DNA of 64,000 nucleotides from a phage. Location of the stretch: the NCBI GenBank assembly GCA_014686905.1, contig GCA_014686905.1_4093.1; one strand, 5' to 3'. The translations under genes were made by a program, and so were the position numbers. Positions 1-64,000 of this stretch are shown in pieces; the stretch's first letter is position 1; the number at the start of each line of letters is the position of its first letter. The notes below the pieces were generated by a model, which worked only from the letters and a program-made list of their open reading frames with translations, was not told the origin of the DNA and searched no databases.

Positions 1-1
1 T

Positions 2-454
2 CGTGAACTCCCACGTGTATTTGGTGCTGTACAAAAACACGTTCAAGCACGTAAGCGTGTACGTGATTTCAAAATTAACAGTACTTATCTGTTAGGTTCA
101 GGTCATGTGACATTCTTTTACGACAAGTTGCTGTACTTACAGAAGCGTCATATCGATATTGTTAACGAATGTTTGCGTCGTGGTATGAAGATTCAAAACA
201 CTGAAGTAAACGACATTAGCGGCTTCCCTGCTGAGTTTTGTAATGACTACGTACCAACGGAGTCAGAGATTAAAATGTCTCGTGATCGTTTGATTGAGAA
301 GCTCCAGATGAAGCCTACGTGGTATAAGTTTACTGATGTTGAATGTCCACAGTACGTTAAAGATATGCAGAACGTAAGTAGTAAGAACGAATCTAGTACT
401 GATATGTTCGACGAAATTGAAGAACAAATCAAAGATGAAATGAATAATTATTAA
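2..454 (+). CDS. denV: Pyrimidine-dimer DNA glycosylase (T4 endonuclease V / DenV-like), 5'-partial, with acidic C-terminal extension
   Basis: Frame open from window edge; translation [43 protein letters not shown]...KPTWYKF matches remembered T4 DenV core almost residue for residue; extra acidic C-terminal tail of about 35 aa. Confidence 0.8.
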
Positions 455-492
455 AGGAAAGGGTTGACTTCGGTTACACAAAGGAACATAAC

Positions 493-687
493 ATGTTATT
501 AGTATATTCAAAGCGTTTCTGGATTTCTTTTATTGTACTATCGCTAATCGGCTTCGGTTTGAGTATACTCTTTTCGTGGGATGAATTGGGTACATGGTAT
601 TATGAAGTCCCGTGGTACATGAAGATAGCTCCTTGTTATGCGGCATTGTTCGTGTCATTCCTTATTGTTGTCTTCAGCGAGGATTAG
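493..687 (+). CDS. small hydrophobic (membrane) protein
   Basis: ORF with AGGA-like SD upstream; two hydrophobic segments. Confidence 0.45.
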   Translation: MLLVYSKRFWISFIVLSLIGFGLSILFSWDELGTWYYEVPWYMKIAPCYAALFVSFLIVVFSED

Positions 688-793
688 TTGATGTAGTATG
701 TGCTACACCAAAGTATTTGGATATTTTAGATATAAACATTGACACCTGTTCTATCTTTCTGTATTATGTACATCACCAAATGAGGAATACAAC

Positions 794-1153
794 ATGGCAT
801 CTTTAAGTGAAATCGCAGAATACAACCCACTAACAATCTCAACAATTCAACGTACAAAAACTTTTTATTTCCGTCCTGCTGATGGATGGAAACGTGGAAT
901 GAATGGTGACTATCGAGTACTGGAAGATTCACTAATCGAGCGTATCAACTCTGAACTACAGAAGTATGAAGGTGTTAAAGTTGTGCGTTCAACTTCTCGT
1001 TATTTTGAGTACTACATTGAGTCTTCAACTGTAAATGAAAACTCATCATTCTCGGTGGACAACACTGATATTCTTCGTAATGCTGTTGGTCTTTTATGCA
1101 GGATTGCAGAAGAAATTGGATTAACTATCACCACAATGAGTGAGTTAGAATAA
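794..1153 (+). CDS. hypothetical protein
   Basis: ORF with SD GAGGAA 6-8 nt upstream of ATG; followed by terminator hairpin. Confidence 0.55.
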   Translation: MASLSEIAEYNPLTISTIQRTKTFYFRPADGWKRGMNGDYRVLEDSLIERINSELQKYEGVKVVRSTSRYFEYYIESSTVNENSSFSVDNTDILRNAVGLLCRIAEEIGLTITTMSELE

Positions 1154-1156
1154 CAT

Positions 1157-1204
1157 AAAGGGTTGACTTCGGTCAGCCCTTTTTGCTATAATTATTTCAT
1201 CAAC
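1157..1204 (+). terminator. composite hairpin terminator plus promoter (GGGTTGAC-TTCG-GTCAGCCC, T-run, TATAAT); left copy of 48-bp direct repeat
   Basis: 8-bp stem with UUCG loop followed by TTTTT; TTGACT inside the stem lies 18 bp upstream of TATAAT. Confidence 0.6.
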
Positions 1205-1218
1205 ACAAGAGGTAACAA

Positions 1219-1455
1219 ATGAAACTATCTTTTATACGATTAGCTGAATTCTTCGGTACTGATGTAATTACTTTACAACAAATTGCAGATAATACTTCAT
1301 TAAGTACACAAGAAGTACTTGACTTAGATGTAATTCAGTGCGATAATACTTCCATCGATTTCAAAGAAGGTCTTGTCGAAAAAGATAAGATTAAAGCTAA
1401 GATTAATGGTGCTGGGCGGGTTCAGTACTGGAAAGGAGTATTAAGTAATGTTTGA
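1219..1455 (+). CDS. hypothetical protein (inside repeat-flanked cassette)
   Basis: ORF with SD AGAGG upstream; overlaps start of next ORF. Confidence 0.5.
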   Translation: MKLSFIRLAEFFGTDVITLQQIADNTSLSTQEVLDLDVIQCDNTSIDFKEGLVEKDKIKAKINGAGRVQYWKGVLSNV

Positions 1456-2566
1456 ACAGTATTATTTAAATGAAGATGGTGAAAAAGTTTATTTTCATGA
1501 AGAACTTGGTATGCGTTTTGAATGGATGAAGCCTGAAGATATAAAAAGGGTTTCAAAAGGACTCACTGCTAAGGATCATGTTGATGACATAGAAGCAAAA
1601 TTAAAAAACAAAGATATTGACAATATTACTATTATTGGATTATCAGTTAAATCATCACGTGAGTTTGGTAAAAACGGAAATAGTAATAACAATTTACTGA
1701 TTATGTATAATGGGGTATTGTATGATAATTATAAAATAACTGGTTTAAAAACAAAGCTTGAAAAAATAACAAACAATAAATTCAAGCCATCATTTACCTA
1801 TACAGATGAAAATTATTATTACTATGTAACCAAATTGGGTTCTCTTGAGGAAAGAGGATGCTATATATATGAAAATGAACATTTAGACAATGGGATAATG
1901 TCATATATTAAATTCACATATTCCGATGGATTTACACAACCACGAAGAATAAATGATATAATTACAAAAACATCAATGAACGTTAGATATTTTATAACAC
2001 CTGAAATGCGTGAAACAATTGCTAACACACGCTGTAATGAACTAGGATATACATTAAAAGAAGTTTACAAGAAATCAAATGGTCGTTATTATGTAAAATA
2101 TATATGTGATAAAGGACACGAGTGTAATCAAGACTATTATGCGTTTACTAGTAAACAAGCACAAAAGTGTGGATGCTGTTCCCAATTAGAAACACACTCA
2201 TTTGGTCATAATGATTGTAAAGAGTTTTTGAGAGGAATGTTTGTTACTGAAAGAGAGAAAACATTTCCTGATTTAAAAAATAAATCAAAACTTCCATATG
2301 ATTTTTATATTCGTGATATTAATACGTTATTTGAATATGATGGTAGTAATCACTTTGAAGAACGTGAATCAGGATGGGGAAACGGACTTATGAGGAAAAA
2401 ACACGATAAAATCAAAACAGAATACGCAATAAAAAATGGATATAACTTCATTCGTATTGCGTATTATGAAGACCATATTGGAGCATTGAAATCTTTCCTT
2501 AAACTCATTGAAGAGAATCCAGGAAAGCAAATCGTGCAGATCTATGGTGAAGTACAAATTATCTAA
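1448..2566 (+). CDS. putative homing-endonuclease-like protein with C-terminal PD-(D/E)XK (Vsr/DUF559-like) nuclease motif
   Basis: C-terminal PYDFYI...LFEYDGSNHF...GYNFIRI resembles the D...E(x)DG..H...G(x)(x)(x)R pattern of Vsr/DUF559-type nucleases; Cys/His cluster upstream; AT-rich. Confidence 0.5.
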   Translation: MFEQYYLNEDGEKVYFHEELGMRFEWMKPEDIKRVSKGLTAKDHVDDIEAKLKNKDIDNITIIGLSVKSSREFGKNGNSNNNLLIMYNGVLYDNYKITGLKTKLEKITNNKFKPSFTYTDENYYYYVTKLGSLEERGCYIYENEHLDNGIMSYIKFTYSDGFTQPRRINDIITKTSMNVRYFITPEMRETIANTRCNELGYTLKEVYKKSNGRYYVKYICDKGHECNQDYYAFTSKQAQKCGCCSQLETHSFGHNDCKEFLRGMFVTEREKTFPDLKNKSKLPYDFYIRDINTLFEYDGSNHFEERESGWGNGLMRKKHDKIKTEYAIKNGYNFIRIAYYEDHIGALKSFLKLIEENPGKQIVQIYGEVQII

Positions 2567-2570
2567 AACA

Positions 2571-2618
2571 AAAGGGTTGACTTCGGTCAGCCCTTTTTGC
2601 TATAATTATTTCATCAAC
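2571..2618 (+). terminator. composite hairpin terminator plus promoter; right copy of 48-bp direct repeat
   Basis: Identical to 1157-1204. Confidence 0.6.
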
Positions 2619-2634
2619 TGATGAGGATAACGAA

Positions 2635-3405
2635 ATGACCAGAGAAGCACGTAGCATTCAAATCCAGAAAAACTTCAACTCCATGATGGTTGCTCTTGAG
2701 TGTTTGCTCGACGATAGCAGTACTGTAAAAAGTATGGTTGTCAGTGGTGCTCCTGGTGTTGGTAAGACTTACACCCTGTCTAAACGCCTCCAGAAAGCTC
2801 ATGACGCAGCAGAATGGAACGTAGCTACTATCAGTGGTAAGATGACTACACTGGCTCTGTACGAAGTTCTGTACAAGAATCGTCACAGCACCAACGTGTT
2901 AGTACTGGATGATATGGACAGCATCTTTGATTCTGAAGACGGTATGAACCTGCTCAAAGCTGTTTTGGATAGTGGTAAGCGTACTGTATCTTATATGACT
3001 AGCTCTAAGTACTTGAGCACTAACGGCATTCCTAATAGCTTTGATTTTAATGGTCGCATCGTATTCATTACTAACAAAGATTTAGCGTTAGATGCTAAAG
3101 CTAAAACTAAAATGTCTGCTCATTATGCTGCTCTTATGTCTCGTTCTGTGTACGTGGATTTACAGATTCAGACTAAAAGTGATATCATGATTCATATTGA
3201 AAATGTAATGACTAAGACTAATATTCTTGCATCTAAAGGTGTTAACAGTAACGGCAGTAAAGCAATTCTGAACTGGATGTTAAAACATGAAGATAATCTT
3301 CGTGCACCATCCCTGCGTATGCCTTTGTTGATTTCAGCAGTATATAACAACAATCCGTATGATTGGGAAGAACAATGTGAAAACTTGTTCCTTGAGAAAA
3401 TCTAA
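2635..3405 (+). CDS. P-loop NTPase (AAA-like ATPase)
   Basis: Walker A GAPGVGKT and Walker B-like VLVLDDMD in translation. Confidence 0.7.
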   Translation: MTREARSIQIQKNFNSMMVALECLLDDSSTVKSMVVSGAPGVGKTYTLSKRLQKAHDAAEWNVATISGKMTTLALYEVLYKNRHSTNVLVLDDMDSIFDSEDGMNLLKAVLDSGKRTVSYMTSSKYLSTNGIPNSFDFNGRIVFITNKDLALDAKAKTKMSAHYAALMSRSVYVDLQIQTKSDIMIHIENVMTKTNILASKGVNSNGSKAILNWMLKHEDNLRAPSLRMPLLISAVYNNNPYDWEEQCENLFLEKI

Positions 3406-3472
3406 TTACATATGTTGACAGTACTACCATAGTGTAGTACTATAACTTAATATTCACCACCGGAGATACGAT

Positions 3473-3814
3473 ATGCTTGAGTTTTTTAATTCAGATACAA
3501 TGCTTGGTATCACGCTAATTTACATGTTTGTATTTTTGTGTTATCATTCAATTGTAATTAGTCTGTGGTATTTTAAAAGGAAAATTGTTTTTAAATTGTA
3601 TTCGGATGATAATGTAGTCTTAGTTTTATATAGTATTATCCAAGGTGGGTTTATTTTATTTGGTGTGATGACATATGCGATTTACATGTTACAAATTGAT
3701 AATACACCACACATTACACAATATCTTGTGTTTTCAGGTCTAATCGTGTGGTTGTTGGTGTGTAGCATATACTTTATTATTAAAGCTCGTGATAGAATTA
3801 AAGGGGATTTCTAA
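3473..3814 (+). CDS. small membrane protein, tandem paralog 1 of 8
   Basis: About 3 hydrophobic helices; WYFKRKIVFKLY motif; clear paralog of 3814-4152; stop/start overlap. Confidence 0.6.
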   Translation: MLEFFNSDTMLGITLIYMFVFLCYHSIVISLWYFKRKIVFKLYSDDNVVLVLYSIIQGGFILFGVMTYAIYMLQIDNTPHITQYLVFSGLIVWLLVCSIYFIIKARDRIKGDF

Positions 3815-4152
3815 TGTTAACATTCTTTAAGTCAGATACAATGCTTAGTATTACTTTGATTTATCTTTTTGGTTTTTTCTTTTATCATGCACTGGTTGTA
3901 GTACTATGGTATTTTAAAAAGAAAATTGTTTTTAAACTGTATCCAGTGAGGAATTCATCACTAGTTCTTTACACAATTGTTCAAGGTTTGTTTGCAATTG
4001 TTGGTCTTATGGCACACTTAATTTATTGTGCTAATCCTCACTTGAACTCAATCTCACAATATATTGTATTCTTTGGGTTGTTCATTTGGTTAGGTGTATA
4101 CTTAATCCATCTCATTATTCATGGTAGAGATAAAATTCGCGGAGACTTCTAA
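3814..4152 (+). CDS. small membrane protein, tandem paralog 2 of 8
   Basis: Near-identical architecture to 3473-3814 (MLxFFxSDTML...WYFKKKIVFKLY...RDxIxGDF). Confidence 0.6.
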   Translation: MLTFFKSDTMLSITLIYLFGFFFYHALVVVLWYFKKKIVFKLYPVRNSSLVLYTIVQGLFAIVGLMAHLIYCANPHLNSISQYIVFFGLFIWLGVYLIHLIIHGRDKIRGDF

Positions 4153-4499
4153 TGTTTGAAGCTTATCTTGAGTTTTTAAGGAGTAGTCCAGTTGCACATT
4201 CACTTGCAGGGATTATTCTAACAACTTATGTATCATTTTGGGTAGTTATGTTTCTAGGATGGTATTTTAAACGACAATTCTATAAACGTAATGGTGAAGA
4301 TTTTATGAATTCTGTCATTAATCAATCGTTGTTTGCATCAACATTGATTGCATGTATTGTAGCAACACTCACAGGAAAGGTACTACCAGCTTTTTCCGCA
4401 GTTTACGGCACACTTGGGATGATATGTTTAACTTTTATATTGACCATTAAAATTTGTTGTGTTATGATTGAACTTCGAAATAAGATACCGGAGGAATGA
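4152..4499 (+). CDS. small membrane protein, tandem paralog 3 of 8
   Basis: Hydrophobic; WYFKRQFYKR motif; ATGA overlap with neighbour. Confidence 0.55.
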   Translation: MFEAYLEFLRSSPVAHSLAGIILTTYVSFWVVMFLGWYFKRQFYKRNGEDFMNSVINQSLFASTLIACIVATLTGKVLPAFSAVYGTLGMICLTFILTIKICCVMIELRNKIPEE

Positions 4500-4834
4500 T
4501 GGAGTACTTTATTGATTTACTGCCGTGGTATATGAAAGTTAGTACCATGTACTATATTATTAGTGCTGGATTCTACTTTCTGATGTGGTTCTTTAAACGA
4601 CCAATTTCAGTATTCATCGCTGATAACATGCTGCAATTAAAATTACACGCATGGTTTGGTCTGGCGATGATTATGCCTATTATTCACTACTCAATGATTA
4701 GTAGAGGTTTCCGTTCTAATGGTGAACCAATTGTATTAGTATTCTATTGGGGTTCAACTATTGCATATGTAAGTTTGTTGTTGTTCCCAGTCGTTCATAA
4801 GTTACGTGCTAAAGTTCCTGATGCGAGGTACTAA
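4496..4834 (+). CDS. small membrane protein, tandem paralog 4 of 8
   Basis: Hydrophobic; WFFKRP motif; overlaps neighbours. Confidence 0.55.
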   Translation: MMEYFIDLLPWYMKVSTMYYIISAGFYFLMWFFKRPISVFIADNMLQLKLHAWFGLAMIMPIIHYSMISRGFRSNGEPIVLVFYWGSTIAYVSLLLFPVVHKLRAKVPDARY

Positions 4835-5148
4835 TGGATATAGTAACATTGATTTACACGTTGTATTCATTCTATTTCATTATGTGTTGGGTTGGATTTT
4901 TATTTGTACTCAAGATGTTTGATTATGTTGAAAAACAGATAAAAGAATTTTGTATTCCTTTTATCGGTTCAACCATTATTAGTGTTTCTTGTGTGTATTT
5001 TTTGGTTTTTGATCCACCAGATAACACTGCAATGATTGACTTGATGTTACTACCAACAACTGTTACTTTTTTATGTAGTCTGATGCCGCCGATTAGCCGT
5101 GGACTAACAGAATTTAGACGCAATCAAAAGCGTAAACGAGGGATGTAA
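4834..5148 (+). CDS. small membrane protein, tandem paralog 5 of 8
   Basis: Hydrophobic helices; same size class; abutting neighbours. Confidence 0.5.
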   Translation: MDIVTLIYTLYSFYFIMCWVGFLFVLKMFDYVEKQIKEFCIPFIGSTIISVSCVYFLVFDPPDNTAMIDLMLLPTTVTFLCSLMPPISRGLTEFRRNQKRKRGM

Positions 5149-5516
5149 TGGAAATTGCTCTTATTATCTTAACTGCTATGTTGTTTATTAGTACTGTGGT
5201 TATAATTGGTAAATTCTTTTGTGTATCATTTTTAGAAACGGTATACGATGAAATTGCTGATGATTATGAACTACAAGCCGGATTTTTCATTACGTATTGG
5301 CTTAGTTTATTTTGTCTAGTCATTGCTTGGATTTTACATATCTTTAAATGGGGTATGGTAGACGGTGATCCTATTATGGCAATTATTGTTCTAGTGTTTG
5401 GTATCCTTGGTGGTGCAGTGCATAATCTAATGGTTATCTGGCAAACTGTTCAATATGTTTTGGTTCCCTATTTCGAAAAGATGCACAGTACAATTAAAAA
5501 ACGTAAACGAGGTTAG
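5148..5516 (+). CDS. small membrane protein, tandem paralog 6 of 8
   Basis: Hydrophobic helices; basic C-terminus KKRKRG like neighbour. Confidence 0.5.
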   Translation: MEIALIILTAMLFISTVVIIGKFFCVSFLETVYDEIADDYELQAGFFITYWLSLFCLVIAWILHIFKWGMVDGDPIMAIIVLVFGILGGAVHNLMVIWQTVQYVLVPYFEKMHSTIKKRKRG

Positions 5517-5517
5517 T

Positions 5518-5880
5518 ATGAACGGGATAGAATTATCTTTCGTTGGTCAATTACTAGTAATGGCGTATACATTTATCTTCTCACTGAATGCATTCGTGTG
5601 CATTGGGAAGTACTTCCATAAGCGACCATTATCAAATATATATGATGTAATCCAAAAGAGATATAGTCCAGCATATACTGTGTTGGGTACAGTATTCAAT
5701 TTTGGTTTTATTGTATTAATAATTGGACTGTTCACATCCTCTTTGAATACAATAACCTTCGGTCTTATGATATGTTCATTGGTATTAGCCGTAATTATAT
5801 GTTGTTTAGTACTGCACCTTGTGGTACTATTGTATATAAAGATCTCTGAAATCCACCAACGTTTGGGTATGAGGAAATAA
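5518..5880 (+). CDS. small membrane protein, tandem paralog 7 of 8
   Basis: Start moved to ATG at 5518 (MNGIELSF) just after previous stop; hydrophobic. Confidence 0.5.
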   Translation: MNGIELSFVGQLLVMAYTFIFSLNAFVCIGKYFHKRPLSNIYDVIQKRYSPAYTVLGTVFNFGFIVLIIGLFTSSLNTITFGLMICSLVLAVIICCLVLHLVVLLYIKISEIHQRLGMRK

Positions 5881-5881
5881 T

Positions 5882-6253
5882 ATGAGTTACCGTGAGATAT
5901 TTTCCATTATTTCAATTATTATGTTCAGTACTGGAACACTGGTATGGTTATTATACTTCTTCTGTATTAATCCAGTGTATAATATGTTATGTAATATTAA
6001 ATCAAGTGCCGGATATATCACTTTTATGGTCTTTATGGGATATTATTGTCTAAGCATTTTAGGTGTTGTTTTGGTTGTTATATTTGATGTGGGACCAAAT
6101 AGTGATGGTATGGAAATACATGAATTAATAACCATGTTTGGATGTATGATACCAACAGCACTACTGTTTGTAGCTACTGGTAGTGGATTGATAAAATTAT
6201 ATAATTATTTAAAATCCATTCATAATTCCATTCATAATAAGCGTATGTCATAA
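5882..6253 (+). CDS. small membrane protein, tandem paralog 8 of 8
   Basis: Hydrophobic helices; followed by inverted repeat CCAGTACT...AGTACTGG. Confidence 0.5.
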   Translation: MSYREIFSIISIIMFSTGTLVWLLYFFCINPVYNMLCNIKSSAGYITFMVFMGYYCLSILGVVLVVIFDVGPNSDGMEIHELITMFGCMIPTALLFVATGSGLIKLYNYLKSIHNSIHNKRMS

Positions 6254-6294
6254 TAAAAATCCAGTACTATTAAGTACTGGATTAATAAGGAGTT

Positions 6295-6957
6295 ATGATG
6301 AAAACAAAATTAGGTTTGTTTTATAAAAATTATTTCGTTAAACAGCGTAAATTTATAAAAAAATATTTCTCTGGTGAGAAGTCTAGTCCTATAATTTTTA
6401 AAAGACCAAGTTATAATACTTACTTAGCTGGTGCTAAACAGTCTAAGAAATTTATTACTCTTTTAAATAAAAACAAAATTAAAGCTTCTTATGTTGAAAC
6501 GAGAAGAAACTCATCAATAACTCCTGGTGATTTTATTGAGTACGGATGTTTCAATATTAAGTACAATGATAATACATACTTTATGGATATTGATTGTAAT
6601 ACATCCAATCTTTTTAACATTGTAGTAAATCCATTAAAACAATATAATGTTTATGGTGATTCTATTATCAAATTAATCAAAAACAAAGATAGCTTTGATT
6701 TTGAAATAAATGTTTTAGATGATAATTTTGACGAAGTACCAGTAAACCCTGAAATCTGTGATATTTTAAACAGTTTAAAAGGTAGTACCTACAATATATC
6801 ATCTGATTTAATGTTTCAGTACTCATTAATCCATAAAGATATTGAAAAGTATATTGAATGCTCCAAAATTTTGAATTATCTTTACGATGAATTTAAAAAG
6901 AGTTCTAAAATAACTGCATACACTTTGTACAATATTCCTAAAATGGTGAATCTTTGA
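6295..6957 (+). CDS. hypothetical lysine-rich protein
   Basis: ORF with SD AAGGAG upstream; converges on the minus-strand array. Confidence 0.55.
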   Translation: MMKTKLGLFYKNYFVKQRKFIKKYFSGEKSSPIIFKRPSYNTYLAGAKQSKKFITLLNKNKIKASYVETRRNSSITPGDFIEYGCFNIKYNDNTYFMDIDCNTSNLFNIVVNPLKQYNVYGDSIIKLIKNKDSFDFEINVLDDNFDEVPVNPEICDILNSLKGSTYNISSDLMFQYSLIHKDIEKYIECSKILNYLYDEFKKSSKITAYTLYNIPKMVNL

Positions 6958-8090
6958 CAAATACAGTACTGGCAACTCCACCGTCTGTAATATATTGTCC
7001 AGTACTGTAAATTTGTATACCATCGGTTAAGTAAGTTCTGTATAAAGTTGCTGTAACATATACGTTATTCATATTCATCTCTATTGGTAGTACACATTTG
7101 GTATAGGCCGACACATCTGTTTGTGTACCTATACCCAATTGACCTGCGTTATCGCCTGTGTTATAACCAGTTGCGTAAACACCTAATGAAGTTATAATAT
7201 GATTAGAAAAATATGAATAACCCACACTGCTTCTTATTATATCACCTGGTGCTTGTGTTGTTTGTCTTAACGAAATATATGTTTGTGATGTAGAACCATT
7301 TGCTAACTGACCAAAGTACTGTCCACCACCATGATATGCAAATAATTTATTAGTACTATTATTACTTGCTATAGCAAAAGCGAAGTAACTTGAGTTTGTT
7401 GTATAATCTTTCACCGTATAGGTATTAGTTATTTGAGAACATAACGTGTACTTTGAATATAACGTCATGTCGGTTGTACCTACGCCTGATATTGCACCAG
7501 TATAATACAATCTCCCATCGGTTCCAATAAATCCTTGCATAAGAAAATTTGCCAGTATTTTGGATGGTGTTACTCCAGTAGGTACTGTTCCTTGTACAAA
7601 TGATGAAAGTGAATCGGTACTTCTACCATTTCCCAGTTGTCCATAACTACCATAACCAGTATTCCATATCGTGTTGTCTGTACATAATACGCTTAATGCA
7701 CCTGCACTAACTGCAATTTGTTTTATTGTTTTTCCTAGGGCTGTTATTCTATCAAACACTATCTTTGCAGAAGCCCACGTAGTAGACTTATCAGTTGATA
7801 AACCCAATGATGCACCATTCCCAGCGTACCACATCGTATTATCTTTCTTTTTTATTAAAGTTGACTCATACCCGCACCCATATATCTTCTACGTTTGTAT
7901 TGCATAAAACCCATTGGGTCTGTGTTATAATATTACCTATACCCATTTGCCCAAACTCTTGAGAGCCTCTACTGTATAGTGTCCCGTCTGACATAAGGGC
8001 AAAAACTGTCGTATCAGATGAAGATATTTTGGTAACAGTAGGGGGTAGGTTCTTTTTTGATGATGTGATAATTCTTCCAAAGGGTAGCAT
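6938..8090 (-). pseudogene. RCC1-like repeat paralog (MLPFGRI N-tag), interrupted by frameshift near 7866-7888
   Basis: N-terminal piece (MLPFGRI..., stop 7866-7868) and C-terminal piece (open from 7888) are in different frames and together match the length of intact paralogs; G-rich junction with a nearby A-run. Confidence 0.5.
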
Positions 8091-8162
8091 TGTATCCTCC
8101 AAATGTAAATCGTTATTATATTTAGGACAAAAAAATGCCAGTACAAGGCACTGGCATAAAAT

Positions 8163-9332
8163 CTAAGCAGAAGGCATATCCTTCATTTTAATAAATGAAA
8201 ATTGTGTACCAGTATTTGTGGTTTGATCAGTAAAATATGAATTACTACCAGCCCAGTACAATTCATTATTAACTATACAATATATAACAGAACTCGAACT
8301 CTGTGAATACACACGACTTATATTTGATGGTTCTACTCCAGTACTGAACTGAACCGAACCCAACTGTGAACTTGGTATCACATCAGTTGGTCTACCTAAA
8401 CCATTAACACCAGCCCCACCACCACATGTATATACCCCAGTACTATCAGTTGATATATTAACATAACCATTTCCGGCATTTTCAAATAGTATTTCACTGG
8501 GAACAACACCAAATCCAGTAAGATCTATTTTCCTGAATGTAGTGTAAACAGTAGAACCACCAACACCTCTTCCACCATAATCATTAGAACCAGCCATATA
8601 GATACTATATCCAGAACTTCCTAAACATAATAACTGTACGTTGTCATATAATATTTGCATAGATATAACGTTATCAGGAATACTCAATACCGTAAAAGTA
8701 GTTAAAGAAGAACTTCCAATATTACTACCAACCGATGTTCCACATCTGTAGTACTTACCGCCTTTTATATAATGGAACGATGAACCGCCTAACTTATGTG
8801 CTCCTATTGTACTTACCCCAGTATCTATAAGAATGGGAGATACAACTTTGTTATTAACACCTAACTCAGATCTACTGTTCATACCGAACCCATATAAACG
8901 ACCATCTAACATCAATATTAGTGTACTACCGGAAGTACCCGCTGACGTAAATTCTATATTCTTTATTTGCGACACGTCAATACCTACAAATAATGAAGTT
9001 ACTTCAGTCCAGTTAACATATGAACCACTAGCCCCAAAATATCCACCCATGTATAGACCTGCACAATATAATTTATTATCAACAGTCTTTATTAATGTAC
9101 CGGATACACACGCCCAAAAATCATCAACTTCATAGGGTACATGTACCCAACCACCTAATACATCACTAGCATCCCCTGTACCTAATTTATAGTTCGAACC
9201 AGAACCACGCATGTACATATTCCCTGTACTATAAAGTAATCCGACATGTAATTGACTACCATCCAATTTCTTTATTTCAGGAAGAGTTGGTTTAATATTT
9301 CCGTACTTTAACATTCTTCCAAAAGGTAACAT
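8163..9332 (-). CDS. RCC1-like repeat protein with conserved N-terminal tag MLPFGRMLKYGN
   Basis: Starts MLPFGRMLKYGNI after SD GGAGG; Gly/Ser/Thr/Asn-rich body with repeated GxxxxGQLG-type motifs. Confidence 0.7.
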   Translation of the reverse strand: MLPFGRMLKYGNIKPTLPEIKKLDGSQLHVGLLYSTGNMYMRGSGSNYKLGTGDASDVLGGWVHVPYEVDDFWACVSGTLIKTVDNKLYCAGLYMGGYFGASGSYVNWTEVTSLFVGIDVSQIKNIEFTSAGTSGSTLILMLDGRLYGFGMNSRSELGVNNKVVSPILIDTGVSTIGAHKLGGSSFHYIKGGKYYRCGTSVGSNIGSSSLTTFTVLSIPDNVISMQILYDNVQLLCLGSSGYSIYMAGSNDYGGRGVGGSTVYTTFRKIDLTGFGVVPSEILFENAGNGYVNISTDSTGVYTCGGGAGVNGLGRPTDVIPSSQLGSVQFSTGVEPSNISRVYSQSSSSVIYCIVNNELYWAGSNSYFTDQTTNTGTQFSFIKMKDMPSA

Positions 9333-9344
9333 AATTTTCTCCTT

Positions 9345-19905: not shown

Positions 19906-21054
19906 TCACTGCAAAAATGACATATCGACTTCGGTATAATTAAGAACGTTCTGTCCAGCAATACCTCCCATTACTACAATTGAAGCCCCACAATAATATA
20001 ACTTCGAAGTGTCAGTAAGTATAAGTGAACCAGATGGGGTGCGTACCAAATTACACGAAGTATTAAACGAAGTATATGAAGGGGTATAAGAGTACTGATT
20101 AATATTATTACCAACACCTAATTGACCAGACGAGTTGCTTCCAGATGCATAAAGTACTTCATCACCTTTAACTATATGTGACGCCATGTTACCAACACAA
20201 GTATATAAACTATAAACTCCTGAACTCAATAATGTTGGAGTTTTGTATTGTATATCTGTAGATGAAGAAGTACCACCTGTGCCAAATTCGTTCCCGTATT
20301 GTGCACCGAACTGTTTACCACATGCGTACAAATTATTATCTGATTTAATAAAAAATGTACTCTGATAACTTACATCAAAATCTATAACATCCGAAGCAAT
20401 CATCGTCACCCCAGTAATAGAAGTTTGATTACCTGTACCTAACTGATAGTAATAGTTAAAACCACAACCCCATAAAGTATTATCTTCTTTTAGGTATATG
20501 TTACCAACTGCCTTTTTAACCGAAGTTATAGTATCTACCCTTTTGAATGTGTTAAAAGAATTAATGTTTGTACCATCACCAAATGATGATAGGTTAGAGT
20601 TATTGTTAGCTCCACAACAATACAATGTACCATCGTTTGTTATCAAATTTACCTTCATATCATTAAAACTACTCATGTATTTTATATCAGAAACATTAAT
20701 ACCACCTGATGTTATCCACGTAGTACATTCCGTCCACAAAGTTTTTCTATCAGTTACACCAGTGAATGCCTTCGTGTTACCAGTGATAAAAACTTTTCCA
20801 GTACCTTTCTCTTCATACAATTGACAATCACTACTGTTATTTTCCAATAGAACTCGTTTAACATTCTCCGCACTAAGAATAAATTTACTCGACGAAACAC
20901 CTGTTCCAGTACCCCAATTCGTCGCAGAAGATGCATACAACTTATCAGTATAAGTATCATGAAGATACATGGAATCACTGGAATATATTTTAAAACGTCC
21001 ATCATCACCAGGGGCAATATTCCCGTACTTAATCATTCTAACAAAAGGTAACAT
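19906..21054 (-). CDS. RCC1-like repeat protein with N-terminal tag MLPFVRMIKYGN
   Basis: Start set to ATG at 21054; near-duplicate of 17503-18651. Confidence 0.7.
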   Translation of the reverse strand: MLPFVRMIKYGNIAPGDDGRFKIYSSDSMYLHDTYTDKLYASSATNWGTGTGVSSSKFILSAENVKRVLLENNSSDCQLYEEKGTGKVFITGNTKAFTGVTDRKTLWTECTTWITSGGINVSDIKYMSSFNDMKVNLITNDGTLYCCGANNNSNLSSFGDGTNINSFNTFKRVDTITSVKKAVGNIYLKEDNTLWGCGFNYYYQLGTGNQTSITGVTMIASDVIDFDVSYQSTFFIKSDNNLYACGKQFGAQYGNEFGTGGTSSSTDIQYKTPTLLSSGVYSLYTCVGNMASHIVKGDEVLYASGSNSSGQLGVGNNINQYSYTPSYTSFNTSCNLVRTPSGSLILTDTSKLYYCGASIVVMGGIAGQNVLNYTEVDMSFLQ

Positions 21055-21156
21055 ATTTCCCTCCTTATTCATTATATCATATTTACCCCATAAAGAAAAC
21101 CCTTGACATCCTTTCAGTACTGGTGTACTATAGAAGGAATATAAGGAGAACTACAC

Positions 21157-21384
21157 ATGACAAATACTCTTAAGCACTACCTCAATACTCTAAATGAACT
21201 AGAGTACGGGGAATTTCTCGCGGATAGTTCGTGGCTAATTGAGCTAAAAAATTATAATAGTCCAGGATGCACCCTTATGATGAACAATGCAATTGATACC
21301 CTCATTGTGAGTATTTTACACAGCAACATCTGCGGGGATAGCAATAAACAATTATCAAAAATCTTAGTACTGCTATCTATATGA
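21157..21384 (+). CDS. small protein, first gene of the family-1 array (divergent)
   Basis: SD AAGGAG upstream; TTGACA/-10-like promoter in the divergent intergenic region. Confidence 0.5.
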   Translation: MTNTLKHYLNTLNELEYGEFLADSSWLIELKNYNSPGCTLMMNNAIDTLIVSILHSNICGDSNKQLSKILVLLSI

Positions 21385-21584
21385 ACATTGAACAGTACTA
21401 CATCGATGCACTACCAACAAAAGGTCTACGAGAAAGCCTACTGTATACACAAAATACTTTTATACACTACAAACGTTGTCCTAAACTCCTGAACTCGTAC
21501 AGGAGTAATATCATAAGAAATGCTTTACAAGGGGCAGAAAGTATGCAATACTATTATATCCTTGCCCTTTTAATCGAGTACTAA
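21381..21584 (+). CDS. family-1 small paralog (C-terminal aromatic tail, LIYRY-like)
   Basis: ATGA overlap with neighbour; ends ...YYYILALLIEY. Confidence 0.5.
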   Translation: MNIEQYYIDALPTKGLRESLLYTQNTFIHYKRCPKLLNSYRSNIIRNALQGAESMQYYYILALLIEY

Positions 21585-21585
21585 T

Positions 21586-21795
21586 ATGAATACTGAACAT
21601 AAAGAATTCTACACCAAATACCTTAGCAACGAAGAACAATTGTTTCTAAGGAGTGTATCACCTGTAAGTACCAATACTCACTTCGGTAGAGATTGCTTTA
21701 ATAATTGTATACGTAGTACTCTAGAAGCAATCGAATGCAATAACAAAAATATTATGTACTCAGGTTTAATAGGACTAATCTACTTCTATGAATAA
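21586..21795 (+). CDS. family-1 small paralog
   Basis: MNTEHKEFYTKYLS... N-terminus, GLIGLIYFYE tail. Confidence 0.5.
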   Translation: MNTEHKEFYTKYLSNEEQLFLRSVSPVSTNTHFGRDCFNNCIRSTLEAIECNNKNIMYSGLIGLIYFYE

Positions 21796-21982
21796 TCATA
21801 AAGATTTCTATGGTAGTAAACTACACAAGCAAGACCAGCTATCATTCTCTTTAGCACCACCTATGAGAAAGGATAATCTATATTACAATTACGATTTCAG
21901 GATGGCGACACGTTATGCAATAGAACATCAGTTCCCTGAAACTAAGTACCGCTCTATCCTGAACCTCATCTTTAAGTTCTAA
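21788..21982 (+). CDS. family-1 small paralog
   Basis: MNNHKDFY start; tail ILNLIFKF. Confidence 0.5.
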   Translation: MNNHKDFYGSKLHKQDQLSFSLAPPMRKDNLYYNYDFRMATRYAIEHQFPETKYRSILNLIFKF

Positions 21983-22034
21983 AAGGTGCAACAGGAACCG
22001 AGTACTTTAATATAGTAAGGCTAATTACATTATA

Positions 22035-22220
22035 ATGAATCATATAAGCTACTACTACCAACAACTATCCGACAGAGACAAGTACAGTCACAACTCCCAT
22101 GTGTGGTACTACAAACGCGGCAGTATAAGAGACAAACAACATTACTTCTGTATTTCTATTAAAGAAGCACTGACAACTAAGTACACGTACCGAGCAGTAC
22201 TGAAACTTATTGAAATGTAA
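22035..22220 (+). CDS. family-1 small paralog
   Basis: Tail ...YTYRAVLKLIEM. Confidence 0.45.
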   Translation: MNHISYYYQQLSDRDKYSHNSHVWYYKRGSIRDKQHYFCISIKEALTTKYTYRAVLKLIEM

Positions 22221-22228
22221 GGAAGAAA

Positions 22229-22411
22229 ATGAACATAGAATTCTATTTAACTAAACTACAACACGCCGAAAGATTCAACTTCAATAAGTTCAATATTTTC
22301 TACAATTGCGGGAACAAAAAAGATAAACACACCTTCCTATATGTCGTCACAAGAGATGCACAAAACGAAAAGTACACATACAGAGAAGTAATGAAACTAA
22401 TCGCTATTTAA
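22229..22411 (+). CDS. family-1 small paralog
   Basis: Tail ...YTYREVMKLIAI; SD GGAAG. Confidence 0.45.
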   Translation: MNIEFYLTKLQHAERFNFNKFNIFYNCGNKKDKHTFLYVVTRDAQNEKYTYREVMKLIAI

Positions 22412-22419
22412 GGAATACT

Positions 22420-22599
22420 ATGCAACAATTCTATAGAGAACGTATAACCATAAAAGACCGTTTCATGTACGACACCTTCGTGAAGTACTACAAACTAGGA
22501 ACAAAAAGTACTAAAAATATTAATCTCAATAGCTGCATTTATGCTGTACTAACACAAGATAATCCCTACAGGGAAATCCTCGCCCTGGCATCTATATAA
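22420..22599 (+). CDS. family-1 small paralog (59 aa, below track cutoff)
   Basis: Hand-translated MQQFYRERITIKDRF...PYREILALASI; SD AAGGAA upstream. Confidence 0.4.
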   Translation: MQQFYRERITIKDRFMYDTFVKYYKLGTKSTKNINLNSCIYAVLTQDNPYREILALASI

Positions 22600-22609
22600 A
22601 GGAAACCAA

Positions 22610-23281
22610 ATGAAACTTAATGCACACAGCAAACAATACCTTAAGCACTTTAAGTACCTCAATAGTATTCAGGCAGAATCAGTTACATCTGCATATACGT
22701 ATCACCCGAATGTACTAAAGAAACGAAATAAAAAGGAAAAATCCAGTACAAATGGAGTTAACGTATCAAAGAACCTTGAATTGTACATGAAGAAAAATAA
22801 TATAGCTGTTCATTATATGAATATCTATAATACTGATTTAAAAGTATTGAGTACTAATACGAGCACAAAGGTACTAAAGAACGCATCCTTCATCATCAAT
22901 ATGCAGTTGGATAATACCCCGTGCACTTTAATGCTATACTTCGGGAATACATACTTCTTCGGGAATTGTAACACCTCCCACGATGTCAATACAGCACAAT
23001 TCCAAATGGGTGGCATATACAATATGGGTTCAAAAAAAGTACACGAGAATATGCACTTCTGGCAAGCACAACGTACAGAAGAAACTAAATCAATTGTAGA
23101 TTTCCTCAAAGAACTAGAACACAAAGAACTACAGGAAGAAGAACTATTCATGTACAGTACTGTAATCGATAATCCAGTACTCTATAAAAACGCGTACAAT
23201 CTGACAAAACATGTACAGGAAATTATCAGTACTAATAAGAAAATGCATCACCTCATTACGTATATTACAAACTATGTATAA
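22610..23281 (+). CDS. family-3-like protein (EEELFMYSTVIDNP motif) embedded in the family-1 array
   Basis: 223-aa ORF with SD AAGGAAAC; motif resembles the EEYFQxSLVxD signature of the 51.7-64 kb array. Confidence 0.55.
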   Translation: MKLNAHSKQYLKHFKYLNSIQAESVTSAYTYHPNVLKKRNKKEKSSTNGVNVSKNLELYMKKNNIAVHYMNIYNTDLKVLSTNTSTKVLKNASFIINMQLDNTPCTLMLYFGNTYFFGNCNTSHDVNTAQFQMGGIYNMGSKKVHENMHFWQAQRTEETKSIVDFLKELEHKELQEEELFMYSTVIDNPVLYKNAYNLTKHVQEIISTNKKMHHLITYITNYV

Positions 23282-23456
23282 AGAATACTACCAAGAACAT
23301 CTCCCAATGCATCTCCAACACCTTGTACCCAAAGAACCAATAGGAATAAAAGATCACGCAAAAATAATGTTCCAACAATGTACTAAGTACACGCTCATAT
23401 ACGATGATAATCCATATATGCTGTACTACGTAGTAATGCTAACATTCAGGTACTAA
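23274..23456 (+). CDS. family-1 small paralog
   Basis: Start moved to MYKEYYQEHLP; tail YYVVMLTFRY. Confidence 0.5.
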   Translation: MYKEYYQEHLPMHLQHLVPKEPIGIKDHAKIMFQQCTKYTLIYDDNPYMLYYVVMLTFRY

Positions 23457-23457
23457 T

Positions 23458-23637
23458 ATGCACAAACATAAAGAATTCTACCTCTCGTACCTTAATTCCG
23501 ATATAGTAACATCCAATACCTTCAGTACTAAAATTATCTATAATGAATTAATAAAAGAATGTATTAAAGGTGCTATTAACCCTAAAGATACGTATGACTT
23601 GTACTATGCAGTACTAACCCTTGTTTTCACGAAATAA
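23458..23637 (+). CDS. family-1 small paralog (59 aa)
   Basis: Hand-translated MHKHKEFYLSYL...LYYAVLTLVFTK. Confidence 0.45.
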   Translation: MHKHKEFYLSYLNSDIVTSNTFSTKIIYNELIKECIKGAINPKDTYDLYYAVLTLVFTK

Positions 23638-23645
23638 CACATAAT

Positions 23646-23837
23646 ATGAATAACCACAAAGAATACTACATAGAGAAACTCCCAATGTATCTCCAACACC
23701 TTGTACCAAACGTTGCATTGGGTATAGAAAAAAACTACGAAAAAGACTACTTCATTCAGTGCACTAAATCCTCGATATATATTGACGACTATAATCGAGT
23801 ACTGTATCACATCCTTTTACTAATATATAGGTACTAA
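23646..23837 (+). CDS. family-1 small paralog
   Basis: MNNHKEYYIEKLPMYLQHLVP...LLLIYRY. Confidence 0.5.
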   Translation: MNNHKEYYIEKLPMYLQHLVPNVALGIEKNYEKDYFIQCTKSSIYIDDYNRVLYHILLLIYRY

Positions 23838-23838
23838 T

Positions 23839-24021
23839 ATGCACAAAGAATACTACACACAATTTCTCCCCAGCATTTTTGAACACTACGCCAGATATAA
23901 AGTCCCTCTGGATAACGATTTGGCAGTACTGGGATTCAATAACTGCATAGAACGAAGTATAGAAAATAGTAGTAGTTATGACCAGCTATATAACACTATC
24001 CTACTTATATTCAGGTACTAA
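23839..24021 (+). CDS. family-1 small paralog
   Basis: MHKEYYTQFLP...ILLIFRY. Confidence 0.5.
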   Translation: MHKEYYTQFLPSIFEHYARYKVPLDNDLAVLGFNNCIERSIENSSSYDQLYNTILLIFRY

Positions 24022-24022
24022 C

Positions 24023-24211
24023 ATGCATAAAGAATACTACACAAAATATTTCCCAATGTACCTCAGAACTAATCTATTAGATAAACCTCGCGGTATCAAT
24101 GCACAAAATGATAAAGTGTATTTTACTATGTGCACTAAAGCATGTATACTAGATTTTGACAGCTACCATCGAGTACTGTATCATACCCTGTACCTAGCTT
24201 TCGTATTCTAA
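24023..24211 (+). CDS. family-1 small paralog
   Basis: Start moved to MHKEYYTKYFP; tail LYLAFVF. Confidence 0.5.
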   Translation: MHKEYYTKYFPMYLRTNLLDKPRGINAQNDKVYFTMCTKACILDFDSYHRVLYHTLYLAFVF

Positions 24212-24220
24212 GAGAACAAT

Positions 24221-24406
24221 ATGCATAAAGAATTCTACTTAAGCCACCTCGATCTAAACTCCCAAATGCTTATACCACAAATCCCAATAGATATCAAGGA
24301 TAAGAAAAATACCGAACAATTCATTTACCATACACAGTGTGCGATCACCCCAAATTACATTCCATATGAATTGTACTACATTCTCGCCCTAATATATAGG
24401 TACTAA
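24221..24406 (+). CDS. family-1 small paralog
   Basis: MHKEFYLSHL...ILALIYRY. Confidence 0.5.
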   Translation: MHKEFYLSHLDLNSQMLIPQIPIDIKDKKNTEQFIYHTQCAITPNYIPYELYYILALIYRY

Positions 24407-24407
24407 T

Positions 24408-24593
24408 ATGCATAGAGAATACTACACACAATTTGTTAAAGGGAACTACAAACATGCCGTACCCAGAACCCCTTTAAATTTTCATGACCCAAGTACTATA
24501 TTCTTGTTTAATGACGCAATACGTACAGTACTCAATACTAAAGATGAAGATGTGCAGTACGTATTCTTACTATTACTTATATACAGACACTAA
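24408..24593 (+). CDS. family-1 small paralog
   Basis: MHREYYTQFV...LLLLIYRH. Confidence 0.5.
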   Translation: MHREYYTQFVKGNYKHAVPRTPLNFHDPSTIFLFNDAIRTVLNTKDEDVQYVFLLLLIYRH

Positions 24594-24598
24594 CTAAT

Positions 24599-24808
24599 AT
24601 GAATAAAGAACATAAAGAATTCTACTCCAAATACATAAGCCCCTCAGAACAAATGTTTCTAAGGACTACACCACCTTTAAGTACTAATACATATTTCGGC
24701 AGAGTATGCTACAATAATTGTATTCAAATGACTTTAAACGCAAACGAAGATGATAACAGTACTAACCTGTACTCAGGTATCATAGGTATACTATTCCTGT
24801 ATGAATAA
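24599..24808 (+). CDS. family-1 small paralog
   Basis: MNKEHKEFYSKYIS...GILFLYE; near-duplicate of 21586-21795. Confidence 0.5.
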   Translation: MNKEHKEFYSKYISPSEQMFLRTTPPLSTNTYFGRVCYNNCIQMTLNANEDDNSTNLYSGIIGILFLYE

Positions 24809-24989
24809 TTACAAAGACTTCTATTTGAATACACTACCTACTGTACTTTCTCTAAGTGCTCAATGTAAAATCCCGCTGGATAATGCTTACGCCAGATATA
24901 GCTATTCCATAACTGTTAATCGATGTATAGAGAATCATTGCAGTACTAACCAGTACTATAACATAATCCTACTTATATTCAGGTACTAA
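24801..24989 (+). CDS. family-1 small paralog
   Basis: MNNYKDFY...IILLIFRY. Confidence 0.5.
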   Translation: MNNYKDFYLNTLPTVLSLSAQCKIPLDNAYARYSYSITVNRCIENHCSTNQYYNIILLIFRY

Positions 24990-24990
24990 T

Positions 24991-25173
24991 ATGAATAAAG
25001 AACATAAAGAATTCTATATACGAAAACTAACATTCGTCCCCGTAAGAATATATAAAGAATGCGACCCAAGATTATACCTATGGCACTTCAATGAGTGCAT
25101 AAAAGATTCTATATACCCTAAGAACTACAAAGAACAATTGTGCTCAGTACTAACACTAGTACTATCATATTAA
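24991..25173 (+). CDS. family-1 small paralog
   Basis: MNKEHKEFYIRKL...LTLVLSY. Confidence 0.5.
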   Translation: MNKEHKEFYIRKLTFVPVRIYKECDPRLYLWHFNECIKDSIYPKNYKEQLCSVLTLVLSY

Positions 25174-25188
25174 TTAATAGAGAATACT

Positions 25189-25380
25189 ATGTATAAAAAC
25201 TTCTATATAAGTAAACTAAAAGAAAATGAACAAGTATGGATTAGATCTATAATTCCACTGGCATTTAATAGATATGCATTTAACAGATGTACCGAGATTG
25301 CTATAGACCCTTATAATATTAAAGAGAATGTACAGTATAATCAGTACTACTATATCTTAATGCTTATATATAGGAAGTAA
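25189..25380 (+). CDS. family-1 small paralog
   Basis: MYKNFYISKL...ILMLIYRK. Confidence 0.5.
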   Translation: MYKNFYISKLKENEQVWIRSIIPLAFNRYAFNRCTEIAIDPYNIKENVQYNQYYYILMLIYRK

Positions 25381-26457
25381 TTAAACACAAGTAGACAGGG
25401 GAAGCTCCTAGTGAACAACCTTTATGTACAGGCGAATTGTTAAAATTCAGCCTGGACAAATGCGATCACTAGGATTCTCCCCAGGCTAAACCCCGTAATC
25501 ATAGGTAGTCATAAGTAATCATATATAAACATTTATATGAGCACCGTAGAATCACAGAATGATTATATATGATTCAGTACTGATTAGTATAGACAAGAAT
25601 GCTCAAGAATGCACGGGAAGGATTCAGTACTGATATGCCACTAAGTAGGCAGAGGAAGTCTGCCGTACTTTTTAGTTTCCAAGCTCCTTTTCCATTTTTC
25701 AAATTACATCAAATGTAATCAAAAGTAATCACGCAATGATTAGTACTGAATTATTACTTTCACCTTAATTTCAATTACCCCTTTACCCTTCGGGGTAAAA
25801 TTCAATTACCCCTTGAGGCTCCAGCAAAAAGTTGGTTAGTACTCCATCCTAAATCTCGATCCTAAAAATTTTGGAGTACCTATGAAATAAAAGTTGGATC
25901 TTCGAAAGTTGAAATTTACGTTGGGACGTTTATGATTTGTGGGATATAATGATGTTTGTAGTCGGGTAGTTCTCAAGAATATCAGTACTGAATAATGAAA
26001 GAAAGCTATTGACATTATGATTCAGTACTGTATAATGTTCTACATAGAGAGATGAGTTGCTGCGAACAATTCATTTACTCTATCTCCTGTCGTGAGACAG
26101 TACAGAAAAGATAGTTCCTCCTGTGGTGGTACATCTTTTTGAACCTCATATGAAAATCGTAATAACAGTACTGATATTAACAGAATGGTGTCAGTACTGA
26201 TTTTAATCTAAAGCATTATGCCACCAGCTTGTGCTGGTGGATTCCCTCTAACAGTATTCAGTACTACATGATGGTCTTCATCCTCCTAGGGTAACATAGT
26301 GAGGGCTATGATGGCAGTACTGAATACTCCCTTTCAAAAGATAGATCTATGGTATAGTACTGACGGATTTTGGGTGTAGTTACCCTGGATGGATTTTGGG
26401 CGTAGATATGTCTAGCCCTCCAGAAGTCTGGAAGTAAAGATGGCTATCCATCTAGAC

Positions 26458-26520
26458 GGCTAAACGGCTAGATGGCTGGATGGCTAGACGTTTGGACGGC
26501 TAAACGGCTAGATGGTTACA
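26458..26520. repeat. short tandem repeat unit ACGGCTAAACGGCTAGATGG (x2, with related GGCTGGATGGCTAGACG between)
   Basis: Direct reading of 26440-26545. Confidence 0.55.
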
Positions 26521-27161
26521 CGTCTGGAAGTATAGACGGCTAAATCAAAATTTTATTTTGTTTTTCCAATAGTTCCCCTACCGCGTGGGGATAGTTTCCC
26601 CGCAGTATCTGGCGTTAGATTTTTCTGAATCTGGAATCATTATCTTATAAACTGGGGGCAATGTCAACGACCTGGACGGATATTTTTAAAAATTTTTTCA
26701 GTACTGAATTTTGGGCGTAACTATGCACCCGGTGGGCTTGAGTCTTTCTCGACTTGATGGAACTATTATACAGTACTGGAAAAATAAAGCAATACCCTGG
26801 ATGAAAAAAGTTTTAATTAATTTGCTTGCCATCCTGGGCCGGACTATGGTACTATATTTCAGTACTGAGAAAGTGCGTTTACCTGCTAGGGTGCGGGAGT
26901 GTATCCTTTTTTTATATCTTGAATTTTGGACGGATCTTCCCACCCCCTGGGGTATCCGCTTTCTCGCGTCTATGTAGTAATTATACGCTTTTTCAGGATC
27001 AAGTCAATACCTAAAAACAAAATAATTGAAAATAATTTAACGCGTTTAAACGGCCCGTAACGCCCTGGAATGATTAGAATGGTGCAAATGTATAGCTTAG
27101 GTGTATTAATGCGTTAGAATGCGTCTGAGGCCGTTTTATGGGGTGTAGTAGTGATTTGGTT

Positions 27162-27252
27162 GATTCAGTACTGAATAATAGTACTCCTATATAGAAAGAT
27201 AGTTCCCCTGGATTGATTCAGTACTGAATAATAGTACTCCTATATAGAAAGA
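27162..27252. repeat. 38-bp direct repeat GATTCAGTACTGAATAATAGTACTCCTATATAGAAAGA (x2, 15-bp spacer)
   Basis: Identical copies at 27162-27199 and 27215-27252. Confidence 0.7.
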
Positions 27253-27283
27253 AAACTATTTTAAAAGTATTTGTAGAAAGTAC

Positions 27284-27311
27284 TTGCACCGTACTGATAA
27301 AAGCGTATAAT
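27284..27311 (+). promoter_or_regulatory. sigma70-like early-type promoter (TTGCAC, 16-bp spacer, TATAAT), representative of about 35 similar promoters in 27.3-45 kb
   Basis: TACTTGCA(A/C)...GCGTATAATGTTTTACATC recurs before most small genes in this region. Confidence 0.6.
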
Positions 27312-27325
27312 GTTTTACATCGAGA

Positions 27326-27342
27326 GCGGGAACACTTCCCGC
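27326..27342 (+). promoter_or_regulatory. conserved 5' leader stem-loop (GCGGGAA-CAC-TTCCCGC), representative of about 25 instances
   Basis: Stem-loop sits a few nt after the predicted start site (...TTTTACATC) and 10-20 nt before the SD; stem sequence varies between copies with compensatory changes. Confidence 0.55.
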
Positions 27343-27366
27343 TACACTTTAAGAGAGATTAATACG

Positions 27367-27729
27367 ATGGCAACTCAAATCACCAAAATTATTGCTAACC
27401 TGGTTAACTTCCGCGACGAGATGAAAGATCTTCCGGCGGCGACGGTTAAAACTCACATTGACGCATACCGCGAACTGATTAAAATGCTGCCGCTTAAGCG
27501 TGAACAATACGCCGCTACCGTGATGCTTGATGCGATGATCCATAAGATGATCGCCAGTGATTTGACGATGGTTTATCAGTATATGGGCGAAAATTTCGCG
27601 GTGTGTAGTAAGCCAGTACCAGGGATGGCAACAACTGAGGAATTGCACGGCTTAAACTTAAAACAAGATGCATGGGATAATATGCCTCGTTTCCTGGTAT
27701 GGGCTGACAGTGGCAAAATTTACAAATAA
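27367..27729 (+). CDS. hypothetical early protein
   Basis: Start moved to MATQITKI after SD AGAGAG (track ORF began inside promoter/leader). Confidence 0.6.
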   Translation: MATQITKIIANLVNFRDEMKDLPAATVKTHIDAYRELIKMLPLKREQYAATVMLDAMIHKMIASDLTMVYQYMGENFAVCSKPVPGMATTEELHGLNLKQDAWDNMPRFLVWADSGKIYK

Positions 27730-27824
27730 GTTTAATAAAGTACTTGCAAACTATGTTTAATGGCGTATAATGTTTTACATCAGGTGGGGAATAGTTCCCC
27801 ACTATATAAGAGGATTAAAAAAAA

Positions 27825-28064
27825 ATGGCTAAATCAAAAATGTTCTTAGGTCACAAAAACAAAACTCATTGGAATGTAAGCCTGTGGATTAATAACGATG
27901 AGGGATTGTATCGGTTGGCCCTGGACTTTATTGCCGCCAATACTAATCGCAATGATGCGGCCCGTCATATGATGTTATTTTTAGAACAGACTGGACAAGA
28001 TAAAACACCGGACGGATTCAAATATAGCACTACTGCGATCCGTGCGGCGATGGTTGGAATGTAA
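27825..28064 (+). CDS. hypothetical early protein
   Basis: Promoter plus leader hairpin GGTGGGGAATAGTTCCCCACT upstream; SD AGAGGA. Confidence 0.6.
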   Translation: MAKSKMFLGHKNKTHWNVSLWINNDEGLYRLALDFIAANTNRNDAARHMMLFLEQTGQDKTPDGFKYSTTAIRAAMVGM

Positions 28065-28150
28065 TAGAATTTATTTAAAGTACTATCATTTTTTTGCGAT
28101 AGTACTTTATAATAGTGTTTTATTCATACACCAACGATAAGGGCAACAGC

Positions 28151-28417
28151 ATGAATATTAAGTATTTTGCGACGCGTGAACAAGCTCGGATCGCCGCACG
28201 CCAGGACGGGGCAACGTTTAAAGATATGGGAGCGGGATCGGCAAGTGGTGAACGTTGGGCCATTGTAAAGCGTAGTACGGCCAGATCATTACAGTACTGG
28301 TTAGCGGCCTTAAAAAGTCCCGATAGTGTATCGCGTCGAGTGGTAGAAATAAAGCTCGACCGAAAGGGCAACCGCGTGACCGTGTACCGTACTAAAAAGA
28401 TTGCAGTACTTGAATAA
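28151..28417 (+). CDS. hypothetical early protein; paralog of 39568-39963
   Basis: MNIKYFATREQARIAARQDGATFKDMG...DRKGNRVTVYRTKK parallels MITKFYATREAARIVAREEGAAFKDMG...DRKGNRVTVYSKRR. Confidence 0.6.
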   Translation: MNIKYFATREQARIAARQDGATFKDMGAGSASGERWAIVKRSTARSLQYWLAALKSPDSVSRRVVEIKLDRKGNRVTVYRTKKIAVLE

Positions 28418-28504
28418 AAAGTACTTGCAAACTATGTTTAAAGGCGTATAATGTTTTACATCGAGAGCGGGAACTCTTCCCGCCTATAACCTGGAGTAAT
28501 AAAA

Positions 28505-28735
28505 ATGACTAATATGTATATGACTGAAGTTAAAACCGTAAAAGATACTACCACGAATAAAACTACTTACTTACAGCGGATCTGTGGTGTATGGCAACGT
28601 ATCAGCAAATCAAAGTACTTTAAATTAACATCATATGCAAACCGTTCTGATTCATTCAGTACTGAAATAAAAGGTAATAAAGTACACCAATACGGCACTT
28701 ATTATTATTACAGCCTGGACGCGATTGCAGTATAA
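28505..28735 (+). CDS. hypothetical early protein
   Basis: Promoter plus leader hairpin GCGGGAACTCTTCCCGCC upstream; SD GGAG. Confidence 0.55.
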   Translation: MTNMYMTEVKTVKDTTTNKTTYLQRICGVWQRISKSKYFKLTSYANRSDSFSTEIKGNKVHQYGTYYYYSLDAIAV

Positions 28736-28984
28736 GCAGTTTACAAATCTTTACAATTGCCGGTATTGACTTATTTTGTCAGTACTGGCATAATGTATTC
28801 ATTGGCAGATAAGCCGTAGCCCATAGGGTGCGGGAGTGTATCTATAGAAAAATTAGTTTAGTATAGTTACAATTGTGCACCCGGTGGGTTAGCTGTTGTC
28901 ATGGGGTATATTATGCCAGTACTTGATAATGCTGTCAATACTTTTTTTTACTATCCAGTACAGAAAACTATTTTTAAAAAGTAC

Positions 28985-29012
28985 TTGCAAACTATGTTTA
29001 AAGGCGTATAAT
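28985..29012 (+). promoter_or_regulatory. early-type promoter upstream of structured leader element
   Basis: TTGCAA, 16-bp spacer, TATAAT. Confidence 0.55.
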
Positions 29013-29018
29013 GTTTTA

Positions 29019-29096
29019 CATCAGGACGGGGAACGAAATAAGTAACTTCCCGTTAAGTAGCCCAGGAGTAAGGCACACGAAAAACTCCCCTGATAA
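29019..29096 (+). ncRNA. candidate small structured RNA / leader element between tandem promoters (copy 1)
   Basis: About 78 nt starting CAGGACGGGGAACG..., internal complementarity ACGGGGAA/TTCCCGT; near-identical copy at 38373-38450; no ORF. Confidence 0.3.
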
Positions 29097-29162
29097 AATA
29101 GTTTGACAAATGTTTTTAAAAGCGTATAATACTTACATCAACTACTGAATGAGGGTTATAAA

Positions 29163-29774
29163 ATGAAAACTATCACTACTACTACTTTCGTTATGGATTT
29201 TTCTGAATTGAACGCAGAACAAAAAACGTCAGCTATCGAACTGGTTCGGGAACGTGAAAAAAACTCAAACGACAATTATTTTTCTGAAAGTGAAATTGAA
29301 TACTATAAAGAAACAGTACTACCGGAATATGGCATTAATGACGCTGAAATACAATTCAGTGGTTTTTGGTCCCAGGGTGACGGTGCATCAATCAGTACTG
29401 ACCACGTTGACGCAGTGAAGTTTTTACGCAAGGTTAGAGCGTTAACTAAGTATCGCTCAATCCGTCACCTGCTGAATGAAGATGATTTGGCGATGAGTGT
29501 AAAGCGTTCTCACTCCCACTACTCGCATGAGAATACTGTAAGCGGGTACATTGAATCGGCTTACACTGATTTAACCGCAAAACAAGAAACGTTAGTTAAT
29601 GAGCTTGAGGAACTACTCACTGATACTATTCGTGAATTGTCCCGTAAGTTGTACCGTGATTTAGAGAATGCATATGAGGATCAATTCACTACTGAAAACA
29701 TTACGGCACTGATTGAGGGTAACGAATATCAATTCAATGTTATTGATGGCGTAGTAGAATCAATCGAATATTAA
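29163..29774 (+). CDS. hypothetical acidic protein
   Basis: 203-aa ORF; SD GAGGG; second promoter TTGACA...TATAAT at about 29103-29130. Confidence 0.65.
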   Translation: MKTITTTTFVMDFSELNAEQKTSAIELVREREKNSNDNYFSESEIEYYKETVLPEYGINDAEIQFSGFWSQGDGASISTDHVDAVKFLRKVRALTKYRSIRHLLNEDDLAMSVKRSHSHYSHENTVSGYIESAYTDLTAKQETLVNELEELLTDTIRELSRKLYRDLENAYEDQFTTENITALIEGNEYQFNVIDGVVESIEY

Positions 29775-29866
29775 TTCAAAAAGTACTGGACACTAAGCAA
29801 TAAAGGCGTATAATACTTTATATCGAGAGCGGGAATAGTTCCCGCTACTAATGAGGAATACTACAA

Positions 29867-30031
29867 ATGAATACTTTTACCTTCGCTCAATTGAACGCCC
29901 TGGATGTATTGTCTGATGCTTTGCGGGATGCAACTGAAAGCGGTTTATTTGACAATGTTGACATTCACCCTGATGTAATTAATAATTTTTGTGATGCTAT
30001 CGCAGAAGTACTGGAAGATCTAAAAAAATAA
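29867..30031 (+). CDS. hypothetical small protein (54 aa)
   Basis: Promoter plus leader hairpin GCGGGAATAGTTCCCGC then SD GAGGAA; hand-translated. Confidence 0.45.
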   Translation: MNTFTFAQLNALDVLSDALRDATESGLFDNVDIHPDVINNFCDAIAEVLEDLKK

Positions 30032-30119
30032 TAGAAAGTACTTGCAATTAGTTTTTAGTACTGTATAATAGTTTACATAGAGGGGAGAAATGGTTCTCCC
30101 TGGTAATGAGGAAAATAAA

Positions 30120-30341
30120 ATGGCTAATATCACTACTCTTTCTCAACTGGAAGCACTGGTTAAATCTATGCGGGAACATGCAGACAATATCGGCGTAAAA
30201 GATCCAGCCGTTTGCTTCTGCGACGAAATGAATGATGATACACTGGTAATAGCAGAAGTACAAGATATTTCTAACTATTCATCGCGTTACACTGGCGGCG
30301 TAGCAAATAAAGGTGACTTCTGTTTATACCTTACCAAATAA
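30120..30341 (+). CDS. hypothetical early protein
   Basis: Start moved to MANITTLSQ after SD GAGGAA; leader hairpin upstream. Confidence 0.55.
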   Translation: MANITTLSQLEALVKSMREHADNIGVKDPAVCFCDEMNDDTLVIAEVQDISNYSSRYTGGVANKGDFCLYLTK

Positions 30342-30346
30342 CAACG

Positions 30347-30376
30347 CGGGGAGATAATAACTCCCCGTTACTTTTT
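30347..30376 (+). terminator. intrinsic terminator-like hairpin
   Basis: CGGGGAG-ATAATAA-CTCCCCG followed by T-rich tract. Confidence 0.5.
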
Positions 30377-30585
30377 CAGTACTGAATCATTTAATAGACG
30401 GATCTCGGCACCCTGTGGGTTAGTGACTGTATCGTCTTTATGTAGTAATTATGCCAGTACTGGATGCAGTTGTCAACAATTATTTTTCAAATACTTTTTA
30501 TTAAAATACTTGCTATTAGTTTTTAAACGCGTATAATGTTTTGCATAGGGGGAGCGGTTCCCCCTGGTAACTAAGGAATAAGAAA

Positions 30586-30819
30586 ATGCTTGAACAAATC
30601 AAATCAACGTCTGCTAATGTAACGGGAACGGTATCACACTTTATTGGTGATGAATCGCGGGGCGTTCCCTATTGTGCTGTACATGTAAACACTGAGGGTA
30701 ACTACTGGTTTACGGTTTACGGATCATATTCATTTGGACGGCCAGGGCATCAAAAAATTCTGGATAAAGTACAACCAACGGGTAAAAATATCACTGCCGA
30801 AATGTTTTATAAAAACTAA
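30586..30819 (+). CDS. hypothetical early protein
   Basis: Promoter, leader hairpin GGGGGAGCGGTTCCCCC, SD AAGGAA. Confidence 0.6.
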   Translation: MLEQIKSTSANVTGTVSHFIGDESRGVPYCAVHVNTEGNYWFTVYGSYSFGRPGHQKILDKVQPTGKNITAEMFYKN

Positions 30820-30906
30820 TAAAATACTTGATAATAGTTTTTAGTACTGTATAATATTTTACATAGCACGGGGGAGCGGTTCCCCCTGGTAACTAAGGAT
30901 AATCAA

Positions 30907-31206
30907 ATGAAAATTGCAATCATCGCCCTGGCTTTATCTGTTTCCTCTTTCTCTGTTAATGCGTCGTTAGATGTACCTAGTGAAAAATTCATTCAGTGCA
31001 CCGTAGCGATGACCGATGAAAGTACTGGCGAGATTGTTTTAAAGGATTTAGAGATCCAGCCAGAAGCATTTAAAAACGGCCCGTTCCATGAAGAAGACGA
31101 AAACGGTAGCACAACAATTTATTATGATGCAAGTACTAAACGCGGTTCGGTCACTGTAATGGATACAGAGAAAGTAACACACACAGGAGTAATTAACTGT
31201 TTATAA
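30907..31206 (+). CDS. secreted/periplasmic small protein (signal peptide)
   Basis: N-terminus MKIAIIALALSVSSFSVNA-SLD has n/h/c regions and AxA-like cleavage site. Confidence 0.6.
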   Translation: MKIAIIALALSVSSFSVNASLDVPSEKFIQCTVAMTDESTGEIVLKDLEIQPEAFKNGPFHEEDENGSTTIYYDASTKRGSVTVMDTEKVTHTGVINCL

Positions 31207-31212
31207 ATCACT

Positions 31213-31240
31213 AGCCCACTCATACAGTGGGCTTTTTTAT
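31213..31240 (+). terminator. intrinsic terminator
   Basis: AGCCCACT-CATAC-AGTGGGCT followed by TTTTTT. Confidence 0.7.
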
Positions 31241-31434
31241 TTTTGTAGTACTGCATACTTTGAAAATAGTTTTAAGAAAGTAGTTGACATTACCGCAGAA
31301 AAGCGTAGAATGTATTACATCAAGACGGGGAGCACTAAGTAGACCGCCAGTAAGTCGAACGAAAAACTGGACACGTCGAGAAAACTTTGATACACTATCT
31401 AACGTAAACTAAACTTTAATTGAGGAATTATATA

Positions 31435-31917
31435 ATGGCTAATGTAAAATCATTCATCAAAGCACTGGTAGCAAATGAAACTAACGTAGCGGCAGAGATC
31501 CTGGCAGAACTGGATAACGATACCATGAAAGCAGTACGCAACAATTTTAACATTGCGTACAGTGAAGCTAAAGAACTGCAAGCCAAAAAGGTAGCAGAAC
31601 TGGAAGAACAGAAAAAAGCCCGTGAAGCAGAACTACAAGCAACAATTGAAAGTATCCAGTCGGCGGTGTCTGGATTGGATCTGGAAGTGGTTGTTGAAAT
31701 GGCACATAAAGCCCTGGCGGTTAAGTACGGTGAAGATAAGCCGGAATCTAAGCCTAAAAAATGGATTCAGGAACGCGTAGCGGTAGTACTTGATAACGGT
31801 GAAGAACATTTGATTCCTGTACGCGGTAACTGCATTGCGGTAGTACTGGACGCTATCAAAGAAAGCGGTATGACTCGCGAGGAATGGATCGAAGCTCATC
31901 GCAAAGTTGAAGCATAA
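31435..31917 (+). CDS. hypothetical protein (Lys/Glu/Ala-rich, probably helical)
   Basis: Start moved to MANVKSF after SD GAGGAA; long 5' leader. Confidence 0.6.
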   Translation: MANVKSFIKALVANETNVAAEILAELDNDTMKAVRNNFNIAYSEAKELQAKKVAELEEQKKAREAELQATIESIQSAVSGLDLEVVVEMAHKALAVKYGEDKPESKPKKWIQERVAVVLDNGEEHLIPVRGNCIAVVLDAIKESGMTREEWIEAHRKVEA

Positions 31918-31937
31918 CAATTAAAGTACTGAATCAA

Positions 31938-31966
31938 TAGCCCACCTTAAACAGTGGGCTTTTTTG
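31938..31966 (+). terminator. intrinsic terminator
   Basis: AGCCCACC-TTAAA-CAGTGGGCT followed by TTTTTT. Confidence 0.65.
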
Positions 31967-32201
31967 TGTCTATAGTATTCCAGTCCACTAGCACCGCCTA
32001 GAATCGATTCTAACGCATTAAACTGATTATCTGATACATCGCCCTAGCTGGTGGCGTTAAGGTCGTTAGAAAGCGATTGAGAGTGTTTAAAGTATTTTGC
32101 AAAAAGTAATAAAAAGTACTTGCATGATTAAGAGATTAGCGTATAATGTTTTACATCGAAAGGGGAAACGGTTCTCCTTCCAAATCAAAGGAATCAAAAC
32201 A

Positions 32202-32429
32202 ATGGCTATTATCATTACTCGCGTATCTGGTACTACTGGCAATTCTTCTACTGTTGCAGTCATTACTAACAAGGCAGGTGCGGAATTGCAAAATGCAATG
32301 AATACCTGGGCCGTTAATGAGTTCGGTCAGTGGGCAAGTGTAGCATACATTGAAACCTATCAAGTGCCGACCATTAGTTTAACGGATCTTGGTGTGGAAC
32401 GTATCCTTTGCTTGGATGAATTAAATTAA
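32202..32429 (+). CDS. hypothetical early protein
   Basis: Start moved to MAIIITRVSG after SD AAGGAA; promoter plus leader hairpin upstream. Confidence 0.55.
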   Translation: MAIIITRVSGTTGNSSTVAVITNKAGAELQNAMNTWAVNEFGQWASVAYIETYQVPTISLTDLGVERILCLDELN

Positions 32430-32514
32430 AAAAGTACTTGCAAAGTAAATCGAATAAAGTATAATACATTACATCAAGGGGAGAAATGATTCTCCCCACT
32501 ACAAGGAAACTAAT

Positions 32515-32658
32515 ATGAAAACTTGTCAATGTGGTAAAAAATCTATTACTGGTTTAAAGCGGGGCGTTGCTCTTTGCCAGTACCATTATAATTTACAAGT
32601 ATGGGGTAAAGAATGGGCCGACCAGGTGGAAGCAATTAAGAAAGCAAAAAGTAAGTAA
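32515..32658 (+). CDS. small Cys-containing protein (47 aa)
   Basis: Promoter plus leader hairpin GGGGAGAAATGATTCTCCCC; SD AAGGAA; hand-translated. Confidence 0.4.
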   Translation: MKTCQCGKKSITGLKRGVALCQYHYNLQVWGKEWADQVEAIKKAKSK

Positions 32659-32670
32659 AAATATTATCAC

Positions 32671-32708
32671 AGTACTATTGACATAGTTTGATAGTACTGG
32701 CATAATAG
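32671..32708 (+). promoter_or_regulatory. promoter module class 2 with flanking inverted repeat (AGTACTAT-TGACATAGTTTG-ATAGTACT, CATAAT), copy 1 of 3
   Basis: TTGACA, 17-bp spacer, CATAAT; near-identical modules at 35408-35446 and 43114-43150. Confidence 0.55.
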
Positions 32709-32747
32709 ATTTTATCAAGACAACATATTAATTTAAGGAATACTAAA

Positions 32748-33071
32748 ATGGCTAAAACTATCATTAACACCGTTTCCCTGGCTGCAATCCGTGCAATCAA
32801 TGTTGACGGTAAACGTTGGACTGATTCATATGGCAATACTTATCATTCTTGTCATGTAAGCGTCGAACTGGATAACGGTTTGAATGTTCTGGCGGTTGAA
32901 TCATTTACTTATGGCTATGAAGATGCATATCAACAAACGGCGTTAGATCTATTAAAGGAATCAGTAGACGGGCTTAATACTGATGAAACCTCCCTTACTC
33001 GTTTGTGCAATGATCTTAATATCCCGTTGCATTGTACTGTACAGAATGTTAAACGCAAAAAAGATCTTTAA
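32748..33071 (+). CDS. hypothetical protein; paralog of 39149-39472
   Basis: Shared motifs RWTDSxGNTYHSC, TFTYGY, VKRKKD. Confidence 0.65.
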   Translation: MAKTIINTVSLAAIRAINVDGKRWTDSYGNTYHSCHVSVELDNGLNVLAVESFTYGYEDAYQQTALDLLKESVDGLNTDETSLTRLCNDLNIPLHCTVQNVKRKKDL

Positions 33072-33151
33072 TTAGCTTTACTTTATGCAGATACTTTGAT
33101 ATAGTGTCTGCATAGGGGAAAGAAATTAAATTAACTTAAGAGGATCGTATA

Positions 33152-33421
33152 ATGAAAAATATCAGTACTTTAATCGATGCAGGTACACATGTTCGGCGGT
33201 CTATGGTTGCAACCAGTACTACAAAACAAGTAGCGAGCGGTTATCTTGTATTTGTGCACGATGGTAAACTCCTGGAACGTTCAATCAATTTTGATGTTAA
33301 AAACAATTGCCGTTTTATTATCTTTAAGCGTGAACAATATAAAATTGATTTACCAGCAAAGCCCATTAGCGGGGCGTACAACGTGCAATCATTGTTTGAG
33401 CGTCAACCTTACACCTATTAA
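33152..33421 (+). CDS. hypothetical early protein
   Basis: SD AAGAGGA upstream. Confidence 0.55.
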   Translation: MKNISTLIDAGTHVRRSMVATSTTKQVASGYLVFVHDGKLLERSINFDVKNNCRFIIFKREQYKIDLPAKPISGAYNVQSLFERQPYTY

Positions 33422-33472
33422 TCAAAACATCGTTAGCGGTCGATTTAGGCCGCTTGTATTGGGGATTATACC

Positions 33473-33643
33473 ATGAACGTTAATCAAGTACTGAATGAGA
33501 TCGAAAGCATCATTAAACCAATGAAACGCATTGATGCTATGTTAACACCGGAAGAATGCCGCCTTTATGAGCGTTACAGTGTGGAACAAGCCCAGGAAAT
33601 GGCCCGTATCCGTCCGGTTGCCAGTACTGATAAGGCGGCGTAA
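33473..33643 (+). CDS. hypothetical small protein (56 aa)
   Basis: Hand-translated; stop overlaps next start (TAATATG). Confidence 0.45.
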   Translation: MNVNQVLNEIESIIKPMKRIDAMLTPEECRLYERYSVEQAQEMARIRPVASTDKAA

Positions 33644-33644
33644 T

Positions 33645-33854
33645 ATGCTTACTGTACAGGATAAGATCGACATCTTAAAGGTTAATATGTATGTGATTGA
33701 TGCCGTACCTGGTAAAGTATTTGCATACGATGATTCTAATCGCAGTCCGTTTTATTGCAGTCATGTAGTTGGATACGTGCCGTTGGCGTATGTTATAGAA
33801 AGAGTGGTTGATGCAGCATACAAACATTTTTTAGAAAATAATACTTGCAATTAG
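33645..33854 (+). CDS. hypothetical small protein
   Basis: Start moved to MLTVQDKIDIL; translationally coupled to upstream ORF. Confidence 0.5.
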   Translation: MLTVQDKIDILKVNMYVIDAVPGKVFAYDDSNRSPFYCSHVVGYVPLAYVIERVVDAAYKHFLENNTCN

Positions 33855-33924
33855 TTTTCAGTACTGTATAATGATTTACATCGAGAGCGGGAATAGTTCC
33901 CGCCTCACTTTTAAGGAATATGAA

Positions 33925-34071
33925 ATGAAAGCATCAAAAAAGAGTAATACTAAGAAAGCATGTTCACCTTTCGCTGGGGTATTCCCTTTACGTTTCGTTG
34001 ATGAAGTGGTTTCCTACCCGCCTGGCCTTACTCCTGAGATGGTAGAAAGTTTGCGTAAATCTAAAAAATAG
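33925..34071 (+). CDS. hypothetical small basic protein (48 aa)
   Basis: Start moved to MKASKKSN after leader hairpin and SD AAGGAA. Confidence 0.45.
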   Translation: MKASKKSNTKKACSPFAGVFPLRFVDEVVSYPPGLTPEMVESLRKSKK

Positions 34072-34152
34072 TACTTGCAATTAGTTTTTAAACGCGTATA
34101 ATGTTTTACATGAAGGGGAGAAATGATTCTCCCCAATAACAGGAGAAACAAA

Positions 34153-34305
34153 ATGAAACAATATAATGCTCGGTTTGATGTTACTATCGGTAACGGCAAA
34201 GGTCAATTCTCTTTCAGTACTCGCAAAAGTTATACAGAAAACTTCCTGCGTAATTGTGCACTGACCGCCGCTCAAATTAAACATTATTTTCAGGCTAAAA
34301 AATGA
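34153..34305 (+). CDS. hypothetical small protein (50 aa)
   Basis: Start moved to MKQYNARFD after SD AGGAGA; leader hairpin upstream. Confidence 0.45.
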   Translation: MKQYNARFDVTIGNGKGQFSFSTRKSYTENFLRNCALTAAQIKHYFQAKK

Positions 34306-34391
34306 AATCATTTGCTTACTATAGTTCTGCGGTGATCGGTGCATTGATCGCGGCGTTGTTAGTAACCTATCTATTCTTTATGGTGATTTAA
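34302..34391 (+). CDS. tiny membrane peptide (29 aa)
   Basis: ATGA overlap with upstream stop; single hydrophobic helix. Confidence 0.35.
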   Translation: MKSFAYYSSAVIGALIAALLVTYLFFMVI

Positions 34392-34535
34392 ATGAATCCA
34401 ACAGGCTTAAATTATAAAAGTTGTTCGGCGTTTACGAAAGCAAATAAAGCGAATGCACGTAAAGCGAAAGTACAGGAGTACATCAAGCAAGGCATGACGC
34501 GAAAGGCGGCGATTCTAAAAGCTAAAAATAAATGA
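34392..34535 (+). CDS. small basic protein (47 aa)
   Basis: Abuts previous stop; Lys/Ala-rich. Confidence 0.4.
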   Translation: MNPTGLNYKSCSAFTKANKANARKAKVQEYIKQGMTRKAAILKAKNK

Positions 34536-34537
34536 AA

Positions 34538-34575
34538 AAAGTGGTTGACTCCGGTCAGCCATTTTGCTATTATAT
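34538..34575 (+). terminator. composite hairpin terminator plus promoter (TGGTTGAC-TCCG-GTCAGCCA, TTTTGC, TATTAT)
   Basis: Same architecture as 1157-1204; recurs at 38211, 41480, 43738. Confidence 0.55.
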
Positions 34576-34599
34576 ATTCATTGAGAGATAGCTCACTAG

Positions 34600-34624
34600 C
34601 CCACAGGGTGCATAAGTGTATCTA
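34600..34624 (+). promoter_or_regulatory. conserved intergenic motif CCCACAGGGTGCATAAGTGTATCT
   Basis: Near-identical motif at 38269-38292, 41542-41565, 43797-43820; related copies near 36270 and 28810; reverse-orientation core near 30410 and 26727. Confidence 0.5.
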
Positions 34625-34745
34625 TTATATAAGTATTGAGTACTGAAAACTATTTTTAAAAAGTACTTGCAAACTATCTCAATAAGCGTATAATGTTTTA
34701 CATCGAAAGGGGAAACGGTTTCCCCTGGTAATAAGGAAACAAATC

Positions 34746-35087
34746 ATGACTATCTCAATTGCTCAATCTAACTTTGAAAATGAAATCATCGCCCAGGCAC
34801 TGCGTTTAAATGATGGTCGGGCCGAAATTAATTACGGTTTCAATTCAGGCGGTTGCGAAAACTATCAGTACTTTGTAACGGCTGATGGCGGTGTCCTGGG
34901 TATCAATACAGTTATTGTAAACATCCAAAAAATTAATTTCAATGATCCAGACGATAGCCAGTTTTACATCACTGGCGTAGACGTGAACTATGAGGATGAC
35001 TCACTAACTGATGATCACACTGGCGAGCGGTTAGAAAGTGCATACGGTGAAGATGATTATCAGTCCGGTCCAGAAGATTTCGAATAA
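34746..35087 (+). CDS. hypothetical acidic protein
   Basis: Promoter plus leader hairpin AGGGGAAACGGTTTCCCCT; SD AAGGAAAC. Confidence 0.6.
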   Translation: MTISIAQSNFENEIIAQALRLNDGRAEINYGFNSGGCENYQYFVTADGGVLGINTVIVNIQKINFNDPDDSQFYITGVDVNYEDDSLTDDHTGERLESAYGEDDYQSGPEDFE

Positions 35088-35182
35088 TATAAAAAATAGT
35101 TTGACAATAGATTATAGTACTGTATAATAGTTTACATCAAGGGGAGAAAAACTTCTCCCCACTAACAGAGAGAGAAAACAAA

Positions 35183-35395
35183 ATGGCTAATATCCGGTCG
35201 AAATTAAAAAATGCAAAACAAGTTTTATTTTCAGATCATGAATACTTTAATAAAGATATTACAGGAGTTACAAGTATCAAGGAAGTAAAAGAAAAAACCG
35301 GCGTTTTGTGTGATGTGCGATTAGTTGGAACATTTGGGAATAACGTGCTATATCGCTGCGGTGATTACAATTTTACACTGACTATCATTAACTAA
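35183..35395 (+). CDS. hypothetical early protein
   Basis: TTGACA promoter, leader hairpin GGGGAGAAAAACTTCTCCCC, SD AGAGAGAGAA. Confidence 0.55.
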   Translation: MANIRSKLKNAKQVLFSDHEYFNKDITGVTSIKEVKEKTGVLCDVRLVGTFGNNVLYRCGDYNFTLTIIN

Positions 35396-35407
35396 AAATA
35401 TTATCAC

Positions 35408-35446
35408 AGTACTATTGACATAGTTTGATAGTACTGACATAATAAC
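35408..35446 (+). promoter_or_regulatory. promoter module class 2 with flanking inverted repeat, copy 2 of 3
   Basis: AGTACTATTGACATAGTTTGATAGTACTGACATAATAAC. Confidence 0.55.
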
Positions 35447-35478
35447 TTTTATCAACTACACTACTAAGGAATTAAAAA

Positions 35479-35658
35479 ATGGCTATCATCGCAAAAACTG
35501 AAATCGTTGGTCTGGATTCTATCATCATGACGTTTGAAGATCAAAAAGGTATGTATGTAGTTTCCTATGGTGATTATGTTCGGGAGTATGAAACGGTAGA
35601 CGAAGCCTTTGAAAGTTATATTCGCCAGGTGAATAAAGCATACGATGACTACCGCTAA
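35479..35658 (+). CDS. hypothetical small protein (59 aa)
   Basis: SD AAGGAA; hand-translated MAIIAKTEIVGLDS... Confidence 0.45.
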   Translation: MAIIAKTEIVGLDSIIMTFEDQKGMYVVSYGDYVREYETVDEAFESYIRQVNKAYDDYR

Positions 35659-35757
35659 AATATATTACCAGTACTATTAAATCTATTGACAACGTTTGAT
35701 AGTACTGTATAATAAGTTTTATAAACAGTAGTTAACTTAACCTAAGAGAGAAACAAA

Positions 35758-35901
35758 ATGATCGCACTGGATTCATTCATCGACGCAGTACTGGCAAAAA
35801 CTGGCGAGGATCTGACCGCAGAACAATACGCGATGATCGAGCAATGTCAGCAAAACGGTAAATCGGTGAAAGATACTGTTAAGATTATCCGCAAGATGTA
35901 A
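35758..35901 (+). CDS. hypothetical small protein (47 aa)
   Basis: SD AAGAGAGAAAC; followed by hairpin. Confidence 0.45.
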   Translation: MIALDSFIDAVLAKTGEDLTAEQYAMIEQCQQNGKSVKDTVKIIRKM

Positions 35902-35907
35902 TATTAT

Positions 35908-35936
35908 AGCCCACTGGTTAACGCTGGTGGGCTTTA
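35908..35936 (+). terminator. terminator-like hairpin
   Basis: AGCCCAC-TGGTTAACGCTG-GTGGGCT, weak T tract. Confidence 0.45.
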
Positions 35937-36006
35937 ATCATTTACCCTATACAATGCCAGTACTAAACCGTTTATCTCATTAGAATGCGTTACAGGACGT
36001 TTAACA

Positions 36007-36204
36007 ATGATTAGCATGAAATCAGTACAAAAACAAATAGAAACATTATCAAAAATTAAACGTAAACAATACTCCTTAGAATATACAATCAATGGTAACT
36101 ATCATCTAATGAAAGAAAATAATTTTATAGTCATTGATGAATCATTGCAAATCATTAGTATAGTACTGAAAGCATTAATCAATGACAGAAAAAAATTAAA
36201 ATAA
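36007..36204 (+). CDS. hypothetical small protein
   Basis: 65-aa ORF; weak SD. Confidence 0.45.
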   Translation: MISMKSVQKQIETLSKIKRKQYSLEYTINGNYHLMKENNFIVIDESLQIISIVLKALINDRKKLK

Positions 36205-36295
36205 TTGTTGACATACAATGCCAGTACTGGCATAATACTTACATCAAGACGAGAACGTCACCAACCCATAGGGTGCACAAATGTAACTATATAAT

Positions 36296-36375
36296 ATCGA
36301 TCAATAAATGATCAAAAAAGTACTGGATCAATTTAGCATAAGGCGTATAATTCTGATCAATTCTTGATCAAAGGC
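36296..36375. repeat. cluster of five GATCAA (three as TGATCAA) repeats within 73 bp, overlapping a TATAAT box
   Basis: GATCAA at 36299, 36310, 36326, 36355, 36366. Confidence 0.55.
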
Positions 36376-36532
36376 AATAAACGTAGTTGAAATTATATAG
36401 AAAGTACAAAGGCGTTACCATTCGTGGTAATGCTGGGGAATATGTAGTATCATACGGTTTGAATAAAATCAGTACTAGTAGTATAATCGTAGCATTGCAG
36501 TACTATAGTATTTTTATAATGAGGTTAAAATA

Positions 36533-36790
36533 ATGGCTGTAGGATTTGCGAAGGACGGGGCCGAACAAGACGAGATTAACGCAGTGATTCAGGCCGCCGT
36601 AAACCACGCTAGAAAGCAAATTAACGCACAAATAGAATCACTGGTACATTGCCTCGACTGCGGCGATATAATCCCTGAGAAACGACGCCAGGCCGTTAAG
36701 GGATGTAAGTACTGCATAACTTGCCAGGAGGATCATGATAGTACTTTTAAACGTCCCCCGCGTAATTGTTGGCATAGATCTATGAGATAA
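36533..36790 (+). CDS. DksA/TraR-family C4 zinc-finger protein
   Basis: CLDCGDIIPEKRRQAVKGCKYCITC: two CxxC pairs with typical spacing, small size. Confidence 0.65.
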   Translation: MAVGFAKDGAEQDEINAVIQAAVNHARKQINAQIESLVHCLDCGDIIPEKRRQAVKGCKYCITCQEDHDSTFKRPPRNCWHRSMR

Positions 36791-36853
36791 AAAGTATTGA
36801 CAGTACTGAAAGATAGTGTATAATATTTTATATCTTAACTGAGGATTGAAATC

Positions 36854-37210
36854 ATGGGAATACAACATATCACGCGTACTACTGACAATGGCGAGATCAC
36901 TGGCTATCAAGTACAGGGCAAAGTAGCACAATTGCAGTACTGGTTTGTTAAACGTGGAATCATTGCACCGGATCTTGATTATGACCGTGTAGCGTTTATT
37001 GATTCTCTTTATGTTGATCCTGATAGTCGGGGCAATGGTGAAGGTAACGAATTAATGAATGCCTTTATTGATGCCGCCGATGATTCAGATTGTATCATTT
37101 TAGAATGCGATACAGGAGAAGATAACGCCTTCAATCTTAAAGAATGGTACGAAGGTTTCGGATTCGAGGTACTGATCGATAGTGAATATCCTATCATGAT
37201 TTTATCATAG
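36854..37210 (+). CDS. putative GNAT-type acetyltransferase-like protein
   Basis: LYVDPDSRGNGEGNELMNAF resembles the GNAT acetyl-CoA-binding loop; weak. Confidence 0.4.
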   Translation: MGIQHITRTTDNGEITGYQVQGKVAQLQYWFVKRGIIAPDLDYDRVAFIDSLYVDPDSRGNGEGNELMNAFIDAADDSDCIILECDTGEDNAFNLKEWYEGFGFEVLIDSEYPIMILS

Positions 37211-37288
37211 TACTTGCATTTAGTTTTCAGTACTGTTATAGTACTTACATCAAGGGGAAACATCTTCCCCTACTAAGAGGAAATAAAA

Positions 37289-37477
37289 ATGGAAAACTTA
37301 TCAAGTATTTTAGTACAAGATGATTTCGGTAATCCTGGAAGTGCTATCATTGTTCGGGGTAATAAAGCAACGTTTGTTATTGCTGGTGGACCTGTACAGC
37401 GTAGCATTAAAAATAATGCTGTTACCATTAATAATGTACGCTATCGCTTAGATAAAGAATTGATTCATAAACTTTAA
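37289..37477 (+). CDS. hypothetical early protein
   Basis: Promoter, leader hairpin GGGGAAACATCTTCCCC, SD AGAGGAAA. Confidence 0.55.
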   Translation: MENLSSILVQDDFGNPGSAIIVRGNKATFVIAGGPVQRSIKNNAVTINNVRYRLDKELIHKL

Positions 37478-37561
37478 AAAGTATTTGACAATAGATTATA
37501 GTACTGTATAATAAGTTACATGAAGGGGTGAAATGATTCTCCCCACTAAGAGGAAAGAAAA

Positions 37562-37774
37562 ATGCAAGGTCAACTAATCGTTCGTAAATGGTCTGATACT
37601 AACGAAAAACCGTGGGATGTACAATACATCGGACCGGATGGGGTATCACGTTATCAGCCTGGCGTAACGCATAGTACTGAGCAATTCGCAAACGCTCACC
37701 GCGAACGCCTGTTAGAATCCATGAAACAGGGATTCTGTGAAAAATTCATTCAAGATCATTGGCTGAAAGATTAA
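37562..37774 (+). CDS. hypothetical early protein
   Basis: TTGACA promoter, leader hairpin, SD AGAGGAAAG. Confidence 0.55.
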   Translation: MQGQLIVRKWSDTNEKPWDVQYIGPDGVSRYQPGVTHSTEQFANAHRERLLESMKQGFCEKFIQDHWLKD

Positions 37775-37791
37775 TATAAGGAGTACAGCTT

Positions 37792-37884
37792 ATGCAAATG
37801 AATCCGATGATTATTGTTTTAGCTGTACTTATGATCATTCATGCAATAGTAGAAGTATTAACGCAATCAGGAGTAATAAAATGA
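37792..37884 (+). CDS. tiny membrane peptide (30 aa)
   Basis: SD AAGGAG; single hydrophobic helix. Confidence 0.35.
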   Translation: MQMNPMIIVLAVLMIIHAIVEVLTQSGVIK

Positions 37885-38054
37885 TTCAAGTAGAATTATC
37901 AGTACTGAAAGATCTGTTTTATCGGTTAGGTACTACTGGCGAGTATCCTAAAAGTGATACCGCAAAACTTTTTGTATCACTCGACTTATGGCAACGCGAA
38001 CAATTAGTAATGTCCTGGCGTAAAGGTAAAGCAGATAGCGAGGTGAAAGCATGA
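37881..38054 (+). CDS. hypothetical small protein (57 aa)
   Basis: ATGA overlap with upstream peptide. Confidence 0.45.
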   Translation: MIQVELSVLKDLFYRLGTTGEYPKSDTAKLFVSLDLWQREQLVMSWRKGKADSEVKA

Positions 38055-38200
38055 AAGAATTCTTATTCGAAGTAGTGTTTCAAGGTGTCGGTAGTAACCA
38101 ACTGATTCGCTCAAGTGGTTACAATGTTAACCAGGCATGGAATAACATTAAACAAATGTACCCGAACGCTATCACCTATCGCAACCCGAAACAAGTTTAA
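38051..38200 (+). CDS. hypothetical small protein (49 aa)
   Basis: ATGA overlap; followed by composite terminator element. Confidence 0.45.
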   Translation: MKEFLFEVVFQGVGSNQLIRSSGYNVNQAWNNIKQMYPNAITYRNPKQV

Positions 38201-38210
38201 AAATAATTGA

Positions 38211-38250
38211 AAAAGGGATTGACTCCGGTCAGTCCCTTTGCTATTATATA
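38211..38250 (+). terminator. composite hairpin terminator plus promoter (GGGATTGAC-TCCG-GTCAGTCCC, TATTAT)
   Basis: Same architecture as 1157-1204. Confidence 0.55.
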
Positions 38251-38372
38251 CGCATAGAAACAAATCAGCCCACAGGGTGCATAAATGTATCTATTGTTTG
38301 CTGGTGGCTAGTACTGAAAACTATTTTTAAAAAAGTACTTGCATTGTACTTAGAATCAAGTATAATGTTTTA

Positions 38373-38450
38373 CATCAGGACGGGGAACGAAACAAGTAAC
38401 CCCGTTAAGTAGTCCAGGAGTAAGACATAAGAAAACCTCCCCTGATAAAA
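38373..38450 (+). ncRNA. candidate small structured RNA / leader element between tandem promoters (copy 2)
   Basis: Near-identical to 29019-29096; bracketed by two promoters. Confidence 0.3.
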
Positions 38451-38515
38451 TAGTTTGACAATAGAAAGTAAACGAGTATAATACTTACATCAACCACTGA
38501 TAAGGAAACATTAAA

Positions 38516-38791
38516 ATGCGGATTCTACTGACAGCTAACGAAATCGAACAAGTACTGACTACTAACCTGGAAGACTGGAAACGTGAAGCAGATATCCAGG
38601 CGGTTCAACGGCTTAACGATGAGTTAACGCCGGATGACTTAAGCAAGATTGTAGATCCTCAATTCTACGAAGATATCCACGACACCGCGTTAAGCGTCGA
38701 GGATGTACTAGATAAGCACTACATTGATATTGATTTGCAGGTTTACGGTCGTAAAAACTTTATCACTATTCACGACATTTACAATAATTAA
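38516..38791 (+). CDS. hypothetical acidic protein
   Basis: SD AAGGAAAC; 91-aa ORF. Confidence 0.6.
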   Translation: MRILLTANEIEQVLTTNLEDWKREADIQAVQRLNDELTPDDLSKIVDPQFYEDIHDTALSVEDVLDKHYIDIDLQVYGRKNFITIHDIYNN

Positions 38792-38877
38792 GTATTGACA
38801 AAGTATCTTAGTACTGTATAATAGTTTACATCGAGAGGGGGAATGGTTCCCCTCCTAACAAAGAGAGAGAAATAAAA

Positions 38878-39060
38878 ATGGCTAAATGCACTATCTGTAA
38901 GAAAGAAATCGTATTAGTTCCAAGTGCCCGTGAACGTGCCGCTCGGTTCGGTGGCAAACCGTCAGACTATACAAAAATGTTTACTGTCCATGCAGCTTGC
39001 CAGGTAGCAAAACGTTCACAAGAAAGCGTAGAATTAATGCGTAAACTTTCCAAAAAATAA
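38878..39060 (+). CDS. hypothetical small basic protein
   Basis: TTGACA promoter, leader hairpin GAGGGGGAATGGTTCCCCTCC, SD AGAGAGAGA. Confidence 0.55.
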   Translation: MAKCTICKKEIVLVPSARERAARFGGKPSDYTKMFTVHAACQVAKRSQESVELMRKLSKK

Positions 39061-39148
39061 GTATTGACAAAGTATCTTAGTACTGTATAATAGTTTACAT
39101 CAAGTGAGGGGAAACGGTTCCCCTCCTAACAAAGAGAGAGAAATAAAA

Positions 39149-39472
39149 ATGGCTATGATCCTTGCCCAGAAAGTAGAACTGAAAATTGTAACCTCCTTTG
39201 ACATTAAAGTTAATCGGTGGACTGATTCACACGGCAATACTTACCACTCTTGCTACGTGTCTGCGTTAATTGGTGATCGTTGGGAAGACCTGGGACATGA
39301 AACCTTTACATACGGTTACGGCACACAAGGCGAATACACGGGCTTGGAGATCATTAAAGAAACCGTTATAGGTTTCAACCCGAAAGAAAAAGTTATTCAC
39401 CGCATCGAAAAAGAGATTAACAAAGAAATAACAGTTCGATACAACGATGTAAAACGTAAGAAAGACATGTAA
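39149..39472 (+). CDS. hypothetical protein; paralog of 32748-33071
   Basis: Start moved to MAMILAQK; shared RWTDSHGNTYHSC...TFTYGY...VKRKKD; promoter plus leader duplicated from the 38878 unit. Confidence 0.65.
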   Translation: MAMILAQKVELKIVTSFDIKVNRWTDSHGNTYHSCYVSALIGDRWEDLGHETFTYGYGTQGEYTGLEIIKETVIGFNPKEKVIHRIEKEINKEITVRYNDVKRKKDM

Positions 39473-39567
39473 TAGAATCCATTTAAAGTACTATTTGACA
39501 TTGCCCAGATAGTACTTTATAATAGACTCTAACTTGTAGTACTAACTCAACTAATAGGATGTATACC

Positions 39568-39963
39568 ATGATTACTAAATTCTACGCTACCCGTGAAGCT
39601 GCCCGTATTGTTGCACGCGAGGAAGGAGCAGCATTTAAAGACATGGGCAAAGATGCACCGAAAGGTCAACGCTGGGCCGTACAGTTCAAAGAAATCTCTG
39701 ATATCGTGAATTCACCGGAGCCAGTACTAACAGCAGCAGAACTAAAACGAGCGGATTTACTGGCGGCAGTACTTAACGCACAAGATGAATTTATCGCTGA
39801 TTCTGATATCAAAGTACAGACAAACCATACCGCTTGGACTCACGCGGATCACCTGGCAAACCTTAAGCGTCCAAGTGAACTGGTACGCAACCAGAAAGAG
39901 ATCCGACACGACCGTAAGGGTAATCGTGTAACAGTATACAGTAAACGCCGCCAGGTTATCTAA
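39568..39963 (+). CDS. hypothetical protein; paralog of 28151-28417
   Basis: MITKFYATREAARIV...DRKGNRVTVYSKRR. Confidence 0.6.
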   Translation: MITKFYATREAARIVAREEGAAFKDMGKDAPKGQRWAVQFKEISDIVNSPEPVLTAAELKRADLLAAVLNAQDEFIADSDIKVQTNHTAWTHADHLANLKRPSELVRNQKEIRHDRKGNRVTVYSKRRQVI

Positions 39964-39985
39964 TAACTTGCAGTACTAACAACAC

Positions 39986-40010
39986 GGCGGGATCAGTTCC
40001 CGCCTTTTTT
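39986..40010 (+). terminator. intrinsic terminator
   Basis: GGCGGGA-TCAGT-TCCCGCC followed by TTTTTT. Confidence 0.7.
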
Positions 40011-40025
40011 ATAGGATAAACTAAA

Positions 40026-40280
40026 ATGATTAAGGTACAACTATCTAAAGATAATATCTTGCGGGTACACTATAAAGCACCACAGAGAATCATCACAAAG
40101 GCCGTACAGCTTGCTAATGAGTTTATTAATGGTAACCTATTACCAAGGAAGTTAAGCAACGGAAAACTGCGTGTAATCGATGTAGACACTAACAACAGAA
40201 TAGTAATAGAGAACACAGGAAAGATAAACCTTTATGAACATCAACAATATAATAAGAAAATAAAACTAATATCACGTTGA
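40026..40280 (+). CDS. hypothetical protein
   Basis: 84-aa ORF; SD-like AGGATAAAC. Confidence 0.5.
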   Translation: MIKVQLSKDNILRVHYKAPQRIITKAVQLANEFINGNLLPRKLSNGKLRVIDVDTNNRIVIENTGKINLYEHQQYNKKIKLISR

Positions 40281-40333
40281 CAGTACTCAATTGTTTTAGT
40301 ATTATGTACACATACCAACACGGGAGAAACAAA

Positions 40334-40552
40334 ATGAAATTATCTAAAATCGAAAAGAAAACTATTGATGAAGCAGTTAAGCACGGTTATACCTTTCGTA
40401 ATGATTCACATTTTACCAATTTTCAACAAGGCCAAAGGACTATTAAAAAACTAATTGACAAAGGTTTATTAGTTAAAGTAGATAACGGTAACGGCATTGA
40501 GTATCAGCCAACCCAAGACGCATTATCTTTAAAGAAATATGCAATTATCTAA
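40334..40552 (+). CDS. hypothetical protein
   Basis: Start moved to MKLSKIEKK after SD GGGAGAAAC; promoter TTGACAGTACTCAATTGTTTTAGTATTATGTACA duplicated before next gene. Confidence 0.5.
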   Translation: MKLSKIEKKTIDEAVKHGYTFRNDSHFTNFQQGQRTIKKLIDKGLLVKVDNGNGIEYQPTQDALSLKKYAII

Positions 40553-40609
40553 TTGACAGTACTCAAATGTTTTAGTACTATATGTACATACCAACACGGG
40601 GGAAACAAA

Positions 40610-40852
40610 ATGATTACTTTAGAAAAACGTATCAAAGAAACTACATCGCTGGTGGAACTGTTAACAGTACTGAAATGTAAAACAACACCATTCAGCACGC
40701 CGGACTTTATTAATATGGTTGATGTTAATGGTCGCTATCGTATCACGGTCGAACAAGGAGCGGCGAAAGTATTCAGTACTAAAAACACTAAGGAAGTGAT
40801 CCACGCCGTTAATGTTAAAAAAGTAGTTGCAATTGATAGTAAAGTACTGTAA
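40610..40852 (+). CDS. hypothetical protein
   Basis: Start moved to MITLEKRIKE after SD GGGGGAAAC; duplicated promoter block. Confidence 0.5.
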   Translation: MITLEKRIKETTSLVELLTVLKCKTTPFSTPDFINMVDVNGRYRITVEQGAAKVFSTKNTKEVIHAVNVKKVVAIDSKVL

Positions 40853-40883
40853 TATAGTTTCATTAACTCAAGGAGAACATGCA

Positions 40884-41468
40884 ATGCGTAATTATACTAA
40901 ATTCATCCGTACCCTGTCAGAAATGGAAACTAACAAAGAGATCCTTTCAGCTTGTCGGTTAGCTGGACTGGAGATCATCGGGGCGGGATCTTCCCGTATA
41001 GTTTTCGCTTTAAATGATCGGTTAGTGATTAAGGTCGCCAATTGTGATGCGGGTGTAGAACAAAATGAAACTGAATGTAAGGTATGGAATTTTTTAGACT
41101 ATGACCGCCCTCAATTGAAACAGTACTTTGCTAAAGTGCATATGCATTTAAGCGATCCTGATAATATGTTTATCGTTATGGATCGGTTGAGTACTGCAAG
41201 CAAAGGCAGTGTAAAGCACGTTAACGCGTGCAACGAATTAAAGTACAATATTAAACGTAATGCAATTGAACGCCAGCACCGCTTTGCTGATGCACTACAA
41301 CACGTTGATGATACACTGTCAACACTAACGATAAGAGATATCAGAAAACAGAATATCGGCCAGGATCGCAACGGCCTTATTAAAGTACTTGATTACGGTT
41401 TAACCCGCAATATCTGGAATCAGTACTATAAAAAGCGGGATGTAAAAGCCGTAACTATAACACGATAA
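40884..41468 (+). CDS. minimal protein-kinase-like protein
   Basis: Gly-rich loop IIGAGSSRIVF, VIKVA (VAIK-like Lys), catalytic-loop-like RDIRKQN, DFG-like DYG, in kinase order. Confidence 0.55.
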   Translation: MRNYTKFIRTLSEMETNKEILSACRLAGLEIIGAGSSRIVFALNDRLVIKVANCDAGVEQNETECKVWNFLDYDRPQLKQYFAKVHMHLSDPDNMFIVMDRLSTASKGSVKHVNACNELKYNIKRNAIERQHRFADALQHVDDTLSTLTIRDIRKQNIGQDRNGLIKVLDYGLTRNIWNQYYKKRDVKAVTITR

Positions 41469-41479
41469 AAAAGATTAAA

Positions 41480-41517
41480 AAAGGGATTGACTTCGGTCAG
41501 TCCCTTTGCTATTATAT
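41480..41517 (+). terminator. composite hairpin terminator plus promoter
   Basis: GGGATTGAC-TTCG-GTCAGTCCC, TTTGC, TATTAT. Confidence 0.55.
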
Positions 41518-41691
41518 ATTCATTGAGAGATAGCTCACTGACCCACAGGGTGCATAAATGTATCTATTATATAAGTATTCAGTACTGAAAACTATTTTTA
41601 AAAAAGTACTTGCATTGTACTTAGAATCAAGTATAATGTTTTATATCGAGAGGGGGAAATGGTTCTCCCTCAAAGAATAAGGAATAAAATC

Positions 41692-41913
41692 ATGACTACA
41701 ATGACTTGCATTTACGCTTCCAATCTTCTGAATGATGCGGCCTTTAATGTTGATTCAGAATATCAATGTTATCGGGATGAAAATAAAAAAGTTTTTGTAG
41801 TTGATAATAATGGTTTCCATATTGAATTACAATCCGGTTTCACTGGTGTTGATGGTAAATCAGTATGGGGCGTACAGGATGATAACGGTACATATCATTT
41901 TAAACGTAATTAA
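41692..41913 (+). CDS. hypothetical early protein
   Basis: Start moved to MTTMTCIYAS after SD AAGGAA; leader hairpin AGGGGGAAATGGTTCTCCCT. Confidence 0.55.
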   Translation: MTTMTCIYASNLLNDAAFNVDSEYQCYRDENKKVFVVDNNGFHIELQSGFTGVDGKSVWGVQDDNGTYHFKRN

Positions 41914-41997
41914 GTATTGACAAAGTATCTTAGTACTGTATAATAGTTTACATCAAGGGGAGAATAGTTCTCCCCGATACTAAAAGGAAACAAAATT

Positions 41998-42270
41998 ATG
42001 TCCAGCTACTCCGCTACTATGATCATTAAAGATATGAACGGTAATCCTACTTCTGCTGGTGGATCATTTGGAAACATTAATTTAGATGGTCGGTTATCCA
42101 TGCAATCAGCCATCGATGCAGCGAAAGAAGTTTTTAAGAATGAATGTACTGTTAGTAAGCTGGATTATATGGGATTCGCTATCGAGAAAACTAATCGTTT
42201 TGTGAACTACAAAAATCCACTGATGATTGATACTAACCTGAAAGCTAACGAAGTGGGGTACTTATTATGA
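41998..42270 (+). CDS. hypothetical early protein
   Basis: TTGACA promoter, leader hairpin GGGGAGAATAGTTCTCCCC, SD AAGGAAAC. Confidence 0.6.
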   Translation: MSSYSATMIIKDMNGNPTSAGGSFGNINLDGRLSMQSAIDAAKEVFKNECTVSKLDYMGFAIEKTNRFVNYKNPLMIDTNLKANEVGYLL

Positions 42271-42458
42271 CAGTAGAAGAAGTTAAAAAAGTACTGGCAG
42301 TACTACGCTATCATAATCATTGCAAGGTGAAGAATGATCCTGATTATGTTGATTCATCCCTGGAGGAAGACACATTAAACGCAATAAGCCATATGCAAAC
42401 ATTAGCAAAGCGTATGACCGAAAAGAATAGACCGGACTATATCGGAAATAAAATTTAA
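42267..42458 (+). CDS. hypothetical small protein
   Basis: ATGA overlap with upstream gene. Confidence 0.5.
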   Translation: MTVEEVKKVLAVLRYHNHCKVKNDPDYVDSSLEEDTLNAISHMQTLAKRMTEKNRPDYIGNKI

Positions 42459-42544
42459 AAAGTACTTGCATTGTAGTTAGATTAACGTATAATGTTTTAC
42501 ATAGAGCGGGGGAATAGTTCTCCCGCCAGTCCAGGAGATACACC

Positions 42545-42808
42545 ATGAACACTATCGAAATCACTATCAATGCACACGTATACGACAACGTAGTACTGCA
42601 AACTACTATGACCGCTAATGATACCAGTACTTTGCGGAATACTGTTATTAGTGCCGTATGTGCCGCTATCGGTGATGTCGCCCTGGAAAATGCAGAACAC
42701 ATCAACGACGGTTTCACTATGTGCAAACGTGATAACGCAAAACATATCATCGTAGAAGGTTACGGCGGTGTAGAATATAATCTTTATATGAAAAAAGTAC
42801 TTGCATAA
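42545..42808 (+). CDS. hypothetical early protein
   Basis: Promoter, leader hairpin GCGGGGGAATAGTTCTCCCGCC, SD AGGAGA. Confidence 0.6.
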   Translation: MNTIEITINAHVYDNVVLQTTMTANDTSTLRNTVISAVCAAIGDVALENAEHINDGFTMCKRDNAKHIIVEGYGGVEYNLYMKKVLA

Positions 42809-42875
42809 TAACTAAAACAAAGTATAATGTTTTGCATAGGGGGAGATATCCTCCCCCACTAAAAGGAGTAATAAA

Positions 42876-43100
42876 ATGGCTAACTTTGATGAACTGATGC
42901 GGGAAGTAGCTAACCTGGCAGAAGAGAAAAAATCATTCGATTCTATCTATAACACCGCTCACCGTGATTCAGTACTGGCATGTACTCAGGATCAAAAAGA
43001 TGAACTAATCGCCACATATCATGAAGCATGGAAGTACTACCGCCAATGGGAGAAAGAAGAAAGCGAGTCTACCATCAACGGCATCAATAATCTAATCTAA
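42876..43100 (+). CDS. hypothetical early protein
   Basis: Promoter, leader hairpin GGGGGAGATATCCTCCCCC, SD AAGGAG. Confidence 0.6.
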   Translation: MANFDELMREVANLAEEKKSFDSIYNTAHRDSVLACTQDQKDELIATYHEAWKYYRQWEKEESESTINGINNLI

Positions 43101-43113
43101 AAGTTTTATTTCA

Positions 43114-43150
43114 GTACTATTGACATAGCTTGATAGTACTGATGTAATAA
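43114..43150 (+). promoter_or_regulatory. promoter module class 2 with flanking inverted repeat, copy 3 of 3
   Basis: AGTACTATTGACATAGCTTGATAGTACTGATGTAATAAC. Confidence 0.55.
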
Positions 43151-43176
43151 CTTTACTAACTACAAGGGGAAACATA

Positions 43177-43434
43177 ATGGAACAGTTCACACAATATCGG
43201 GTAAATCCTCAAGCTATGGCCTACGTAGAAGACCATAAAACGTTACCAGTACTAACACCAATTAAAGGCCATATCTATCGTGCAATGTCATGGAATACGG
43301 CCCAGGATGGATATACTACCGCTGGCGTGGGTATGTATTGCGGGAATGGTGAATGGTTTGATCCAAATAATCCGGTAGCCATTGACAGTACTGAAAAAAT
43401 GAAATGGGCCGACTACATCGAAGATATTTCATAA
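43177..43434 (+). CDS. hypothetical early protein
   Basis: SD AAGGGGAAAC; 85-aa ORF. Confidence 0.55.
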   Translation: MEQFTQYRVNPQAMAYVEDHKTLPVLTPIKGHIYRAMSWNTAQDGYTTAGVGMYCGNGEWFDPNNPVAIDSTEKMKWADYIEDIS

Positions 43435-43523
43435 AACTATTTGACAGTACTAACCAGTAATGTATAATGTTTTACATAGAGCGGGGGAATAGTTCTCCCG
43501 CCAATAGTTTGGAGTAAAACATT

Positions 43524-43724
43524 ATGTCTATCGCTATCGCCCTGGTTGAAGTACTGAAAGAAGCTAAAGCCAACCTTATCGATGTACAGATTAAGGAATT
43601 GCAAAATGGTTTAATCGGCTGTACTTGTACCGCTGGTGGAGCGGCAGACTATCGGGAATTCGAATCACTTGAATCGATGGTCCGTTATCTTACCATGATC
43701 GTAGAAGATTGGAGAATCATCTAA
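43524..43724 (+). CDS. hypothetical small protein
   Basis: Promoter, leader hairpin, SD GGAG. Confidence 0.55.
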   Translation: MSIAIALVEVLKEAKANLIDVQIKELQNGLIGCTCTAGGAADYREFESLESMVRYLTMIVEDWRII

Positions 43725-43737
43725 CAAAAAAGAATAA

Positions 43738-43777
43738 AAAAAGGGATTGACTCCGGTCAGTCCCTTTGCTATTATAT
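43738..43777 (+). terminator. composite hairpin terminator plus promoter
   Basis: GGGATTGAC-TCCG-GTCAGTCCC, TTTGC, TATTAT. Confidence 0.55.
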
Positions 43778-43969
43778 ACGCATAGACAAAAACTAGCCCA
43801 CTGGGTGCAGGAGTGTATCTAAAATATATAGTTAATAACGGTGAGTAACTATCTGCTGGTGGGGTGAAAACTATTAATAAAAAAGTATTGACAAAGTATA
43901 TCAGTACTGCAATAATGTATCTCGTAGGGCGGCAATGGTGCGACGGCCCACAAAGTTAGGAGATTCAAA

Positions 43970-44302
43970 ATGAGTACTTCAATCGCTATCGTTAAAGCTT
44001 TCATCCGTACCAATGTTTCATCTGTATTCATCGACGGTCTGGATCGGGAAGTAGAATACTCAATCATTATCGCACAGACTGCAAACGGTGCTCGGTATAT
44101 CCTTAATGATAGTGAAGCAAATCACTACTACTTCACTAAAGCCACTGGCTTTAAACGCATCGATGCTGATGTAGTATACGCTAAGATGAATAAGCTGGTA
44201 GACAAGATTAACGCGAAAGGTACTATCGATTTACAGTACTGGAACGAAACCTATCCAGAATATGGATCTCACCGTTACCTGAATCCAGGTATTAAAATGT
44301 AA
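43970..44302 (+). CDS. hypothetical early protein
   Basis: TTGACA promoter; SD AGGAGA. Confidence 0.6.
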   Translation: MSTSIAIVKAFIRTNVSSVFIDGLDREVEYSIIIAQTANGARYILNDSEANHYYFTKATGFKRIDADVVYAKMNKLVDKINAKGTIDLQYWNETYPEYGSHRYLNPGIKM

Positions 44303-44391
44303 AAAGTACTTGCATAGTACTTAGAATCAAGTATAATGTTTTACATAGAGAGGGGGAAATGGTTCTCCCTCCTAAATTAAGGAGTTTTATC

Positions 44392-44793
44392 ATGACCTTC
44401 TCAATCAATTCCTTCGCTGACGTTTTAGTACTGGCTCGGACTTTTGGTAAAGATGCACTGGAGTACGCTGTAAGTAATGGTACTATCCAACCGGAACAGT
44501 GCCGCATCATTGGAAACTGCAAACGTTGGGCGGTATCCAATACTATTGCACTGGAAAACTTCCACGATGGCAACAATGAATATTCTGTTGATGTAGTATT
44601 CGAAGCCGTTGATCTCGGCGGTATCTATAATACTAACCTGAATGATGTGCGTATCGTTCGCACGGGGTTCGGTGCTTATGATGTATCTATCCGTGAAGCT
44701 ATGGACACCGGATACATTAGCAAGGACTTACTTGCTCACATCATGCAGCTGTGTACGGAACGTAACGAAGCACGCACTATCTTAGGACTGTAA
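44392..44793 (+). CDS. hypothetical early protein
   Basis: Start moved to MTFSINSFADV after SD AAGGAG; promoter and leader hairpin duplicated from the 41692 unit. Confidence 0.6.
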   Translation: MTFSINSFADVLVLARTFGKDALEYAVSNGTIQPEQCRIIGNCKRWAVSNTIALENFHDGNNEYSVDVVFEAVDLGGIYNTNLNDVRIVRTGFGAYDVSIREAMDTGYISKDLLAHIMQLCTERNEARTILGL

Positions 44794-44817
44794 GCGTTAC
44801 ACATCACCAAACATCAT

Positions 44818-44840
44818 AGGCCGCCTTGTAGCGGCCTTAA
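44818..44840 (+). terminator. terminator-like hairpin
   Basis: AGGCCGC-CTTGTA-GCGGCCT; no clear T tract. Confidence 0.4.
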
Positions 44841-44861
44841 CTATATCAGGAGTACATACAC

Positions 44862-45071
44862 ATGATCTATACAGTATACAGCGTTCTAGGCACTATTGCA
44901 GGCGTACATGATAACGTCGATAGTGCTATGCGTACAGTACTGCAACAGGTTCCACTAAAGCCTAAGACCATTAAGCAGATGACAGCACGACTAACCAGGG
45001 CGACCGATGGCGTGGAAGTATGGCAGGACTACGGGGATACACAGATAATCGTTAGCGTAACGAAGGATTAA
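44862..45071 (+). CDS. hypothetical small protein
   Basis: SD AGGAG upstream; 69-aa ORF. Confidence 0.5.
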   Translation: MIYTVYSVLGTIAGVHDNVDSAMRTVLQQVPLKPKTIKQMTARLTRATDGVEVWQDYGDTQIIVSVTKD

Positions 45072-45098
45072 TGCGTAAAGGGATCTAGTACTGATTCA

Positions 45099-45166
45099 GA
45101 AAAAAGTCAAGGCGTTTTTAAAATTATGCGTTAAAAAAATGCATAGGTAATCCCTTGACTTTTTTG
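45099..45166. repeat. long inverted repeat (GAAAAAAGTCAAGG ... CCTTGACTTTTTTG) at boundary between early region and family-2 array
   Basis: 14-bp arms separated by about 40 bp; flanked by repeated AATGCGTA(A/G)GGG. Confidence 0.5.
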
Positions 45167-45320
45167 AAATAAAAGGGATTGGACTATGGCAAAATGCGTA
45201 GGGGGCTAAAGGGCGGGTAACCTTAGCGACTTCGATAAAGGGGTATTACGAATAAAATGTTATTGACTTTTTATATGAATCGTATAAAATATGATCGATA
45301 ATAATTTTAAGGGAGTCCCT

Positions 45321-45518
45321 ATGCGTATTTTAACTAAAGAACAGCACCACGAAAGACTTATCAATAACATGGCTATGATAATGTATAAGTCCCATGACCG
45401 TGGTATTGCCTATAAGCGTGAATTAATTATGGCACTATTCATTGGAACTAACTTTCAGGAAAGGTATGTCAACGATTGGATTTGGTATTTAATTGAAGAT
45501 ATAACGAGTAAACTATGA
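45321..45518 (+). CDS. family-2 small paralog (LGTNYQ motif), first of array
   Basis: Start set to MRILTKEQ after SD AAGGGAG; promoter-like TTGACT...TATAAAAT upstream; motif FIGTNFQERYV. Confidence 0.55.
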   Translation: MRILTKEQHHERLINNMAMIMYKSHDRGIAYKRELIMALFIGTNFQERYVNDWIWYLIEDITSKL

Positions 45519-45715
45519 AAATGCGTATTTTAAATAAAGAAGAATATCAATCACTGTTACGTAAAAACTTCACAAAGATTTATAATACAGACACACACGT
45601 AGAACGAATGGAGTTATACCTTTTGATTACATTGGGAACAAACTATCAGGGTAGATGGGTGTGGCAATATATGGATACATTGAAAAATAAAATATTGTCC
45701 ACGAGGAAACAATGA
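45515..45715 (+). CDS. family-2 small paralog
   Basis: ATGA overlap; motif LGTNYQGRWV. Confidence 0.55.
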   Translation: MKMRILNKEEYQSLLRKNFTKIYNTDTHVERMELYLLITLGTNYQGRWVWQYMDTLKNKILSTRKQ

Positions 45716-45921
45716 AAACTATAACACGAACCCAATCATACGGTCTTATCTTGAAATACATGGACTTAATGGTGGATATCAGCAAAGACCTGCCTAAAAC
45801 TGAAATTGAAGTTGCAAGAGCAGAGATCCGCATGTTGGCTGTACTGAACACAAACCATCAGGAAGATTATGTTGAAGAATGGATTCGATTTTTAATTCAA
45901 GATATAAAGAGTAAATTATGA
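45712..45921 (+). CDS. family-2 small paralog
   Basis: ATGA overlap; motif LNTNHQEDYV. Confidence 0.55.
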   Translation: MKTITRTQSYGLILKYMDLMVDISKDLPKTEIEVARAEIRMLAVLNTNHQEDYVEEWIRFLIQDIKSKL

Positions 45922-46133
45922 TTATTATAGAAAACTCATATCAATATACTGAACGCATCGCTGCCAGACAACTTGAAATCCTCATAATATACGAAGAGAC
46001 TTCTGATTTAAACTTAGCCGAGGTATTGGAAAATGAAATACTTTTGGGTGCATTCTTGGGAACAGACTATCAGGAGTATTATGAGGAAAAGTATTTGTCA
46101 TCTCTTGAGAAATACATCAGGAGTAAATTATGA
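45918..46133 (+). CDS. family-2 small paralog
   Basis: ATGA overlap; motif LGTDYQEYY. Confidence 0.55.
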   Translation: MIIIENSYQYTERIAARQLEILIIYEETSDLNLAEVLENEILLGAFLGTDYQEYYEEKYLSSLEKYIRSKL

Positions 46134-46342
46134 TTATATTAACACCTGAAGAATATAAGAAACGTTTTAATTCTGTCCAGACTGAAATATTACTTATATA
46201 CCTTTCAAATGCAGACCTTAACTTATCAAGGGCAATGGAGAAGGATTTACTTATGGGTGCATTTTTGGATACAGACTTTCAGGTGTATTATGTAGGGGAA
46301 TACTTAATTGCACTCCAGAATTACATTAGGAGTAAACTATGA
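46130..46342 (+). CDS. family-2 small paralog
   Basis: ATGA overlap; motif LDTDFQVYYV. Confidence 0.55.
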   Translation: MIILTPEEYKKRFNSVQTEILLIYLSNADLNLSRAMEKDLLMGAFLDTDFQVYYVGEYLIALQNYIRSKL

Positions 46343-46566
46343 AACATTTAAGTAATATTGAGAAGATGAGAATTATCATTGATGCATTAAACAAATACGA
46401 TACCCTTTTACAAATAAAAGGTTTAACTCGATTGGAACACAAGATAAACACCACCGATGTACGCATGTTGGCTGTACTGGGGACGAACTTTCAGGAAGAG
46501 TATGTTGTTGCACACATAGTTGCACTCACTAATTACATAATGGACAAATGTAATGAACATCATTAA
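46339..46566 (+). CDS. family-2 small paralog
   Basis: ATGA overlap; motif LGTNFQEEYV. Confidence 0.55.
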   Translation: MKHLSNIEKMRIIIDALNKYDTLLQIKGLTRLEHKINTTDVRMLAVLGTNFQEEYVVAHIVALTNYIMDKCNEHH

Positions 46567-46777
46567 TAACTTTGAATACGAGGCCCGTGCTAAGAGTGCC
46601 AGAAAAAAAGAGAACACCATTTACTTCACTATGATGTACTTACAATGGACTGAAATTGAAGAAAAGGTTGCTGAAGTTTGGATGTTGGAATTCATGGGGA
46701 CGCAGTATCAGAATAGGTTTGCGGGTGAGTATATCAATGTTCTTATGAAACAAATAGAAAGAAAGGAAAAGAACTAA
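46553..46777 (+). CDS. family-2 small paralog
   Basis: Motif MGTQYQNRF. Confidence 0.55.
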   Translation: MNIINNFEYEARAKSARKKENTIYFTMMYLQWTEIEEKVAEVWMLEFMGTQYQNRFAGEYINVLMKQIERKEKN

Positions 46778-46935
46778 TGGTTTTCATTAACATATCTGAC
46801 CAACTCGATACTAAACTAGAAGTCGAGCAGAGTGAGGGATGGATGCTGTACTTTCTTGGAACTTCTCATCAGAATTTTTATATCCATGAACACATAGTTG
46901 CACTCAAGAATTACATTATGGACAAATGCAAATGA
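46777..46935 (+). CDS. family-2 small paralog (52 aa, below track cutoff)
   Basis: Hand-translated; motif FLGTSHQNFY. Confidence 0.45.
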   Translation: MVFINISDQLDTKLEVEQSEGWMLYFLGTSHQNFYIHEHIVALKNYIMDKCK

Positions 46936-47189
46936 AATACTTAACACAAGATGAATATTCACTTAGAATTCGAAAGCTCACCCCAGAAGCAAGAGTAATC
47001 TACGATGACCCCACCCTTACATGGAACCAAATGCGAGCTAAAGTTAATGAGCTATGGTTGCTGTACTTTATGGGGACTCAATATCAAGATAAGTTTTGCA
47101 AAGAATTTGTCGATCAATTAATGAATGTTATACAGGATAAACTAGATGAATATTGGCTCGCAAAACATGAAGACTTTATCAGGAGTTGA
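46926..47189 (+). CDS. family-2 small paralog
   Basis: Motif MGTQYQDKF. Confidence 0.55.
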   Translation: MQMKYLTQDEYSLRIRKLTPEARVIYDDPTLTWNQMRAKVNELWLLYFMGTQYQDKFCKEFVDQLMNVIQDKLDEYWLAKHEDFIRS

Positions 47190-47418
47190 GTATCAAACTG
47201 CCCTCTTCTCTCTTATTAACACCCTTAGAAAAAACAATGCATTACATGGTGCACCTGAAGTGGATGTTATCAACGGTGATGTTTATCTTATGAAATTCAT
47301 TGGAACAAACTATCAAGATCTGTTCATTCAACGATACTTGGCATCATTAAGAAACCAAATCCAATATAAAACCCAGAGAGCCAAAAAAGAATGGAATAAA
47401 CAATGCGACAAAGACTAA
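47146..47418 (+). CDS. family-2 small paralog
   Basis: Motif IGTNYQDLF; start uncertain. Confidence 0.5.
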   Translation: MNIGSQNMKTLSGVEYQTALFSLINTLRKNNALHGAPEVDVINGDVYLMKFIGTNYQDLFIQRYLASLRNQIQYKTQRAKKEWNKQCDKD

Positions 47419-47651
47419 ATCACAAAATGTATTGTAAACTATTGCAGACACTGGCACAGAAACACTATGACACGGTATCTGAAATATTACCCTATGATAT
47501 CATGCGTTTACTTCACTGTGAGGCCGAGATGCTTGTACTGATGACAGGCACTGATAAAACAGCAATCGCCAGATCGATAGAGCAATATATTGATGCACAC
47601 TGCCAACACATGAGAACCGAAATCTGGAGGAAAGAGAATGATAATTCTTAA
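47403..47651 (+). CDS. family-2 small paralog (divergent motif MTGTDKT)
   Basis: Same size and position in array; weaker motif. Confidence 0.45.
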   Translation: MRQRLNHKMYCKLLQTLAQKHYDTVSEILPYDIMRLLHCEAEMLVLMTGTDKTAIARSIEQYIDAHCQHMRTEIWRKENDNS

Positions 47652-47853
47652 TGAGTATCAGTATCATTGGAGGTTACAAACTATCAAATCAAAAGTGTAT
47701 AGTATTGTGTTAAACAAATCTATTGCACAAGAGGACAAATGTGTTATAATAGCTGAAATGAAGTTGGGTGTATTCGTAGGGACAAACTATCAAAACATCT
47801 ACACTGACGTATTATTAAGTTCCTTACGTAACAAGGTGGTATCCAAAATATGA
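47638..47853 (+). CDS. family-2 small paralog
   Basis: Motif VGTNYQNIY. Confidence 0.55.
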   Translation: MIILNEYQYHWRLQTIKSKVYSIVLNKSIAQEDKCVIIAEMKLGVFVGTNYQNIYTDVLLSSLRNKVVSKI

Positions 47854-48068
47854 GAAATTTACAAGGCTTTGAATACATCAGACTCCTGAAAACATGTGGA
47901 AGCAGAAGGAGAATGATATCAAGCGATAAGAGCATCCAAGCTAACCTTAAGCACGCACTAGTAACTGAACTCTATGTAGGTGCACTCTTAGGCACAAACT
48001 ATCAACAAATGTATGTAGATCTATGGATTGACGCTCTACAGAAAGAGGTTAAAAGTAAATGCAAATGA
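47850..48068 (+). CDS. family-2 small paralog
   Basis: Motif LGTNYQQMYV. Confidence 0.55.
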   Translation: MRNLQGFEYIRLLKTCGSRRRMISSDKSIQANLKHALVTELYVGALLGTNYQQMYVDLWIDALQKEVKSKCK

Positions 48069-48277
48069 TTAATTTAAGTAAAGACGAATTTTATGTTATA
48101 CTGGCGAAAACTTATCCAGCACGTAAGGCCGTTTATGATAGTCACATTATTGAACCCTCAAAGAAGTTGATTTTAGTAAATGAGATAAAGATGCTTTCAG
48201 TCTTAGGAACAAACTATCAAGAGAATGCTGTACTGATGTTAATTGATGCCCTCCAGCGAGAGGTTAAACGTAAATGA
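48059..48277 (+). CDS. family-2 small paralog
   Basis: Motif LGTNYQENAV. Confidence 0.55.
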   Translation: MQMINLSKDEFYVILAKTYPARKAVYDSHIIEPSKKLILVNEIKMLSVLGTNYQENAVLMLIDALQREVKRK

Positions 48278-48504
48278 AAATGATTCATTTAACTTACCAT
48301 GAATATCAAAAACGTTTAAATGCATCCAGAGATATAAGGATTCAAATATTCAATAACAAAAGATTGAAGCCTGATATCAGAAAAATCAAAATTATAGAAG
48401 CAGAGTTATGCAACTTTCTAGGGACCAACTATCAGGCAGGTAAGGTAAAAAACTATCTTAGAGAACTAATGAATAGTATTGAAAATAAATGTAAGGGTAA
48501 TTAA
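48274..48504 (+). CDS. family-2 small paralog
   Basis: Motif LGTNYQAGKV. Confidence 0.55.
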   Translation: MKMIHLTYHEYQKRLNASRDIRIQIFNNKRLKPDIRKIKIIEAELCNFLGTNYQAGKVKNYLRELMNSIENKCKGN

Positions 48505-48745
48505 CATGAAAATGATTAAATTATCTCAAGCAAAATATAAAGAACGCCTGGTGAAAATTGCACCTGGACTTAATGAAATCCATCACGGAGAAGTCATTAA
48601 ACACGGAAATAAGATGATTAAGAAACTTGAGTTAAAGGTGGGTGCATTCATAGGAACAAACTATCAGGAGTATTATGTAGATGAATACATAATCGCACTT
48701 AAGAGATACATTGGAAGAAAACTATATCTACAAACTAAAGAATAG
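48479..48745 (+). CDS. family-2 small paralog
   Basis: Motif IGTNYQEYYV; true start probably an internal ATG near 48506. Confidence 0.5.
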   Translation: MKINVRVINMKMIKLSQAKYKERLVKIAPGLNEIHHGEVIKHGNKMIKKLELKVGAFIGTNYQEYYVDEYIIALKRYIGRKLYLQTKE

Positions 48746-48747
48746 TA

Positions 48748-49038
48748 TTGAAAATAAATGTGAGGTTGATGAACATGCAAATGATCAATTTAAGTAAAGA
48801 TGAATATACCGAGCGTATGACAAAAATTACGCACAAACGTAATACAATCTATCACAACCCAGAAATTCAACACAGTAAGAAAATGATTATGATGCGTGAG
48901 TTAAAGATGGGTGTATTCTTAGGAACAAACTATCAAGATACAGAAGTAAATCGCTTAATCGCGGAGTTACTACTGGAAATCAGAGGTAAGCTGTACTTTC
49001 ATCAAATGACCCAACCACTGAGGTGTACTAAGAAATGA
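48748..49038 (+). CDS. family-2 small paralog
   Basis: Motif LGTNYQDTEV; true start probably internal. Confidence 0.5.
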   Translation: MKINVRLMNMQMINLSKDEYTERMTKITHKRNTIYHNPEIQHSKKMIMMRELKMGVFLGTNYQDTEVNRLIAELLLEIRGKLYFHQMTQPLRCTKK

Positions 49039-49250
49039 TCAACATCACATTGCAAGAAAGATTCATCCGAATCAACTATGCAATTACCAAATTAGATGCT
49101 ACTATAGGATTCCAAAGTCTACCATACAAAACCAGATTGTTATTAGAGTGTGAAGCTAAGTTGGGTGTACTGTTAGGGACGCAACACCAACAACGATATG
49201 TGGAAATCTGGATTGACCTTTTAACCCAAAATATATATGAGAGAATGTAA
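49035..49250 (+). CDS. family-2 small paralog
   Basis: Motif LGTQHQQRYV. Confidence 0.55.
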   Translation: MINITLQERFIRINYAITKLDATIGFQSLPYKTRLLLECEAKLGVLLGTQHQQRYVEIWIDLLTQNIYERM

Positions 49251-49481
49251 ATGCAAAATGAAATGATATACTTAACGAATGAAGAATTTCAAGAGAAGAT
49301 GTTAAAAACCAAAAACATTACTCTTAAGTTCGTTCCAAATCAATCAATATCTGAAGTATCTGCAAATGTATTGTTTCAGAAGCTACCATACGTTCTTGGA
49401 ACTGATAAACAAGAATTTATGGTTCAAAATATGATTGAACATCTTATAATGAGTATTAAGGAAAAAGTTAATGCAAAATGA
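49251..49481 (+). CDS. family-2 small paralog
   Basis: Motif LGTDKQEFMV. Confidence 0.55.
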   Translation: MQNEMIYLTNEEFQEKMLKTKNITLKFVPNQSISEVSANVLFQKLPYVLGTDKQEFMVQNMIEHLIMSIKEKVNAK

Positions 49482-49725
49482 AATGATATACTTAACCTAT
49501 AATGAATACGTCGAGAGATTAGTTCGTGCCAAGAGATATACCAATAAACGTCCAATTGACCTAAACCAAACCCCAGCAGAAAGGAGTGCAGAAGTATTAT
49601 TCCAATCACTACCATATCTTCTGGGAACTGATAGACAAGAGGAATATGTTGCACGTATGATTAGATATCTTAAAATCACTATTAAGGAAAAAGTAAATGC
49701 AAATGAAATACTTAACAGACGATGA
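49471..49725 (+). CDS. family-2 small paralog
   Basis: Motif LGTDRQEEYV; N-terminus MQNEMIYLT duplicated from previous gene. Confidence 0.55.
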   Translation: MQNEMIYLTYNEYVERLVRAKRYTNKRPIDLNQTPAERSAEVLFQSLPYLLGTDRQEEYVARMIRYLKITIKEKVNANEILNRR

Positions 49726-49948
49726 GTTAAAAGAACGACTAATTAAATCAAGAAAACATACAAATCAACTTCCAAACGACACAAACAAGTCTCCAGCGGA
49801 AAGGAGTGCAGAAGTTTTATACATTCAACTCATGTACTTTCTTGGCACTGACAGACAAGAGTATTACATTGAAAGTATGCTTCGATATCTTAAATTCTCT
49901 ATAAAGGAAAAGATACATGATCAAGTATTTAAAAATCCTAACAGTTAA
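49697..49948 (+). CDS. family-2 small paralog
   Basis: Motif LGTDRQEYYI. Confidence 0.55.
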   Translation: MQMKYLTDDELKERLIKSRKHTNQLPNDTNKSPAERSAEVLYIQLMYFLGTDRQEYYIESMLRYLKFSIKEKIHDQVFKNPNS

Positions 49949-50159
49949 TGAATATCATAAGATTGTAATGAAAACTAATAGTGATTACGCTAAAAAATCA
50001 AACCCAAAGTACATACTGGAACACACATTTGAAGAACGTCAATTAGCTTTAGTTGAAGCAAAACTTCTTGCACTATTAGGAACAAACTATCAGGAAGAAT
50101 ACAATAGAAAACTAATATACCTTTTAACTAAACATATAAGAAAAAGAAAAAATGCATGA
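49917..50159 (+). CDS. family-2 small paralog
   Basis: Motif LGTNYQEEYN. Confidence 0.55.
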   Translation: MIKYLKILTVNEYHKIVMKTNSDYAKKSNPKYILEHTFEERQLALVEAKLLALLGTNYQEEYNRKLIYLLTKHIRKRKNA

Positions 50160-50386
50160 AACACTTGACAGATGATGAACATGGGCTTATAGTAATGGAT
50201 GTAATCAACATCGAATACAAAAAGTTGATACGCTATCGTTGTTATGAAGATAAGCAACTCGTTCTAGCAGAACAGAAGTTGTTTCGACTCTTAAACACAA
50301 ACTACCAAGCACAATACGAAGAATCGTATATGTACCTTTTGGCGAGGAAAGCAAAAAGAGATTATGAAAATTTTAAGCAAAGGTGA
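50156..50386 (+). CDS. family-2 small paralog
   Basis: Motif LNTNYQAQYEE. Confidence 0.55.
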   Translation: MKHLTDDEHGLIVMDVINIEYKKLIRYRCYEDKQLVLAEQKLFRLLNTNYQAQYEESYMYLLARKAKRDYENFKQR

Positions 50387-50585
50387 TTCAGTAATATTAC
50401 TTATAGAGAGTTCAAGTAAATTCTTAAACATAACACTGTCTGATATAGATGAAGATGACAAAGAAGTACTGAGAGCAGATTTAAGAGTACTGTTACATAT
50501 CGGAACAAACCTACAAGAAGAATATGTAGAGTGCTACATCAATGAACTTAAAGAATCAGTACTGAGAAAATGCAAATGCAAATGA
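50364..50585 (+). CDS. family-2 small paralog
   Basis: Motif IGTNLQEEYV. Confidence 0.55.
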   Translation: MKILSKGDSVILLIESSSKFLNITLSDIDEDDKEVLRADLRVLLHIGTNLQEEYVECYINELKESVLRKCKCK

Positions 50586-50803
50586 AAATCATTACCGATG
50601 TAGAATACCTAACAATCATAAATGGACTGTTTTTGAAGCTCTTCGTCATTAACACATCAGATATACCAGATATGGATAAAATTATTAAGAGAAATGAAGT
50701 CTATGTTCTAGCTACCCTTGGAACGAACTATCAAGAACACGACATTAAAGATTATATTAATACACTTAAACGAGCTATTGAACTAAAATGCCAAAACCAC
50801 TAG
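50570..50803 (+). CDS. family-2 small paralog
   Basis: Motif LGTNYQEHDI. Confidence 0.55.
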   Translation: MQMQMKIITDVEYLTIINGLFLKLFVINTSDIPDMDKIIKRNEVYVLATLGTNYQEHDIKDYINTLKRAIELKCQNH

Positions 50804-51003
50804 GAACAGCAGAATACATTGAACTCATGGGATTACACTTCTCATCCTTTCAGAAACTTATGCGAGAATCAAAGAATGATTTAGAATATACCATCAGAGG
50901 TTCCGATTTAAGAATGCTTCTCACCCTAGACACAGATTCCCAAGAGCGATTTGTCAATGAGCATATTAGAGCACTTTTAATGGAAATTAAAAGTAAACTA
51001 TGA
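50788..51003 (+). CDS. family-2 small paralog
   Basis: Motif LDTDSQERFV. Confidence 0.55.
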   Translation: MPKPLGTAEYIELMGLHFSSFQKLMRESKNDLEYTIRGSDLRMLLTLDTDSQERFVNEHIRALLMEIKSKL

Positions 51004-51215
51004 AGATAATATCAAACCAAGAGTACTTGGCACTATTCAGGAAGAATAATCACAAATATATGGCACTTGATTCAAGAACTGATATAAGTGAACTTGAAAA
51101 AAATCTTTTGCGTTCAGATATGATAGTACTGACACTCTTAGGAACACAGCATCAAGAGAGAACTGTTAATTCACACATAGGTATTCTTATACAGATTGTA
51201 CAGGAAAAGATATGA
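51000..51215 (+). CDS. family-2 small paralog
   Basis: Motif LGTQHQERTV. Confidence 0.55.
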   Translation: MKIISNQEYLALFRKNNHKYMALDSRTDISELEKNLLRSDMIVLTLLGTQHQERTVNSHIGILIQIVQEKI

Positions 51216-51433
51216 GAATCATATCACAACAAGATATTCTTAAGTTCACAAGGGTTCATGCATCTGAATTTGATGCTATATTATCAAAAAGTTACAATGA
51301 CCCTTATACACAAGATGTACATTACAGTGAATTATGGATGTATATACTTTTAGGTACAAATAAGCAAGAGCAAGCCGTACAGAAGTATTTGACAGCTTTA
51401 CGTGATGCTACAGCTAATGGAGTATGTGTTTAA
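51212..51433 (+). CDS. family-2 small paralog
   Basis: Motif LGTNKQEQAV. Confidence 0.55.
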   Translation: MRIISQQDILKFTRVHASEFDAILSKSYNDPYTQDVHYSELWMYILLGTNKQEQAVQKYLTALRDATANGVCV

Positions 51434-51677
51434 TATGAAAGTACTGACAGAACTAGAAATGTATCATAGATTTAATAAGTACTATCATTTACTTAAGCCT
51501 ATACAGAGGATTAAATGTCCATTTGAAGAGAAACAGGTTTTAATCTATGAGCACAAGTTCTTTGTATCATTAGGTACAGATCAACAAGAGTACTATTTGA
51601 CGTTGTACTTGATTACATTAATAGATTTAATTCACTATAAAACCAAACAAGCTAATAAAGAGAAATATGAAAACTAA
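51402..51677 (+). CDS. family-2 small paralog
   Basis: Motif LGTDQQEYYL. Confidence 0.55.
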   Translation: MMLQLMEYVFNMKVLTELEMYHRFNKYYHLLKPIQRIKCPFEEKQVLIYEHKFFVSLGTDQQEYYLTLYLITLIDLIHYKTKQANKEKYEN

Positions 51678-52011
51678 TATACAACTCAAGGTATATAAAT
51701 CATTTGAACATACATATATCAAAAGTAGTCTATGTAGAGATGTAATGGATTACAAGGGTAAGCCATTCACAATTACCTATGATTCTTATGTTAGTGATTT
51801 ATATATATCATTTGTTAATTACGAAAATAAAATATACAAGCACGTTGATATTAAAGATTTAAGTACTTTATCACCAGAGGAATACTTTCAGGAATCATTA
51901 GTATGGGATTTAGAGTTTCCTATGCCATTAGTACATAAGATGATAGTACTAATGAAAGAATCTAAACAGGAGCCTAATGGTGATTATGAAGAACACACAG
52001 TTGAGTATTAA
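51667..52011 (+). CDS. family-3 paralog (EEYFQxSLVxD motif)
   Basis: Motif SPEEYFQESLVWDLEFPMPLV. Confidence 0.55.
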   Translation: MKTNIQLKVYKSFEHTYIKSSLCRDVMDYKGKPFTITYDSYVSDLYISFVNYENKIYKHVDIKDLSTLSPEEYFQESLVWDLEFPMPLVHKMIVLMKESKQEPNGDYEEHTVEY

Positions 52012-52381
52012 AAGTACTGATAATACTAAGAGTTATACAAGCTCAAGTACTGTGACAATCGAAGTGAATTCTATTAATGCTGGTAATGCAGTAGATAAGT
52101 TCTTTATTGCTCAAGGGTACAGGAAAGATATTCATCAATATTGTTCAGTATATGGGGAGTACAATAGTACTGAAGATATAATTTATTGGTCAACACATCA
52201 AGATTATATAACTAAAATTGGCGTTCCAGATGTTAGTACTTTATCTGAAGAAGAATACTTTCAGTACAGCTTAGTACATGATGTACCTATACCTTTAGGG
52301 TTAATCAAGGGTATGCAGGAAGAGGTTCATAAGCTTAAATCCATGAGTTCAGGTACTTTCATTAGAACAGTGCAATACTAG
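51977..52381 (+). CDS. family-3 paralog
   Basis: Motif SEEEYFQYSLVHDVPIPLG. Confidence 0.55.
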   Translation: MVIMKNTQLSIKSTDNTKSYTSSSTVTIEVNSINAGNAVDKFFIAQGYRKDIHQYCSVYGEYNSTEDIIYWSTHQDYITKIGVPDVSTLSEEEYFQYSLVHDVPIPLGLIKGMQEEVHKLKSMSSGTFIRTVQY

Positions 52382-52440
52382 CTTGACAGTACTTTTCATT
52401 ACTGATATAGTACACTAACGTTAATCATAGGGTAAAAATT

Positions 52441-52686
52441 ATGTTAAATTTTTTAAATTTCCTTATCGTTTTGTGTATTGTTCTTGGGATTGCACCATTT
52501 GTATTGTATTTCATGGATTCAGATGAAATGCAGAAGATGAATTGCACAAGGACAGGACAGAGTAGAGAAGAGACGATTCTTATGCCTGTTACGGTTATTG
52601 TTAACAACATGCCCATTACAAACATGGTCCCTACCCTAACGACAACGTACCAGTACTCTTGTGCTGACGGTGAGAGGTGGAGATGA
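52441..52686 (+). CDS. small membrane protein
   Basis: N-terminal hydrophobic helix; promoter-like TTGACA...TATAGT at about 52383-52412. Confidence 0.5.
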   Translation: MLNFLNFLIVLCIVLGIAPFVLYFMDSDEMQKMNCTRTGQSREETILMPVTVIVNNMPITNMVPTLTTTYQYSCADGERWR

Positions 52687-53003
52687 AATTTAATATAGCA
52701 AAAACATCGAGTATATGTATTTTTGGTTATGCTGATGAGTTAGGTGATATTGACATTCTTTTGTACAAAAAGGATGGTGTTATGCATTTCAAGTACCAGG
52801 ATGAAGAGGCAGACAATTATCCTTTACCTAATTTAGTACAAATGCAGGAAGATGAATTATTCCAGTACAGCTTAGTATACGACATTGATATTTGCACGAT
52901 GCCAGTACTAATTAGTATTCAAAAAGTGATGCTCGATATGTATGATAAGCTAATACAAGGTACATCAGGGAGAATCATTGAAATCGATATACAAGACAAT
53001 TAA
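52677..53003 (+). CDS. family-3 paralog
   Basis: Motif EDELFQYSLVYDIDICTMPVL. Confidence 0.55.
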   Translation: MEMKFNIAKTSSICIFGYADELGDIDILLYKKDGVMHFKYQDEEADNYPLPNLVQMQEDELFQYSLVYDIDICTMPVLISIQKVMLDMYDKLIQGTSGRIIEIDIQDN

Positions 53004-53196
53004 TCAAGAATGGAAGACCCAAAAGTACAGGGAATTCAACAGGAATTTTACAAAAGATGCATTGAATTTAAAAACAACAGAGTTTGATATGTTTATTTTT
53101 CTTGGAACACGTTCACAAGAACAATTTGTTCATTATTATATAAATTCGTTGCGAACGGAGATAGTATGCAAAACACAGGGTATTATAAAAAGGTAA
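52978..53196 (+). CDS. family-2 small paralog (interleaved with family 3)
   Basis: Motif LGTRSQEQFV. Confidence 0.5.
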   Translation: MKSIYKTINQEWKTQKYREFNRNFTKDALNLKTTEFDMFIFLGTRSQEQFVHYYINSLRTEIVCKTQGIIKR

Positions 53197-53432
53197 ACCA
53201 ATATTTGTACGCTACAAAGTACAGGGATTTTTGTTTAAAGGGTGGTGATGAAGATTTTTCTTTGCGATTATCAGAATTTAATCTGTTATTTTATCTTGGT
53301 ACAAAAGAACAAGAAGAAATGGCACAGAAATTTATCAAGCACCTTTTACAAAAAATTAATATGCAAATTTTGATGCTTAAGTTACAGAATGAGATAAATG
53401 AATATGAATCCAGAAATAGTTCAGGATCTTAA
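53166..53432 (+). CDS. family-2 small paralog (interleaved with family 3)
   Basis: Motif LGTKEQEEMA. Confidence 0.5.
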   Translation: MQNTGYYKKVNQYLYATKYRDFCLKGGDEDFSLRLSEFNLLFYLGTKEQEEMAQKFIKHLLQKINMQILMLKLQNEINEYESRNSSGS

Positions 53433-53790
53433 AAAAGTAATATTTCTTTTGAATACCAGAAGTGAATTGTATACAGAGTTAAAAGAGATTAATGCATTTT
53501 ATCAGAATTTTGTAATCCAAGAGATCAGTGATTTAATTACAGATGCATTATTTGAATTATCGGAGAAATACAAAGGTTCAGAGTTCAGTGTTAAGAATGT
53601 TATTCGTCCAAGTGCAAGGAAAATTATATTATCACATTTTACATTTGACAATAAAGATTTATTCAGTCATAATCCAAGTACAGCTTTATATTTTATTCCT
53701 GATTCAGACAAAAATCATCCTATTCATTACGGATGGATTTTGTCATATATAGTACAAGGAAAGGAGTATCCTATTAAATGGAAAGATTAG
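53398..53790 (+). CDS. hypothetical protein
   Basis: 130-aa ORF overlapping neighbours; no family motif seen. Confidence 0.45.
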   Translation: MNMNPEIVQDLKKVIFLLNTRSELYTELKEINAFYQNFVIQEISDLITDALFELSEKYKGSEFSVKNVIRPSARKIILSHFTFDNKDLFSHNPSTALYFIPDSDKNHPIHYGWILSYIVQGKEYPIKWKD

Positions 53791-53939
53791 GGCGATTAGA
53801 TTATTACACAATTAATACAAATTATTTGTTGCGTAATATAAAATCCGATTACAAAATATGGATAAAGAACAGAGATAGCATGTGTTATGAATTTTATTTA
53901 GATTATGCTATCAAACGATTTTTAAGAGAAGAACATTAA
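53778..53939 (+). CDS. hypothetical small protein (53 aa)
   Basis: Hand-translated; SD AAGGAG 10 nt upstream; low confidence. Confidence 0.3.
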   Translation: MERLGRLDYYTINTNYLLRNIKSDYKIWIKNRDSMCYEFYLDYAIKRFLREEH

Positions 53940-54142
53940 TGCAAAAGATTAATACGATAACATTAAATGCATTACAGGATTCATTATTAGATAGTATTAA
54001 GATGTATTACAATATACATTTGAAGGGTGGTATTGATAATTACGATTATTATTTGAGTTTAATTACATTTGAGCACCTTTCAGTACAGGACAGGATTTTA
54101 CATCCTACAAATCCTAGGTATCCATCGATAGGTAAATTATGA
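53939..54142 (+). CDS. hypothetical small protein
   Basis: 67-aa ORF abutting neighbours. Confidence 0.45.
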   Translation: MQKINTITLNALQDSLLDSIKMYYNIHLKGGIDNYDYYLSLITFEHLSVQDRILHPTNPRYPSIGKL

Positions 54143-54687
54143 ATGAGATAGAGTTATTAGCACACAAGATAAGTACAATAATGCTTATCCTCAATAACAA
54201 CCATCCTATATCGCATATAGATGGAATCCTGAGTCAGAGGACAGGTGGTAGTTTATATTTGTCCATAAACGCAGATATCGCAAGGAAATACATTGATATT
54301 GATGTTGAAATCGAATATGATACAACGGGGATTGTTGATGTAGGTGCATTAATCAGTTCAAATCCAGTATCAGCATCCCCATTGACCAAAGATGTTAGTA
54401 CAGGATTCGAAGGATATTTGTGGTACAATACCAATGATGATTATTTTATATATCAGCATTCCAATACAAATTATGATGAAGACAAATTTCAGTTCATAGA
54501 CCCTTATGATGAAGCTGGCGTATTCCAACAATCATTAATCACAAAACCGCATGAGATGATGTATCTAATGTTATTCAGTACAATGCATTTGAATCCATTA
54601 ATTAAAGGTTTAAAATTTTATATTCAATTAAATTTAGTCCATGTAGTTTATGATTTATTAATGCAAGGATATAGTTATGAAGTATAA
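54139..54687 (+). CDS. family-3 paralog
   Basis: Motif DEAGVFQQSLITKPHEMMYLMLF. Confidence 0.55.
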   Translation: MNEIELLAHKISTIMLILNNNHPISHIDGILSQRTGGSLYLSINADIARKYIDIDVEIEYDTTGIVDVGALISSNPVSASPLTKDVSTGFEGYLWYNTNDDYFIYQHSNTNYDEDKFQFIDPYDEAGVFQQSLITKPHEMMYLMLFSTMHLNPLIKGLKFYIQLNLVHVVYDLLMQGYSYEV

Positions 54688-54988
54688 AATGATGTATACC
54701 CCAGATATGATTTATGTTGAATTAGAAGATGATGACGATGGGTGGAATTTGATTTATTCAAGAAGTTCAGGTTGGTACATGGCACATTTAAATGATTCGA
54801 TAGTTACAGATTATTTTGTAGATTTCAATACATTATCCGATGAAGAATTGTTCCAACAGCAATTAGTGATTGACACGGGTGGTTATGATGTCTTATTATT
54901 AAAAAAGATACAGAAAGCTGTTATTGATTTTAAGCCCATGATATGGCAAAGGAAATATTATGACCTCGAAGTACCGTACCAGCAATGA
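54677..54988 (+). CDS. family-3 paralog
   Basis: Motif SDEELFQQQLVIDTGGYDVLLL. Confidence 0.55.
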   Translation: MKYKMMYTPDMIYVELEDDDDGWNLIYSRSSGWYMAHLNDSIVTDYFVDFNTLSDEELFQQQLVIDTGGYDVLLLKKIQKAVIDFKPMIWQRKYYDLEVPYQQ

Positions 54989-55526
54989 AATTCAGTACAC
55001 CTACGCTAATGCAATCCTTATGGGACAAAAGTTAGCTTGTATTGTTGCAGCCTTATATAATGCCCAGAAATATCACAAGCGTCATTTCCACAAATGTATT
55101 GGTATTATTCCATCGAAGTACAATACATATATTGCGTGCACGAGTCATTTTGATAAACGATTCAATACACCTGATACCCCAAATTCCCGTAGTGTTATTA
55201 GTCTTTTGGATTTCGCACCTGGTGCTGTTATTGGAAAGAATGATTTAGAGTACGCATGGTATAATAAAAATGCCCCATTAGTAATGGTAACATATGATAA
55301 AGAAACGAACAAAACAATAGAGTACAATACATATAAATCAGAGGAAGAATTTTTCCAAGGTTCAATGCTTGTACCAGTGCGTTTGTTATTTTATAATGTC
55401 ATAATGAGTACAGTACACAATAGTCCATTACACAAGAATCACAAAATTAATTTCAATTTTTGTGCTTATGCGATTGATGGTGTGTATGAGTGTTTAATGG
55501 AGGTATTGAGTTATGAAGCTGAATAA
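54960..55526 (+). CDS. family-3 paralog
   Basis: Motif EEEFFQGSMLVPVRLL. Confidence 0.55.
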   Translation: MTSKYRTSNEIQYTYANAILMGQKLACIVAALYNAQKYHKRHFHKCIGIIPSKYNTYIACTSHFDKRFNTPDTPNSRSVISLLDFAPGAVIGKNDLEYAWYNKNAPLVMVTYDKETNKTIEYNTYKSEEEFFQGSMLVPVRLLFYNVIMSTVHNSPLHKNHKINFNFCAYAIDGVYECLMEVLSYEAE

Positions 55527-55854
55527 TACATTTGATATTAATAAGTTAAGAGAATGGTTTTATAGTATTGAAATTGAAGCCATCCCGTATCATAGATATG
55601 AACAATATAATTTAACCAGTATTGATATCAGTGAGTTGTACGCGTATTATCAAAGTGCATTAGAGATGCATAAGTTATTTTTGAGTACAGATTTTGTTCT
55701 AAATTACAATTTTGAGGAATTTAAAAATTATAATTTAGTACAGAAATATGTAGTAGCAAAGTACATGTACCTTCAAGGAATTACAAGTATAGTGGAATTC
55801 AATACAGTCCTTGCTTTAGTTGAGGTAATTTTATGCAGTACATGTATGATTTAG
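55513..55854 (+). CDS. hypothetical protein
   Basis: 113-aa ORF overlapping neighbours; no clear family motif. Confidence 0.45.
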   Translation: MKLNNTFDINKLREWFYSIEIEAIPYHRYEQYNLTSIDISELYAYYQSALEMHKLFLSTDFVLNYNFEEFKNYNLVQKYVVAKYMYLQGITSIVEFNTVLALVEVILCSTCMI

Positions 55855-56339
55855 AGTTCAGCTTAGATGCTGCATTTAAATATGTTCACAAGATAGAAAC
55901 AATATACAGTACATTATGTGCAATAAAATCAGTAACAGAAGAGCTTGATGTTGGTGAAAAATATCAGGTATGGAATAATACATTTTTAAATAAAGAACGT
56001 TGCTCTACGGGGTTTAATATTTTAACATTTAATCCCAGCAATTGTTACCCAGAGAAGCATGAACGTTATCCGAATGACGACATGTGGTTTGAGTACAAAG
56101 AAGATTGTGATATGTCGTTCATTGAAGTTCCTGATGATTTTAATGCACAAGATTTAACAGACGAGTGGTGGTTCCAGCAGAATTTAGTCCACGATGATAT
56201 TGATTTATTTTTTTATGTAGTATTTAAAATGCTTTATCACAACAATATAGTACAAGATAGTGTGTTTTTTTCATGTCTATATATTGATGATTTGTACAAT
56301 GAAATTCAAATCAACATGCCCAGCACGCCTGTATCGTAA
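55833..56339 (+). CDS. family-3 paralog
   Basis: Motif TDEWWFQQNLVHDDIDLF. Confidence 0.55.
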   Translation: MQYMYDLEFSLDAAFKYVHKIETIYSTLCAIKSVTEELDVGEKYQVWNNTFLNKERCSTGFNILTFNPSNCYPEKHERYPNDDMWFEYKEDCDMSFIEVPDDFNAQDLTDEWWFQQNLVHDDIDLFFYVVFKMLYHNNIVQDSVFFSCLYIDDLYNEIQINMPSTPVS

Positions 56340-56421
56340 GATATGGGCTTTTTTCGTTTTGGTATTGACAAAGAAGTGCAAAGCTGTTATCATGTGTAAT
56401 CATTTTAAAGGAGAACATATA

Positions 56422-56934
56422 GTGAGTTTCATAATCCCAAGTACATACGAAGATGCATCAAGTGCAGTTCATAAGATTCATTATATTTTTAATTTAATTA
56501 TTAGATCTGCAAAAATTAAAATGTATGCACCTCTTGTGACAAATAATCGAAATGAAGAAATTTTTATTAGCACAGACAAAATTATTTTTCCATATTTCAA
56601 TGAAGATAGATTGTGGTTCATACATTTAGCTGCATTACAAAAATATAAGATGTCAATTCGTAATAATTTGGTTATACCGTTATATCATCCAGATATTGGA
56701 GAGGATGAGTATTTTCAGTACAGTACAGTACATCGCCATGAAGATATCTTTGTTGCTATGCTTATTGCTAAATTGAACACCGTTGATTTGGAGTACCACA
56801 AATACAATAATAAATCATGTAAGATCATAATCCCTGCATTCATAGCTCTTTATGATTATGTGGTGCATAACAAAAAAGATGATACATATGCTTTCAATGA
56901 AGAGTATTTGGATTTTTTTAAGGATAACATATGA
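56422..56934 (+). CDS. family-3 paralog
   Basis: Motif EDEYFQYSTVHRHEDIF; start tentatively GTG at 56422 after SD AAGGAGAAC. Confidence 0.5.
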   Translation: MSFIIPSTYEDASSAVHKIHYIFNLIIRSAKIKMYAPLVTNNRNEEIFISTDKIIFPYFNEDRLWFIHLAALQKYKMSIRNNLVIPLYHPDIGEDEYFQYSTVHRHEDIFVAMLIAKLNTVDLEYHKYNNKSCKIIIPAFIALYDYVVHNKKDDTYAFNEEYLDFFKDNI

Positions 56935-57470
56935 GCAGTACAACAGTATCAAAAGTACAGAAAGCAATGTCATTCAATGAAATTGGTACATTTAAAGATA
57001 AGATCATTGATTGCCTTGAATACATGATTTGTAGTAATATCGAAAGTATCGAGATATTTAACAAGACAAATCGCTCTTACCATATGATGTACATTGCAAA
57101 CAATAATGGTATCATTCCATTTATTTCGGATAGTACAATATGGTACGCATGTGATACGAAAAAATACACAGCAGGTTCGTATAGCTTAGGGTCACATACG
57201 GAATTGATTATTCCTGAGCATTGTATGCAAGAAGAAGAATATTTTCAAATGCAATGTATACATTCACCATTAGTGTTGTTTAGTTTATATATTATACCTT
57301 ATATCACCAAATGTGTTCATGAGAATAAAGCTCCGTGGAATCATGAATTTGTATCGTTGAAGTTATTGTATAATGTATTAGTAGAATATTATGATTACAG
57401 GCACAATGGTACAATCAGTGATGTATGGGATTTTGAATCGCTAAGGGTGAAAACATACACAGGTGAATGA
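56931..57470 (+). CDS. family-3 paralog
   Basis: Motif QEEEYFQMQCIHSPLVLF. Confidence 0.55.
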   Translation: MSSTTVSKVQKAMSFNEIGTFKDKIIDCLEYMICSNIESIEIFNKTNRSYHMMYIANNNGIIPFISDSTIWYACDTKKYTAGSYSLGSHTELIIPEHCMQEEEYFQMQCIHSPLVLFSLYIIPYITKCVHENKAPWNHEFVSLKLLYNVLVEYYDYRHNGTISDVWDFESLRVKTYTGE

Positions 57471-58086
57471 TATGACCAGAATTAAAATGTATGATTTGAT
57501 GCTGTACAGTAAAATTGCCATTCCAGTGCTTAATAAAGTGCTGGATGCATTCATTGCCAAATACCCTGAGAATTCAGTGTTATGTATTCCATTTAGTGTT
57601 CCAGATAAAGATGATATATTCCAAGTGAATGTCAGTACACGTGGTATTACATTGCAGCAGAAATATATGGATACGGAATATTATGGAATAAAGTTGGATT
57701 CAGTACAGGGTTCTAAATCAGCCTATGATTTTTTTGTTCCTAATAACATCGAGTCATGGGAAACAAACATTTCAAAGAAAGATGAAAATGATGTTCCTAT
57801 TAGTGGTGTGTTCAACAATAAAGTTTTTTATTATTACGAAACCGACAAATTCCCTGAAGAGTTATATTACAATTCAGAAATGAATGAAGATGTAGATGCA
57901 TTCATGTTTCAATTATCGTTAGTACATGATATCATTGATGTTCAAGAGTTAAGAGCAGAAATCAATTTAGCTAAAGAGTTATCGGACATGCTCCCACCGT
58001 TTAGTATGCTTTTTTGTGAAGGAGGTTATTTTTCAAAAGAAGTGTTTGAACATTTCGTAGATGTTGTAAAAGGGTTGGATATATAG
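57463..58086 (+). CDS. family-3 paralog
   Basis: Motif DVDAFMFQLSLVHDIIDV. Confidence 0.55.
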   Translation: MNDMTRIKMYDLMLYSKIAIPVLNKVLDAFIAKYPENSVLCIPFSVPDKDDIFQVNVSTRGITLQQKYMDTEYYGIKLDSVQGSKSAYDFFVPNNIESWETNISKKDENDVPISGVFNNKVFYYYETDKFPEELYYNSEMNEDVDAFMFQLSLVHDIIDVQELRAEINLAKELSDMLPPFSMLFCEGGYFSKEVFEHFVDVVKGLDI

Positions 58087-58087
58087 T

Positions 58088-58282
58088 ATGCTTATAATTG
58101 ATATTAAACAAAAATACCGTAAGTTTGATTGGTTCACCGATAGTTTCCAGCTTGAATTATTACATATGAATATCAGTGAAACATTATGTGCAGAAACACA
58201 AGATGAATTTGATGATAGAGTGATGAACATAGTAATGCTTTCTTGCTTTAAACATTTTGGTTATTTTTTCGGACAGAATTGA
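58088..58282 (+). CDS. hypothetical small protein
   Basis: 64-aa ORF between family-3 members. Confidence 0.4.
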   Translation: MLIIDIKQKYRKFDWFTDSFQLELLHMNISETLCAETQDEFDDRVMNIVMLSCFKHFGYFFGQN

Positions 58283-58290
58283 GGTAAAAA

Positions 58291-58806
58291 ATGCATCAAC
58301 ACAAGCATCATTCATATGATTTTGCAATTAACATTATGAAGTTCATTCGAGCGTTGGAGGATGGGAAGCTTAGTCATAAGTACACCAAAGTGGGTGACAA
58401 TTGGTTCAGAAATGATTCCGAGTTCAGTTGTCATAAAATCGTGTATAGTAATCAGTACAGTGCCAATTACCTACAAGATGTAGTGATGTGTTTTGAATAC
58501 GTGTTGCAGTTCAGGGGTTCAATCCAAGATGAGTTGATGGAGCACATGTACATCCGATACCTTCCAATGCTCAAAGATGAAAATGTATTATTAAATTCAA
58601 TATACCAACGAGTTCGTGAAATTGAGTGCAGGGATATATTAGATACAGAAGAATCGTATTTCCAGCAATCCCTGATTTATGCACCTGATTTATTACAGGT
58701 ACATAATTTGTTTAATACATTACGTCAAAACATCAGTACAGACATATTTTTGTCATTATCGGATTATGATACATTTGTCAAAGATTTAGAGGAAATAGGT
58801 TTATGA
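58291..58806 (+). CDS. family-3 paralog
   Basis: Motif TEESYFQQSLIYAPDLLQV. Confidence 0.55.
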   Translation: MHQHKHHSYDFAINIMKFIRALEDGKLSHKYTKVGDNWFRNDSEFSCHKIVYSNQYSANYLQDVVMCFEYVLQFRGSIQDELMEHMYIRYLPMLKDENVLLNSIYQRVREIECRDILDTEESYFQQSLIYAPDLLQVHNLFNTLRQNISTDIFLSLSDYDTFVKDLEEIGL

Positions 58807-59144
58807 GTCGATTTTCGGTTTGTGTGGTAAACATAAAAAGTGATGGTAGTTTAATTGAATTAGATGTATATGATGATGATAATGCATATGGTATTAAAGT
58901 ACAGGATAATGATGTGCAGTTCAGTTCAAGAACAAATTTTGAAAATCCAGTCCAAGTTCCTAATTTCATAGAAGATGAAGCAGCACGTTTCCAATACGAA
59001 ACGGCCTTTGATAATGTACATATGCATATTATTATGCAACAAAGTTTAGTTCAATTAGTTCCTTTGTTCAGACAAAATATATATGTACATGAAGTGTCGA
59101 TTAATGGCATTCAAAGTTCCGTATTGTTCGATACAAATATGTAA
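58803..59144 (+). CDS. family-3 paralog
   Basis: Motif DEAARFQYETAFDNVHMHI. Confidence 0.5.
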   Translation: MSRFSVCVVNIKSDGSLIELDVYDDDNAYGIKVQDNDVQFSSRTNFENPVQVPNFIEDEAARFQYETAFDNVHMHIIMQQSLVQLVPLFRQNIYVHEVSINGIQSSVLFDTNM

Positions 59145-59154
59145 GGAAAGTACA

Positions 59155-59706
59155 ATGAGTTCAATGAGTTTATTAGATACATTAGAAAAAGACAGAAGTG
59201 CAATTAAGCGTTTAAAAGAGCAAGTACAAAAGATTGTATACAACGTTGATAAGTTTGAAGTCCCAGGAAGATTTGGTGATATTTCCCATACGGAGATCAA
59301 ATCCCTTAAGTCAGATTTGTTGATTAAAAATAAAAATGGGTTGATTTTAGTTTTGAGTTCAGATATGATGGGGGCAACACATAGTTATAATGCAGTATCG
59401 GTGCGTTCAGAGTGTGAAGGTATATATCTATCACAGGGTTTCAATAGCGAGACACAGGTTTGTTTTTGTGATGCAGTACATGACCCTATGAAGTTCACGA
59501 GAAGTGAAGCCCAAGCGTTATTAGAGCTATCAGACGAGAGTTTGTTTCAGTACAGTACAATGTATGACAATGATAAGCTTCGTTGTATGTACGCTGTAAA
59601 GCATTATACACAGGAGTTTTCTGGATTTGCATACCTTTTAGTTAGAACCAATACCAGATATATTGATATGTTAGAAGATTACATCGATAAAGTTGTTAAT
59701 GTATGA
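59155..59706 (+). CDS. family-3 paralog
   Basis: Start moved to MSSMSLLDT after SD AAGGAAAG; motif SDESLFQYSTMYDNDKL. Confidence 0.55.
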   Translation: MSSMSLLDTLEKDRSAIKRLKEQVQKIVYNVDKFEVPGRFGDISHTEIKSLKSDLLIKNKNGLILVLSSDMMGATHSYNAVSVRSECEGIYLSQGFNSETQVCFCDAVHDPMKFTRSEAQALLELSDESLFQYSTMYDNDKLRCMYAVKHYTQEFSGFAYLLVRTNTRYIDMLEDYIDKVVNV

Positions 59707-59896
59707 TGTATTATTATGTGATGGGATAATGCTGATGAAAGAGTTATTTGAAGATCAGTTCAATACATATGTGGATAATATTCTTTATTCCAGCCGTGCT
59801 AGTCAACGAGGAAATCGTGCTTACAATATAGATTACCTATTAGTGGTGCTGAGTTCACAGTACACCTACGCTGTACAGAGGACATATTATGAATAA
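59693..59896 (+). CDS. hypothetical small protein
   Basis: 67-aa ORF overlapping neighbours. Confidence 0.4.
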   Translation: MLMYDVLLCDGIMLMKELFEDQFNTYVDNILYSSRASQRGNRAYNIDYLLVVLSSQYTYAVQRTYYE

Positions 59897-60092
59897 TTTT
59901 AGAGATGTTGCTAAGGAGAAGTTCAAGTGCAGTTTAGATTTTGGGTTAAATGATTTTCTGACATGCACAATGTACAGGAATGATGATTATGAGCAATCCG
60001 TAATTTCGTTGCACAGATATTTCGAAATAATTTACGCAAGATATCTTAGAAGGTTAGAGGGAATAGGGGATTGGAATTATGATTACGTTTGA
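59889..60092 (+). CDS. hypothetical small protein
   Basis: 67-aa ORF overlapping neighbours. Confidence 0.4.
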   Translation: MNNFRDVAKEKFKCSLDFGLNDFLTCTMYRNDDYEQSVISLHRYFEIIYARYLRRLEGIGDWNYDYV

Positions 60093-60303
60093 AGAGCCGG
60101 AAGTGGCATATTGCTTTAGTGTGAAAGGTTTTGAATTCATGATGGATTCTATTTTGAAGGATACATATTTGGTTCAGATTGCAGTTGCAGATAATACAGA
60201 TAATGCATTACAGCGAGTATTGAATATATACGAGAGGACGAGTCGAAGGCTTTGTGCAATGAAAAGGATTGAAGAAATCAAGGTTTCTAGGCTGAATAAA
60301 TAG
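60079..60303 (+). CDS. hypothetical small protein
   Basis: 74-aa ORF; followed by GC-rich island. Confidence 0.4.
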   Translation: MITFEEPEVAYCFSVKGFEFMMDSILKDTYLVQIAVADNTDNALQRVLNIYERTSRRLCAMKRIEEIKVSRLNK

Positions 60304-60500
60304 AGACGTTTCATTTTGACAGGCCGCAGGGGGGGTCAAAAAAATTTCCGCTGAAAAACATGCTAAGGTATATGTTTAATATAAAGTTTTATATTGTGTT
60401 TTTCAGAGTACAGTTCATGTTTCCTGAAACAAAAAATACCCCGCCGCCGAACGTTCTCCTTATATTGGGGTTTACCTTATTAATTATAGTAGAGATTAAG

Positions 60501-60878
60501 ATGGAAATAAAATATAATGAATTTTGTGCAAGGACATGGATGTACACTGGTGAGTTAGTTACGCACTCTAACTTATACAAGGGTGATTTAAACTACGCTA
60601 GGGACAAGATTTTAAAGTACTGGAATGCTGACTTTTATTTGATGGATTTTAGTACTGGGTTTAGGGGTAAAGCAACCGAGATGTTGGACTATACAGTACT
60701 TGATGATGCTGCACTGTTTCAGGCGGCATTAGTATTTGATAAGAAGTACATCTGTACATTAGAAGAGATGATTGAATTACAGCGTAGAATTAAATGTATT
60801 CACAGGGAATGTATAGATATCTGGTGCAGTACTGGTGAAGATGATTTTTGTAATCATTTCAATCTAGGGGAAGTGTGA
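60501..60878 (+). CDS. family-3 paralog
   Basis: Start moved to MEIKYNEF (track ORF ran through upstream non-coding DNA); motif DDAALFQAALVFDKKYICT. Confidence 0.55.
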   Translation: MEIKYNEFCARTWMYTGELVTHSNLYKGDLNYARDKILKYWNADFYLMDFSTGFRGKATEMLDYTVLDDAALFQAALVFDKKYICTLEEMIELQRRIKCIHRECIDIWCSTGEDDFCNHFNLGEV

Positions 60879-61039
60879 TGGAATTTGATTTTTTAATATC
60901 AGTACATTCTTTTAAGCACAGTTATCAGTACTTTTGTAATTTAAACAAAGGTGATTTGATTATGGATACAGATACAGAGGCTGTATACAGTTCTAATATT
61001 CTGTACAAATTCAGTACTAATCTGAAGGAGATTTTATGA
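60878..61039 (+). CDS. truncated N-terminal duplicate of the 61407-61763 family-3 gene (53 aa)
   Basis: MEFDFLISVHSFKHSYQYFCNLNKGDL nearly identical to the N-terminus of the 61407 gene, then diverges to a stop. Confidence 0.4.
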   Translation: MEFDFLISVHSFKHSYQYFCNLNKGDLIMDTDTEAVYSSNILYKFSTNLKEIL

Positions 61040-61407
61040 AAAAAGAAATTAGAATTCAATTCGGTATGAGGAAAAAAGAGGTCATCTGTACACTGAATCA
61101 TGCGGTCGTGGAAAGCCTTGGTGGTGCATTACAAAAATTCTCCCATTTTGTTCTTGTACTATATGAAAATGGGTCTTTTAAAATCTTCACATATGATGAT
61201 TCAAAAAATTACCGTAATGATTTTGTAAATCTGACAGTACTGTCAGAAGAGGAATTCTTTCAGGAAAGTACTGTCTGGAATTTACCAGGAGCACCAATTG
61301 AATACGTCCGTGCTACACAGGCAGAAATGATCAAAGTAATGCAGAACTATCCAGAAGATTATATGACTAAGTTTCCTGAATCTATTTATGTAGAGGTTGA
61401 GTACTGA
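61036..61407 (+). CDS. family-3 paralog
   Basis: Motif SEEEFFQESTVWNLPG. Confidence 0.55.
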   Translation: MKKEIRIQFGMRKKEVICTLNHAVVESLGGALQKFSHFVLVLYENGSFKIFTYDDSKNYRNDFVNLTVLSEEEFFQESTVWNLPGAPIEYVRATQAEMIKVMQNYPEDYMTKFPESIYVEVEY

Positions 61408-61763
61408 TGGAATTTGATTTTTTAATATCAGTACATACTTTCAAGCACAGTTATCAGTACTTTTGTAATTTAAACAAAGGTGATTTAATGCACAGTGCAA
61501 ATGAGTATATTCATTACACTCAGGGTAAATTTACATTCATTGATTACAGTTCATTACAGTATCCACACCAAGATATGCCGGACTATACATTAATGGATAC
61601 CGCAGAACTATTCCAAGAATCATTAGTATTTGATAAGAAGTACTTGTGTACATTTGAAGAAGTTATTGCAATACAAAATGAAATGAAAGAGTATGCTGCT
61701 TTGCATAAACCCAATGCAAGTATTAATCAAGAATACAAATTCAATTTAGGAATTCAAGAATGA
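61407..61763 (+). CDS. family-3 paralog
   Basis: Motif DTAELFQESLVFDKKYLCTFEE. Confidence 0.55.
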   Translation: MEFDFLISVHTFKHSYQYFCNLNKGDLMHSANEYIHYTQGKFTFIDYSSLQYPHQDMPDYTLMDTAELFQESLVFDKKYLCTFEEVIAIQNEMKEYAALHKPNASINQEYKFNLGIQE

Positions 61764-62119
61764 CATATGATTATTCTATGTACTATTATAAGTTACCTAA
61801 AGGATGGGACTTGTGCTGTAATCTTATTAAGGGCGACTCGGAACATGAGTTGAGTTTATATATGCATTACAAAGATTCTTGTTTTAAATTTATTCATGTA
61901 TCACATGACGACTATGACTATGAATCTGAGAGTCTTATAGATTATACAGTACTGGACGATGGTGAACTATTTCAGGCTGCATTAGTGTTTGATAAGAATA
62001 AGTACTCCTGTACATTTGAAGAAATGGTTTCTTTGCAAAATGAAATGAAGAGATTTGAAAAAGAAAACGTATTTAATCCATCCCCATCAAGAACGAATAA
62101 TTATTATTTCAATATATGA
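61760..62119 (+). CDS. family-3 paralog
   Basis: Motif DDGELFQAALVFDKNKYSCTFEE. Confidence 0.55.
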   Translation: MTYDYSMYYYKLPKGWDLCCNLIKGDSEHELSLYMHYKDSCFKFIHVSHDDYDYESESLIDYTVLDDGELFQAALVFDKNKYSCTFEEMVSLQNEMKRFEKENVFNPSPSRTNNYYFNI

Positions 62120-62128
62120 GATTATAAA

Positions 62129-62599
62129 ATGACATTACAGAGTTCATTGGAAAAAGCAAAGAAGATTCATGAGTACATGAATATGGCAAAAGAAGGTTCA
62201 GTTTACGGTGTTTTCAAAGACACAAGTACTCAATATTATGTACCGGATAACCTCCTTTATAATGACTGCTCAGATACAGAAACGTGCATACTAGATACCG
62301 ACCCTAATGATTATGAATGCTTCATTAATATGCATAATGAGTACATGGTCTATATTAATGATACAGATACCATCAACAGTACTGACAGCGATTCCAATGA
62401 CATTATAATTCCGAGTGAAGTACTGGAAGGTCCGTGGGATAGTGAAGAGTATTACTTCCAACAAAGTACTGTATATGATAATGAAGTACTTGATGTTATT
62501 ATAATTATGTGGTACTTTAAAAGTATTGGTTCTGGGAACTTCTATTTCGATTACAAATACGTAAAGAAAACTGTAGATAACGGTATTAACAGGGGTTGA
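62129..62599 (+). CDS. family-3 paralog (subfamily with GPWDSEEYYFQQ)
   Basis: Motif LEGPWDSEEYYFQQSTVYDNEVLDVIIIMWYFKS. Confidence 0.6.
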   Translation: MTLQSSLEKAKKIHEYMNMAKEGSVYGVFKDTSTQYYVPDNLLYNDCSDTETCILDTDPNDYECFINMHNEYMVYINDTDTINSTDSDSNDIIIPSEVLEGPWDSEEYYFQQSTVYDNEVLDVIIIMWYFKSIGSGNFYFDYKYVKKTVDNGINRG

Positions 62600-62600
62600 A

Positions 62601-63071
62601 ATGAGTTTAGAAAGAGCATTAGAGATTGCGAAGTTAATTGATTTATGCAGCAAAGAAATTGTAGCAAATTGTCTTAATGGATATCTATTCAAGGAAGGTA
62701 AATCATATTGTCGAATGAGATACGATGACAGTAGTGAGTACATTCACATGTATGAAGAAAACTTAGATTCTTCTGAAACAACACTCAATGGGTGTGATGT
62801 TAATTTGGAAGATAATTACATGTACTTCTGTCGTGATGCTGATATTTTAATACAAGATTCTGACATTATATCTGGTGCAGCAGAGAAACATCTTCCGTAT
62901 TCAGTACTGGATAATGACTGGGGAAGTGAAGAGTACTACTTCCAGCAGAATACTATCTACGAGGAAGATGTACTTGACAAGCTTGTCATTCTGTGGTACT
63001 TTAATAATACAGATTGTCCTAGCTTCTATTTGGACTTGGATCTACTACGAGTTATTAAAGAGGATATATGA
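62601..63071 (+). CDS. family-3 paralog (GPWDSEEYYFQQ subfamily)
   Basis: Motif DNDWGSEEYYFQQNTIYEEDVLDKLVILWYFNN. Confidence 0.6.
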   Translation: MSLERALEIAKLIDLCSKEIVANCLNGYLFKEGKSYCRMRYDDSSEYIHMYEENLDSSETTLNGCDVNLEDNYMYFCRDADILIQDSDIISGAAEKHLPYSVLDNDWGSEEYYFQQNTIYEEDVLDKLVILWYFNNTDCPSFYLDLDLLRVIKEDI

Positions 63072-63511
63072 GTTTAGCAAGTGCACTTGAACTAGCACAC
63101 AGAATACATCACTTCCACGATAACATAAAAAGTGGGTTCTATGGTGATAAAGTAAGTGCATTTGGTGATGAGTATTATCTATCAGGTATAAAGACATACT
63201 CTGATGATATTTTACTTATGGGACAGGATAAAGACAATACTATACAGTACTCTTCATGTAGTCAATATACTAATTTTTTTGTATATATTCCAGGTACTAA
63301 GATTACTTTTGACACAACAAATACACCTGTTGACTTCGGGGTACTTGATGGCCCGTGGGGTACTGAAGAGTATTACTTCCAACAGAGTCTCATTTTTAAC
63401 CAAGAAATTCTTGATTCCTTGGTTGTGTTGTGGTACTTTAAGGAATTGAATTTTGAACCATTCTTTCTTGACTGGGGAGCATGTGAATATTTAAGTACAG
63501 GGGATTTGTAA
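63068..63511 (+). CDS. family-3 paralog (GPWDSEEYYFQQ subfamily)
   Basis: Motif LDGPWGTEEYYFQQSLIFNQEILDSLVVLWYFKE. Confidence 0.6.
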   Translation: MSLASALELAHRIHHFHDNIKSGFYGDKVSAFGDEYYLSGIKTYSDDILLMGQDKDNTIQYSSCSQYTNFFVYIPGTKITFDTTNTPVDFGVLDGPWGTEEYYFQQSLIFNQEILDSLVVLWYFKELNFEPFFLDWGACEYLSTGDL

Positions 63512-63999
63512 TGTCATTACAAAGTGCATTGAAAGAAGCAAAGAAGATTCATGAGTACATGATTATGGTACAGGAAGGTTCAGTACCAGGTGTATATAAA
63601 ACATCTGATACTGAATTTTTTGTAAAAGACCGTGACGATTATGACGAGTCCGAGATATGTGCAGAAACATTAGTACTGCACACTGATACTGGTGACAGTG
63701 ATAACTGTGAATATCATATGTACAATCAGTACATTAGTTATTGCCGTAATGAAGATATTACCATCTACAACACAGATAGTGATGCTGATGACACTATCAT
63801 TCCTTATTCAGTACTGGAAGGACCGTGGGATAGTGAAGAATATTACTTCCAGAATAGTACGTTGTACAATGAAGAAGAATTAGATGTTATTGTAATTATG
63901 TGGTATTTCAAAAGTATTGACTCCAGTAGTTTCTATTTTGATTATGAATATGTAGAGAATACTGTAGGAGAAGGTAATGTCATTACAAAGTGCTCTTGA
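63511..63999 (+). CDS. family-3 paralog (GPWDSEEYYFQQ subfamily)
   Basis: Motif LEGPWDSEEYYFQNSTLYNEEELDVIVIMWYFKS; close to 62129-62599. Confidence 0.6.
   Translation: MSLQSALKEAKKIHEYMIMVQEGSVPGVYKTSDTEFFVKDRDDYDESEICAETLVLHTDTGDSDNCEYHMYNQYISYCRNEDITIYNTDSDADDTIIPYSVLEGPWDSEEYYFQNSTLYNEEELDVIVIMWYFKSIDSSSFYFDYEYVENTVGEGNVITKCS

Positions 64000-64000: not shown

What the first reader, a model, noticed from the sequence alone, without database searches (positions are those of the whole stretch)
1157..2618. Nuclease-containing cassette bracketed by 48-bp perfect direct repeats
Identical 48-bp elements (a terminator hairpin with UUCG loop fused to a TTGACT/TATAAT promoter) lie at 1157-1204 and 2571-2618. 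They flank an unusually AT-rich segment encoding a 372-aa protein with a C-terminal PD-(D/E)XK-like motif (PYDFYI...EYDGSNHF...GYNFIRI, Vsr/DUF559-like). This is the signature of a free-standing homing-endonuclease insertion that duplicated or landed in an intergenic regulatory element.
Basis: partly seen in the sequence, partly recalled or inferred. Interest (0 to 1): 0.6.

Follow-up and report, generated by a model that had tools for sequence, protein, structure and literature searches.

The report
Homing-nuclease gene module between repeated terminator-promoter cassettes
In this giant E. coli phage, two identical copies of a 48-base terminator-plus-promoter signal bracket a small conserved gene and a selfish-looking DNA-cutting enzyme gene; the repeats are the phage's ordinary multi-copy regulatory cassettes, which let gene modules be swapped in and out, and they are not scars of the nuclease's insertion.

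Summary
A 48-nt exact direct repeat (1157-1204, 2571-2618) brackets a 78-aa ORF and a 372-aa ORF. Each copy is an 11-bp UUCG hairpin whose 5' arm holds the -35 box TTGACT of an extended -10 promoter. The window is an Asteriusvirus jumbo phage (G17/121Q/PBECO4 group).

The interpretation needs correcting:
- **The repeat is not generated by insertion.** It is a multi-copy regulatory cassette. A third copy lies upstream of denV, four diverged copies lie at 34.5-43.7 kb, and near-identical elements occur in KVP40-type phages. It matches the published PeSL elements of T4-type phages.
- **The repeats bracket a two-gene module.** SP27 and UE-S1 carry one element and no module. Salmonella phage SD-15_S21 keeps both repeats and the 78-aa gene but has no nuclease.
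- **The nuclease slot turns over on its own.** At least ten different nuclease alleles sit directly after the 78-aa gene in relatives.
- **Identity breakpoints support two nested exchange units.** One is element to element (against G17). The other is the nuclease gene alone (against JP4).

Verdict: a new member of known kinds, of moderate interest.

The parts
1157..1204 (+). Left copy of the 48-nt composite terminator/promoter (PeSL-like). Hairpin 1157-1182 (AAAGGGTTGAC-TTCG-GTCAGCCCTTT), -35 TTGACT 1163-1168 inside the 5' arm, extended -10 TGCTATAAT 1184-1192. It ends the 119-aa gene transcript and restarts transcription for the 78-aa/nuclease pair (function inferred).
   Evidence: stem covariation in 27 distinct copies
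1219..1455 (+). 78-aa conserved small protein gene (phrog_34150, function unknown). It is the constant upstream partner of the nuclease slot, and its stop overlaps the nuclease start codon.
1448..2566 (+). 372-aa free-standing homing-endonuclease-like gene. N-terminal beta-rich region (1-96), a low-confidence middle part, a Cys-containing zinc-ribbon-like module (about 185-245; C220, C241, C244 conserved), and a C-terminal Vsr-like nuclease domain (about 246-372).
2183..2566 (+). Region coding the Vsr-like (EDxHD-type) PD-(D/E)XK nuclease domain. D285, E296, D298, H302, D320 and K323 are conserved across the family.
2571..2618 (+). Right copy of the 48-nt terminator/promoter. It ends the nuclease transcript and drives the downstream AAA-ATPase gene (2635-3405) (function inferred).
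453..479 (+). Degraded half-copy of the same element (5' arm, loop and -35 only) between denV and the 64-aa ORF. It is conserved in relatives.
   Evidence: (D3)
34537..34575 (+). Diverged copy of the hairpin-embedded promoter (stem carries compensatory changes).
38211..38249 (+). Diverged copy of the hairpin-embedded promoter.
   Evidence: (D7)
41479..41517 (+). Diverged copy of the hairpin-embedded promoter.
   Evidence: (D7)
43739..43777 (+). Diverged copy of the hairpin-embedded promoter.
   Evidence: (D7)

Best explanation
The two 48-nt repeats are copies of a multi-copy composite regulatory cassette. Each is an intrinsic-terminator hairpin whose 5' arm carries the -35 box of a sigma-70 extended -10 promoter. 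This is the same kind of element as the PeSL (promoter-early stem-loop) of T4-type phages.

The repeats insulate a two-gene transcription unit:
- a conserved 78-aa gene;
- translationally coupled to it, a free-standing homing-endonuclease-like gene. Its product pairs variable N-terminal (zinc-ribbon-type) DNA-binding modules with a C-terminal Vsr-like (EDxHD-type) nuclease.

Two nested processes explain the variation among relatives:
1. Homologous recombination between the flanking repeats, or between repeats of co-infecting phages, deletes, inserts or exchanges the whole module and leaves one repeat at empty sites.
2. The nuclease gene alone is gained, lost or replaced in the slot between the last codons of the 78-aa gene and the right-hand repeat. 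This most likely happens by double-strand-break-driven homing or recombination.

Shown here: the repeat, the hairpin and promoter consensus, stem covariation, the nuclease fold, the site polymorphisms and the identity breakpoints.
Inferred: terminator and promoter activity, nuclease activity and target, homing, and the direction of the events.
For: **The repeat is a regulatory element**
- Exact 48-nt repeat, with 0 expected by chance.
- Stable UUCG hairpin, z = -6.6, and an 11/12 extended -10 promoter.
- Across 27 distinct copies, 95.3% of stem cells pair. Three pairs show compensatory double changes, in 8 cells against 1.1 in shuffles.

**It is multi-copy**
- A third copy lies upstream of denV in G17, 121Q, SP27 and others.
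- Four diverged copies lie at 34.5-43.7 kb.
- L017 has six copies in 6.4 kb.
- There are 485 matching places in 165 phage records.
- The KVP40 and D482 elements share the hairpin, and KVP40 also shares the post -10 TTCATCAAC. They fit the published nt-1/KVP40 PeSL consensus A3-4G3-loop-C3T3-4 (PMC4122927).

**Site states in relatives**
- One element and no module: SP27 and UE-S1.
- Both elements and the 78-aa gene only: SD-15_S21.
- 78-aa gene plus one of many nuclease alleles.
- This mirrors the RB49 ORF192 / phi1 single-PeSL case (PMC2839356).

**Identity breakpoints**
- Window vs G17: 2 differences in about 1450 nt between the elements. There are 12 differences in the 105 nt just to the left, and differences resume at 2607 inside the right element.
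- Window vs JP4: the nuclease gene is 99.8% identical and the 78-aa gene 94.2%.
- SP27's single element joins the G17 left-copy marker to the right-copy flank.

**Nuclease fold**
-.
- The family has 882 members, some named Vsr endonuclease by JGI.
Against: - No experiment shows termination, promoter activity, cleavage or homing.
- The terminator scan did not list the hairpin. Its T-run is partly paired with the A-run.
- Sequence-only evidence for Vsr membership is weak: DUF559 best E = 0.008 in 3 of 16 homologues, AbaSI E = 0.37, and hhalign against Vsr was not significant.
- The direction of the SP27/UE-S1 event (deletion or insertion) is inferred from parsimony. The chimeric-element argument rests on a single nucleotide.
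- The host is not a T4-type phage, so 'PeSL' is used by analogy and sequence similarity.
- Similarity to the KVP40 elements could be convergent.
- Every nuclease allele is tightly coupled to the 78-aa gene. That could mean a functional pair and not a purely selfish gene.
Confidence: 0.8

Rival explanations
1. A free-standing homing endonuclease gene inserted into a single intergenic terminator/promoter and duplicated it, so the 48-nt repeats are the footprint of that insertion.
For: Empty sites with exactly one copy of the element exist (SP27, UE-S1). The size difference is exactly one repeat plus the insert (1414 bp). The gene has a homing-endonuclease-type nuclease fold.
Against: - SD-15_S21 has both repeats with no nuclease.
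- L011 has the same 78-aa plus nuclease pair without repeats.
- A third near-identical copy upstream of denV, and other copies, are not linked to insertions.
- Homing by double-strand-break repair copies donor sequence and does not create 48-nt target duplications (established knowledge of homing).
- Nuclease-only exchange has its left breakpoint at the end of the 78-aa gene, not at the left repeat.
Confidence: 0.07
2. The bracketed segment is a transposon-like or integrase-borne element, and the 48-nt repeats are a target-site duplication or attachment sites.
For: Direct repeats flank the segment and a single copy sits at the empty site.
Against: - No transposase or integrase is present. The two ORFs are a 78-aa protein with no family hit and a Vsr-like nuclease.
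- There are no terminal inverted repeats.
- 48 nt is far longer than usual target duplications.
- The repeat is a functional-looking terminator/promoter present at many other intergenic sites and in other phages.
Confidence: 0.02
3. The 78-aa protein and the nuclease form a functional two-protein unit kept by the phage. Examples would be a nuclease for competition between phages or host DNA attack, with the small protein as regulator, specificity factor or immunity factor. The nuclease would then not be merely a selfish homing gene. The repeats still act as regulatory cassettes.
For: - In all nine nuclease alleles whose junction was read, the ATG overlaps the last codons of the 78-aa gene.
- The pair stays linked in distant relatives even where the flanks differ (L011, L015).
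- The C-terminal nuclease domain is strongly conserved while the N-termini are shuffled.
Against: - The 78-aa gene exists without a nuclease (SD-15_S21 and sister phages).
- Unrelated nuclease types (487 aa, phrog_681; 628 aa) occupy the same slot.
- E9.1 carries a split, presumably decaying allele.
- There are no PADLOC hits.
- Low GC and higher identity than the flanks point to horizontal spread.
Confidence: 0.15

Closest known systems
PeSLs (promoter-early stem-loops) of T4-type phages: RB49/phi1, PST/T4, nt-1/KVP40 (Arbiol et al. 2010, PMC2839356; Comeau et al. 2014, PMC4122927)
   Same: - A composite stem-loop terminator plus sigma-70-like promoter, followed by a Shine-Dalgarno sequence and ATG.
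- Many copies in intergenic spaces of variable regions.
- Copies flank ORFs that are missing in close relatives, where a single copy remains.
- The stem matches the nt-1/KVP40 consensus A3-4G3-loop-C3T3-4.
- A KVP40 intergenic element is 81% identical over 48 nt and shares hairpin, -10 and TTCATCAAC.
   Different: - The host is an Asteriusvirus jumbo phage, not a T4-type phage.
- The -35 box lies inside the 5' arm of the hairpin, so terminator and promoter overlap instead of lying side by side.
- Mini-circle formation was not tested.
- I found no paper describing such elements in this phage group. The library covers open-access papers only.
EDxHD (Vsr-like) homing endonucleases: I-Bth0305I (PDB 3R3P) and the free-standing phage Hef type (Taylor et al. 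2011, PMC3239194)
- Conserved Asp/His/Asp positions in the same order as Vsr D51/H69/D97.
- Bipartite layout with N-terminal DNA-binding modules.
- The family includes free-standing phage genes.
   Different: - The N-terminus has zinc-ribbon/treble-clef-type modules (CapR, DUF4379 or DUF723 in homologues) instead of NUMOD/HTH motifs.
- The gene is free-standing, not intron-encoded.
- It has an extra conserved C-terminal beta-hairpin (KQIVQIYGEVQI).
- Cleavage site and activity are unknown.
Free-standing homing endonuclease genes of T4 (seg and mob genes; intronless homing)
   Same: - Lies between conserved genes.
- Presence/absence polymorphism among close relatives.
- AT-rich.
- Expression depends on neighbouring signals.
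- Different nuclease genes can replace one another at one locus, as SegH/Hef replace mobC/mobE (cited in PMC3239194; details from my own knowledge).
   Different: The catalytic family differs (Vsr-like, not GIY-YIG or HNH). Homing and co-conversion are inferred here only from identity patterns.
Vsr mismatch endonuclease / DUF559 proteins
   Different: Sequence similarity is marginal. No Vsr zinc site is evident. The domain is fused to long DNA-binding N-terminal regions, and the gene context is a mobile phage gene, not a repair gene.

Membership tests
PeSL-type regulatory cassette | Composite of a stem-loop (terminator) and a sigma-70-like promoter, followed by SD and ATG | tested here: met
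   Hairpin -18.6 kcal/mol, z = -6.6. TTGACT-18-TATAAT with TG. GAGG plus ATG 15-17 nt downstream. Stem covariation.
PeSL-type regulatory cassette | Many similar copies in intergenic spaces, concentrated in variable regions | tested here: met
   Window: 2 exact copies, 1 half copy and 4 diverged copies, plus a copy upstream of denV in relatives. Six copies in 6.4 kb of L017. 4-7 places per Asteriusvirus genome at BLAST sensitivity.
PeSL-type regulatory cassette | Copies flank indels between close relatives, with a single (chimeric) copy at the empty site | tested here: met
   SP27 and UE-S1 carry a single copy. Identity breakpoints fall at the elements. SP27's copy is chimeric at one marker.
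PeSL-type regulatory cassette | Sequence fits a published PeSL consensus (nt-1/KVP40: A3-4G3-loop-C3T3-4; TTGYVH-N17-TAWWAT) | tested here: inconclusive
   The stem AAAGGG...CCCTTT and the -10 TATAAT fit. The spacer is 18, not 17. The -35 TTGACT does not fit TTGYVH at the fifth position (C is excluded by V). The -35 also lies inside the stem. A KVP40 element is 81% identical.
PeSL-type regulatory cassette | Occurs in T4-type (Straboviridae) phages | tested here: not met
   The window is an Asteriusvirus. This would extend the host range of the element type and is not a mechanistic criterion.
PeSL-type regulatory cassette | Recombination between copies produces excised mini-circles during infection | not testable with these tools
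   Needs inverse PCR or long-read data from infected cells (method in PMC2839356).
EDxHD / Vsr-like homing endonuclease | Catalytic domain with the Vsr-type PD-(D/E)XK fold | tested here: met
EDxHD / Vsr-like homing endonuclease | Conserved catalytic residues E, D, H, D | tested here: inconclusive
   D285, H302 and D320 are invariant in 44 diverse homologues, and E296 and D298 nearly so. Their order fits Vsr D51/H64/H69/D97 and I-Bth0305I D196/N208/H213/D222. The first Glu (E248 or E270) is unresolved.
EDxHD / Vsr-like homing endonuclease | Separate N-terminal DNA-binding region | tested here: inconclusive
   Homologues carry CapR, DUF4379 or DUF723 zinc-ribbon modules. The window protein itself has only a sub-threshold CapR hit (E 0.24) and conserved Cys residues. 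Model confidence there is moderate.
EDxHD / Vsr-like homing endonuclease | Mobile: present or absent at a fixed site among close relatives, with signs of horizontal spread | tested here: met
   The nuclease-less allele SD-15_S21. At least ten alleles at the same slot. The nuclease gene is 99.8% identical where the 78-aa gene is 94.2%. GC 29.2%.
EDxHD / Vsr-like homing endonuclease | Site-specific double-strand cleavage of the nuclease-less allele, followed by homing | not testable with these tools
   Needs biochemistry and phage crosses.
Transposon / insertion with target-site duplication | Encoded transposase or integrase, and terminal inverted repeats or att sites | tested here: not met
   No such gene. 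No inverted repeats at the ends.

The most novel reading that the evidence does not exclude
The slot directly after the conserved 78-aa gene may be a dedicated, translationally coupled 'landing pad'. There a constant Vsr-like nuclease domain is recombined with interchangeable N-terminal DNA-binding modules. At least ten alleles were seen, plus unrelated nuclease types. Under this reading the 78-aa protein and the nuclease form a diversifying two-protein weapon or immunity unit used between competing jumbo phages, and the PeSL-type cassettes serve as its exchange arms. Those cassettes are shared with KVP40-type T4 phages down to the transcribed leader, which would point to horizontal movement of regulatory cassettes between phage families.
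Probability: 0.15. Interest if true: 0.6.

Novelty: new member of a known kind. Interest (0 to 1): 0.35.

Why it matters
- **Where the elements occur.** Composite terminator-promoter cassettes were described as drivers of modular shuffling in T4-type phages. This locus shows they also operate in an unrelated group of 350-kb jumbo coliphages, with an almost identical sequence.
- **A documented example.** The locus shows all three states (empty, small gene only, small gene plus nuclease). Identity breakpoints fall on the cassettes.
- **Annotation.** The 372-aa 'hypothetical protein' (or 'HNH endonuclease') of G17-like phages is a Vsr-like (EDxHD-type) homing endonuclease. The 48-nt repeats should be read as regulatory signals, not as insertion scars.
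- **Phage therapy.** Such loci explain much of the small-scale variation between otherwise near-identical isolates.
- **Scope.** None of this changes a major concept.

Tried and rejected
- **Pfam and NCBIfam on the 372-aa protein.** Nothing significant: CapR E 0.24, LicT E 0.023.
- **PDB sequence searches.** The single protein found nothing. Two profiles gave only chance-level hits, though the AbaSI Vsr-like domain at E 0.37 is suggestive.
- **Full-length structure model.** Only moderate quality (pLDDT 70.6). Its Foldseek search was noisy, with 1vsr at E 0.11. The domain-only model resolved the fold.
- **hhalign of the family profile against Vsr.** Not significant.
- **The PHROG label 'HNH endonuclease' (phrog_559).** Rejected as a name. 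No HNH motif is present, and the fold is Vsr-like.
- **Target-site duplication or transposon reading.** Rejected: no recombinase, no inverted repeats, and the element is multi-copy.
- **Defence-system reading.** No PADLOC hits for either protein.
- **Rfam.** No family anywhere in the window.
- **tRNA scan.** None found. The conserved leaders after the 34-44 kb copies are not tRNAs.
- **Literature search for these elements in Asteriusvirus.** Nothing specific found.
- **The search of protein representatives** was not used, because it was not needed.
Full report
**What is there.** Positions 1157-1204 and 2571-2618 are identical over 48 nt, and the match runs to 56 nt at 95%. A 36-nt core occurs exactly twice in the window, with none expected in shuffles. 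Each copy reads AAAGGGTTGAC-TTCG-GTCAGCCCTTT followed by TTGCTATAAT. As RNA it forms an 11-bp hairpin with a UUCG loop (-18.6 kcal/mol, z = -6.6). TTGACT in the 5' arm of the stem lies 18 nt upstream of TATAAT, which is preceded by TG, giving 11 of 12 matches to the consensus. Between the copies lie two ORFs, not one. A 78-aa ORF occupies 1219-1455 and the 372-aa ORF occupies 1448-2566. The start of the second overlaps the stop of the first (AGTAATGTTTGA). The nuclease gene is 29.2% GC, against 35.3% for the window, which puts it in the lowest 2.2% of equal-sized windows.

**Where the window comes from.** Megablast places it in the Asteriusvirus jumbo coliphages (G17, Sharanji, JP4, 121Q, PBECO4, SP27 and others). 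G17 and Sharanji have the same layout. G17's annotators marked the hairpins as terminators.

**The nuclease.**
- Pfam and NCBIfam find nothing significant in the 372-aa protein.
- PHROGs place it in nuclease families: phrog_559 at 7e-24, phrog_9084 'homing endonuclease' at 4e-16, and phrog_7140 'intron encoded nuclease'.
- Homologues share a strongly conserved C-terminal domain of about 125 aa. D285, E296, D298, H302, D320 and K323 are invariant or nearly so. A profile of that domain finds 882 proteins, several named very-short-patch-repair endonuclease by JGI. Most of these carry an N-terminal DUF723, DUF4379 or CapR zinc-ribbon module.
- A domain-only AlphaFold model is confident (pLDDT 89.6, pTM 0.83).
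- The conserved Asp, His and Asp residues follow the order of the Vsr and I-Bth0305I catalytic residues described by Taylor et al. (PMC3239194). Residue-by-residue equivalence is inferred, because the hhalign run was not significant.
The closest named family is the EDxHD homing endonucleases, which already include free-standing phage genes of the Hef type.

**The repeats are generic regulatory cassettes.**
- A third near-identical copy sits upstream of denV in all relatives. By homology this is just left of window position 1.
- A degraded half-copy lies at 453-479.
- Four diverged copies with the same architecture lie at 34537, 38211, 41479 and 43739.
- In more distant relatives the copies are again intergenic and evolve in concert within a genome. 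Both copies in L016 carry a GAAA loop. L017 has six copies in 6.4 kb with an AAAAGG/CCTTTT stem.
- Over 27 distinct copies, 95.3% of stem cells pair. Three pairs show compensatory double changes, more than in any control.
- BLAST finds the element at 485 places in 165 phage records. These include KVP40-type Vibrio phages. D482 has the identical 26-nt hairpin, and KVP40 shares the hairpin, the -10 box and the following TTCATCAAC.
- This matches the published description of PeSLs. Those are composite terminator/promoter motifs, with the nt-1/KVP40 consensus A3-4G3-loop-C3T3-4, that flank indels between close relatives (PMC4122927; PMC2839356).

**States of the site in relatives.**

| State | Phages / loci |
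|---|---|
| One element, no module | SP27, UE-S1 |
| Two elements around the 78-aa gene only; the ORF runs into the right element (…AGTA\|AAAAAAGGGTTGAC…) | Salmonella phage SD-15_S21 and sisters |
| 78-aa gene plus a nuclease gene | window/G17/Sharanji/JP4 (372 aa), vB_Ec-M-J (371 aa), L011 (375 aa), PBECO4 (379 aa), L015 (363 aa), EJP2 (365 aa), L016 (438 aa), L018 (444 aa), L017 (466 aa), 121Q/UB (487 aa, phrog_681), slurp01 (628 aa), E9.1 (628-type split into 449 + 193 aa) |

- In nine alleles whose junction I read, the nuclease ATG follows AGTA at the end of the 78-aa gene.
- PBECO4's protein is a chimera. Its N-terminus resembles the 372-aa protein and its C-terminus resembles the 487-aa protein.
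- The 78-aa family has only 30 members, all from such phages.
- L011 carries the 78-aa plus 375-aa pair directly after denV, with no hairpin-promoter element on either side.

**Exchange units.**
- Window vs G17: the stretch between the elements has 2 differences in about 1450 nt. The last 105 nt of the 119-aa gene have 12 differences, and differences resume at 2607 inside the right element. The module has therefore been exchanged element to element.
- Window vs JP4: the nuclease gene is 99.8% identical, but the 78-aa gene is only 94.2% identical. Its allele is closer to slurp01's. The nuclease gene has therefore moved by itself.
- SP27's right flank is 99.9% identical to JP4's. Its single element joins G17's left-copy marker (TATAATT) to the right-copy flank. 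This is what a left-by-right crossover would produce, although only one nucleotide is informative.
- The 78-aa gene is conserved at this locus down to 62% identity in distant relatives. I therefore read SP27 and UE-S1 as deletions and not as ancestral empty sites. This is an inference.

**Mechanism proposed.** The left element stops transcripts from the 119-aa gene and starts the 78-aa/nuclease transcript. The nuclease is translated by coupling to the 78-aa gene. The right element stops that transcript and starts the AAA-ATPase gene. Recombination between the 48-nt copies, within one genome or between co-infecting genomes, deletes, inserts or swaps the module. The nuclease presumably cuts nuclease-less alleles near the 78-aa gene/right-element junction and is copied in during repair. 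Recombination within the shared 5' and 3' ends of the nuclease genes produces mosaic alleles. Terminator, promoter, cleavage and homing are all inferred.

**Rivals.** Duplication of the element by the nuclease insertion is contradicted by SD-15_S21, by L011 and by the extra copies. A transposon with a target duplication is excluded by gene content and by the multi-copy nature of the element. A functional 78-aa/nuclease pair cannot be excluded and is the most interesting open reading.

**Novelty.** Both components are known kinds: PeSL-type cassettes and Vsr-like free-standing homing endonucleases. JP4's record already labels the gene 'homing endonuclease'. What is new is their occurrence and interplay in Asteriusvirus, the -35-inside-the-hairpin layout, and the richly polymorphic nuclease slot. 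I found no paper describing this, but the searched library is limited to open-access papers.

Noticed in passing
window 34000-46000: A dense array of repeated regulatory cassettes between small ORFs. There are 11 copies of TTGACA-N17-TATAAT promoters, each followed by a GGGGAGAA...TTCTCCCC stem-loop and an SD (RB49-type promoter-then-stem-loop layout). There are also 5-6 copies of a different upstream box, AAAAAGTACTTGCA, with GTATAATG and the same stem-loop, possibly a second promoter class. The region looks like a hyperplastic region.
   Followed up: partly
window 34575-34625, 38249-38300, 41517-41570, 43777-43830: Each of the four diverged hairpin-promoter copies is followed by a conserved leader of about 50 nt (…GCCCACAGGGTGCATAAATGTATC…). 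It is not a tRNA and matches no Rfam family. It could be a conserved 5' UTR or a small RNA.
   Followed up: no
window 3473-6253: A run of eight tandem, head-to-tail ORFs of about 104-141 aa that encode hydrophobic, membrane-like proteins. Several are paralogous (3482-3601 vs 3823-3942, 78% identical at DNA level). Relatives differ in copy number; slurp01 and E9.1 lack the first one.
   Followed up: no
window 453-479: A half-copy of the 48-nt element (5' arm, loop and -35 only) between denV and the 64-aa ORF. It is conserved in at least six relatives and resembles the 'degraded 1/2 PeSLs' of Comeau et al. 2014.
   Followed up: partly
L003 (JP4) 1654-2381: JP4 has an extra 203-aa ORF with no family hit. 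It is inserted exactly at the 5' edge of the left element (…GAATAACAT|…). As a result the 119-aa gene is no longer followed by a hairpin.
   Followed up: partly
L011 3552-4529 (minus strand): In a metagenomic relative, a second nuclease-like gene on the opposite strand (325 aa, DUF4379 zinc finger plus a weak DUF5889 hit) and an 89-aa ORF lie between the 375-aa nuclease gene and the AAA-ATPase gene.
   Followed up: no
L007 (E9.1) 2948-4911: The 628-aa slurp01-type nuclease gene is split into 449-aa and 193-aa ORFs in E9.1. This is probably a decaying allele or a sequencing frameshift inside its internal repeats.
   Followed up: no
window 2635-3405: The gene downstream of the module encodes a 256-aa P-loop AAA-type ATPase. 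It has weak hits to AAA_16, AAA_22 and STAND NTPase models and very weak PADLOC hits. It is conserved in all relatives as the right-hand neighbour of the site.
   Followed up: no

Follow-up and report, generated by a model that had tools for sequence, protein, structure and literature searches.

The window, the whole 64,000-nucleotide stretch analysed here, comes from an Asteriusvirus jumbo phage with 98.6% identity to phage SP27; the host of this giant phage is E. coli. On its plus strand, positions 3473 to 6253 hold eight translationally coupled ORFs (m1 to m8) encoding proteins of 104 to 123 aa, in agreement with an earlier note that had described eight abutting or overlapping small genes at this location. 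Their junctions are 1-nt TAATG or TGATG overlaps or 1-nt spacers. The first gene, m1 (3473-3814, 113 aa; positional family F1, phrog_19454), is a recent duplicate of m2 (3814-4152, 112 aa; F1), and the two are followed by m3 (4152-4499, 115 aa; F3, phrog_19046), m4 (4496/4499-4834, 112/111 aa; F4, phrog_27396), m5 (4834-5148, 104 aa, with the basic tail RRNQKRKRGM; F5, phrog_33258), m6 (5148-5516, 122 aa, tail KKRKRG; F6, phrog_26405), m7 (5518-5880, 120 aa; F7), and m8 (5882-6253, 123 aa; F8, phrog_27618). The m4 ORF may begin at 4496, and a second ATG at 4499 gives the 111-aa form. For m7, the ATG at 5518 was taken as the start, based on its ribosome-binding site and the annotated start in relatives; the mechanical ORF runs from 5455. 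Values of dN/dS between 0.1 and 0.48, and positional orthologues F1 to F8 whose order is shared by Asteriusvirus and RaK2, indicate that these are real coding genes.

Genes flanking the array encode an ATPase, a homing endonuclease, and RCC1-like proteins, with no adjacent lysis gene. Immediately upstream on the plus strand, 2635-3405 encodes a 256-aa NrdC.10-like P-loop/AAA ATPase, assigned by Pfam AAA-type matches, phrog_1250, and synteny. Ahead of this gene, a hairpin with a T-run (2570-2606, plus strand), annotated as a terminator at the equivalent position in phage G17, overlaps a sigma-70-like promoter (TTGACT-18-TATAAT, extended -10). A second putative sigma-70-like promoter (TTGACA-17-TACTAT; 3415-3443, plus strand) lies 30 nt upstream of m1. 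Its spacer holds an AGTACT-type hairpin, and its -35 TTGAC and -10 elements are conserved in nine phages, including those carrying the divergent JNE01/Turkey5 arrays. The operon ends at a hairpin with an 11-bp stem (6258-6283, no strand assigned), which is an annotated terminator in G17 and has its T-run on the minus strand.

A diverged family of small membrane proteins

BLAST and Smith-Waterman comparisons within the eight found no relationship beyond m1 and m2, whose 56% identity (E 5e-40) bears out the suggestion that the first two genes are clear duplicates; in pairwise alignment, the check proposed earlier, all remaining pairs were weak (shuffle z 0 to 4). Homology across the full family became visible because profiles were enriched with orthologues, pairwise searching being insufficient. 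Using hhalign, positional families were linked at P values of 2e-10 (F3-F4), 3e-8 (F6-F7), 1e-6 (F3-F5), 1e-5 (F6-F8, spanning 106 columns), and 1e-4 (F1-F3), while F3, F5, F6, F7, and F8 matched the GAP32/BF/XbC2 group at 1e-7 to 6e-5. These links stand well above the reversed-sequence controls (n = 36), the best of which reached P 0.016. The weakest link was that of F1, over 40 columns, m3 was the most central member of the profile comparisons, and cross-family matches from blastp and hmmsearch agreed with those from hhalign. We conclude from the profiles that m1 to m8 are paralogues of one diverged family, with homology beyond hydrophobic composition; the earlier concern that similarity might stop at composition does not apply. 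Three further copies (121Q gp207-209) lie beyond the window in a separate operon, 6.6 kb from the ATPase gene.

Hydropathy profiles showed three TM-like segments in each of m1 to m8, as had been proposed, with TM1 and TM2 of m4 weakly hydrophobic. Exactly three segments were present in 47 of 57 small ORFs of the arrays. Lysine and arginine residues, summed over 47 members, numbered 16 in the N-terminus, 125 in loop 1, 29 in loop 2, and 242 in the C-terminus, and the predicted topology is accordingly N-out/C-in with three TM helices, leaving none of the eight without predicted helices. An AF2 model of m3 was all-helical (pLDDT 73), with helices at residues 13-38, 55-74, and 79-110. The aromatic-basic WYFK(R/K)-type loop described in the earlier note held literally for m1 to m4 (WYFKRK, WYFKKK, WYFKRQ, and WFFKRP) and closely for m7 (KYFHKR), but was degenerate in m5 (FLFVLK), m6 (KFFCVS), and m8 (YFFCIN), such that F is the sole invariant residue of this post-TM1 motif. 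The shared architecture therefore comprises 100 to 130 aa, three TM segments, predicted N-out/C-in orientation, an aromatic-basic motif after TM1, and a basic tail. Cytoplasmic parts, namely the loop after TM1 and the tail, were best conserved; regional conservation was 0.48 to 0.49 for TM1 and loop 1, and lowest (0.32 to 0.37) for TM2, loop 2, and TM3.

The family is confined to the RaK2-like jumbo phage clade. When 1.84 billion protein clusters were searched exhaustively, all 33 matches were array members, and a word-indexed homologue search returned 16 close relatives only, a higher E-value giving no more. The family showed no relative in Pfam, among holins or exclusion proteins, or among solved structures, and PADLOC and Pfam scans and PHROG function labels yielded nothing informative for the array proteins. 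A SieB Pfam signal in two of 53 members (E 0.055) was dismissed as noise, and a phi92 relative, suggested by a 'Phi92_gp233' note in the ph0011 record, was not found by tblastn. In PHROGs, the array proteins and their orthologues make up phrogs 19454, 19046, 27396, 33258, 26405, 27618, 16874, 13405, and 19792, and three family groups are filed under 'moron, auxiliary metabolic gene and host takeover' with the label membrane protein. The GenBank record of GAP32 already states 'membrane protein (3 TM)' for its array proteins. These entries are the same proteins, although the databases spread them over nine families with no stated function or mutual relation. The literature searched describes neither their shared origin, nor the clade-wide array architecture, nor the early promoter, and in it we found no functional or transcript data for the array genes.

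Linkage to the ATPase and evolution of the array

The ATPase shares 38% identity with NrdC.10 of T4 and RB69. A PDB sequence search with it gave generic P-loop matches only (mS29, Cdc6, and RFC; E at least 0.065), and the 'Rosetta stone' idea of a TM domain fused to T4-type NrdC.10 was rejected, the N-terminal extension being soluble. We surveyed IMG/VR loci using the ATPase as anchor. The array was directly downstream of the ATPase gene in 12 of 12 RaK2-like jumbo contigs, as well as at nine isolate loci and in the window, and abutted it with zero gap in GAP32, BF, XbC2, Munch, and A4. It was absent at all eight loci with a distant ATPase, and from beside the ATPase in RB69, VP-1, and PA5oct.

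This invariable order, together with translational coupling that points to balanced co-expression, the F1 to F8 order kept between Asteriusvirus and RaK2, and the highest conservation residing in the cytoplasmic parts, is what would be expected if the paralogues formed one hetero-oligomeric complex in the inner membrane, assembled by the NrdC.10-like ATPase or working together with it, for example as a membrane anchor or scaffold, or as a channel in takeover, replication, or persistent infection. Several observations weigh against such a complex, and we consider it rather unlikely. Array copy number ranges from four to nine per phage, through duplications and losses peculiar to particular lineages; not all phages carry the m1/m2 duplication, m1 being absent from PBECO4, slurp01, and Turkey3. 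Recombination has replaced single array genes with neighbours unaffected, and m8 is 100% identical to its G17 counterpart vs. 62% to that of Turkey3. Three array types are found in free combination with two ATPase alleles (58% identical), T4-type phages keep the ATPase without the array, and the three additional family members sit in another operon. A more elaborate version, which we regard as decidedly improbable, is that the 8 to 11 paralogues combine into a phage-built, RaK2-like-specific inner-membrane structure loaded or driven by the ATPase, such as an infection-site scaffold or gated channel that could support the slow persistent (carrier-state) infections reported for Asteriusvirus.

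Array dN/dS is about five to ten times that of the ATPase, and exceeded 1 in no array gene. Together with the variable copy number, the gene replacements, and the regional differences in conservation, this pattern suggests a mosaic, birth-and-death mode of evolution, which is what arms-race genes that act independently of one another should show. Overall, we hold with high confidence that the locus is a real, translationally coupled Asteriusvirus operon of eight diverged three-TM paralogues (about 110 to 120 aa), specific to RaK2-like phages, placed behind the ATPase gene in the predicted early region and served by sigma-70-like promoters, whose products have a periplasmic N-terminus and a basic cytoplasmic loop and tail, and which evolves by duplication, loss, and gene-by-gene recombination. 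The coupling to the ATPase gene, the restriction to one clade, and the family members outside the array go beyond the earlier note.

Early expression and candidate functions

The T4-type late-promoter core, ATAAATA, occurs twice in the window vs. 48 expected, the copy nearest the array being at 60296, and neither ATAAATA nor TATAAATA occurs within 54 kb of the array. For the homologous region of phage CBB, early expression and an abundance of RpoD-like promoters are predicted (PMC5259590), and in 121Q the upstream genes include a sigma factor and a gp0.7-like kinase. Judging by promoter and context, the array appears to be on early in infection.

A holin role is disfavoured by the missing late-promoter core. 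Under this scenario, the array would be a set of holins, antiholins, or lysis-timing factors, with class-I-like paralogues permeabilising the membrane or tuning when the clade's SAR-type endolysin acts. In its favour, the proteins fit the description of class I holins in their size, their three TM segments, their predicted N-out/C-in orientation, and a C-terminal tail rich in basic residues. The RaK2 paper reports neither a T holin nor an RI antiholin (PMC3622015), the endolysin has an N-terminal TM domain (PMC5259590), and Asteriusvirus phages are over-represented in persistent infections, with lysis control as one of the mechanisms discussed (10.1101/2024.12.31.630880). However, class I holins are recognised by late transcription and linkage to endolysin or spanin genes, and the promoter and neighbours of the array point to neither. 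In 121Q it spans gp224-232, far from the endolysin at gp532. None of 53 members matched a holin family in Pfam or PHROGs scans, fEgEco12 is said to have an annotated holin (PMC13070987) while the array genes in its record are labelled hypothetical, and a set of eight to eleven paralogous holins would have no precedent. The conserved sigma-70-type promoter, predicted early region, missing late core, and lack of an endolysin neighbour together disfavour lysis timing, which the earlier note had raised beside superinfection exclusion and immunity and which we judge highly improbable, and fit an early envelope-acting role.

A rival proposal is host takeover or anti-defence, each paralogue binding and inhibiting a different host inner-membrane protein, e.g., a transporter, a protease, a division protein, or an abortive-infection effector acting at the membrane. 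The early-type promoter, the location among takeover genes, diversification with variable copy number, and the PHROGs category given to three family groups are consistent with it. Nevertheless, the proteins resemble no known inhibitor, PADLOC and Pfam scans were empty, and sequence alone does not separate takeover from exclusion. We consider this proposal unlikely.

Most plausibly, the array would serve modification or defence of the host envelope. Within that broad role, we tentatively favour superinfection exclusion or immunity, exerted by early inner-membrane factors that act independently of one another, a real possibility that falls short of being probable. The proteins would enter the inner membrane of the host at an early stage of infection and, largely on their own, serve at the envelope as protective or exclusion factors comparable to T4 Imm or P22 SieA. 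Every paralogue would block or neutralise its own kind of membrane-level threat, such as the entry of DNA from a superinfecting phage or an effector of the host or a competitor that acts on the membrane. The better conserved TM1 and cytoplasmic loop may mediate insertion or oligomerisation, and the more variable hairpin of TM2, periplasmic loop, and TM3 may confer specificity. Against this reading, no array gene has dN/dS above 1, the conservation difference between regions is modest, kept order and tight coupling could equally mean non-redundant subunits of one complex, and the fixed position behind the ATPase gene is left unexplained.

RaK2-like jumbo phages (Asteriusvirus, Alcyoneusvirus, Mimasvirus, and Eneladusvirus) are considered for therapy, and more than 80% of their genes lack a known function. 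Here, nine 'unknown' PHROG families merge into one clade-specific family of putatively early membrane proteins that accounts for about 1% of the genome (eight genes plus three more) and is universal in the clade and unusually plastic, making the array a concrete and cheap experimental target. An exclusion or immunity function would bear on cocktail design and phage-phage competition, an ATPase-linked membrane complex would represent new jumbo-phage cell biology, and a combinatorial ATPase-driven structure would constitute previously undescribed phage membrane machinery in place of exclusion factors. The array proteins might also account for the clade's tendency to persist in cultures.

Comparison with known systems

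No sequence or fold similarity was found between the array proteins and Imm, Sp, SieA/SieB, HK97 gp15, or other characterised proteins. Class I holins of the lambda S105 type match the predicted features of the array proteins in length (about 105 to 120 aa), in the number of TM segments (three), in N-out/C-in orientation, and in having a basic C-terminus on the cytoplasmic side, but they are late genes beside the endolysin, usually in one or two copies, whereas the array has an early-type promoter and eight tandem copies. With exclusion proteins, the array products share the character of small inner-membrane proteins with early expression, as predicted from promoter, context, and topology. P22 SieA and HK97 gp15 span the inner membrane several times and act on DNA entry by other phages, their specificity lying in the membrane-embedded parts. 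The array proteins resemble them as small multi-TM inner-membrane proteins; unlike the array, both are prophage-encoded single genes. T4 Imm and Sp are small inner-membrane proteins expressed early from host-type promoters, and are products of non-essential accessory genes in variable genome regions. Imm is a single gene whose 83-aa product has two TM segments, in contrast to the 8 to 11 three-TM paralogues of the array family, yet in both systems a large virulent myovirus encodes small proteins of the inner membrane under host-type promoters, which for the array are predicted to be early.

Eight diverged paralogues with three membrane segments

In megablast searches, the region from 3000 to 6800 matched Escherichia phage SP27 over its full length at 98.6% identity, and further jumbo phages of Asteriusvirus (~350 kb), 121Q, G17, and JP4 among them, at 96 to 98%, with all of the underlying genes labeled "hypothetical protein". 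ORF listing and a script recovered the eight small plus-strand ORFs that the earlier note had placed at 3473-6253 (m1 to m8, together the array), each encoding 104 to 123 aa, with m4 most likely starting at its second ATG (4499) and m7 at 5518, both matching the G17 annotation. Adjacent genes overlap by 1 nt at five junctions (TAATG/TGATG type) and are separated by 1 nt at the other two. Each downstream gene has its Shine-Dalgarno sequence within the final codons of its upstream neighbor (GGAG/GAGG read as GD, RG, or PEE), hence the conserved C-terminal "motif" is partly under RNA-level constraint. Short DNA repeats are common to the 3' ends of array genes (3776-3818, 4114-4156, 5126-5141, and 5497-5512), where they encode a basic or "GDF" tail together with the next ribosome-binding site; these overlaps of protein and translation signal are a likely substrate for unequal crossing-over.

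As first proposed, every array protein has three hydrophobic segments, TM-like by Kyte-Doolittle analysis, the first two of m4 being weak. The WYFK(R/K)-type motif ascribed to all eight proteins is literal after TM1 in m1 to m4 and near-literal in m7, but degenerate in m5, m6, and m8, leaving Phe as its sole invariant residue. Across 47 three-segment members, Lys and Arg totaled 16 at the N-terminus, 125 in loop 1, 29 in loop 2, and 242 at the C-terminus, which by the positive-inside rule predicts an N-out/C-in topology. An AlphaFold2 model of m3, built from a 16-sequence alignment, was all-helical and moderately confident (pLDDT 73), with long helices at residues 13-38, 55-74, and 79-110.

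Direct pairwise comparison of m1 to m8 related only m1 and m2, bearing out their description as duplicates (56% identity, E = 5e-40); other pairs gave shuffle z-scores of 0 to 4. PHROGs likewise split the array proteins among families without an assigned function, between which cross-hits were faint. Homologous loci were then gathered from A4, JNE01, Turkey5, Munch, RaK2, GAP32, Serratia BF, and Xanthomonas XbC2. All-against-all BLAST gave positional orthologue groups (F1 for m1 and m2, F3 to F8 for m3 to m8) that share one order between Asteriusvirus and RaK2, with identities of just 25 to 67%, as well as many cross-group matches (1e-3 to 1e-7). Profile-profile comparison with hhalign linked F3 to F4 (P = 2e-10, 105 columns) and F5 (P = 1e-6), F6 to F7 (P = 3e-8) and F8 (P = 1e-5, 106 columns), F1 to F3 (P = 1e-4, 40 columns), and F3, F5, F6, F7, and F8 to the GAP32/BF/XbC2 group (P = 1e-7 to 6e-5). 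Since the best of 36 reversed-template controls reached only P = 0.016, the similarity extends beyond composition, the point on which the earlier note had staked its claim, and the eight genes are diverged paralogues. Among 214 window ORFs, the family profile matched exactly m1 to m8.

Distribution and linkage to an ATPase gene

When 1.84 billion cluster representatives were searched exhaustively with an HMM, 33 proteins were returned at E ≤ 1e-3 (56 to 129 aa), all with members of RaK2-like arrays as best match. One "E. coli" match lay on a 348-kb contig that is a phage genome within a bacterial assembly. None of 16 matches from a word-indexed search carried a Pfam domain, and neither search found bacterial or other-phage relatives of the family, or larger proteins containing the three-TM unit. 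In 121Q, a second mini-array of the family (gp207-209, 112 to 114 aa with three TM segments, at 41830-42865 of retrieved locus L039), beyond the window edge, lies 6.6 kb upstream of the ATPase gene and directly downstream of a gp0.7-like protein kinase, its proteins ending in RSNIPEK, RDNLPER, and RKNMPNR. This trio brings the family to at least 11 members per genome; similar upstream singletons occurred in 6 of 12 jumbo contigs.

The gene directly upstream of m1 (2635-3405) encodes a P-loop/AAA ATPase that is a homologue of T4 NrdC.10 (~38% identity, full length; phrog_1250). In every RaK2-like phage examined it was followed by 4 to 9 family genes, often abutting without a gap (GAP32, BF, XbC2, Munch, and A4). 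An IMG/VR scan anchored on the ATPase found the array immediately downstream in 12/12 contigs of the jumbo set (345 to 378 kb, ATPase at least 45% identical) and at 0/8 loci with a more distant ATPase; it was also absent from the ATPase locus of RB69, Vibrio VP-1, and PA5oct. Universal synteny, gene coupling, and conserved gene order would suit a hetero-oligomeric complex with a functional tie to the ATPase, but copy number varies and ATPase and array alleles reassort, hence we rank this reading second and consider it unlikely. A fusion tying the ATPase to the membrane was rejected, since the T4-type protein has a soluble N-terminal extension.

A 372-aa HNH/homing-endonuclease-like gene (1448-2566, plus strand; phrog_559) immediately precedes the ATPase gene, a position held by HNH or other endonuclease genes in GAP32, BF, 121Q, and JNE01; in T-even phages, segE adjoins nrdC.10. 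The local mosaicism may stem from homing-driven co-conversion. After the array, the window encodes a 220-aa protein (6295-6957, plus strand; phrog_34359; JNE01 homologue at 32% identity), while A4, RaK2, GAP32, BF, and XbC2 instead have a DUF1190 protein ending ...SFGG at or near the array end. Another expanded family, of RCC1-repeat paralogues, forms a convergent minus-strand block (6938-7834 and onward), labeled "DNA condensation protein", "regulator of chromosome condensation", or HERC1 in relatives. A gene for a conserved soluble protein of 254 to 266 aa without a Pfam match (phrog_27654; 7479-8243, 7133-7933, and 8402-9184 of retrieved loci L007, L008, and L009) splits the Mimasvirus and Eneladusvirus arrays and is followed by one for a one-TM protein of ~95 aa; both are absent from the window.

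Expression signals

A hairpin-plus-promoter (TTGACT-18-TATAAT, extended -10) lies 5' of the ATPase gene, and a sigma-70-like promoter (TTGACA-17-TACTAT) 30 nt before m1. The -35 and -10 elements of the latter are conserved amid variable flanking bases in nine phages, among them JNE01 and Turkey5, with arrays just ~30 to 40% identical in protein. The T4-type late-promoter core TATAAATA does not occur on either strand of the 64-kb window (expected 15.8 ± 4.4), and ATAAATA occurs twice (60296, plus; 61383, minus; expected 48 ± 7), the copy nearest the array being that at 60296. Such strong avoidance in an AT-rich genome suggests that the motif is functional and selected against over the whole region. 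For phage CBB, the homologous region was predicted to be the early region of host takeover, with many RpoD-like promoters (PMC5259590), and 121Q encodes a phage sigma factor and the gp0.7-like kinase upstream of the array on the same strand. Together, these signals suggest early expression of the array. AGTACT-palindrome hairpins recur at 3421-3441 (promoter spacer before m1), 5807-5829 (inside m7), and 6258-6283 (after m8), and may serve as a common element for regulation or processing.

Promoter type, location, and copy number, along with a lack of holin-family matches, make a holin, antiholin, or lysis-timing role improbable and the last of four readings, despite a fitting topology and tail and although T holin and RI antiholin were not reported in RaK2 (PMC3622015).

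Evolution and putative role of the array

Among Asteriusvirus isolates, dN/dS (Nei-Gojobori) was 0.1 to 0.48 for array genes and 0.03 to 0.04 for the adjacent ATPase gene; the array is under purifying selection, 5 to 10 times more relaxed than the ATPase. Divergence is mosaic by gene, with m8 100% identical to that of G17 and 62% to that of Turkey3. The window, 121Q, G17, SP27, and ph0011 share the m1/m2 duplication, which PBECO4, slurp01, Turkey3, A4, and JNE01 lack; other lineages have duplications of their own (JNE01_4/5, RaK2_2/3, and GAP32_1/2), and m8 is missing from one metagenomic contig. Junctions carry short repeats through which unequal crossing-over could occur. Four pairings were seen between two ATPase alleles (58% identical, both within Asteriusvirus) and three array types. 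Conservation inside orthologue groups is highest in TM1 and loop 1 (mean pairwise identity 0.48 to 0.49) and lowest in TM2, loop 2, and TM3 (0.32 to 0.37).

We tentatively rank first a set of putative early envelope factors of the exclusion or immunity type that would act independently of one another, given the early signals, the mosaic and birth-and-death evolution, the relaxed constraint, and the free reassortment with the ATPase; against this reading stand the absence of supporting homology and of positive selection. The early takeover context and diversification would also accommodate anti-defence factors or inhibition of host membrane proteins by the array products, a doubtful third choice that is inseparable by sequence from exclusion or immunity.

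The array forms an operon of early type whose products are paralogous inner-membrane proteins with three TM segments, found only in RaK2-like jumbo phages. Its proteins are already in databases, and the GAP32 record carries "3 transmembrane domains" notes; in the literature searched, we found no description of their common origin, the clade-wide ATPase-linked array, or the early-promoter context. Small accessory membrane-protein arrays are known from the plastic early regions of large virulent phages.

Follow-up and report, generated by a model that had tools for sequence, protein, structure and literature searches.

The 223-residue product of ORF223, whose gene sits in the middle of a tandem array of mini-genes (family 1), is probably an old and strongly diverged member of an uncharacterised superfamily of FQ-motif proteins, resident to the right of an array of RCC1-like genes and not recently moved there from the FQ-motif array (family 3) at 51.7-64 kb. 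A reading made from the sequence only had recognised the family-3 signature in this 223-aa ORF as well as the family-1 identity of both of its neighbours, and had taken the combination to imply that the two paralog arrays had exchanged material by recombination or transposition. Both observations were borne out (core HMM E 4.7e-5 for ORF223; family-1 HMM E 1.1e-14 and 5.1e-21 for the neighbours), but the implied exchange is unsupported: the locus is fixed, the base composition is local, DNA searches found no tie to the family-3 array, and the divergent phage EJP2 holds a homolog at this locus. What is new is that a known hypothetical gene gains a reasonably well supported family assignment and that its evolutionary reading is corrected; it is not a new kind of system, and ORF223 is an ordinary diverged paralog. 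The papers covered by a literature search contain no description of these paralog families, and public records list ORF223 and its relatives only as hypothetical proteins.

The window, that is, the whole stretch of 64,000 nucleotides that was analysed, is low in GC (31-40 %) and gave no matches in Rfam and tRNA scans. Megablast of its 21-26 kb part matched 37 phage records, all of them from jumbo phages of Escherichia or Salmonella that belong to the genus Asteriusvirus; 121Q, G17, Sharanji, and phAPEC6 are closest, with 121Q nearest. The gene order and the features discussed below are compiled in Table 1.

Table 1. Features of the window in order of position.
Feature	Position	Strand	Remarks
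Membrane-protein paralog array	3.5-6.3 kb	+	genes of ~112 aa
ORF220	6295-6957	+	220 aa (P0028-P0034); second 'orphan' FQ-motif gene, motif SSDLMFQYSLIHKD; other flank of the RCC1-like array
RCC1-like gene array	6.9-21.1 kb	-	
Sigma-70-like promoter match, TTGACA-17-TACTAT	21103-21131	+	consensus scan only; in the gap from which the RCC1-like and family-1 arrays diverge
Family-1 array	21157-25380	+	18 tightly packed genes of ~60 aa, broken by ORF223
Upstream family-1 sub-array	21157-22599	+	7 genes, 59-75 aa; HMM, NJ tree
Shine-Dalgarno-like AGGA	22600-22603	+	6 nt before the ORF223 ATG; abuts the stop codon (22597-22599) of the preceding family-1 gene
ORF223	22610-23281	+	223 aa, ATG start; ORF listing
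ORF223 C-terminal module	23030-23269	+	residues 141-220; homologous to the family-3 C-terminal region (hhalign); three helices predicted
ORF223 signature motif, LQEEELFMYSTVIDNPVL	23129-23182	+	residues 174-191; counterpart of family-3 EEYFQxSLVxD
Downstream family-1 sub-array	23274-25380	+	11 genes, 59-69 aa, '...LIYRY' subtype; stop of ORF223 overlapped by the first ATG
Terminator-like GC hairpin followed by a T run	25648-25664	+	consensus scan only; downstream of the last family-1 gene
Stretch without credible ORFs			1.9 kb, after the family-1 array; ORF-free region conserved
Small genes			~18 kb, after the ORF-free stretch; many with a promoter-like cassette upstream
Family-2 array	45.3-53.4 kb		genes of ~70 aa
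Family-3 (FQ-motif) array	51667-63999	+	21 members in the window; runs past its end, to ~189 kb in 121Q
Family-3 member nearest to ORF223 in reciprocal searches	59083-59706	+	121Q gp360; probable start 59155; HMM and hhalign

ORF223, its orthologs and its long relatives

ORF223 corresponds to gp256 of 121Q and gp544c of phAPEC6, is annotated as a hypothetical protein, and matches phrog_29152, a PHROG without annotated function, over its full length (E 3.6e-152, residues 1-223 on profile positions 1-223), with no cross-match of this PHROG comparison to the family-3 PHROGs at E<=0.01. Its homologs in the protein database form 22 clusters of 66-88 % identity with intact frames, all from the Asteriusvirus group, and tblastn placed the gene in 37 phage records, once in each; the matches cover 65-100 % of the query in 36 of the 37, the exception being a weak match in EJP2. 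The signature lies close to the C-terminus, where residues 174-193 read LQEEELFMYSTVIDNPVLYK and include the motif EEELFMYSTVIDNP, EEELFMYSTVI being residues 176-186 of 223. Across the 22 orthologs the C-terminal module is nearly invariant (F180, M181, Y182, S183, T184, V185, and I186 entirely so) and the middle of the protein is most variable; dN/dS against the JP4 ortholog is 0.45. The orthologs of the Salmonella phages SD-2_S15 and SD-15_S21 carry in-frame deletions, which points either to a dispensable middle of ORF223 or to imperfect assemblies.

Mass spectrometry identified 62 virion proteins in phAPEC6, and the ortholog gp544c is not one of them (PMC7247149); that list holds no protein numbered between gp347 and gp549, a range that contains gp544c and its neighbours (PMC7247149). 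Several of the neighbouring RCC1-like proteins are present in the same virion proteome (PMC7247149). ORF223 is a real, conserved, and non-structural phage gene. A packaged internal protein processed at an L-x-E site was also considered and is disfavoured, the phAPEC6 virion proteome being without any protein from these arrays.

The weak tblastn match led to EJP2, a divergent Asteriusvirus. An HMM of ORF223 finds two homologs there: EJP02_496 with 48.3 bits (E 1.7e-14) over HMM positions 1-212, that is, near full length, and EJP02_511 with 32.4 bits (E 1.3e-9) over positions 34-220. The motifs of both are canonical (DEKMFQYSTMI and EEEIFQQSLVL, respectively). The former closes a run of three tandem FQ-motif genes of ~206-225 aa to the left of the RCC1-like array; the latter stands alone on the right flank, between that array and the conserved ORF-free region, and is thereby the positional equivalent of ORF223.

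A similar gene, ORF220, borders the left side of the RCC1-like array in the window itself. Pairwise BLASTP between ORF223 and ORF220 is not significant (E 0.62) and their kinship becomes visible only with EJP2-enriched profiles; comparison of the long profile with the ORF220 orthologs plus EJP02_494 by hhalign reached 95.8 % (P 8e-9) over 144 collinear columns. Judged by these alignments, ORF220 is a distant paralog of ORF223, and both belong with EJP02_494, EJP02_496, and EJP02_511 to a 'long' subfamily (~205-230 aa), whose genes lie on either flank of the RCC1-like array. Its members start with a basic N-terminus, continue with a beta-rich middle, and end in a C-terminal module of three helices with the motif (E/D)(E/D)xhF(Q/M)xS(T/L)(V/I). 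The long relatives thus resemble ORF223 in length (205-230 aa), in architecture, and in adjoining the RCC1-like array, with EJP02_496 and EJP02_511 collinear almost end to end, but their identity is only ~20-27 %, and ORF223 alone sits amid family-1 mini-genes.

Position of ORF223 in the family-1 array

The two genes bordering ORF223 (22420-22599 and 23274-23456) are those matched by the family-1 HMM with the E values given above. Throughout the block of 21157-25380, genes are separated by at most a few tens of nucleotides, with a 10-nt gap before ORF223. According to the NJ tree, the three mini-genes nearest upstream of ORF223 constitute a subtype of their own that is absent downstream. Related family-1 pairs occur on both sides (21586/21788 with 24599/24801), and a two-gene segment, 21580-21824, is 76 % identical at the nucleotide level to 24593-24837 across ORF223. 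The upstream copies number 7 in the window and in 121Q, and 10 in JP4. The family-1 array has been shaped by tandem as well as segmental duplication, with copy number varying beside ORF223.

T4-type and other jumbo phages hold tandem paralog families of small genes in early or hypervariable regions, and jumbo phages often have paralog families that include diverged outliers. The small-gene families of large virulent phages are like the arrays described here in being packed on the same strand, of unknown function, subject to duplication, and variable in copy number between close relatives, but there is no function-defining homology and the likeness is one of analogy only. For CBB, 22 paralogous ORFs have been noted (PMC5259590).

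In the family-1 arrays of six further genomes that were compared (121Q, phAPEC6, JP4, JNE01, and two Salmonella phages), ORF223 is found at the corresponding place, namely after an orthologous 'MQ(Q/T)FY...' mini-gene and before more mini-genes, and this includes JNE01 at 40 % identity. A tblastn search with concatenated family-1 sequences matched 36 Asteriusvirus records, JNE01 and Turkey5 among them, and gave no match in EJP2 even at E<=10; the family-1 HMM likewise found none in 39 kb of EJP2.

The base composition of ORF223 (GC skew -0.11, GC3 skew -0.14, AT skew +0.24) resembles that of its present neighbourhood, the family-1 array having a GC skew of -0.19 +/- 0.10 and a GC3 skew of -0.38 +/- 0.18. 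In the family-3 array, which lies 28 kb away, the corresponding values are +0.17 +/- 0.08 and +0.12 +/- 0.13, so that ORF223 is 3.5 SD from that array in skew. When 22.3-23.6 kb was compared with the window by sensitive blastn, only family-1 junction repeats were returned, and the sole match in the family-3 array was a stretch of 26 nt that encodes the motif (E 0.069). Flanking repeats that might mediate an exchange had been proposed as something to look for; neither blastn nor repeat searches found any that are common to the ORF223 locus and the 51.7-64 kb array.

The simplest reading of this locus is a resident gene on both sides of which mini-gene sub-arrays expand and contract. Because EJP2 is the only genome without family 1, a loss of family 1 in EJP2 is as parsimonious as its gain in the other lineage, and neither polarity calls for a transfer from the 51.7-64 kb array. 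For genome evolution, this would mean that a foreign-looking gene in a tandem array need not have moved: the evidence fits an array situated around a resident gene better than a gene that entered the array, although EJP2 may have lost the array.

Among the alternatives, the one that fares best reverses this order of events. The common ancestor may already have possessed the family-1 array and received a long-subfamily gene within it by a single insertion, with EJP2 losing family 1 afterwards. The equal parsimony of loss and gain, with EJP2 as the sole genome without family 1, is compatible with such an ancient insertion, and so are the related family-1 pairs that flank ORF223. We nonetheless regard it as rather improbable: the nearest three upstream genes are of a subtype missing downstream, which better fits sub-arrays growing beside a pre-existing gene, and in EJP2 the gene occupies precisely this locus while the HMM detects no family-1 remnant.

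The originally suggested scenario, in which a family-3 gene moved from 51.7-64 kb into the family-1 array by recombination or transposition, is unlikely. ORF223 does bear a family-3 module amid unrelated mini-genes, and duplication and recombination shape both arrays. Its position, however, is fixed among the genomes with family 1 (36 with a tblastn match, the gene order having been compared in six genomes besides the window), its composition is equilibrated to the locus, neither DNA similarity nor flanking repeats were found to tie it to the family-3 array, and beyond the C-terminal module it resembles no array member. Moreover, a homolog holds the locus in EJP2 although no family-1 genes were detected there. 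Movement at a deeper level is conceivable in that the ORF223 profile scores the left-flank EJP02_496 above the positional equivalent EJP02_511; because of this ranking, a member of the long subfamily may have changed place in the distant past.

Homology with the family-3 array

The family-3 signature was defined as [DE][DE]x[YFLW]FQxS[LT][VI], with some 40-60 residues between it and the C-terminus and with Q or N accepted beside S in the membership test. The 21 members in the window are very heterogeneous (columns of the full-length alignment average 16 % identity), and only F and Q are invariant. Among 592 six-frame ORFs, a full-length family-3 HMM placed ORF223 first of the non-members, yet with just 7.9 bits (E 0.12). 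A core HMM, which extends from 14 residues before to ~45 after FQ and was built from 77 array members of the window, 121Q, and JNE01, assigned 20.1 bits to ORF223 (E 4.7e-5 among 1459 six-frame ORFs), with the first noise match at 10.6 bits; the JNE01 ortholog reached 14.5 bits and ORF220 17.7 bits (E 2.6e-4). None of 2000 residue shuffles of ORF223 attained its score, the maximum being 12.1 bits. When each genuine array member was scored against a profile from which it and all sequences of above 40 % identity to it had been removed, the members ranged from 11.3 to 47.9 bits, and ORF223 falls in the lower part of this range. It scores like a divergent family-3 member.

Profile-profile comparisons point in the same direction. 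With hhalign, the ORF223 orthologs matched the family-3 array of the window at 72.9 % (P 3.1e-5, 18 columns) and the orthologs of the 59.1-59.7 kb member (121Q gp360) at 65.4 % (P 5.9e-5) over 66 columns, which comprise ORF223 residues 141-220. Reversed and column-shuffled controls remained far lower (maxima of 23.3 and 12.8, as compared to 36.9 and 35.6 for the real alignments). Inclusion of the JNE01 and EJP2 homologs in the ORF223 profile raised these values to 91.3 % (P 9.5e-7) against the window array and to 80.9 % over 67 columns against the gp360 group; ORF220 compared with family 3 gave P 9.1e-5. In reciprocal searches, the best non-self matches of the ORF223-ortholog HMM were all family-3 array members, aligned at the motif, and the best of them, the gp360-type member of the window and its 121Q copy, reached E 0.0057-0.02, and 0.0008-0.0017 in a second search. 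These figures have to be read with the caveat that 18-67 columns are aligned and that the hhalign probabilities are 65-91 %, not >95 %. Even so, the resemblance between ORF223 and family 3 is, by all of these profile measures, due to homology and not to chance.

That the 223-aa protein should align with the members at 51.7-64 kb was the proposed check of the sequence-only reading, and motif similarity unsupported by full-length alignment was to count against it. The outcome is divided. No full-length alignment of ORF223 with any family-3 array member could be obtained, nothing is alike outside the C-terminal module, and pairwise BLAST against family 3 gave no match; the C-terminal 66-80 residues, on the other hand, are homologous, and the array members share only that region even among themselves. 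The family-3 array (121Q gp342 to ~gp408; PHROGs 30243, 13866, 31297, 9317, 19795, 12674, and others, all of unknown function) is thus like ORF223 in its C-terminal module with the acidic-aromatic F(Q/M)xS(T/L)(V/I) motif some 40-50 residues from the C-terminus, in a variable N-terminal part before this module, in the lack of any product detected in virions, and in being confined to this phage group. ORF223 differs from it in lying outside the array, in its unrelated N-terminal 140 residues, in base composition, in the replacement of Q by M, and in having its own PHROG.

A chance or convergent origin of the motif, according to which ORF223 would be unrelated to family 3 and merely have an acidic-aromatic peptide in common with it, could draw on the poor score of the full-length HMM, on the failure of pairwise BLAST, on a whole-array alignment of only 18-19 columns, and on the change from Q to M. 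The family-3 invariant Q is indeed M in ORF223 and in most of its orthologs, but it is present in the JNE01 and EJP2 homologs, so that distant homologs have the canonical FQ, and one JNE01 family-3 array member also reads FM. The motif of ORF223 is, furthermore, as far from the C-terminus as in family 3, the 66-67-column alignment with one subfamily reaches well past the motif whereas shuffled and reversed controls score far lower, and the core HMM places ORF223 in the range of true members with no shuffle matching it. Coincidence is accordingly a very unlikely explanation.

Least credible, to the point of being negligible, is a derivation of ORF223 from family 1 by fusion of a mini-gene to extra sequence, for which its tail (...LITYITNYV, superficially echoing ...LLLIYRY) and the overlap of its stop with the next mini-gene start might be cited, but against which ORF223 is absent from the top 32 matches of the family-1 HMM (all non-members E>0.05, as compared to 49-80 bits for 18 of 18 true members) and has EJP2 homologs in a genome without detectable family-1 genes; a fused family-1 gene as its C-terminus is ruled out at the sensitivity of that HMM.

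Beyond the Asteriusvirus genomes, the FQ core profile found only 59 clusters among 1.84 billion representatives in a whole-library search, which at that size is insensitive to ORF223 itself, and because of this small number the FQ family is to be called narrow.

The product and its proposed working

Sequence searches of Pfam, NCBIfam, and the PDB with ORF223, ORF220, and representatives of families 1, 2, and 3 returned no meaningful match; an NCBIfam SseB match is noise (18.8 bits against a cut-off of 155 bits). For ORF223, AF2 with an alignment of orthologs only yielded an unusable model (pLDDT 43.8) and with a broader alignment a weak one (pLDDT 54.5), in which only residues ~150-200 are confident (pLDDT 73-85). 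The latter model predicts a disordered basic N-terminus, a small beta-sheet, and three C-terminal helices (157-171, 176-183, and 189-208), the motif forming the short middle helix. Fold searches gave weak and generic matches only, and BPI/TULIP-like and other helix-on-sheet 'wrap' folds (BPI 1ewf, Mdm12 5yk7, SPLUNC, Takeout) may be the closest known ones.

No promoter-like cassette, as found before many genes at 27-44 kb, occurs within the family-1 block, and the sigma-70-like site in the divergent gap before it is a candidate promoter for the whole block of 21.1-25.4 kb. Judging from this arrangement, ORF223 is probably co-transcribed with the mini-genes. In phages of the 121Q/JNE01 type, in which the family-1 array lies on both sides of ORF223, the gene may be translated from a polycistronic and probably host-RNAP-driven transcript over 21.1-25.6 kb, presumably early and in translational coupling with the mini-genes. 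The C-terminal three-helix FQ module would then represent the constrained functional core, on which the whole superfamily would rely for folding or docking, and the subfamily-specific N-terminal two-thirds could confer on each paralog its own specificity, for example towards a host-takeover or anti-defence target. By analogy with small early genes that other phages carry in arrays, a role of ORF223 in host takeover or anti-defence is plausible.

Several dozen FQ members were seen per genome. A more far-reaching proposal, which we consider doubtful, is that the FQ module serves as a docking or targeting tag on several dozen proteins (~30 kb per genome) that would bind one host or phage hub or be recognised by one processing enzyme, the consensus E-E-x-Y-F-Q-x-S being reminiscent of an ExxYxQ|S protease site; the long genes by the RCC1-like array, including ORF223, would be the ancestral full-length forms, the family-3 array derived from them by domain shuffling, and the family-1 array a lineage-specific innovation beside ORF223.

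For annotation, the present assignment ties 121Q gp256 (phrog_29152) as well as ORF220, left of the RCC1-like array, to a large and uncharacterised FQ-motif superfamily and defines a long subfamily within it. About 83 % of Asteriusvirus genes are of unknown function (PMC7247149), and paralog arrays occupy tens of kilobases in these genomes. Because so many genes are without a function and the arrays span such a length, the conserved module of ~60-80 residues offers a practical handle for pull-downs and mutagenesis.

The family-1 array around ORF223

The ~60-aa family-1 mini-genes surrounding ORF223 (a 223-aa gene with a C-terminal FQ-motif module, corresponding to gp256 of phage 121Q) differ in copy number between phages immediately beside this gene (window 21157-25380), with seven family-1 genes upstream of it in both the window and 121Q as compared to ten in JP4 (L010 968-5759). 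Across ORF223, a segment comprising two genes (21580-21824) shares 76% DNA identity with 24593-24837. The family-1 array and ORF223 (21157-25380) furthermore display negative GC and GC3 skew although they are encoded on the + strand, unlike every other + strand gene block of the window, in which the skew is positive.

Two Salmonella phages, SD-2_S15 and SD-15_S21, carry ORF223 orthologs with in-frame internal deletions (see the table), and the C-terminal helices are retained in both. These deletions may indicate that loss of the middle region is tolerated or, alternatively, may stem from assembly collapse.

The ORF-free stretch near 26 kb and the repeated cassette

Within a 2.2-kb aligned block, the stretch at 25850-27300 shows ~80% DNA identity to the divergent Asteriusvirus EJP2, whereas protein identity between the adjoining ORF223 homologs of the two phages is only ~25%. 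Cumulative GC skew reaches its minimum (~26 kb) on this same stretch, for which Rfam returned no match. It may represent a constrained non-coding element, for example, an RNA, regulatory sequences, or an origin.

An intergenic cassette, which includes TTGCAC-17-TATAAT followed by a hairpin, precedes many of the small genes in the 27-44 kb interval of the window and recurs at no fewer than 15 sites in EJP2; the family-1, -2, and -3 arrays lack it.

Further FQ-motif genes and paralog arrays

The second orphan FQ-motif gene, to the left of the RCC1-like genes, is a distant paralog of ORF223 (alignment of 144 columns), and the corresponding region of EJP2 harbors three tandem FQ-motif genes (EJP02_494-496). 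The array of tandem paralogs at 3473-6253 has its counterpart in EJP2 (L008 431-2163), where it lies ahead of the long FQ genes. In the family-3 array of FQ-motif genes (51.7 kb to the window end), the consensus E-E-x-Y-F-Q-x-S (e. g., 52250-52280) shows a sequence resemblance to the TEV-type protease site E-x-x-Y-x-Q|(S/G). The family-2 array interleaves with the start of family 3, with family-2 members at 52978-53432 lying within the family-3 zone. Mass spectrometry (PMC7247149, Table 1) showed several phAPEC6 orthologs of the RCC1-like 'DNA condensation' proteins to be associated with the virion.

Features of the window and of related loci (window coordinates unless a locus is named)
Feature	Location	Strand	Remarks
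Eight tandem paralogs, ~104-141 aa	3473-6253		predicted multi-pass membrane proteins
Orphan FQ-motif gene, 220 aa	6295-6957	+	SSDLMFQYSLIHKD; left flank of RCC1-like array
RCC1-like gene array	6938-21072	-	about 12 genes
ORF-free stretch	25850-27300		no credible ORFs; compare L009 18482-20000 (EJP2)
Sigma-70-like site	26009-26036		12/12 match; inside ORF-free stretch
Intergenic repeat cassette, ~50-120 nt	27253-27375		17 further copies up to 44358
Family-2 array, ~70-aa genes	45288-53432		at least 30 members; HMM
ORF223 ortholog, SD-2_S15	L006 2501-2914		in-frame deletion, residues ~94-179
ORF223 ortholog, SD-15_S21	L007 2501-3073		in-frame deletion, residues ~123-155

Follow-up and report, generated by a model that had tools for sequence, protein, structure and literature searches.

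The 64,000-nt window, as we call the whole stretch of DNA analysed here, comes from an Asteriusvirus, a jumbo coliphage of the PBECO4/121Q/G17 type. Its sole long non-coding stretch lies at 25381-27366, between a gene that ends at 25380 and the first gene of the terminal repeat. Elsewhere in the window no gap between genes exceeds 252 bp, which bears out the preliminary description of this block as the only long stretch free of ORFs. We place the true start of the first repeat gene at ATG 27367, not 27310, because its PHROG match starts at residue 19 and because 121Q annotates the short form. No conserved ORF was found between the two genes. The ORFs within the block are short, begin with TTG or GTG and change frame among eight relatives through 1-nt indels, and a protein-coding reading was therefore rejected. 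Synonymous-like changes relative to Muenster amount to four codons only and are better explained by a conserved minus-strand promoter. Most deposited annotations leave the block empty, and the ‘hypothetical proteins’ annotated within it are probably spurious. ARAGORN found no tRNA or tmRNA anywhere in the window.

The left boundary of a direct terminal repeat (DTR) of ~19.6 kb falls inside the block. Placed by homology to relatives whose termini have been mapped, the virion DNA end reads ...ATTCAGTACTGATATGCCACTA^AGTAGG, with the cut at 25643/25644, and the inferred repeat runs on the plus strand from 25644 to 45223 (19,580 bp), its right boundary reading ...GGGTAACCT^TAGCGAC. The terminal-repeat ends of G17 were fixed from read coverage (PMC6563267), the 20,993-bp repeat of fEgEco12 was identified by PhageTerm and confirmed with restriction digests (PMC13070987), and the terminal repeat of Sharanji is 20,668 bp (PMC11895373). 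The two repeat copies of G17 set the end at AGTAGGCAG. The repeat starts at the identical nucleotide in G17, fEgEco12 and vB_Ec-M-J, the right boundary is also the same in these three, and the boundary sequences of the relatives stand unchanged in the window. What had been put forward as a candidate packaging site thus contains, at 25643/25644, the physical end of three close relatives.

The Klebsiella phages RaK2, K64-1, KP13-7 and RCIP0023 carry the 25-mer of the end site, ATTCAGTACTGATATGCCACTA^AGT (25622-25646, plus strand), with 100% identity, and at its end the Muenster record matches the first 22 nt, as far as the cut, with 100% identity. At both repeat boundaries the sequence is CTA^AG, with the two copies on opposite strands, as in Muenster; in fENko-Kae01 (PhageTerm) the right boundary is CTA^AG and the left is CTA^TA. 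Muenster and fENko-Kae01 together therefore have CTA^ at all four boundaries and CTA^AG at three of them, and pooling the three clades gives CTA^AG on opposite strands at five of six boundaries and CTA^ at six of six. The window has 35 copies of RCTAAG, so the cut must depend on more than the pentamer. When IMG/VR was scanned with the end-site 19-mer, RaK2 and 121Q themselves were the sole matches. By homology, then, the chromosome has fixed virion ends, a repeat at both ends and a common cleavage motif, as expected of an exact DTR.

We propose that maturation would cut the concatemer at ATTCAGTACTGATATGCCACTA^AGT, and that the pentamer CTA^AG would be cut a second time, on the other strand, where the repeat has its right boundary (45223/45224). 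After two such staggered nicks, strand-displacement synthesis would duplicate the repeat, as proposed for DTR phages of the T7 type. The left end of T7, whose features were reportedly set out by Dunn and Studier in 1983 and in later packaging work, has a terminal repeat, the short-repeat arrays SRL and SRR and the clustered early promoters A1-A3. Transcription toward the junction has been implicated in T7 maturation, and the duplication of its repeat is modelled by staggered nicks or a hairpin. The two systems are alike in their exact terminal repeat, in short tandem-repeat arrays near the ends and in a gene-free leader of ~1 kb with strong host-polymerase promoters ahead of the first gene. 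However, the T7 repeat measures 160 bp, compared with 19.6 kb in the present phage, T7 transcribes with an RNA polymerase of its own, and we found no sequence similarity to T7.

The block is dense in repeats, with 17 direct-repeat families and 38 inverted pairs. Its unique-side tail, 25381-25643, is the most variable part among relatives and contains an imperfect inverted repeat (25392-25414/25466-25488), GTAATCA repeats at 25495 and 25515, and TCAGTACTGA palindromes at 25574 and 25624. The GTAATCA/10-bp repeats at 25695-25737, on the repeat side of the cut, mirror those at 25495-25523. Only 4 nt inside the repeat, the hairpin GGCAGAggaagTCTGCC and a following T-run (25648-25674, plus strand) are kept in six of seven relatives and look like an intrinsic terminator of the upstream operon or an end hairpin. 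A 31-bp tandem duplication on the plus strand (25767-25828) includes the hairpin TTTACCC-TTCG-GGGTAAA (25782-25799), and it is followed at 25838-25879 by AGTACTCCATCCTAAATCTCGATCCTAAAAATTTTGGAGTAC, in which 8-bp inverted arms surround two ATCCTAAA repeats; this element is invariant in eight Asteriusviruses including EJP2 and also occurs near the end of fENko-Kae01.

Further into the repeat, two CAGTACTG palindromes form a 14-bp hairpin at 26166-26199. The direct and tandem repeats named in the preliminary description are all present: an iteron-like GGATTTTGGGYGTAG pair on the plus strand (26365-26406; starts at 26365 and 26391, a spacing of 26 bp, and variants at 26705 and 26920), TCTGGAAGT at 26427 and 26523, ACGGCTAAACGGCTAGATGG at 26456 and 26496 (two stretches of the 8-bp array), and the array itself, 13 units of 8 bp with the sequence GAYGGCTA (26439-26542, plus strand). 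The T5-like Vibrio phage Pontus has similar 8-bp arrays in its terminal non-coding DNA, and the array also matches pVp-1, Aeromonas AhSzq-1, GAP32 and Erwinia pEa_SNUABM_12. A conserved hairpin, CCCCTACCGCGTGGGG, at 26575-26590 has a homologous CCTACCGCG block in fENko-Kae01. Finally, a 53-bp tandem duplication at 27160-27252 (plus strand) carries TCAGTACTGA and AGTACT in each copy; its copy number varies among relatives, as does that of the array units. The block contains one IHF site and no LexA boxes.

From end to end the block is 95-98% identical with PBECO4, G17, fEgEco12 and others, and 72-89% of the columns in 26640-27140 are invariant across eight genomes. The conservation of 26640-27140 relative to EJP2 partly reflects a shared mosaic block that spans the first gene as well. 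The architecture of this leader is also kept in RaK2-like and Munch-like phages: three genus-level clades sharing only ~29% of their genomes have a non-coding leader of similar length and element order.

The terminal repeat carries a family of ~16 early promoters with the consensus TTGACA-N8-AGTACTG-TATAAT-...ACATCgAG, in which AGTACTG abuts the -10 box. Within the block, a perfect sigma-70-type promoter lies on the plus strand at 26009-26036 (TTGACA, N16 ending in CAGTACTG, TATAAT; 12/12). Three sites on the minus strand point toward the genome end, at 26639-26667 (promoter-like TTGACA-N17-GATAAT; 11/12, invariant in eight genomes), 26765-26792 (TTGCTT-N16-TATAAT, the spacer ending in CAGTACTG) and 26980-27007 (TTGACT-N16-TATAAT; 11/12). 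The last of these is followed by the start signature ACATAGACGCGAGAAAG and is conserved in Muenster and fENko-Kae01. A promoter-like TTGCCA-N18-TACTAT opens a short plus-strand transcript region (26826-26914) that ends in a hairpin (26888-26907) and seven Ts, and 26765-26986 is ~70% identical to RaK2-like Klebsiella phages. The predicted promoter region of the first gene (27284-27369, plus strand) comprises AGTAC-TTGCAC, a 16-nt spacer and TATAAT at 27306-27311, and its leader has a hairpin (27326-27342) and a ribosome-binding site ahead of ATG 27367. Promoter-like hits in the block number 12 versus 10.2 in shuffles, which is not above shuffles, so the case for these promoters rests on the family consensus. 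On that basis, the perfect promoter, at least three minus-strand family promoters and the first-gene promoter agree with an earlier reading of the block as densely packed with sites that are promoter-like or bind proteins.

Downstream of the 26009 promoter, the RNA folds with a z of -5.5. We predict a structured non-coding transcript at 26043-26130 (plus strand), composed of a 5′ hairpin, a CTGTC-GTGA-GACAG hairpin and a closing helix, with no ORF after it. Among seven sequences, mostly near-identical, EJP2 has three compensatory pairs and the tetraloop hairpin is invariant. No Rfam match was obtained at the gathering threshold or at E ≤ 1. The small-RNA locus suggested in the preliminary description is thus a possible component of the block.

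These promoters recall the PeSL (promoter-early stem-loop) cassettes of T4-type phages, in which a sigma-70-type early promoter and a stem-loop precede small early genes. Here, too, the module is repeated ahead of many small early genes in plastic regions, with ~16 occurrences in this repeat and 4-5 in the block. The differences are that the spacer carries the family-specific AGTACTG word and that the cassettes in the block have no ORF and face both ways. We suggest that the other ~1.7 kb of the leader would be promoter-plus-stem-loop cassettes of the family's early class. One cassette would drive the first repeat gene and another a structured non-coding RNA, and three would fire toward the cut site, with nothing there to express.

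Within 25381-27283, the palindrome TCAGTACTGA occurs eight times exactly (8 of the 15 copies in the window) and 12 times with one mismatch, CAGTACTG occurs 12 times exactly, and AGTACT has 19 copies, so that an earlier count of about 14 palindromes is fair for the loose form. Across the whole window there are 54 copies of CAGTACTG versus 0.75 expected, and the AGTACT core is 12-fold over-represented. Per kilobase, the densities in the block, in other intergenic DNA and in coding DNA are 4.2, 0.29 and 0.09 for TCAGTACTGA and 6.3, 1.6 and 0.56 for CAGTACTG. The AGTACT core, at 10 per kb in the block and 9.4 in other intergenic DNA, is no denser here than elsewhere between genes. The proviso that the palindrome might merely match background thus applies to the core, but not to the 8- and 10-bp palindromes. 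The TAnnnT-like boxes described directly after palindromes correspond to NATAAT following 5 of the 12 CAGTACTG copies (25983, 26023, 27166 and 27219 on the plus strand, 26771 on the minus strand), a combination that is 12-fold over background window-wide.

Only a minority of the palindromes are placed in promoters, and AGTACT reaches the same density throughout intergenic DNA; any role of the palindrome that is specific to this block is therefore conjectural. The palindrome is two-fold symmetric and keeps a fixed position within early promoters, which points to a dimeric regulator that might mark the end site as well. The free TCAGTACTGA copies, together with the GGATTTTGGGYGTAG repeats and the 8-bp array, would most likely serve as binding sites for phage or host proteins. 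SlmA was rejected as a candidate, since its core GAGTACTC has no occurrence and the base before AGTACT is less often G than any other. Repeated short palindromes also adjoin the packaging cut of P1, as the TGATCA elements of pac. Here, however, the palindrome is common genome-wide and so cannot define the site by itself, unlike in P1 pac.

An inverted pair of exact Chi octamers, CCACCAGC-ttgt-GCTGGTGG, lies at 26221-26240. The G17 record annotates this site as a ‘terminator’; we rejected an intrinsic terminator because neither strand has a T-run and the sequence consists of two Chi octamers. Chi occurs in the window nine times on the plus strand and once on the minus strand, versus 0.19 expected per strand, and one-mismatch variants number only 2 and 1. 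All copies lie within the repeat, and no plus-strand Chi was found in the rest of the window. Chi is thus non-randomly distributed, oriented and confined to the repeat. G17 and Muenster show this distribution too, and vB_Ec-M-J and fENko-Kae01 keep both octamers of the pair with a different loop. The octamers are the same as those of E. coli Chi hotspots (GCTGGTGG) and are oriented as RecBCD requires when it comes from each DNA end, but here they are confined to a phage terminal repeat and include an inverted pair. Seen from the 25644 end, 577 bp away, the complement copy has the right orientation to stop an incoming RecBCD. Together with the nine same-strand copies facing the other end, the inverted pair would switch RecBCD from degradation to RecA loading. 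Whichever end was entered, this switch would protect the DNA and favour recombination between the repeats.

The block also resembles the poorly understood ‘injection stop’ (iss) region of phage T5. In both phages, more than 1 kb of untranslated DNA lies at the boundary between a long DTR and unique DNA and overruns that boundary, by 270 bp in the 1.2-kb Repeat Region 3 of T5 and by 263 bp here. Both regions are packed with direct repeats, inverted repeats and palindromes, are conserved better than the adjoining small genes, and appear to have in common a 34-nt module (GCGTTAGAATGCG...CGTTTTA) and the short words GGATTTTGGG, GAATCATTATC and GTGCAAAT. The module in our block, TTAATGCGTTAGAATGCGTCTGAGGCCGTTTTA (27105-27138, plus strand), matches T5-like records over 31-34 nt at 85-90% identity, with E-values of 0.01-0.2 each. 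Among the matches listed, ~37 are Asteriusvirus records and the ~35 others are all coliphage or Salmonella-phage records of 104-138 kb, several of them named T5 relatives; in annotated records the match sits inside the left terminal repeat, and T5 itself has a copy. There are also clear differences. T5 is a siphovirus, whereas the phage here is a 350-kb myovirus related to T4/RaK2; T5 lacks the CAGTACTG palindrome that is the dominant repeat here; the flanking genes here are transcribed away from the region; and the block has neither DnaA boxes nor a LexA-like palindrome. The modules are not colinear, and we rejected colinear homology with Repeat Region 3 because only short words are shared, in reversed order with their orientation kept.

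We conclude that the block is probably the terminal non-coding control region of the Asteriusvirus chromosome, straddling the left DTR boundary, a judgement that covers end formation, end protection, early transcription and the free palindromes jointly. Among the alternatives, the one to be taken most seriously, although we think it clearly the less likely reading, is that the block is primarily a small-RNA locus making at least one regulatory RNA, including a convergent antisense pair from 26826 (plus) and 27007 (minus). A consensus promoter with no ORF behind it, the stable predicted fold with some compensatory changes, convergent promoters ~150 bp apart and the similarity of 26765-26986 to RaK2-like phages are consistent with this view; the lack of an Rfam family, a structure drawn from so few distinct sequences and the scarcity of clear terminators are less so, and the end site, the Chi pair and the arrays would be left unexplained. 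We doubt that replication starts in the block, from an origin that transcription or an iteron-binding initiator would activate. An origin, also put forward in the preliminary description, finds weak support: the GC skew switches sign at ~25.5 kb, whereas the genes keep one orientation from 21.1 kb onward, promoters without genes lie on both strands, and the iteron-like GGATTTTGGGYGTAG repeats and 8-bp array are accompanied by AT-rich tracts at 26545-26570 and 27010-27040. However, DnaA boxes (TTWTNCACA) are absent from 25381-27366, all nine in the window lying elsewhere, and no initiator gene was identified beside the block. Moreover, the skew flip may reflect a C-rich small-gene family at 22-25.4 kb, the comparable T5 region is not an origin, and duplication of an origin at both chromosome ends would be unusual.

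A little more doubtful still is the idea that the leader is a functional counterpart of Repeat Region 3, that is, a protein-binding array that halts DNA transfer at the inner edge of the first-entering repeat until repeat-encoded early proteins are made. The shared topology with its nearly equal overruns, the 34-nt module inside T5-like left terminal repeats, the 8-bp array common to T5-like Vibrio and Aeromonas phages and the Fur-box-like AATGAGAATCATT repeats in Muenster, fENko-Kae01 and T5 all point that way, and the block would follow the rest of the repeat into the cell if the Chi-rich end (45223) goes in first. Against it, paired DnaA boxes are the proposed conserved hallmark of iss and the block has none, the common modules are short and lack colinearity, the ten largest repeat proteins gave no A1/A2-like match, and the iss mechanism is unproven even in T5. 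We know of no report of two-step transfer for any myovirus. It is improbable that the block is a graveyard of promoters from decayed gene cassettes, with their small ORFs lost and the end site as the only functional part of the block. The same promoter-plus-stem-loop modules do precede every small repeat gene, and the 53-bp and array units vary in copy number, but such decay is hard to reconcile with a similar leader in three such divergent clades and with the invariance of 26640-27140.

Our literature searches found no transcriptome of any Asteriusvirus, no transcript, protein-binding or RecBCD data for Asteriusvirus and its relatives, and nothing relevant on promoter motifs of PBECO4/121Q, on AGTACT or CAGTACTG in phages, or on Chi in terminal repeats.

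The most far-reaching version of this comparison, which we regard as a long shot, is that RaK2-like jumbo myoviruses have a T5-like DNA delivery and maturation system centred on the terminal repeat, with the leader as a true injection-stop counterpart and a dimeric protein that binds (T)CAGTACTG(A). If so, that dimer would in addition occupy all early promoters and the end site, coupling repeat entry, early-transcription shut-off and cut-site recognition, and RecBCD and Chi would be co-opted for recombining the two repeats.

Long exact terminal repeats are now reported in many jumbo phages, and to our knowledge it is known for none of them how the ends are cut, protected and used; nor do we know of an explanation for the iss region of T5 after ~40 years. 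The terminal control region that we propose offers several testable handles on these questions: a cut-site sequence that is precise to the nucleotide and conserved across genera, its pentamer recurring in inverted form at the opposite boundary, Chi sites that are confined to the repeat and point at the ends, a defined early-promoter consensus, and modules common to two unrelated phage morphotypes. In practical terms, it shows where the genomes of Asteriusvirus and Alcyoneusvirus should be opened.

Our analysis confirms the overall observation made in the preliminary description of the block, the gene-free stretch given there as 25381-27283. It aligns over its full length at 95-98% identity with PBECO4, G17, fEgEco12, SP27 and some 30 other Asteriusvirus genomes, which are jumbo coliphages of about 350 kb. 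Most depositors have left it unannotated, and we found no published account of it in the searchable literature. No other long gene-free stretch exists in the window, where the second-largest gap measures 252 bp. Its right limit is 27366, because the first plus-strand gene beyond it starts at the ATG at 27367 and not at 27310. The common annotation of this gene (27310-27729, 139 aa) places the ATG inside a promoter -10 box, whereas the start at 27367 (120 aa) is favoured by a ribosome-binding site, by the PHROG alignment of the product, which opens at residue 19, and by the 121Q annotation, which carries the shorter form. The short ORFs inside the block have TTG or GTG starts, and their frames shift through 1-base indels among eight aligned relatives.

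In records of about 366-384 kb, there are two copies of this region, lying about 19 kb from an end of the record. In G17, the copies of the direct terminal repeat occupy 1-20668 and 350150-370817, and the outer repeat end, AGTAGGCAGAGGAAGTCTGCC, corresponds to window position 25644. The repeats of fEgEco12 (20,993 bp by PhageTerm, in agreement with restriction digests; PMC13070987) and vB_Ec-M-J (21,525 bp) start at the same nucleotide, and a repeat of 20,668 bp has been reported for Sharanji (PMC11895373). The right boundary, ...GGGTAACCT^TAGCGAC, is identical in G17, fEgEco12 and vB_Ec-M-J and falls at 45223/45224. Since both boundaries of the relatives can be located in the window, we infer that its repeat spans 25644-45223. 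The left cut splits the block into about 263 bp on the unique side and about 1.72 kb, the leader, which is the opening part of the repeat. The proposal of a packaging site or terminus is thereby supported, as the mapped ends of relatives correspond to a position within the block. The right boundary sits in a 219-bp intergenic gap (45072-45290), and a promoter-like TTGACT...TATAAAAT driving the next genes lies immediately outside the repeat.

The 25-mer at the left cut, ATTCAGTACTGATATGCCACTA^AGT, is 100% identical in the Klebsiella phages RaK2, K64-1, KP13-7 and RCIP0023, in which the surrounding non-coding DNA is about 70% identical or unalignable. The record of Muenster, a phage of another jumbo clade, is opened at its PhageTerm-defined repeat; it ends in ...TTCAGTACTGATATGCCACTA and starts with AGTCCG. 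On the bottom strand, the right boundary reads GTCGCTA^AGG in Asteriusvirus, GTGCTA^AGC in Muenster and GGCTA^AGG in fENko-Kae01, whose left boundary is CCGCTA^TAT. Across these three clades, RCTA^ is found at six of six boundaries and CTA^AG at five of six, with the left and right boundaries of each genome in inverted orientation. The repeat would be duplicated by two opposite-strand nicks followed by strand displacement, which is the classical route to duplicating an exact terminal repeat. The window contains 35 copies of RCTAAG, and cut specificity must therefore come from flanking conserved sequence, in which a TCAGTACTGA palindrome stands 11 nt upstream of the left cut.

All nine plus-strand Chi sites of the window (26233-43855) lie within the repeat, along with one Chi complement, whereas about 0.2 exact copies would be expected on each strand. 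One-mismatch variants within the repeat number two on the plus and one on the minus strand, and the 44 kb of the window outside it hold no plus-strand Chi. G17 has ten Chi sites (9:1 by orientation), all in 1-20668 and none in 24 kb of flanks, and Klebsiella phage Muenster has seven plus one, all in 1-20030 and none in the following 25 kb. RecBCD reads 5'-GCTGGTGG-3' on the strand that presents its 3' end where the enzyme enters. The nine plus-strand sites are therefore oriented toward the end at 45223, with the closest one 1.4 kb away from it, and the complement in the block toward the end at 25644, at a distance of 577 bp. This complement is part of an inverted pair, CCACCAGC-ttgt-GCTGGTGG (26221-26240). 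Both vB_Ec-M-J and the distant fENko-Kae01 retain the pair but differ in its loop; in the latter, it lies about 490 bp from the genome end. The G17 annotation of this hairpin as a terminator can be ruled out, as it has no T-run and consists of two Chi octamers.

Within 25381-27283 there are eight exact copies of TCAGTACTGA (12 with one mismatch), 12 of CAGTACTG and 19 of AGTACT; palindromes outside promoters lie at 25575, 25625, 26166/26192 (a pair), 26315, 26699, 26860, 27166 and 27219. AGTACT, the ScaI site, is the top-ranked palindromic hexamer of the window (255 observed versus 21.6 expected, a 12-fold enrichment). Beside this one hugely favoured palindrome there is strong restriction-site avoidance, with zero copies of 26 GC-containing palindromic hexamers (GGATCC, CTGCAG, GTCGAC and CCATGG among them). 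AGTACT occurs within genes at 3.1 per kb in all three codon phases, and the signal therefore lies at the DNA level. Measured against background, the palindrome density of the block stands out only in part: the core hexamer is as dense there (10 per kb) as in intergenic DNA (9.4 per kb), so the block is not special for it, but the longer words are enriched, with CAGTACTG at 6.3 per kb versus 1.6 in other intergenic and 0.56 in coding DNA, and 8 of the 15 window copies of TCAGTACTGA inside the block. AGTACT-free stretches lie at 46-50 kb and 54-60 kb. One such island is overlapped by tandem paralogous genes of about 60 codons at 45300-47000, just beyond the repeat, with a recurring C-terminus of the ...EDYVEEWI... 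type. Every direct repeat named previously was found in the block, although the "tandem ACGGCTAAACGGCTAGATGG" proved to be two stretches of one longer array, 13 units of GAYGGCTA with an 8-bp period (26439-26542).

Permitting any base before GTACTG retrieved a promoter family on the plus strand of the repeat with the consensus aAGTAtTGACAaaGTATcttAGTACTG(n)TATAATagTTTACATCaAGgGGag. About 16 promoters belong to it, as a rule one per small gene or gene group and each followed by a leader stem-loop, and NATAAT follows CAGTACTG at 12 times the background frequency. Five family promoters are predicted in the block, which supports its reading as a promoter or protein-binding cluster: 26009-26036 on the plus strand (12/12 consensus), the first-gene promoter at 27284-27311, and 26667-26639, 26792-26765 and 27007-26980 on the minus strand, the last kept in Muenster and fENko-Kae01. 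The minus-strand promoters are directed toward the cut, with no ORF for them to express. Two more consensus promoters of the AGTACTG family, at 28922 and 30460, run leftward on the minus strand within the repeat, antisense to plus-strand genes. The transcript predicted from 26009 contains no ORF, and its computed fold is much better than those of shuffled sequences (z = -5.5); its 5' hairpin is preserved by three compensatory changes in EJP2, and its CTGTC-GTGA-GACAG hairpin is invariant. Across seven mostly similar sequences, these predictions are at most suggestive of a conserved RNA structure downstream of 26009, and a small-RNA locus, as proposed earlier, is possible.

GC skew stays below zero between 6 and 25.5 kb and is positive from there on, a sign change that coincides with the repeat boundary; genes are already on the plus strand from 21.1 kb. 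This flip, the iteron-like repeats and the AT-rich tracts together keep an origin role weakly open. The flip may equally be due to the C-rich family of about 60-codon genes at 22-25.4 kb. These plus-strand genes have a GC skew of -0.13 to -0.31 and positive AT skew, unlike the plus-strand genes within the repeat, and this places the cumulative skew minimum at the repeat boundary. Further left, the minus strand carries about 11 paralogous genes in tandem (8163-21072, about 380-440 codons each), and two tested members have RCC1-repeat (beta-propeller) domains. The 121Q label 'putative DNA condensation protein' probably arose from the term 'regulator of chromosome condensation'.

Among eight Asteriusviruses, 72-89% of columns are invariant in 26640-27140, versus 5-59% in the remaining block, and the most variable part is the unique-side tail directly before the cut. 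The similarity of EJP2 is owed partly to a shared mosaic block that includes the first gene. Muenster and fENko-Kae01 retain the leader at a length of 1.3-1.5 kb, and its elements follow in an unchanged order: the end, a hairpin/ATCCTAAA block, promoter and RNA, inverted Chi, GGATTTTGGG, an array, a CCTACCGCG hairpin, minus-strand and plus-strand promoters, and the first-gene promoter.

The topology of the block is that of T5 "Repeat Region 3", an untranslated 1.2 kb at the inner edge of the 10-kb left terminal repeat that extends 270 bp beyond the repeat, is rich in repeats and palindromes, and is a candidate injection stop signal (NC_005859; Davison, bioRxiv 10.1101/866236). Sequence links to T5-like phages are short. 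Besides the 37 Asteriusviruses, 62 records contain a match to window 27105-27138 (TTAATGCGTTAGAATGCGTCTGAGGCCGTTTTA), with 85-90% identity. The non-Asteriusvirus matches listed are all 104-138-kb records of coliphages and of Salmonella, Shigella, Citrobacter and Klebsiella phages, several of them named T5 relatives. The match lies at about 8.5-10.4 kb in standard-oriented records, under the feature 'left TR ... FST DNA' in Spc35, and T5 carries this module within its annotated iss. The 8-bp array matches arrays of the T5-like Vibrio phages Pontus and pVp-1 and Aeromonas phage AhSzq-1, and also sequences close to the record starts of GAP32 and Erwinia jumbo phages. Its place is taken in Muenster and fENko-Kae01 by Fur-box-like AATGAGAATCATT repeats, which T5 shares. 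Repeated copies of AAATGAGAATCATTATCATT and its variants lie in the leaders at the genome ends of Muenster (780-1320) and fENko-Kae01 (690-800 and 1040-1060), both Klebsiella jumbo phages, and at 9560-9810 in T5 (iss region); the window has a single partial copy, GGAATCATTATC, at 26632.

Several observations count against T5-type membership. No DnaA boxes were found in the block, and the words it has in common with T5 keep their orientation but occur in reversed order, so the two regions are not colinear. The ten largest repeat proteins include no A1/A2-like proteins and comprise unknown PHROGs, a GNAT acetyltransferase and a weak kinase-like protein. The latter two (36854-37210, Pfam E = 4e-9, and 40827-41468, with a Muenster counterpart annotated as a putative kinase) are candidates for host-takeover functions. 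Taken as a whole, the block is best explained as a leader at the end of the virion chromosome, a jumbo-phage variant of a type of region that T5 and, in outline, T7 also have.
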